The position numbers were made by a program, and so were the translations under genes. Below are positions 1 through 23,863 of a stretch of DNA of 23,863 bases, in pieces. The notes below the pieces were generated by a model that worked only from the letters and a program-made list of their open reading frames with translations, did not search any database and was not told the origin of the DNA. How positions within the stretch are numbered: the stretch's first letter is position 1; each line of letters starts with the position of its first letter. The stretch is from a virus. Lineage: Duplodnaviria; Heunggongvirae; Uroviricota; Caudoviricetes. The stretch lies in the IMG/VR virus record IMGVR_UViG_2534682349_000001. The stretch is one strand, 5' to 3'.

Positions 1-363
1 AGCCAATCTAACGAAGATATGGTTAACTACGTTATCACTAGTAGCAAAGGACATAAAATCACTAATGCTATCGCATATATCAAAGCTGCAATTACCAATG
101 CTCTGAAACGTGGGGACAAGTGCGCTCAAGATATGATTAACTTTTACAACTCTAACGTTAAAAATACGTTTTCTAGTTACAAGAAAAAGCCAGCAAAGCA
201 CTTTATGTCTGAAGAAGAAGTAAATGCTATGGTTGCAAAAGACGAAGAGGAAATGCGTCAAAATGATCCGGAATTTTATGCGCGTCTACAAGAAATTAAA
301 CGTCGTAGTGCAGAAAAGGCAAAAAGAAAACCTGTAATCCCAATTTACAAACTGGGTTACTAA
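1..363 (+). CDS. C-terminal part of a protein starting upstream of the window; possible replication initiator
   Basis: Frame is open from base 1 (AGC CAA TCT AAC GAA GAT ATG). NYVI...KITNAIAYIKAAITNA resembles the C-terminal KIxNxxAY motif of RepA_N-type initiators (recognised by eye). Confidence 0.4.
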   Translation, partial: SQSNEDMVNYVITSSKGHKITNAIAYIKAAITNALKRGDKCAQDMINFYNSNVKNTFSSYKKKPAKHFMSEEEVNAMVAKDEEEMRQNDPEFYARLQEIKRRSAEKAKRKPVIPIYKLGY

Positions 364-375
364 TTTGTACCAAAT

Positions 376-440
376 TTTTCAAAAAAAGTGTTACCGATAG
401 GTGCAATTTTGTGACTTGCCTATGCAAAATTTGATATAGT
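376..440 (+). promoter_or_regulatory. Putative promoter with conserved upstream element, copy 1
   Basis: 31-nt core 390-420 is 25/31 identical to 2358-2388. Extended -10 TGaTATAGT at 432-440 lies 14 nt after the core. Confidence 0.55.
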
Positions 441-552
441 GCCTCCAGAACGTTGATAGAATACTGGCTCGCAAATTCCGCTATTAGATCTTACTAACTC
501 CGGTATGCAGTGCTTGTTGTATCGACGTAAATAATGCTGCGGAGGAAATCAA

Positions 553-1311
553 ATGGATATCTTAGACAAGTACAATAACGATGATAAATTGACGGACCTT
601 CCTAAAACCAATATGACATTGGCAATCGACAAGAAAATATTTAACGATAAAAATGTTAGCATTGACGAGATTGGATTGTATGCTTATTTAGTATTTATAA
701 GTGGGAGGGTTGGAGAATACAACGGGAAAAGAGTTGTAACCAATTACAAAGCTCTTGACCTATATAAGCGAATATATAAGCCTAAGGGGCTAAGTGGATC
801 GTATAGAAAAACAGTTGATAATATTGAAAAAATGCTCCGACATCTAGAAGAGTTGGGCTATATCAAAAGATTCACATCAATGGGCTATCCAATTATAGCT
901 ATGTCAGAAATCGAAGATAAACAATCGTCTATATTAATAAATGTAGTTAACGCAAAAATAATAACAAACGGAACATCGAGCAGACAAACATTAAAGTTAC
1001 TTGCTACCTATGCCGCATTAAGATTATGTATATCTGAAAGAAGAAAAAGATCTAAAGTGGATACCGGTAAAAAAGTGTTTGATATGCCATTAGGACATGT
1101 GGCGAATTATGTTAATAGTGATCCAAGAACGGTTAATCGATATTTACAATGGTTGCGGACTAATTATGTCTTAGCATATTTTAAAGTCGTTTTACCCCAA
1201 GTGGATAAACCAATGAGATGTGTCTATTCGGATATATATGATCATAAGACGTTGAGAGAGAATGTTGAATACCGACTACGTAAAGGGTATGTAAAAAGAG
1301 TTGTTGAATAG
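553..1311 (+). CDS. Winged-HTH DNA-binding protein, paralog A (252 aa)
   Basis: RBS GGAGG at 541-545. C-terminal HTH-like segment LGHVANYVNSDPRTVNRYLQWL. Collinear similarity to 1344..2090. Confidence 0.75.
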   Translation: MDILDKYNNDDKLTDLPKTNMTLAIDKKIFNDKNVSIDEIGLYAYLVFISGRVGEYNGKRVVTNYKALDLYKRIYKPKGLSGSYRKTVDNIEKMLRHLEELGYIKRFTSMGYPIIAMSEIEDKQSSILINVVNAKIITNGTSSRQTLKLLATYAALRLCISERRKRSKVDTGKKVFDMPLGHVANYVNSDPRTVNRYLQWLRTNYVLAYFKVVLPQVDKPMRCVYSDIYDHKTLRENVEYRLRKGYVKRVVE

Positions 1312-1343
1312 TCTCGTAAATCATTGATTGTAAGGAGGAATAC

Positions 1344-2090
1344 ATGGAATACGACACAGTAATTAATAAATACAATGGACTGAAAAATAAAGCATTGTAC
1401 ACACAAACATTTGCAACTGTCGGGAAAAAACTTTTCAATGATAATGATCTTGATATAGATGACATTGGCTTATATGTTTTTCTCGTCACTAGATCACGAC
1501 AATCCTTAGAGAATGATGGAATTGGGATCGTAGATAGGATTGATTCACTATCTATTTACAAAATGGTATACCGACCCCAAAAACTCCAAGGCAAGTATAG
1601 AGAGATCGTTGGTGACATTGAGGAAAGGATAAACCGCTTAGAGGACCATGGGTTTATTGAAAGAATAGTAAACACCATTGGCGAACAAGCTATTAAGATC
1701 CCACAAAATGACTTGGACGGTGGATTCGCAAAGCTTTATGCCCCTGGTATAAAAGTGATACTAAGGAACCTTACAGGTAAGAAGATGTTGCGAAAGTTAG
1801 CGGTTTATGCAGCATTTAGGACACTAATATTTGAGGGCAGCACAGGCACGTTCGTTATCGAGAGGGCGCCAATGATTTTAAGTAAAATGTTAGGTCTTAG
1901 CAAAGTATCCATGAACAATCACCTTAAATGGCTAAGAGAAAATTATGTATTAGCTTATTTCAAATGTAAACGAGCAAGTATGAATGATTCATGGAAACAA
2001 TACTATTCAGATATTGTCCAATATGACAGGTTGGTTATAAACGTCAAAGCTCAATACGATCGTGGCTTCATCAAAGAGATTATCGAATAG
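1344..2090 (+). CDS. Winged-HTH DNA-binding protein, paralog B (248 aa)
   Basis: RBS AAGGAGG. HTH-like segment LSKMLGLSKVSMNNHLKWL. Shares IGLY, LxxYAA, WLRxNYVLAYFK and YSDI motifs with paralog A. Confidence 0.75.
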   Translation: MEYDTVINKYNGLKNKALYTQTFATVGKKLFNDNDLDIDDIGLYVFLVTRSRQSLENDGIGIVDRIDSLSIYKMVYRPQKLQGKYREIVGDIEERINRLEDHGFIERIVNTIGEQAIKIPQNDLDGGFAKLYAPGIKVILRNLTGKKMLRKLAVYAAFRTLIFEGSTGTFVIERAPMILSKMLGLSKVSMNNHLKWLRENYVLAYFKCKRASMNDSWKQYYSDIVQYDRLVINVKAQYDRGFIKEIIE

Positions 2091-2121
2091 TTGAGTGTTA
2101 CAAACGCCGTTCTTACGCATG

Positions 2122-2231
2122 GAAAGATATGGGTGCATTTTCTCCACTCAAAATAAAGGGGGACGTAAAGAGTTGGGTGAAGAAAGTTCAGGGTAGCGTG
2201 AAAGATTTGGGTGTATTTAGTTCACTCAAAA
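2122..2231. repeat. Two 32-bp direct repeats (iteron/operator-like), each with an internal TGGGTG-N9-CACTCA dyad
   Basis: 2122-2153 and 2200-2231 match at 27/32, offset 78 bp. Extra half-sites near 2092 (TGAGTG) and 2174 (TGGGTG). Confidence 0.8.
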
Positions 2232-2241
2232 GTTTACACAT

Positions 2242-2286
2242 TATAAGAATAATATATAAGAATAATATAGAGTAAGAATAACTATA
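2242..2286. repeat. Tandem AT-rich 13-mers (DUE-like)
   Basis: TATAAGAATAATA is perfectly repeated at 2242-2254 and 2255-2267, with a degenerate third copy TAAGAATAACTATA at 2273-2286. Confidence 0.8.
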
Positions 2287-2318
2287 TGCCCCGCGCGGAG
2301 GCGGAGCATATTTTCTTT
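2284..2318 (+). terminator. Putative intrinsic terminator after the paralog pair
   Basis: ATATGC-C-CCGC / GCGG-A-GCATAT hairpin followed by TTTCTTT. Confidence 0.5.
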
Positions 2319-2345
2319 GGCGACTAATATAAATGATCGCTTAAC

Positions 2346-2408
2346 TTTTCAAAAAACGTTACCGGTAGATGCAGATCTGTGACCTGCCCACCGTGTTCTT
2401 GGTACAAT
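2346..2408 (+). promoter_or_regulatory. Putative promoter with conserved upstream element, copy 2
   Basis: Core 2358-2388 matches 390-420. Extended -10 TGgTACAAT at 2400-2408 lies at the same 14-nt spacing. Confidence 0.55.
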
Positions 2409-2434
2409 AACACCAGCGAACACGGTTTTTATTT
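2391..2434 (+). terminator. Terminator-like hairpin overlapping the -10 of promoter copy 2
   Basis: CCGTGTTC(2391-2398)/GAACACGG(2418-2425) plus an inner TTGGT/ACCAG stem, followed by TTTTTATTT. Confidence 0.45.
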
Positions 2435-2503
2435 TTGGAATTAATCACAACAAAAATATTGAAATGAATTTATTTTACAAAAAGAGAGGGATACAAAGAT
2501 AAG

Positions 2504-3226
2504 GTGAACAAAACGCTATTTAAAACTGAATTAAAGACGTACGAAGAGAGGAAAGAGAATATTGATAAAGAATTAAGCCTCAAACTCTTCGAGGAATTTA
2601 ATCGTGATGACATTGATAAGGGTAAGACAATGGCGGAAAGCTATTCGGGCTGGTTTAATGACCGAATTGTTCAATACTTAGTACACGGGCGCAATATAGA
2701 TAATCCAAAGGAAACAGATTATCCATTTTATGCGAGTGATTATGATTATTACAGAACAGGAATGGCTAAAGCCACATTGCTAACTGCGCAGATTGATGAT
2801 TGGGTCAATCCGATCATGTCAAAGGATTACGAAATAAAAAATCAGGAAAATAAAAAAGAATATATTGAACGCTTATTTGATACAAACAATTTAGAAGTTA
2901 ATGACTTAAGAAATTTTATTAAATTAGGGCTTCACAAGGATCTGAAAAAGTTAAATTTTGAAGATTATTCTTTTGATTTATTACGAAATTTGCAAGAATT
3001 GCAAAAAATTGTTTGGATGGGCTGTACAAAAAATACTGATCAAATATTTTTGAATTATTTTGATGGAAAAAGATCAATTAATGAAATAAGCGTTATTTAT
3101 GGTGTTACTCATCAGAATGTTTCAAAAAAATTAACAAGAATTTGCAAAAATGCCTTAAAAAAGTTGCGCGCACATAAAGGGTGCGCTTGTCTTAATGAGG
3201 AAGTAGATAATAAATTATCTGCTTAG
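2504..3226 (+). CDS. Sigma-70 region 4-like HTH transcription regulator or phage sigma factor (240 aa)
   Basis: C-terminal FLNYFDGKRSINEISVIYGVTHQNVSKKLTRICKNALKKLR is a typical region 4 HTH. No clear region 2 was recognised. Confidence 0.6.
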   Translation: MNKTLFKTELKTYEERKENIDKELSLKLFEEFNRDDIDKGKTMAESYSGWFNDRIVQYLVHGRNIDNPKETDYPFYASDYDYYRTGMAKATLLTAQIDDWVNPIMSKDYEIKNQENKKEYIERLFDTNNLEVNDLRNFIKLGLHKDLKKLNFEDYSFDLLRNLQELQKIVWMGCTKNTDQIFLNYFDGKRSINEISVIYGVTHQNVSKKLTRICKNALKKLRAHKGCACLNEEVDNKLSA

Positions 3227-3294
3227 TCGTAAAATACTTGCGTTTGTACCATTTTTCTTCGCGGTTGTTGCGAACCGCGGAGTTATGAGGATTA

Positions 3295-3327
3295 AGGGTA
3301 TTAGTCAGTTCGACTCTGACATATCCT
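3295..3327 (+). ncRNA. tRNA-minihelix-like element 1 (7 bp, 2-nt bulge, 5 bp, TTCGACT T-loop)
   Basis: AGGGTAT(3295-3301)/ATATCCT(3321-3327); GTCAG(3304-3308)/CTGAC(3316-3320); loop TTCGACT 3309-3315. Confidence 0.5.
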
Positions 3328-3373
3328 CACCGTATAAAATAAACATTTTAACAAGAGAGCGAGAGAGAAAAAT

Positions 3374-3640
3374 ATGTTAAACAAGAAAGATTTAATTGAA
3401 ATTATTGCAAAGCAACAAGAAACTACAAAGGTTGAAGCTAAGAAGATTGTGGACGCCTTTACTGATGGTATTAAGTCCATTATGGAGGACAACAAGTCAG
3501 TAAACATTACAGGTTTTGCAAAGTTTGAAAGTAAGTACAAAGAAGCTTACAAGCGTGTATTTGGTGTAACTGGTGAATTAATTGAAGTCCCAGCACATCA
3601 CGTACACAAGGCAACTTTATCAAAGAAGATTGCTGAATAA
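3374..3640 (+). CDS. hup: HU family histone-like DNA-binding protein
   Basis: MLNKKDLIEIIAKQQETTKVEAKKIVDAF...VNITGFAKFE...ELIEVPA...ATLSK is a classic HU fold signature. Confidence 0.93.
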   Translation: MLNKKDLIEIIAKQQETTKVEAKKIVDAFTDGIKSIMEDNKSVNITGFAKFESKYKEAYKRVFGVTGELIEVPAHHVHKATLSKKIAE

Positions 3641-3647
3641 TTAAGTT

Positions 3648-3708
3648 AACAGTTCATCCGTTAGTCCATGGAGCTATAAAAACCCACGATCGAATGGGCT
3701 GTTGGGTT
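3648..3708 (+). ncRNA. Candidate structured RNA (stem plus possible pseudoknot)
   Basis: AACAGTTCAT(3648-3657)/ATGGGCTGTT(3694-3703) 10-bp stem. Loop AACCCA(3681-3686) is complementary to TGGGTT(3703-3708). Confidence 0.3.
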
Positions 3709-3744
3709 GGTTAAGCAGTCCGAACTAAATAATGTCACACGGAA

Positions 3745-3850
3745 GCGCTCGTGTGATTTTCAAAGCAGATAATAACCAGTGAAAACCTCCTTAATAACAA
3801 ATAAAAAATGAAACTGAGATTATTGTCTGTTGTGAAAACTACACGAGCGT
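3745..3850 (+). ncRNA. Long hairpin RNA with an anti-Shine-Dalgarno sequence in its loop
   Basis: 3745-3775 pairs with 3820-3850 in register (29/31 pairs including G-U). The loop carries ACCTCCTT at 3785-3792. Confidence 0.55.
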
Positions 3851-3877
3851 AAATTATGTGACGAAGGGGACAATCAT

Positions 3878-4048
3878 ATGAATTTAGATATTGATGTCGC
3901 CCTCAAGAAGCATGTTGAGTTCGTGCTTAGAAAAATGGACGAAATTGAAGCGTGCGAAGAACTATCAATTCATAACATGGCAGACCTTGACCGGTATGCT
4001 CACATATTAAGAAATCTAGCACAAACTCACGAAGCAATTATGAAGTAG
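3878..4048 (+). CDS. Small hypothetical protein, 56 aa (not in the ORF track)
   Basis: RBS GAAGGGGA at 3863-3870. MNLDIDVALKKHVEFVLRKMDEIEACEELSIHNMADLDRYAHILRNLAQTHEAIMK. The stop abuts the RBS of the next gene. Confidence 0.7.
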   Translation: MNLDIDVALKKHVEFVLRKMDEIEACEELSIHNMADLDRYAHILRNLAQTHEAIMK

Positions 4049-4060
4049 AGAGGTGAGTCA

Positions 4061-4837
4061 ATGGCAGGAAAAATATGTGTCATCTGTGGTAAAGAAAAAA
4101 GGTCTAATCAGCTTTTGAGACACAAGAACTTATTACTTGATACTGGTTTTTCTATCTGTCGCGATTGCGCCAATATGGTAGCCGATTTTAGCAATGAGGA
4201 TTCAGTTATTGAAATGGCTCAATTCGCAAATATTCCCTTTGTCAAGAATCTTTATATTGACGTAAAAAGAACAAGCAAGAACCCTAATTTCGGAGAATAC
4301 TTAAAGAAAATAGCTCCGTATAAGAATTTCAAGACCTTCTCAGATTCTGTATTCACAACAGATCATGCCGAGGAAACAGTAAGTATTACCCCCGAATTAG
4401 AAAGTAGATGGGGCAAGGGATATAACGAAGAAGAATATGCTTATTTTGAGAATGTGCTACAAGGTCTTATTGCAATTAAACCGGCAACAACGGCATTTGA
4501 GATTCAGAGATATGTTGCCAATGTAAAGTTGAAGGACGCATTGGATAAGGCGTTTATGGATGGAGACTCTAAGGCGATCACTGCCTTACGTAAAGCATAT
4601 TCAGAAGATTCAAAGGATTTAGGGTTTGACGCTGTGCTTAGTGGGAATGATGACAGTGGAAAGACGTTGGGTCAAAGAATTCAAGGTTGGGAACTTAGTG
4701 AACCTGTTCCAGATAGCGATAAATACGAAGACGCTGCTGGCTTAAAGAAGTACATTGAAAAATGGTTCGTGATTCCTATGAAGAGAACCTTTGGTGTCGC
4801 CTCTGAAAAGGAGGTTGAAAGTCTATATGAAGACTGA
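4061..4837 (+). CDS. Putative terminase small subunit / terminase-associated protein with N-terminal Zn finger
   Basis: CxxC...CxxC (CVIC, CRDC). Directly upstream of and overlapping the terL start. Function is assigned from position only. Confidence 0.5.
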   Translation: MAGKICVICGKEKRSNQLLRHKNLLLDTGFSICRDCANMVADFSNEDSVIEMAQFANIPFVKNLYIDVKRTSKNPNFGEYLKKIAPYKNFKTFSDSVFTTDHAEETVSITPELESRWGKGYNEEEYAYFENVLQGLIAIKPATTAFEIQRYVANVKLKDALDKAFMDGDSKAITALRKAYSEDSKDLGFDAVLSGNDDSGKTLGQRIQGWELSEPVPDSDKYEDAAGLKKYIEKWFVIPMKRTFGVASEKEVESLYED

Positions 4838-5027
4838 AAAGACACAACAAAAGTCTAGCTATTTTGAAAAACGAGAACGCAACCTGATGAAATGGGTTGG
4901 ATATTGGCGAAGAAACCCACAGATATTCGTAAAAGATTATCTTGGAGTTAACCTGAAGCCTTATCAGAAATTGTTGTTTTACATGATGAATAAGGTTGAT
5001 TTCTTCATGTATATTGCGGCGAGAGGT
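4827..5027 (+). CDS. terL: Terminase large subunit, exon 1
   Basis: SD AAGGAGGT at 4808-4815, ATG 4827. Contains LKPYQKLL (Q motif) and YIAARG (first half of Walker A), followed by in-frame TAA at 5031. Confidence 0.85.
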
Positions 5028-5277
5028 TTGTAATACTGGCCTAGCTAGTTAGAAATAATTAGTCGTAATCGCGGAACTAAGCTGGAAGCCTAAGTTGAAA
5101 GATATGGTAATCAGAGGGGAAGGCTCATATGAGTCACTCGCAGAGCATAGTAGGTGAAATAATCCTACCACGAGGCCGCGACATCTAAACAAGTAAAGTT
5201 GCAGATGAAAAGTTATGCCGAGCTTATGGGAAACCATAAGAAGTAGATGATAAAAAGCGTCTACGATAACAACGCTA
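5028..5277 (+). ncRNA. ORF-less group I intron (IA-like, has P7.1) in terL; 3' boundary uncertain (5274, 5277 or 5280)
   Basis: P1 AGGU/GCCU with U5027-G5039. P2 5044-5063 with GAAA loop. P3 UCGCGG 5069-74/CCGCGA 5176-81. P7 G(a)GCAUA 5143-49/UAUGCC 5214-19. P7.1 5150-68. P8 CAUCU/AGAUG. P9 CUUAUGG-GAAA-CCAUAAG 5223-40. P9.1 5243-64. Confidence 0.85.
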
Positions 5278-6830
5278 CAGGGTAAGTCTTTTTTAATTGC
5301 TTTGTACTGTATTGTTCGGTGTATTTTATACCCGGAACAAAGATAGTACTAGCGTCCGGGACGCGCTCACAAGCTGCAAATATCATTTCACAAAAGATAG
5401 TGGACTTTTACGATCAATCAGCAGCAGTTCGATACGAAATAGGTTACAAGAAGGACCATATTAAAACGACGGTCAATGAGGCAAAGGTTGAGTTTAAGAA
5501 TGGATCGAGGATCTTTGCCGCTACATCTGGTGAAAGTGCTCGTGGTTTACGTTGTAATATCTTAATCTGTGACGAATTTCGTCTGATTAAGAAAGAAACA
5601 TTGGATAAGATTCTAAAACCGATGCTTAACGTTTACCGCCAGCCACCATATTTATCGAAACCAGAATATAGTCACTTAAGGCGAGAGGAAAACAAACAGA
5701 TTTACATTTCTTCTGCTTGGTATAAGTCGCATTGGATATGGGACGAATTCAAGAGTTATTTTAAGAAAATGACCAATTCGGATAAGCGTTATTTCGTTTC
5801 AATCCTCCCATATCAATTATCGGTTAAGAGTGGATTACTTTCACAGAGTGCAGTTGATGCCGAAAGAACAAGTGACACATTCGATCAAACGAGTTTTGAT
5901 ATGGAATATGAAACTATATTTGTTGGTGAAAATGATAAAGCCTACTTCAAGCTTGATCCATTAAACAAGATTAGAACGGTGGGAAAGACGTTTAGACCTC
6001 CAACTAATCAAGAATTCGTTGAAAATCAACATAGATCAAAACCAAGAATGTTGTCGAATTTCAAACGTGTCGATAAAGTAAATGAAATTAGAATAGTAGC
6101 CCTTGATATTGCCTTAATGGGTGGAAATAAGCTCGTTAAGAACGATACATCAGCATTTACGTTGATGAGGTTAATTCGTGAGGGTGATGAATATAAGCGC
6201 CAGGTTGTCTATTTGGAAAGTATTCAAGAGTCAATTTCTTCGGAGAACTTAGCTATTCGTTTAAAACAACTATATTACGACTTTGAAGCCGATTATGTAG
6301 TTATGGATGCGAATGGTAATGGGTTGGGAGTATTTGATGCTTGTACAACCGTCCTTACAGATAAAGATCGTGATATAGAATATCCGGCCTGGGCTTGTAT
6401 CAATGATGACGAAACAAACGATAGAACAAAAACTAAGGGAATTAAATGTGTATATACGGTTAAGGCAAATGCGGCTTTCAACCACGAAATTGCAGTTTCC
6501 CTAAAGAATGTCATTGAATCTGGAAAACTCAGATTACCTATGAATGACATTCAAAAGCGCGAAGAATTACAGGAAGATAAGGAATATCGAAAGTTGCCGG
6601 CCGAAGAACAAATTAAGGTCTTATATCCATATGTTCAAGCGACTGCATTGGTCAACGAGTTGGTAAACCTTGAATATACCGTTAGAACAGGATATATCAA
6701 GATTTACGAAGTCGGAACAACGACTAAGGATAGGTACAGTTCAATTGCTTACTGTAATTACTATGCAAATGAATTAGAAAAAGAATTAAAAGAAGAAGCA
6801 TCTAATAATTATGCTTACTTCATGCTCTAA
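5278..6830 (+). CDS. terL: Terminase large subunit, exon 2 (one-base frameshift at about 5331-5334)
   Basis: (Q)GKSFLIALYCIVRCILYP starts at 5278/5281 and continues in the -1 frame as GTKIVLASGTRSQA. Walker B ILICDEF. Nuclease motifs VALDIA, MDANGNG and KDRYSS. Confidence 0.9.
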
Positions 6831-6845
6831 ATAGGCGGTGGAGTT

Positions 6846-8411
6846 TTGAAAAATAAACGCAGAAATATGCGAGGGAGACGACGCACCTATGAGCGAAATA
6901 TAGCAAGCATTCGTAGAAGAAACGCTGAATATGCTTCTGTTTTAGCGGATCCTAAGAGTCGGTTTAAGCCAAGTACTAACGCAGCTACCGAAAAGAAAAA
7001 TATAAAGAGCTATTTACAGAGACCTGCCGATAATTTTGCCACAATAGCAGCAACGTTACGACAGGCATATTTAAACAGCGGAATTGTAAGCGGTGTCATG
7101 GATTATTACGTAGCACACCCAACATACAATTATTCAATATATCCTGTACTTGGTAATAAACAATATGCTATTGCAGGTAATATGCAACAAGATTACATAG
7201 ATATGGCCTACCAGCTCAATATGTTAAATGTCAACTATTGGGCTCCTAAATTCTTCAAGGACACATTGATTGATGGGGTTACGTTCTATGTGAAGATTGA
7301 AGATTCTACGGGAATAGCTTACATGAAGCTTCCTCCAGAGTGGTGTCGTATTTCTAACTTAGAAAATGGTGTATATCGTTTTAGAGTCGATGTTTCCAAA
7401 CTAAAGCAAGAACAATATGACGAATTACCTAATGAACTTCAGCAAGCTTTTGATAAATATCATGACAATAGTATTAGCGATGATGATCAAGATTGGTATG
7501 ACCGTAAGTGGTATATGGTCTCAGATGATGGATTTGCTTTTACATTTGACCATAACGCAATAAATAACGGTGGAGTTGCGATTTCACCATTCGCAAGTGT
7601 TTTAGCAGATAGTCTTTCACTAGATGCTGCTAAAGATAATATTGATATTAAAGATAAGCTTGATACGATCCGAATTATTCACTCCAAACTACCAACTGAT
7701 AGTAACGGAGCGCCAACACTGGATCTTAAAACTGCTCGGAATTTTGACGATCAAATGAGGTCAAGATTACCAGATGGTGTTGTCTCTATTACGAGTCCAT
7801 CTTCGTTAGATAATGTCCCATTAAAAGGGTCTGGTAATGAAGGTGTGTACGACACTGTAAATAATGGACTGGAGCAGTTATTTTACGACTTGGGTATTAG
7901 TTCCTCACTATTTGGTGGAAAAACTACTAGTTCAAATATTGTAAAGGAATCGGTAAAAAAGGATTCAAACTGGATTTATACAAACTTATTCCCAATGCTT
8001 GAAGCATATTACAACTTTGAACTTAGCCAAGTTAAGACTCAGAACAAGATTCCTTGGAATTTGAAGTTCATTAGAGAATCGAACTTCACCTTAAAAGAAG
8101 ATATTGCTAACTATAAAGATCAGCTTAGTTATGGTGGGTCAAGACTTGATTACTTAGCATCTGTTGGATTTACTCCAGATCAGGTAATTTCACAATTAAG
8201 TTTTGAACAACAGGCATTGGACATTGACTCAATTATGGTAGTTAAACCAACGTCTAATACCATTTCAAGCAAAGAAGCTGCGAATAGCAGTGGAAAGGCG
8301 ACACCTAAAGCACCTAATAGCAATATAAACAATCCAAATAAGGGTAACGTTGGCCGACCAGAAACAGATAATCCAACGGATGACACTGACCGGCTCAATG
8401 ACGCTCAATAG
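6846..8411 (+). CDS. Portal protein
   Basis: 521 aa directly after terL. Portal-like size, segments such as FFKDTLIDGVTF and LFYDLGISSSLFGG, and a C-terminal GRP motif. Confidence 0.8.
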   Translation: MKNKRRNMRGRRRTYERNIASIRRRNAEYASVLADPKSRFKPSTNAATEKKNIKSYLQRPADNFATIAATLRQAYLNSGIVSGVMDYYVAHPTYNYSIYPVLGNKQYAIAGNMQQDYIDMAYQLNMLNVNYWAPKFFKDTLIDGVTFYVKIEDSTGIAYMKLPPEWCRISNLENGVYRFRVDVSKLKQEQYDELPNELQQAFDKYHDNSISDDDQDWYDRKWYMVSDDGFAFTFDHNAINNGGVAISPFASVLADSLSLDAAKDNIDIKDKLDTIRIIHSKLPTDSNGAPTLDLKTARNFDDQMRSRLPDGVVSITSPSSLDNVPLKGSGNEGVYDTVNNGLEQLFYDLGISSSLFGGKTTSSNIVKESVKKDSNWIYTNLFPMLEAYYNFELSQVKTQNKIPWNLKFIRESNFTLKEDIANYKDQLSYGGSRLDYLASVGFTPDQVISQLSFEQQALDIDSIMVVKPTSNTISSKEAANSSGKATPKAPNSNINNPNKGNVGRPETDNPTDDTDRLNDAQ

Positions 8412-8425
8412 GTGGGGTTAAACAA

Positions 8426-10141
8426 ATGATTGAAGTAACGACAGTAAAGTTACCAACTCACTTTGAAGAGCTTGAATCTAATACGGATTCTCGCTTCCAA
8501 AAAGTGAAGATTTATATAGCTCATACAGGTGAGAATTTAAATAATTCTGTATTTTCCAAAGATGTTCTGGAGAATATGATTCCCTCACTTTCGAATATTC
8601 CTATATTGGGTCTGATTAGTGAAAATTCTAATGGAGAAAGCGACTTTAGGGGTCATGAAAAGACATTGGACATTACTGATGGAAAATTCAAGATCAAGTT
8701 TAATACTCATGCGTATGGGTTTGTTCCAGAAGATAATAATGCTCATTTCGAAGTTACTGGTGGCAAAGAATGGCTAGTGACCGATGGCTATCTCTGGACA
8801 AGATTCATTGACGCTATAGAACTATTTAACGATGCAAGTGGTTCTAAAGGGCAATCAATGGAAGTGGGAAACGTTGAAGGATATACAGATAACAGAGGAC
8901 GATTAGTATTTACAAGTGCTATGTTCACTGGATTATGTATTCTTGGTGATGATGTACCGCCAGCAATGACTGGTTCAGCGATTTCAACAGTATTTAGTAA
9001 AGAAGACTTTAAGTCAACTTTTAAAGAAATGTTAGCCGAGTTTTCGGCTGAGAAAGGAGAAAAAGCTTTGGCGACTAAGAAAAAACAAGAAAACGGAGCA
9101 ACGGTAGTTGAAGAACCAAAGTCTGATGCTTCAACGGCTACGGAACCAAAATCAAGTGCTGTTAGTGAGACTGCAAAGCCAGCTACACCTGCTTCATCTG
9201 CGTCAACCAGTAGCGCTTCTAAACCAGCCGAAACGCCTGCATCAAGTGCAAGCGAAGATAATTCAAAGGCTAGTTCTGCAACGTCAACCAGTACTTCTAC
9301 ATCCGATAAAGCTGCACCAGCTAATGAATTAGGTGCCGAACCAGCTAGCGGAGATAATACAGAAGAGCAAGACGACAATGCAGAAATGTCCAGTGATAAG
9401 GACGATAAAGACGGTATTTCTTTAAACAAAAATGAAAGCGATTACAAAAAAGACGATGGTAATGATGATTCCGAAGACGATACGGAAGATGGGGACGACA
9501 AAAAAGATAAAGACAAGTTCGCTTGTGGCTCAGGAAAAAACAAGAAGAAGGCACAATTCGAACTAAATCTTAATGATCGCGAATATGCATTATCACAAGC
9601 GGTACGTAACAAATTTAACGCTGGTGGAAATACCGATATTTATCCAGTTGAAGTCTTTGAGGGTTACGGAATCTTCAAGTCAGTTAACTGGAGTTCTGAT
9701 GACAGTAAGCTGTATCGGATTGATTACAGCGTGAATGCAGACGACTCAATCAAGTTGGGGGATAAAACGGAGATTTTCTCAATGTATGTCACTCAAGACG
9801 AGAAAAACAAGATTGAATCAGATCGCAATAAATTAGCTGTTTTAGAAGCACAAATTGCTGAACTAACGGAATACAAGAACAGCATCGAAATGTCTAAGAA
9901 AGAGAAGGCATTAGATGAGGTTAAGGCTTCGTTATCGGCAGAACAAATGAAGGACATTCGGGGCAGATTCAAAGAAATGTCTGTAGAAGATATTGAAAAA
10001 GAAATTGCCTACGCAATGTACACAACGAATAAGAGAGAGCTATCACATCCAAAACGTGGAGGAGTCCAAACAACGAATTTCTCTACAAAAAAGGAAAGTG
10101 AATTGGGATATGGAACAGCAGATGTCCTATTCCACAAATAA
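8426..10141 (+). CDS. Prohead protease/scaffold fusion (YonD-like)
   Basis: N-terminal FQKVKIYIAHTGENLNNSVFSK...SMEV...FTGLCILG domain, a low-complexity linker and a coiled-coil C-terminus. Lies between portal and capsid genes. Confidence 0.75.
   Translation: MIEVTTVKLPTHFEELESNTDSRFQKVKIYIAHTGENLNNSVFSKDVLENMIPSLSNIPILGLISENSNGESDFRGHEKTLDITDGKFKIKFNTHAYGFVPEDNNAHFEVTGGKEWLVTDGYLWTRFIDAIELFNDASGSKGQSMEVGNVEGYTDNRGRLVFTSAMFTGLCILGDDVPPAMTGSAISTVFSKEDFKSTFKEMLAEFSAEKGEKALATKKKQENGATVVEEPKSDASTATEPKSSAVSETAKPATPASSASTSSASKPAETPASSASEDNSKASSATSTSTSTSDKAAPANELGAEPASGDNTEEQDDNAEMSSDKDDKDGISLNKNESDYKKDDGNDDSEDDTEDGDDKKDKDKFACGSGKNKKKAQFELNLNDREYALSQAVRNKFNAGGNTDIYPVEVFEGYGIFKSVNWSSDDSKLYRIDYSVNADDSIKLGDKTEIFSMYVTQDEKNKIESDRNKLAVLEAQIAELTEYKNSIEMSKKEKALDEVKASLSAEQMKDIRGRFKEMSVEDIEKEIAYAMYTTNKRELSHPKRGGVQTTNFSTKKESELGYGTADVLFHK
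9068..10141 (+). CDS. Putative nested in-frame scaffold protein (internal TTG start)
   Basis: AAAGGAG at 9053-9059 lies 8 nt before an in-frame TTG at 9068, exactly at the domain/linker boundary. Confidence 0.5.
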   Translation: MATKKKQENGATVVEEPKSDASTATEPKSSAVSETAKPATPASSASTSSASKPAETPASSASEDNSKASSATSTSTSTSDKAAPANELGAEPASGDNTEEQDDNAEMSSDKDDKDGISLNKNESDYKKDDGNDDSEDDTEDGDDKKDKDKFACGSGKNKKKAQFELNLNDREYALSQAVRNKFNAGGNTDIYPVEVFEGYGIFKSVNWSSDDSKLYRIDYSVNADDSIKLGDKTEIFSMYVTQDEKNKIESDRNKLAVLEAQIAELTEYKNSIEMSKKEKALDEVKASLSAEQMKDIRGRFKEMSVEDIEKEIAYAMYTTNKRELSHPKRGGVQTTNFSTKKESELGYGTADVLFHK

Positions 10142-10171
10142 TTAGATAGAGAGAAAGAGGTTTATAAATCT

Positions 10172-10612
10172 ATGGCTGAAGTTATTTTAGACAAGATTAA
10201 ATCTACAGCACACATTGACAGTGTTGTAGCAAAAGATGATCTAAAGAACGGTCAATGGTTAACTTTGGGCCTTCTTGATGCAGACGGTGAACGTCGTTTA
10301 GCTGAAAAGGCAAAGACAGAAGATACAGCAGATGTTCTTCTTGTTACAAGTTTTACCAGATATGATCCAAATACTGATTTTGCAGACTACGTTACTAAGG
10401 CAGGACAAACTGGTCGTGCTTTCCATATGGAAAAGGGCGATGTTATTTCAGTGACTAAAGACTTAGTAGCTAGCGCAAAGAAGGGTGACGAATTAACTAT
10501 TGGTGACGATGGTTTAGGGTTCAAGAAAGCAGAAGGTCGCGGTATCGCACAAATTATTGGCGAAGAAAATCAAGGATTTTACGGCGACATGTTTGTAATC
10601 GCTATTCGCTAA
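10172..10612 (+). CDS. Capsid accessory/stabilising protein
   Basis: 146 aa between scaffold and capsid genes, with RBS GAGG. Assigned from position in SPbeta-like synteny. Confidence 0.55.
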   Translation: MAEVILDKIKSTAHIDSVVAKDDLKNGQWLTLGLLDADGERRLAEKAKTEDTADVLLVTSFTRYDPNTDFADYVTKAGQTGRAFHMEKGDVISVTKDLVASAKKGDELTIGDDGLGFKKAEGRGIAQIIGEENQGFYGDMFVIAIR

Positions 10613-10636
10613 TAAGGAAACGAGGTAAATATTCAA

Positions 10637-11620
10637 ATGGAAAGAAACGATTTTATGAATTTTGCTCGCGACCTATACTTCAAGCGTGAATTTAGCAAGA
10701 ACGGTGTATCAGGTCAAGAAGCAATGCGTAACGCTATTTTAGACGCACTTGGTGGAGAATTTACCCCTACTTCTTGGGGTAAAAACAAGTATGATGTTTT
10801 CGAATTAATTTCTGAAGCGGTTGACGCAGTTGTTCCACGTTTATTAACGGACCAATTTGCTAACATTGCTGACATTCGTACTGTTGCTATTGGTGAAAAA
10901 CCGATTTTCCAAGTACAAGATCCAAAGGCTATTCGGGTAGGTCGCGTAGCAGCCGGTGACCAAGATATTCGTCGGCAAACTATCAAGGACACTCATTACT
11001 CAATTGAAACAGAAGACTTTGGCGCATCTGTATACACAGAACTCCACCAATTTATGACTGGGACTATTGACTGGAGCAACTTGATTGATCGTGTGGCGCA
11101 AGCATTTACAAATCACATTCAATCTACTATTGCAGAAGCATTGAATGACAGTTACTCATTACTTAATGCTACTGACAAGGTAACTGGTCAAGCAACTCTT
11201 GATCAAGTTGTTAAGCTTGCAGAACGTATTCAAGTTAAAGCTAACCGTAATGTAGAAATTTATGGAACCAAGGCTGCTTTAAGCAAGTTAGCAGAAATGG
11301 CAAACGTAAATCTCTACTCAGGTGATATGAAGAACGAATTAAATGAAAAGGGCTTCCTTGGTGTTGTTCGTGGATTGAAGTTAAACGAAATTCCACAAGC
11401 ATTTAAGGTTAACAAAGATGAATTCGCCCTTGACGATAACAAGCTTTTGATTCTTCCAGAAGGTGAAAAGATCGTTGGTGTGGTAATGGAAGGTGACGCT
11501 ATCACTGTTGAACCAGACTACACAGGACGGAATGATTTACAAATGGGCTTTAAGACCATCGAACGTATGGGAATCATGGCTCTTCAAATGAAAGTATACG
11601 GTATGGCTGAATTAGGCTAA
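10637..11620 (+). CDS. Major capsid protein
   Basis: 327 aa with highly biased codon usage and HK97-like layout. Position after scaffold and accessory genes. Confidence 0.85.
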   Translation: MERNDFMNFARDLYFKREFSKNGVSGQEAMRNAILDALGGEFTPTSWGKNKYDVFELISEAVDAVVPRLLTDQFANIADIRTVAIGEKPIFQVQDPKAIRVGRVAAGDQDIRRQTIKDTHYSIETEDFGASVYTELHQFMTGTIDWSNLIDRVAQAFTNHIQSTIAEALNDSYSLLNATDKVTGQATLDQVVKLAERIQVKANRNVEIYGTKAALSKLAEMANVNLYSGDMKNELNEKGFLGVVRGLKLNEIPQAFKVNKDEFALDDNKLLILPEGEKIVGVVMEGDAITVEPDYTGRNDLQMGFKTIERMGIMALQMKVYGMAELG

Positions 11621-11625
11621 TCGTA

Positions 11626-11656
11626 AGCTGGGTGGGGTTCGACTCCTCATCTAGTT
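11626..11656 (+). ncRNA. tRNA-minihelix-like element 2 (12-bp stem plus TTCGACT loop)
   Basis: AGCTGGGTGGGG-TTCGACT-CCTCATCTAGTT gives 12 consecutive WC/GU pairs and starts 5 nt after the capsid stop. Confidence 0.65.
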
Positions 11657-11814
11657 ATAGTGACAACATATGAGAGAGAAATGTAGTCATATTAATAAAG
11701 AATGTTCAGTTATTTCGGTTATATTGATTCTAAAGTTTAATCGTATTGATGTTGCACTTTATCCTTCTTTGCGGCAGGATAGATAATGTTTAAAAAGGAG
11801 GTGGCATTGATACG

Positions 11815-12990
11815 ATGAATAATACTGCGATTTGTACACAAAAGGTACGACTTTACCCTAATTTGACGATGAAAAAAGTCCTAGACGATTTATGCGACTA
11901 CCGGCGATATTGCTGGAATCAAGGACTTGCTTTGTGGAACGATATGTATGACGAATCATTAATTATGAATGATAAGAAATTACGTCCCAACGCAAGAAAA
12001 GTACGTGATGAGTTAGTTGCTAATAAAGAGGACTGGCAATATCAATTATCATCACGATGTTTGCAATTAGCTATCTTTGATTTAGGAGTTGCCTGGAAGA
12101 ACTATCTAAATCAAACATTACCCGATTGGGGTAAGCCACAATTTAAATATAAAAAGTCTAATAAACAGGGATTTAAAACCGATAACGCGAGATTGGTAGG
12201 ACGAGCTTTGTTTTTAGATAAACCCAGAAGCATAAATGCTGATAATTGGTTCCCAATTCGAATAAAGGGACTTAAGAGGATAGAAGGAAAATTGAAATTA
12301 ACTTCTGTTACTCGTAAGGGAAATAAATATTGGGCGAGTCTTACATTTGAAGTTAAATCTATTAGACAAAAGAGAAAAACAAAAAGTAGTACAGCAATTG
12401 ATCTTAATGTTGGGCACATTAACTATACTGATGGAAAGATTAATACATTGCCTAAGAAATTACAAAGATTATACGGTCGTATCAAGCACTATCAACAGTG
12501 CTTAAGTAAGAAGCGTATCGTCAATGGGAAGTTAGCTGCTCAAAGCAAGAATTACGTTAAAACGAGAGCCAAGTTGCAACGTGATTACGATAAGGTAGTA
12601 AATATCCAACATGACATTGTACAAAAGTTTACAACTAAATTGGTTACTGATTATGACAAAATTGTAATTGAAGATTTAGACGTAAAAAAGATGCAAATGT
12701 CACATGTTGCCTCTAAAGGAATGCATCGGTCCATGTTTGGCTATTTTAGAGAAGTATTGAAATACAAATGTGATTGGTATGGTAAAAAAATTATTTTAGC
12801 TGATCAATATTATCCTAGCACCCAACGATGTTCTAGTTGTGGATATATTAAAACTGGGGAAGAAAAAGTTTGTCTTAATGGAAATAAAAAGCACAGAACT
12901 AAGCATAATGAATATATTTGTTATGAATGTGGTGCAATTAAGGACAGAGATGAAAATGCTGTAATGAATTTATTAGCCTTAGCGGAATAA
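11815..12990 (+). CDS. tnpB: TnpB RNA-guided endonuclease
   Basis: N-terminal TQKVRLYPN HTH. RuvC-I AIDLNV, RuvC-II IVIEDL, Zn finger CSSC...CYEC, RuvC-III DRDENA. All three catalytic acids are present. Confidence 0.93.
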   Translation: MNNTAICTQKVRLYPNLTMKKVLDDLCDYRRYCWNQGLALWNDMYDESLIMNDKKLRPNARKVRDELVANKEDWQYQLSSRCLQLAIFDLGVAWKNYLNQTLPDWGKPQFKYKKSNKQGFKTDNARLVGRALFLDKPRSINADNWFPIRIKGLKRIEGKLKLTSVTRKGNKYWASLTFEVKSIRQKRKTKSSTAIDLNVGHINYTDGKINTLPKKLQRLYGRIKHYQQCLSKKRIVNGKLAAQSKNYVKTRAKLQRDYDKVVNIQHDIVQKFTTKLVTDYDKIVIEDLDVKKMQMSHVASKGMHRSMFGYFREVLKYKCDWYGKKIILADQYYPSTQRCSSCGYIKTGEEKVCLNGNKKHRTKHNEYICYECGAIKDRDENAVMNLLALAE

Positions 12991-13148
12991 ATAAAAATAA
13001 CGGGGCTGGCTAGGTCCTTAAGCTATCAGAGCTGGTCGATGTCATTACCCTCTAGTTAGGATATGGGAATACCGGTGTTGACGGTAGTAAATAAAATAAG
13101 AAAGAAAATATGAATATTCTTTTTATAGATCTACATTTTTATATAGCA
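12991..13148 (+). ncRNA. Putative omega/reRNA scaffold of TnpB
   Basis: Structured tail downstream of tnpB (GGGGC/GTCCT, GCTATC/GGTAGT and GCTGGT/ACCGGT stems) at the position expected for the right-end RNA. Confidence 0.6.
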
Positions 13149-13164
13149 AAGAGAGGTTTTGAGA

Positions 13165-13728
13165 ATGTCACGTGAAGTAAAGCGCCGGAAGCGCAAAATT
13201 ATTGACCCCTCAACTGAAATAGTAGTTGCAAATAATACTTATGGTACTTTTGCTTACGAATCAAAGAATGGGGTACTTTCAATTGTTTTAGAAGAGAACG
13301 GTGATGAAGAATACATCACATACTCTGAGGCAAGAAAGCTAAAAAAGTATTTTGAAAATATGTCTCTGTTAATAATTGACGTTAACTCTGACGAAGATAT
13401 TTCAATTATGGATGTTGTTCGCGGATTGCGATTAACAGATGTTTATAGTTCATACCTTAAATTTGTAGAAGGTTTTAATGAAGACGAATTTGATGAGGTG
13501 GAAGCATTGTATTCAGATGCTCTTGCTGACTTTGTAGTTGATTCAGATATAGACGAATTTAAGGAAGTACTTAAAACTCCACTAAGAAATGCGATCGTTA
13601 TGACAACGGTTGAGATGTATAAACAACGACGCTTAACAAATCGTGACAAACAAGACCTTGTTAATAACAGAGATGAGGATTTCTGGGCGGATGTAGATGT
13701 GTCCGTTAAAGCGGTAGAAGGTCACTAA
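13165..13728 (+). CDS. Hypothetical head-module protein (YonA-like position)
   Basis: RBS GAGAGG at 13151-13156 favours ATG 13165 over TTG 13159. Confidence 0.7.
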   Translation: MSREVKRRKRKIIDPSTEIVVANNTYGTFAYESKNGVLSIVLEENGDEEYITYSEARKLKKYFENMSLLIIDVNSDEDISIMDVVRGLRLTDVYSSYLKFVEGFNEDEFDEVEALYSDALADFVVDSDIDEFKEVLKTPLRNAIVMTTVEMYKQRRLTNRDKQDLVNNRDEDFWADVDVSVKAVEGH

Positions 13729-13753
13729 ATATTATTTGAAAGGGGAGTCTTTC

Positions 13754-14212
13754 ATGGCAAATGAAAGTAATGACCCTAAATATACATATTACGAAGAAGT
13801 CTACAAGGTTTTCTTGAATACAGTAGATTCATATGACTTCGCTCAAATGGATGATGACGAATTAGAAAGCGTCTTATATGGATATATGGATTCAGGTCGA
13901 TTACTTTTCAGTACTTATATAGCTAAAGATTTCATGGATGACGATCCTGAAAATAAGAGATTTAACTTCAAGATGACAAGAGTAGAAATTGCTTTACTTG
14001 CACAGGCAATGAAACTTGAGTGGGTTCGTGAACATCTGAATTCGGAAGAGTTAATGCGAAAAGCGATTGGTGATCGAGACTTTAATACGGTTCAGGGATA
14101 TCAATACTTGGATCGTCTCCAGACTATGGAGAAACAATTGAGTAGGGAGATTACCGCTCAAATCAATCGATTAGAATACTCGAATCCAGAACTGTACGGT
14201 GAAATGAAATGA
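13754..14212 (+). CDS. Putative head-tail adaptor
   Basis: RBS AAAGGGGAG favours ATG 13754. Helical protein of about 152 aa at the neck position. Confidence 0.5.
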   Translation: MANESNDPKYTYYEEVYKVFLNTVDSYDFAQMDDDELESVLYGYMDSGRLLFSTYIAKDFMDDDPENKRFNFKMTRVEIALLAQAMKLEWVREHLNSEELMRKAIGDRDFNTVQGYQYLDRLQTMEKQLSREITAQINRLEYSNPELYGEMK

Positions 14213-15267
14213 GTAGTTTTGCAACATCATACCGCAGAAAGCAACGAGTCATTGGGGACAACAGAGTTAATAGAAATTATAATCGGCAGCTTGAGGGCTT
14301 TAATCTTTACTACAAAGATACTCTAACTAAGCATGATTGTATTATTGACGGAGTTCCAACACAAGCGGTTTTCCAAGATCATTCTCAAAGTAATAATAAA
14401 GATTTGTCTGATGACAAGTACGTAGTGGTTCCTAACTCAGTAAAAATTGGTGTGGGATCGTATGTTGAGTGGGCAGATGAAACATGGATGGTTTTTACTG
14501 AAGAGTATAAAACGATTCCTTCTCATCAGCAGTTAAAGATAAAACATACAAATAGACGGATTAAATGGCTAACGAATAGGGATAGCAAGCTAATCTGTAA
14601 TTTTGGTAAAGGTTGGCCCGCTTATGTACAGAACCAAACCTTATATACATTAGGAGTTTCGTTCTCTGGGCAAAATATAGCTTTAGCTAATGCAAAGATG
14701 TCTGTTTATATTAAAGACATTCCAGAAACAAGGGCAGTTAGCGTAGGTACTAGATTATGGATTTCGGGTCAGGTATATAAGATCGAATTTGCAGATTATG
14801 TATCAAGACCAGGATTAGTTAATTGGTTATTAGATGAGGATACCAAAAATCCAGAGACAGATAACTATGATTTAGAAATAGCTGATTATTGGGTGTCTGG
14901 ACAGAAAGAAACCGATAACACCAATAATAGTGAAGTAAAGCCTGCTATGCCTTCTAAGGCTTCTGACAGCTCTTCTGAGGAAGAAAAGCCAGAAGTTGAA
15001 TGGAATATCGAAGGAAATAAAAAAGCTCGCCTGAGCCATACGTATGTATACACAGCTATGAATTCAGATGGGACTAAGGCAGATGTGTCTGAATGGATTC
15101 TTGGGACTCTTGAAGACTCTCCATTTTATGTAAAAGAAAAAGACAATCACAGTATTACAGTGACTGTTAAGGATATATTCAAACTTGTGGGACAGACTGT
15201 AACAATTGCAGCTAAAGTTGATGGCAAGATTAAGAATATAGCAATAAAGATTATCAAGAAGTTCTAG
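14209..15267 (+). CDS. Putative head-closure/neck protein with C-terminal beta-rich (Ig-like) extension
   Basis: ATGA overlap with the previous gene. An S/E-rich linker is followed by an approximately 85-aa beta-strand-rich tail. Confidence 0.45.
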   Translation: MSSFATSYRRKQRVIGDNRVNRNYNRQLEGFNLYYKDTLTKHDCIIDGVPTQAVFQDHSQSNNKDLSDDKYVVVPNSVKIGVGSYVEWADETWMVFTEEYKTIPSHQQLKIKHTNRRIKWLTNRDSKLICNFGKGWPAYVQNQTLYTLGVSFSGQNIALANAKMSVYIKDIPETRAVSVGTRLWISGQVYKIEFADYVSRPGLVNWLLDEDTKNPETDNYDLEIADYWVSGQKETDNTNNSEVKPAMPSKASDSSSEEEKPEVEWNIEGNKKARLSHTYVYTAMNSDGTKADVSEWILGTLEDSPFYVKEKDNHSITVTVKDIFKLVGQTVTIAAKVDGKIKNIAIKIIKKF

Positions 15268-15274
15268 GGAGTGA

Positions 15275-15832
15275 GTGAGAGTGCCTGCTATAGAAATTAC
15301 GAATGAGGCTCCTAAACATGTTTCTTCAATAATGAAGATTAGTGAGTGGAAGCAACAAATGATGGAAACAATGGCGATGGATGATGAATTAGCCAAGTTG
15401 CTTTATTACGATTCATCAGATGCCTTAAGTAAGCCCAACTTAACAGAAGAACAAAAATATGAGTTGGTAACTGAAGGAGAAGAAAAACGTCGAATTTATC
15501 CTACGAGATACAAGCCGGGCGTCATTATGGATCAACAAAGTTTTATTGGAATGGCTATTTCTAATTTTTCATTTCCTGAAATTCATTATCACGTTGATAG
15601 TGATTTCGTTATGGGGTACTTATATTTCTTTATTCTAGTTGATAACAAAATTATGGATATTGACGAAGGGCAGAGACAAGATCAAATACTTGCTAGAATT
15701 TATGATTTATTCTCTGATTCTAGAGAATATGGAATTGGAACAGTAAAAATTGGTCAGCTATCTGAATTGTGGGAGCAGAATAATAAGTTCGGTGGATACA
15801 CCATGATGATGAGAGTATATGACTTTAAGTAA
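15275..15832 (+). CDS. Putative tail completion/terminator protein (start may be GTG 15281)
   Basis: Position and size in the neck module only. Confidence 0.45.
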   Translation: MRVPAIEITNEAPKHVSSIMKISEWKQQMMETMAMDDELAKLLYYDSSDALSKPNLTEEQKYELVTEGEEKRRIYPTRYKPGVIMDQQSFIGMAISNFSFPEIHYHVDSDFVMGYLYFFILVDNKIMDIDEGQRQDQILARIYDLFSDSREYGIGTVKIGQLSELWEQNNKFGGYTMMMRVYDFK

Positions 15833-15844
15833 AGGGTGTCTGAG

Positions 15845-16639
15845 ATGAGAATTAATTATTCAAATATAATTCTCGGGAAAGATATACCGATTAACGAGAA
15901 GGTTAAACTTCATATTCCGACTATTGGTGAGTTGGCTGAGGCCGATAATAATGATTTCAACGAAAGTACTCGGATTTTTACAACAAGTGTTAGAGAACAG
16001 TTTAGTGGTGTTCCCGAACAAGTAGACATGATTGAGGAAAAATTTCCGACCCTGTGGGATATGGCGTTTGATGACGAAATGAATGCCCTCGTTGGGGAAG
16101 CTATGTTTGGCGAAAATACAACATTGTTACGTCAATTTTTGAAGGCGCTCTCATACTGGACTAAAACATCCGAGGATCAGTATCGAGCATTAGGAAATAA
16201 AAAAATTATTAGCGAAGAATTGGATTGGATTATTGATGTAAAAACATACACCTATCTATCAAATCTAATTAAAGCTGTGACATTAACAAAACCTAATAAA
16301 GATTTTATAGCTCCAAAGGGAGTTAGTAATAATCCACGAAAAATTCAGATGTGGAAAAACACATACAATGGTCGACTTAGGGAGGCTATGAAAAAGAAAA
16401 ACGTAGAATTGGGAGATCAAATTTTACAGTTAGAAGCATTTGCTCCTGGTTATGTCGGCTTTAGAGATATTAAGGACATGACGTATTACCAATTCTCAAA
16501 TCTACTTTCTGTTTACACAGCCAAGTATTCGTCTGAAAAACAATATCAGATTTATACATCTGAAAAATTCGACACAAAAGATATGAAGTTACCTGATTTA
16601 AGTGAAGAAATTAAATTAATCAAATTTGATGAAAACTAA
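15845..16639 (+). CDS. Hypothetical phage structural/assembly protein
   Basis: RBS AAAGGGTG at 15831-15838 favours ATG 15845. Immediately precedes the major tail gene. Confidence 0.6.
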   Translation: MRINYSNIILGKDIPINEKVKLHIPTIGELAEADNNDFNESTRIFTTSVREQFSGVPEQVDMIEEKFPTLWDMAFDDEMNALVGEAMFGENTTLLRQFLKALSYWTKTSEDQYRALGNKKIISEELDWIIDVKTYTYLSNLIKAVTLTKPNKDFIAPKGVSNNPRKIQMWKNTYNGRLREAMKKKNVELGDQILQLEAFAPGYVGFRDIKDMTYYQFSNLLSVYTAKYSSEKQYQIYTSEKFDTKDMKLPDLSEEIKLIKFDEN

Positions 16640-16670
16640 AAAATAATACGCGAAAGGAGACATGTAATAT

Positions 16671-17777
16671 ATGTCTACTTATGGTTTAAAGGATGCGTCA
16701 AATATTACATTCGTAAAGCGTGGTACTACTACGCCTGTTCTGCATATTGATTACGCAAATCAAACCAATACTCAATGGCAATCAAACCGTGTTTACGCAA
16801 AGAAGAAAGGTACTAATGCAATTGCATGGGACTCTGCGCGAACGGGTAAATTGACTATTCAAACAGAAATGTTCGATCTTCGACTATTAGCAATGATGGC
16901 AGGGGACGATGATTTACATAAAGGAACTAACACAATCTTTAAGCGGAAAGTCTTCCAATTGAGAAGTGATCGTTTAATCGATTTGGGTGCAAAGCCGGTA
17001 GAAGGTTCTGTATCAGTATTCCGTGTTGATGATGCGGATAAGCGTGAACACATTACAGAAATTCCTATGTTAGTCTCTGGTGATGCTGGATCAGTTCCTC
17101 CAATGGTGGCCGACGTTGCTGTATCTGCGAAGGATACTACTGCAACAATTACTTGGAGTGCTGCAAATAATGCAACAAGTTACGTTGTGTACCGTAATGG
17201 TGTAGCAGTTGGTTATCCTGTTACAACTTCATTTAGCGACTCAAACTTAACTCCTGAAACTGAATACAAGTACACCGTTGTTGCCAAGAACACAGCAGGT
17301 CAATCTGTACAGTCTGCGGAAGTTGTAGTTACTACTGCAACTAGTGGAACTACAGAAGCGGGAGCTGCCGTTAAAGCAACGGAAGATGCTGTTAAGAAGG
17401 CGCAAGAAAATGCAAGTGGCGCAAATCTTAATGGACTTTACTTCAAGATGACTGAAGGTGGCAATGGTATTCAGCTTTCTGATGAAGCTGTCGTAGGGGC
17501 TGCATATGCAGTTTACTACGTTGTTAAGCAAGACGGTGTATCTTCATACACTATCAATGCTTTGAAGTTTGCAAAAAACTACGAAATCTTTGCTGATGCA
17601 GTAATTCGTTCCGAAGTTGGTGAAGATAAGTTTGCCCAAATTCACTTTACTAATGTAAAGCCAGCTGCAAACGTAACATTCAATCAGAACTCAGAGCAAG
17701 TAACATCACTTTCGTTAGAATTTGATTTACTTGCCGATGAAAAGAATGATCAAGCTATCTACAAGTACATTGAATAG
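16671..17777 (+). CDS. Major tail protein with internal fibronectin type III domain
   Basis: RBS AAAGGAG. Tube-like N- and C-termini (YGLKDASNITF..., SLEFDLL). FN3 signature TITWS...SYVVYRNG...LTPETEYKYTVVAKN at about 17097-17336. Confidence 0.75.
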   Translation: MSTYGLKDASNITFVKRGTTTPVLHIDYANQTNTQWQSNRVYAKKKGTNAIAWDSARTGKLTIQTEMFDLRLLAMMAGDDDLHKGTNTIFKRKVFQLRSDRLIDLGAKPVEGSVSVFRVDDADKREHITEIPMLVSGDAGSVPPMVADVAVSAKDTTATITWSAANNATSYVVYRNGVAVGYPVTTSFSDSNLTPETEYKYTVVAKNTAGQSVQSAEVVVTTATSGTTEAGAAVKATEDAVKKAQENASGANLNGLYFKMTEGGNGIQLSDEAVVGAAYAVYYVVKQDGVSSYTINALKFAKNYEIFADAVIRSEVGEDKFAQIHFTNVKPAANVTFNQNSEQVTSLSLEFDLLADEKNDQAIYKYIE

Positions 17778-17783
17778 CTAGCC

Positions 17784-17814
17784 GGGTAAGTGGGGTTCGA
17801 CTCCCTGCTTATCT
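17784..17814 (+). ncRNA. tRNA-minihelix-like element 3 (12-bp stem plus TTCGACT loop)
   Basis: GGGTAAGTGGGG-TTCGACT-CCCTGCTTATCT gives 12 consecutive WC/GU pairs and starts 6 nt after the major tail stop. Confidence 0.65.
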
Positions 17815-17862
17815 TTAATAAAGCGATTATATTAATCCATTTATACGGTTATGAATGGACAG

Positions 17863-17891
17863 AAAGTCCGAAACCTCGGGCTTTATTTTTT
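17863..17891 (+). terminator. Intrinsic terminator between major tail and fibre genes
   Basis: AAAGTCCGA-aacc-TCGGGCTTT followed by ATTTTTT. Confidence 0.75.
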
Positions 17892-17928
17892 CAAGAATTT
17901 ATAGATTTTACAAAAAGGGGAATCGTTG

Positions 17929-20900
17929 ATGGAGAAAACGATTAAGTATTTAGAAAACGGAGAATACCATTACGCTACAGTTCGCTCTGTTGGTGATTTG
18001 GCACAATTAAAGACTGATTCAAAGGAAACACTTGTCGAAGCCATCAACGAGCTCTGGAATGGTGGAGGTAATGCTGATCCAAGTAAAGCACCAAAACCAG
18101 AAGGCTATGACCAATTAGTTCAAGATGTTGCTGATGCTGTAAAAAATCAACAAGAAATCAGTCAACAATGGATTGAGTGGCAAAACGAAGAAGCTCAATT
18201 AACGGAAGAACGAAAACAAGCCTATCTTCAAGCTATGAAAGAAATGCAAGAGGCTATTGATAAGGCTAAAGCTGATGCGGCAGCTCTTGATGATAAGACA
18301 GCTAAATTAGACGAGCAAATCACTAAAACCTTTAGTGATCTTGATACATCAATTCAAAATATGCATGAACAGCTTCAAAAAGAAGCAGATCGCATGAATC
18401 AAGACTTGATTAATACAAAATCTGATTTAACTAAGGTTCGTACTGATTTACAAAATGCGCAAATGGATAATGGGAAAATCCATGACGAGCTAACTAATAT
18501 TAATGGAAAATTTGAGCACAAAGTTTGGCAAACAGATTTAGACCCATTAAAAGAGCAGATCGACAGAGCAGAGACCAGCGTCCAACAGACCAAAGACGAG
18601 TTACTTGGAAAGGCAAGTCGTCAAGATTTAGATACGGTAACCAATACCGTTTCTAAACTTGACACACAGTTAAAAGAAACCGCCAAAGGCGTAGAAATCA
18701 GCGTTAAGAAAGATGAGCTCGGTGGTGAAATTGCTGAGGCGTTGACTAATAAAACGAACATTTTACTAGGTACAAGAAGATTCACTACCAACAACTGGAC
18801 TCAACGAGATCATGTTGAAATATGTAGTGATCCTTGGAAAGGGTTCTTAGTAGCCAAACAAAATAGTCCAATTGAAGGTATCCAACAAGCATATGAAGCA
18901 AAAGCTGGAACCACCTATACCTTTAGTCTTTTCGCAAAGATGGATACTTTGGACGATAGTAACAAACCGCAAATTATCCTTGCCAAGAATAACCTTGATA
19001 CTAGTCTTGATACCAAGATTGATGTATGGCGTAAAGAAATTGATGACATTACCCCTGATTTCAAGAGATATGATTTAACTTTTACCCCAAGTGAAGATTG
19101 TACGATTTATCCTCATGTTATCTCAAATAGCAATAATCCTATATTCGTTTGCGGTTATCAGTTAGAAATTGGGAAAGAACTAACACCATGGGAACCCAAT
19201 CAAGAAGATGTTGGTGACTATGTAGAAAAAACTGAGGCACAATTCAATGTCTATAACGATAAAATTCAAGCCCTAACCGAAAAACAACGCCAACAAGGTG
19301 ATACCCAAGAAAAGTTACGTACAGAAGTAACGCAGACTGCTGAAGGGGTTAAACAAGTATCAGAATCCTTAAAAGATACCAATGGTGATATTACAAAGCT
19401 TCGTGGCGATCTTGAGCGAACCGCGGACCATATGAAGTCCGAGTATGAGACTTATACGAATAAAGCGGTTGGGCAAATAAGTGATAGTACATTGAACCTT
19501 ATCAGGAATAGTTCATTTCAAAATAAAGACGAAGACTTTGCGCAATGGCAAAATGTGTCCGCAAAAGCTAATGTACGTCAAGACGAGAATGGGCTACGTT
19601 GGGTTGAATTAACACAATCGGGATTAACTACTGATAATCCTCAAGGATTAACGAGTAACTACTTCAACGTCAAACAGGGTAAAGTGACTGTTGCCGTTGA
19701 TATTAAGTCTGGCGACAAAGCAACTTTAGATAATGAATCTGTTTTGTTTTTAGAACTCTATAACGATGCTAAGAAACGTGTAGATTTTAAGTTTGTTACT
19801 TTATCAGAATTAGGATTAAACAAGACTTTATTAGATGACCATAAAGTGCACCGTGGATTGTATCGTTTAGGTATCGATCGTAACGATGCAAAATATATGA
19901 CCGTTAAAGCTCATTTAATGCGTAATGGTGATTTATACTTTACTAATTTCTCTGCAAGATTGTCTTCGATTGACGATGGAGCTTATGAGCCCAATCCAGA
20001 TGATATCAACCAACAAATTCTTAAACAGAATACGAAGATTGAACAGAACGCTAAAGAAGTTGCAATTAAAGCAAATTCTGTTGACGTAACAAGAGATATC
20101 AAAAGTGCGGTTGACGGAATTCAGGTTGGTGGAGTTAACTTAATAAAAAATAGCGAAACAGATATTGTTATTGAATCGAAAACAACTGACGCTTGGCCCG
20201 CCTGGAAGTATAAGGTTATTTACTATGATCTGACTCCTGGTGAAACATATACTTTTTCTGTTTCTGCTGCTAATACTAATAATGTAAAGGACGCTTCGAT
20301 CCGTATATTTAACGAGGCACAGAATAAAGAAGCTCCGGGTAGCTTAGTCTTTCCAGCAGATGGAAAACGACACTCAACGACATTTACTCTTCCTAAAGAT
20401 GGGATAAATTATAGTGTTTATCTATATGCCGGTTGTATGGGGAATATTGAGGGTAGGGATTTTATAACGACTTATCATCACCCACAATTGGAGTTAGGGA
20501 ATAAGTCAACATCTTGGTCGCCAGCTCCTGAAGATACCTCCGCAGAAATTAAATCTGCAAAAGATGCTGCTATTAAAGTTGCAAGCGACCAAATTAATAT
20601 TCACGTTAATGAATTAACTACCTCATTTGATGACAAATTAAATAAAAGAGTCAATGAAGTCAAGACAGCCAGTGAGAAATTTACATCTGACGGTATTGAA
20701 CAAACAGTAACTAAGATTACTAATGTGAAGAATGATGTAGATAGATTGGGAGATAAGGTTAACAGTTTTGGTGGCGGAATAAATTTAGTTAAAGAAACAA
20801 GTGAATTAGAAGTTTCGGGTAAATCATACGCTATAAAAGATTATAACTTTGCAGAGCCACTTGAACCAAACACTAAATATACGATTTCGGTTGAGGCAAA

Positions 20901-23863
20901 GGTAGATCAAACAGCATTAAATCATAAGCAGTTTGTTTTTATTGATCCATATACTAATGGTTGGTCTTGGGTGTACAGATGAATTGCGCACCGGCTAATC
21001 TAAATTATCAATATTATAGATATACATTTACAACACCGGATGCTTCTAAAAAGGTTACGAATATTTCAGTATATTTAGCTCATCCAGATGGAGCAAACGG
21101 TGGAGATAAAGATAATATTTCAGGAATTGGTTATTTTAGGAAACTAAAAGTTGAAAAAGGAGAAGTAGCAACGCCTTGGACTCCTTATTCTCAGGATATT
21201 AATAAAAAAATTGACACTCAAACTTTTGATTCAGCTAATATTGACGAGATGAAGACACAGGGGCATTACTTTGTTAGAAACCTTTCTGGAAATCCTATCG
21301 GCGGATGGGTCTATGTTGATGTGACTGGGAATAATAATGATCGTATTCGTCAAGATGTATACCAAGATAATGGGTCAAAGCATATGTATCGACGAGGATT
21401 TAATGGTACATGGTCTGGCTGGGAACAAGGCGCTTATCTAAGCGATGTTAATAATGTAAAAACAGAGGTTACAGCTTCTGTTAAAAATCTTGGTGATAGG
21501 GTTACAACTCAAGTCAATTCGGTTACAACACGACAAAATAACTTTGAAAACGAAACTAAAGCGCAACATTCTAACGATGTCGAGTTAGTAAGAAAAAGCG
21601 ACTTTGAGGATGGAAGTAAAGGTAGCTGGACTGTTACTGGTGTTGTACCTGCTACTAATCCCGCACCACCGGCTGAATTAGGACAGTCTGGAATGAAAGT
21701 TCTTCAAACTAATACTCGTGATGGTTATGAAGATGGGATTTGGTATTCCGTTAAGCCAGGTGAAAAGTTTGATGTTGATTACTGGTGTGCTCCTTCACCA
21801 GCATTTCATACTACATTTGGTTTATTATTTGTAGATAAAAATAAGAATAATTATAACTGGCAGGGAATAAGTTCTGATCAGTCAGGTCAATGGAAACACT
21901 ATACTGGTACGATAACGGCGCCCGCTAATGCTTCGTTTGCTAAACCTTGGTATCAGATGGATAAGCCAGCAAACAATACAGAAAATTCGTCATGGATTGC
22001 AAAACCCCATATAAGAAGACAGAATCCGCAAGTCGAAAAAAAGATTAGTGAACTTAACACTAAATGGGACGTTGCTAACGGTCAAATTCAAGGTAAAGTT
22101 ACCGAAACACAAGTAAATAATATTTTGAACGGTAAGGGGTATGCTACGCAATCTTGGGCACAAACGATGTTTCAAATGAAAAGTGATTCCATTACATTGC
22201 AGGCTGTCAGAGATAATATTACGAACGGAATTCAGAACCAGGTAAATAATATTAATAACCGTGTAACGAATGCTCAAATTGGGGAACGTAATTTAGCGGT
22301 TGGAACTAATCGAGGAAAAGCTGGATGGTGGGTCGACCCAGGAAATGGAGCATCAAGTACTGATGTAGCTCTTCTAAATGGTGTCAAAGGTCTTCATATA
22401 AATAATACAAAGAAAAGTACATCTTGGTGGGTTGTTTGTTACCCCTTTGATATGGGGAAATTAAAACCGAACACTTATTACACAATAAGCTTTGACATAC
22501 AAACAAGTGAAAACACCAATGGTGGAGCAATAATTGACCTTGCAAGAGGTAATTCGTCTGGTAGTCCTTTTATTGAAGGACGTGGCGGGAACATTACGAC
22601 CCGTGGTGGAGAAATCACTCATATAACCCGCACTTTGAAGACAGGCAGAAATATTGAAAATAATGGGCAAGCACTTTATATAAATAGTATAGCTTTTGGT
22701 AGCTCTAATGTAGTTAACATTGCTAATTTAATGATTGTTGAAGGTACACAAAGTTCTGTTTGGAAACCAGCTCCAGAAGACCAAGGTAGTGGACAAAATC
22801 TTTTAAGAGGTACAGCTGATTTCAGTTGGCCTACTGGAATAGGAATGAATAATTCATTCGAGTTTAATTATGAGCGTTTTGATGATTCTACTATTGCCAT
22901 GCATCTTTGGAATATAAAAAGTAATGGTACGGGTATTTACACCAAATGGGGTGGAGCCTTCCCAGATGGACAGATACAAGTCGGTGAACAATATACATTC
23001 TCATTTGATGTAAAAGGTTCAGGAAAGTTTCTAACTGTAAAAAATGAAAGCGAACCTGGAAAAGGCATGCTTACGCTAGATGGAGTAAATGTCCCTAGCG
23101 AATGGGCTAGAGTGTCAGTTGCAGGAACAATTCAGGCACTCGATAAAGCATTTATTATTTATTTCGCACAAGGCGCTAACGTTTGGATAAAGAATGTAAA
23201 AATTGAACGAGGGGCGATTGCTACTCCTTGGACACCACACCCGTTTGATGATAAAGACAAAGGTGTAAATCTTCTTAAGTCTACTGCCTATTGGAATCCA
23301 GCTGACTGGAACCATATTAGTAATAATGTCTGGTATGACGATGGTTGGGTAGATAGTAGTGGACATAAAGCGTATGGACATCATACAGCATGGCAGGGAT
23401 TAGGGCAGACCGTATATGTAACTCAGGGTGTTTATACATGGAGTGCCAAGATATATCTGAACGGTTTAGATAGCAATGATTTTGTGTATCCTTATATGGG
23501 TGATGGTCAATATAATGGTACAGCACAAGTTCAAGATATCCGAAAACCTATGCTTGGTGTTAATGACCAAAATCGATGGATTAATTATAGTACAACATTT
23601 TATGTAAAAAATGCTGGTAATTTATGTGTAAGACCAGAATTAAATCGAGATCATGGGAACATTCATGTAGGATCACAAAAACTAGAACATGGAATGGTAG
23701 CTACACCATGGTCACCATCACCATATGATGACAAGACTGCAACAATAACTCTTGATTCCGCAGATATTAATAGCATGAAGACACAGGGGCATTACTTTGT
23801 TAGAAACCTTTCTGGAAATCCTATCGGCGGATGGGTCTATGTTGATGTGACTGGGAATAATAA
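17929..23863 (+). CDS. Giant tail fibre/adhesin (>1970 aa, 3' end outside window) with coiled coils, at least 8 CBM-like modules and 2 pyocin-knob-like domains; one-base frameshift at about 20968-20971
   Basis: RBS AAGGGG. N-terminal LKTDSKETLVEAINEL fibre motif and repeated NL(L/I)...LExG...ATPWxP modules. The -1 frame from 20970 is open to the window end. Confidence 0.8.
21249..23863 (+). repeat. Exact 89-bp direct repeat (21249-21337 and 23775-23863; second copy truncated by window end)
   Basis: Identical sequence encoding MKTQGHYFVRNLSGNPIGGWVYVDVTGNN, spaced 2526 bp (842 codons, in frame). Confidence 0.95.

Follow-up and report, generated by a model that had tools for sequence, protein, structure and literature searches.

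What do three short hairpins with one and the same loop do among the virion protein genes of a phage? The window, which is the whole analyzed stretch of DNA (23,863 nucleotides), is a phage-plasmid of Limosilactobacillus reuteri, near p53608_1 of strain ATCC 53608. The initial annotation had proposed that three hairpins mimicking a tRNA minihelix punctuate the virion operon. The positions of these minihelices and of the surrounding features are summarized in Table 1.

Table 1. Minihelices and neighboring features in the window
Feature	Position	Strand	Description
Minihelix site 1	3295..3327	+	7 bp (3295-3301/3321-3327), 2-nt bulge, and 5 bp (3304-3308/3316-3320); T-loop UUCGACU at 3309-3315
Minihelix site 2	11626..11656	+	12-bp helix; T-loop UUCGACU at 11638-11644
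Minihelix site 3	17784..17814	+	12-bp helix; T-loop UUCGACU at 17796-17802
Major capsid protein gene	10637..11620	+	~30% identity to annotated major capsid proteins of Tsamsa-like and SPbeta-like siphoviruses; phrog_4088
Probable major tail (tube) protein gene, FN3/Ig-like domain	16671..17777	+	phrog_2729 virion structural protein; weaker major-tail families; fn3 domain; immediately precedes giant tail gene
HU-family DNA-binding protein gene	3374..3640	+	PF00216, E 9e-18; phrog_379
Companion hairpin, 10 bp, 6-nt loop	3257..3282	+	12 nt upstream of site 1; compensatory changes in relatives G003 and G004
Second conserved hairpin (~17836-17859) and terminator (stem 17863-17884 and T-run)	17836..17891	+	downstream of site 3

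The three sites display the canonical top half of tRNA, in which a 7-bp acceptor stem lies on a 5-bp T stem, and the loop T54-Psi55-C56-R57-A58-N-Y60 is closed by a G53-C61 pair. The gap between the acceptor and T stems is just 0-2 nt, and a cloverleaf with D and anticodon arms is absent. The loop TTCGACT and its G-C closing pair were found on the + strand at all three positions, as initially annotated. The 12-bp stem is also found in all three, but in site 1 it is interrupted by a 2-nt bulge on the 5' side (3302-3303), exactly at the 7/5 (acceptor/T) junction, which the annotation had overlooked. Sites 2 and 3 are unbroken 12-bp helices with four G.U pairs each. The 9-mer GTTCGACTC occurs as three exact copies in the window, all on the + strand, where 0.10 copies are expected and none of 100 shuffles reaches three. 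The sense strand folds at the sites with energies of -12 to -16.3 kcal/mol (z = -2.9 to -3.9), and the antisense strand gives no fold.

The flanks of the hairpins should be noted. Site 2 is followed by an A73-like base (11657), U (11658), and then a conserved GTGAC, and site 3 is followed by U at both 17815 and 17816. An intrinsic terminator consists of a GC-rich stem and a subsequent U-run; the flanks of the sites instead read N-U-A, with no U-run. A terminator scan did not list site 1, 2, or 3, ARAGORN found no tRNA gene in the window, and an Rfam search at E<=10 gave no match, with the tRNA family or any other, at the three sites. The flanks and these searches agree with the earlier statement that D and anticodon arms, an encoded CCA, and a terminator U-tract are all missing. 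Literature searches on phage tRNA-like minihelices in mRNA returned nothing relevant, and no Rfam family for the element was found.

The stem of site 2 starts 5 nt past the capsid stop codon, and that of site 3 starts 6 nt past the stop codon of the probable tail-tube gene. Site 1 precedes the HU gene, the start codon of which is 46 nt downstream of the end of the site. The locations assigned earlier relative to the three genes are thus correct, the tail assignment being a probable one and the place of HU at the head of the late region a tentative one. A search for a sigma-70-type promoter upstream of site 1 found none, and the intrinsic terminator at 17863-17891 is the only strong one on the + strand from 3.0 to 18.2 kb. 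The distance from a minihelix to the next start codon varies less (31-36 nt) than its distance from the preceding stop codon (5-31 nt), suggesting that a role in the 5'-UTR is as likely as a role at a 3' end.

We collected relatives from a plasmid collection, IMG/VR, and GTDB contigs, and aligned 21 distinct copies of the minihelix; a phage collection searched by megablast with the window gave no match. The claim that pairing is kept while the stem sequences differ is true in the window and far more strongly so across the relatives. Pairing is possible in 96% of the cells of the alignment, and 11 of the 12 pairs have changed on both sides, which is the compensatory change that the annotation had suggested looking for. 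None of 500 shuffles equals the real value, and slid controls pair in 45-57%. G.U or U.G occupies 41 cells, versus two for A.C or C.A. This 41:2 preference and the inability of the antisense strand to fold indicate that the minihelix acts as RNA on the mRNA (sense) strand. Little or no variation is seen in the loop U54-U55-C56-G57-A58-N-U60 and its closing pair G53-C61, whereas the stems drift. Extra bases are confined to the 7/5 junction (2 nt in site 1, 7 nt in site 1 of G003, and 1 nt in site 2 of G004), which in tRNA is the point where the D and anticodon arms leave the stack. The site 1 homologue of G003, with its 7-nt bulge, has the loop UUCAACU. Site 3 of the same relative has UGCAACU, that is, G at position 55, which counts against processing by tRNA enzymes.

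The ends of the helix are also defined. Positions -1 and 73 are able to pair in only four of the 21 copies (shuffle mean 8.8, P about 0.016), indicating that the helix ends at 12 bp. Position 74 is U in 19 copies and C in none, C75 is found in three, and CCA is not encoded. The copies have the features of an RNase Z substrate, namely an acceptor stem with a T arm and, after the discriminator, no C at position 74 and seldom one at position 75. The hairpins are genuine, selected sense-strand RNA elements with the geometry of the tRNA acceptor/T arm.

The distribution differs among the sites. Relatives in Limosilactobacillus and Ligilactobacillus retain the copy after the capsid gene (site 2) even where capsid identity falls to 54%. 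In six distant relatives (Sundance, SPbeta-like 2, Thrax4, PMBT69, KKP_3916, and FADO), the homologous capsid gene is immediately followed by an ordinary terminator hairpin, ahead of the next head gene, suggesting that this spot serves for 3'-end formation or attenuation. Sites 1 and 3 are confined to certain lineages, and plain hairpins take their place in other relatives. G004 and G007 have plain hairpins or terminators at site 1 or 3, and in relatives of the L. salivarius type the stem at site 3 is again 12 bp long but bears an unrelated loop of 5 nt. At sites 1 and 3, therefore, an ordinary hairpin can fill the role. The conservation on which the initial annotation had staked its proposal accordingly holds for the position behind the capsid gene and, in some of the family, for that behind the tail gene, while sites 1 and 3 are not universal. 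A minihelix model had matches in four of 151 Lactobacillaceae genomes, each in a phage context and on the sense strand; 150 genomes of other Bacilli gave no match.

It is about evenly balanced, in our judgment, whether the minihelices are processing signals that resemble the t-elements of plant mitochondria and are used by host RNase P, RNase Z, and the CCA-adding enzyme. They would be cis-acting elements in virion gene transcripts, mimicking the coaxial acceptor/T-arm top half of a CCA-less tRNA precursor, and the host enzymes would gauge the 12-bp stack from the T-loop. RNase P would cut at the 5' end of the helix and RNase Z past the discriminator-like base, after which the CCA-adding enzyme may act. 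The long transcript would be cut at three points, parting the capsid and tail-tube messages from the downstream cistrons, and the new mRNA ends would carry a stable tRNA-like helix as a cap. A single operon could thereby yield virion proteins of both high and low abundance. We infer both the recognition and cleavage by host enzymes and an effect on mRNA stability or stoichiometry.

The known preferences of these enzymes bear on the processing reading. RNase P measures the stack of the T-stem-loop and acceptor stem and needs a T-loop-like loop but not the D-loop (PMC4919913). B. subtilis RNase Z touches only the T arm and acceptor stem, and cytidines following the discriminator inhibit RNase Z (PMC7479834). 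The frequent U74, the lack of C74, and the absence of an encoded CCA suggest that the 3' flank suits RNase Z. Genes for RNase Z and the CCA-adding enzyme are encoded by the host relative G001 and not by the phage records, and none of the sampled phage and host tRNA genes has CCA straight after the called 3' end. Against processing, most RNase Z enzymes act only once the 5' end has been matured (PMC7479834). An initial cut by RNase P would leave the 3' end of the capsid mRNA unprotected, 5 nt past the stop codon, which would not obviously favor high expression. No 5'-leader preference of RNase P is evident at the minihelix copies.

Four public sequencing runs were compared with positions 2500-19500; all are stored as assembled contigs, which cannot show or exclude RNA ends. 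One metatranscriptome contig begins at 3298, 3 nt into site 1, though the ends of such contigs are uninformative, and the assembled contigs of another RNA study begin farther upstream, at 3204 or earlier. Long contigs from RNA libraries span sites 2 and 3 unbroken, which as contigs cannot exclude processing. Contig breaks near 3709-3750 are also seen in a probable DNA run.

The closest known counterparts are the t-elements, in which the motif GGTTCRANYCC and an acceptor-like stem occur inside mRNA precursors of plant mitochondria (Forner et al. 2007, PMC1920247). Such elements immediately follow or precede ORFs and share their ends with mRNA termini; RNase P and RNase Z cut them, and some released ones carry a non-templated C or CC (PMC1920247). 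Sites 2 and 3 match the motif exactly, whereas site 1 (AGTTCGACTCT) is off at the first and last bases. Most t-elements keep a partial cloverleaf of ~74 nt, whereas the minihelices are bare 31-nt structures in a bacterial virus, and their processing is a proposal. In mitochondrial tRNA punctuation and at 3' ends of the mascRNA type (MALAT1 and MEN-beta), a tRNA or tRNA-like fold guides cutting by RNase P and RNase Z, which sets where the upstream RNA ends (PMC4919922). The placement of a tRNA-like fold after a long RNA is shared, but those folds are full or nearly full cloverleaves and eukaryotic, unlike the bare minihelices. The new 3' end of MALAT1 is also guarded by a triple helix.

Non-tRNA substrates of RNase P include the precursor of the P1/P7 C4 antisense RNA, polycistronic mRNAs of the his/lac/rbs type, and pre-tmRNA (PMC4919922). 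An acceptor/T-like stack brings host RNase P to these phage or operon transcripts, as it would here. C4 and tmRNA differ from the minihelices in being non-coding with RCCA-type 3' ends, and the known E. coli operon sites are something other than conserved T-loop minihelices. No such substrate is known from a virion gene operon. An alanine-accepting, tmRNA-like minihelix was considered and rejected, since G3.U70 is not conserved; the third pair (columns 6/32) is G.U in two of the 21 copies and C-G, A-U, U-A, or mismatched in the others. The same phage-plasmid family has anticodon-arm-less tRNA look-alikes in a tRNA/tmRNA array, where processing by RNase P and RNase Z is expected. Like the minihelices, they have a 7-bp acceptor stem, a 5-bp T arm, a T-loop, and A/U73 followed by U74, and CCA is not encoded. 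Unlike the minihelices, they have 16-29 nt (versus 0-2) between the acceptor and T stems and lie on the other strand among tRNA genes rather than in protein-coding operons.

More broadly, with a confidence that falls somewhat short of even, the minihelices may belong to a widespread, undescribed class of phage cis-RNAs, in which a tRNA top half on its own draws RNase P, RNase Z, and the CCA-adding enzyme of the host to punctuate polycistronic phage mRNAs. Such a class would parallel, in bacterial viruses, the tRNA punctuation of mitochondria. Here the capsid and tail-tube messages would owe their ends to the minihelices, possibly with release of a tRNA-like small RNA of 31-35 nt. If host tRNA maturation enzymes cut them, Gram-positive phages would have a compact 31-nt means of setting mRNA boundaries and protein ratios in long late operons, requiring neither terminators nor phage-encoded factors, and RNase P and RNase Z would be directly involved in phage gene expression. 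The minihelix could also become a small, portable RNA-processing tag, and cultures with the phage-plasmid of L. reuteri ATCC 53608 are available, which makes testing easy. Even without cleavage, the minihelix is a well-supported new conserved RNA motif with an invariant T-loop that calls for explanation.

Generic protective or pausing hairpins, that is, 3' stabilizers against exonucleases or weak factor-assisted terminators in which the T-loop is merely a compact, stable cap and tRNA enzymes are not involved, are an unlikely alternative. This explanation draws on the ordinary terminator hairpins after the capsid gene in distant relatives, the ordinary hairpins at sites 1 and 3 in some close ones (one with a 12-bp stem), the true terminator within 50 nt after site 3, and the RNA contigs crossing sites 2 and 3. 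However, a stabilizer has no need of an invariant 7-nt match to the T-loop, and the exact 12 bp, bulges only at the 7/5 junction, the unpaired -1/73, and U74 without C74 would all be superfluous. As for terminators, the U-tract is absent and the scan lists none of the sites. Terminators of related large siphoviruses occupy the same post-capsid position as site 2, but their hairpins are perfect, GC-rich, and accompanied by a T-run while lacking a T-loop, whereas the minihelix combines G.U-rich stems with a T-loop and lacks a T-run.

A protein or RNA might instead read the T arm without cutting, for instance a phage factor for antitermination or translational control (compare lambda N and boxB) or, on the host side, TruB, the m5U54 methyltransferase, or EF-Tu. 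Protein-binding hairpins typically show an invariant loop on covarying stems, site 1 is part of a leader, site 3 lies just before a terminator, and the spacing to the start codon is conserved. We nevertheless consider binding alone quite improbable, because simple binding needs neither the tRNA-like 3' flank nor the defined helix end. A candidate binder was not found, and G55 in site 3 of G003 makes TruB a less likely reader.

Decayed tRNA genes or DNA-level linkers at module borders (recombination microhomology or an insertion sequence target) with no RNA function would fit the recombination boundary near site 3 in G007 and the insertion sequence close to site 2, but are very improbable, as the compensatory covariation and the excess of G.U over A.C are explained only by sense-strand RNA and the hairpins exist in genomes without the insertion sequence; this strand-specific covariation appears largely to refute them.

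The boundary in G007 is indicated by a tail-tube protein of 58% identity next to a gene of 80% identity. The TnpB insertion sequence (1475 nt) lies 18 nt after site 2 in three genomes. Site 2 as the left-end hairpin of this adjacent IS200/IS605-type element was rejected, since the hairpin exists, and is identical, in relatives lacking it; sites 1 and 3 have no insertion sequence nearby. The GTG located 3 nt past site 2 was likewise rejected as an alternative start codon, being out of frame or stopped in L025. Pairing of the conserved GTGAC behind site 2 with GUCAC at the start codon of the next gene is conceivable, but it would amount to 5 bp only, and a compensating change is absent in L072.

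The three T-loop hairpins of the late region are best interpreted as mimics of the top half of tRNA (minihelices), which may serve as processing signals for host RNase P, RNase Z and possibly the CCA-adding enzyme; we hold this best-supported reading, drawn from sequence, with middling confidence. All three lie on the plus strand where the initial annotation had placed them (see table), with the identical loop closed by a G-C pair. The claimed 12 bp of stem are uninterrupted at sites 2 and 3, whereas at site 1 they are split. The 9-mer GTTCGACTC, common to all three sites, occurs exactly three times in the window, always on the plus strand; its mean in shuffled sequence is 0.10, and three occurrences were never reached.

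Minihelices and neighbouring features in the window
Feature	Position	Strand	Description
Site 1	3295-3327	+	7 bp + 2-nt bulge + 5 bp, loop UUCGACU
HU gene	3374-3640		
Major capsid protein gene	10637-11620		~30% identity to capsid proteins of Tsamsa-like, SPbeta-like, Sundance and Lactococcus large siphoviruses
Site 2	11626-11656	+	uninterrupted 12-bp helix, four G·U pairs, loop UUCGACU
TnpB-only IS200/IS605-type element	11675-13149		1475 nt, begins 18 nt past site 2
Virion structural protein gene	16671-17777		FN3 domain, directly before giant tail gene
Site 3	17784-17814	+	uninterrupted 12-bp helix, four G·U pairs, loop UUCGACU

Relatives were gathered from IMG/VR, GTDB contigs and a plasmid collection, and a covariance model was built from 11 distinct minihelix copies. 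When whole related phage records are scanned with this model, a check proposed with the initial annotation, strong matches are confined to the three syntenic late-region sites; weaker ones are real tRNAs, a phage tmRNA and tRNA look-alikes of the tRNA array. The copy after the capsid gene (site 2) is the core of the system. As had been predicted, its position is conserved: the copy is retained across L. reuteri lineages, L. ingluviei, L. salivarius-type elements of 127–129 kb and others, with capsid identity down to 54%, at 5 to 31 nt from the capsid stop. The conservation expected after the tail gene is partial. The reuteri clade carries site 3, as do the related phage records G003 (loop UGCAACU) and G007; in its place, the salivarius type has a 12-bp stem whose loop is 5 nt, and a third record, G004, has a different hairpin plus terminator. 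Site 1 is restricted to the reuteri clade and G003. In six distant phages, the covariance model finds no minihelix at the post-capsid spot, which holds classical terminator hairpins with T-runs. These replacements show that the minihelix is exchangeable with ordinary hairpins at places where an end or attenuation of the transcript is expected. The three elements could also be plain stabilisers or weak terminators, which we consider unlikely. ARAGORN, Rfam (E ≤ 10) and a terminator scan picked up none of the three sites. The post-capsid spot of a Liquorilactobacillus mali contig has just a 7-bp hairpin with a 3-nt loop (AACTAGA GTG TCTAGTT); its stem is similar to the acceptor part of site 2, and it may be a minimal relic of the acceptor stem only.

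The pairing is kept while the stem sequences differ, as first proposed: among 21 distinct copies, pairing holds in 96% of cells, and both sides have changed in 11 of the 12 pairs. The observed pairing and covariation values are reached in none of 500 shuffles, and pairing is 45–57% when the 3′ partner is slid as a control. In the loop, U54, C56, A58 and U60 (tRNA numbering) are invariant, and U55 and G57 are each altered in one copy. The hairpins might be binding sites for a protein reading the T-arm, though this seems quite improbable. The sense strand of the sites folds with −12 to −16.3 kcal/mol (z −2.9 to −3.9), and the computation gives no fold for the antisense strand. G·U or U·G occupies 41 cells versus 2 for A·C or C·A, and the helix is therefore RNA of the mRNA strand, not DNA or antisense RNA. 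This strand-specific covariation contradicts an origin as decayed tRNAs or DNA linkers, which is hardly credible.

With respect to the proposed tRNA-like processing, the helix is 12 bp long in nearly all copies, and extra bases are confined to the junction of the outer 7 and inner 5 bp (2 nt at site 1, 7 nt in its G003 homologue and 1 nt at site 2 of G004), the same point at which the D and anticodon arms of a tRNA exit the acceptor/T stack. The flanking bases at −1 and 73 are mostly U/U or A/A and are able to pair in 4 of the 21 copies versus 8.8 expected, so that the helix keeps a sharp end. The discriminator-like position 73 is followed by U in 19 copies and by C in none. No copy is followed by an encoded CCA, nor does CCA directly follow the called 3′ end of any phage or host tRNA gene sampled. 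Cytidines at 74/75 are an anti-determinant for RNase Z, and the B. subtilis enzyme touches the acceptor stem and T arm alone (PMC7479834). RNase P gauges the acceptor/T stack, for which a T-loop-like loop is required and the D-loop is dispensable (PMC4919913). Genes for RNase Z and the CCA-adding enzyme are present in a host relative (G001) and absent from the phage records. If RNase P cut first, the capsid mRNA would lose its 3′ hairpin; if RNase Z cut alone, the mRNA would stay capped. RNA-library assembled contigs, which do not resolve RNA ends, run across sites 2 and 3.

The closest known analogue is the t-element of plant mitochondria (PMC1920247); further precedents are mitochondrial tRNA punctuation, the tRNA-like 3′ end of MALAT1 and the RNase P-processed C4 RNA of phages P1/P7 (PMC4919922). 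Rfam has no family for the minihelix, and a literature search found no such elements in phage mRNAs. tRNA-like processing signals are known as a kind, and the bare 31-nt form in bacterial virus operons, with putative processing, appears to be new.

The model matches in 4 of 151 Lactobacillaceae genomes (E ≤ 1e-4) and in none of 150 other Bacilli genomes, with sensitivity limited by scoring 45 candidates per genome. One is the carrier of the L. reuteri plasmid p53608_1; the other three matches are on the sense strand and adjoin phage genes (HNH/small terminase; DUF1064; structural protein). Single sense-strand T-loop minihelices with stems of ~12 bp are seen in unrelated prophage regions of three Lactobacillaceae genomes (L104, L105 and L106); one separates an unknown ORF from an HNH endonuclease/small terminase pair, and another is in a structural region, immediately past a terminator.

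The window belongs to a large phage-plasmid of siphovirus type. Most of 3000–18000 is 83–93% identical to three L. reuteri 'plasmids', including p53608_1 of strain ATCC 53608, which is circular (138.5 kb), has RepA and was published as a megaplasmid with an incomplete prophage and six tRNA genes (PMC4667477). On its minus strand (~100.5–104.3 kb) are at least three acceptor/T-arm-only tRNA look-alikes (100519, 102874 and 104115), uncalled by ARAGORN; similar ones are also found in G003 and G004. Since the sole strong plus-strand intrinsic terminator within 3.0–18.2 kb is at 17863–17891 (terminator scan), the virion genes form a long polycistron. The product of the FN3-domain gene is probably the tail-tube protein. 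The giant tail gene (17926–23861) consists of two overlapping frames, 17926–20982 and 20961–23861+, and is one ORF of 7134 nt in p53608_1; the split is a frameshift (real mutation, programmed or sequencing error).

The TnpB element separates the site 2 minihelix from the ribosome-binding site of the next head gene. Its ORF (11815–12990) has OrfB_IS605, Cas12f1-like TNB and HTH_OrfB_IS605 domains, and an Rfam match to 'Transposase-1 RNA' (RF03014, E 1e-14) at 13023–13081 probably belongs to its omega RNA. p53608_1 and several public runs lack the element; two further contigs, L020 and L023 (the latter more diverged), have it at the identical junction, a pattern suggestive of repeated targeting or homing. 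The sequence GTGAC (11659–11663) is located 2–3 nt past site 2 in all Limosilactobacillus-type relatives. It is complementary to GUCAC overlapping the AUG of the next gene (AUGUCAC; 13166–13172), and pairing of the two could enclose the ribosome-binding site in a 5-bp stem; covariation of this pairing was not found among these relatives. The next start codon follows the helix by 31–36 nt in Limosilactobacillus-type relatives and by 32 or 43 nt in two salivarius-type loci. This spacing and the conserved GTGAC, set against the variable distance from the capsid stop, make a role at the 5′ end of the downstream message as plausible as one at the 3′ end of the upstream message.

Directly upstream of site 1 (3232–3282), a conserved block, AATACTTGCGTTTGTACC, precedes a 10-bp hairpin (3257–3282). 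Both are kept in G003 and G004, with compensatory changes in the hairpin, and G004 has no minihelix there. This region has no sigma-70-type promoter match and may act as a promoter or regulator site specific to the phage. Past site 3 (17836–17891), a second conserved hairpin is followed by the terminator. In G007 (contig L100), this block and the giant tail gene are ~80% identical, and the upstream tail-tube protein just 58%; the step places a recombination boundary at or near the site 3 minihelix.
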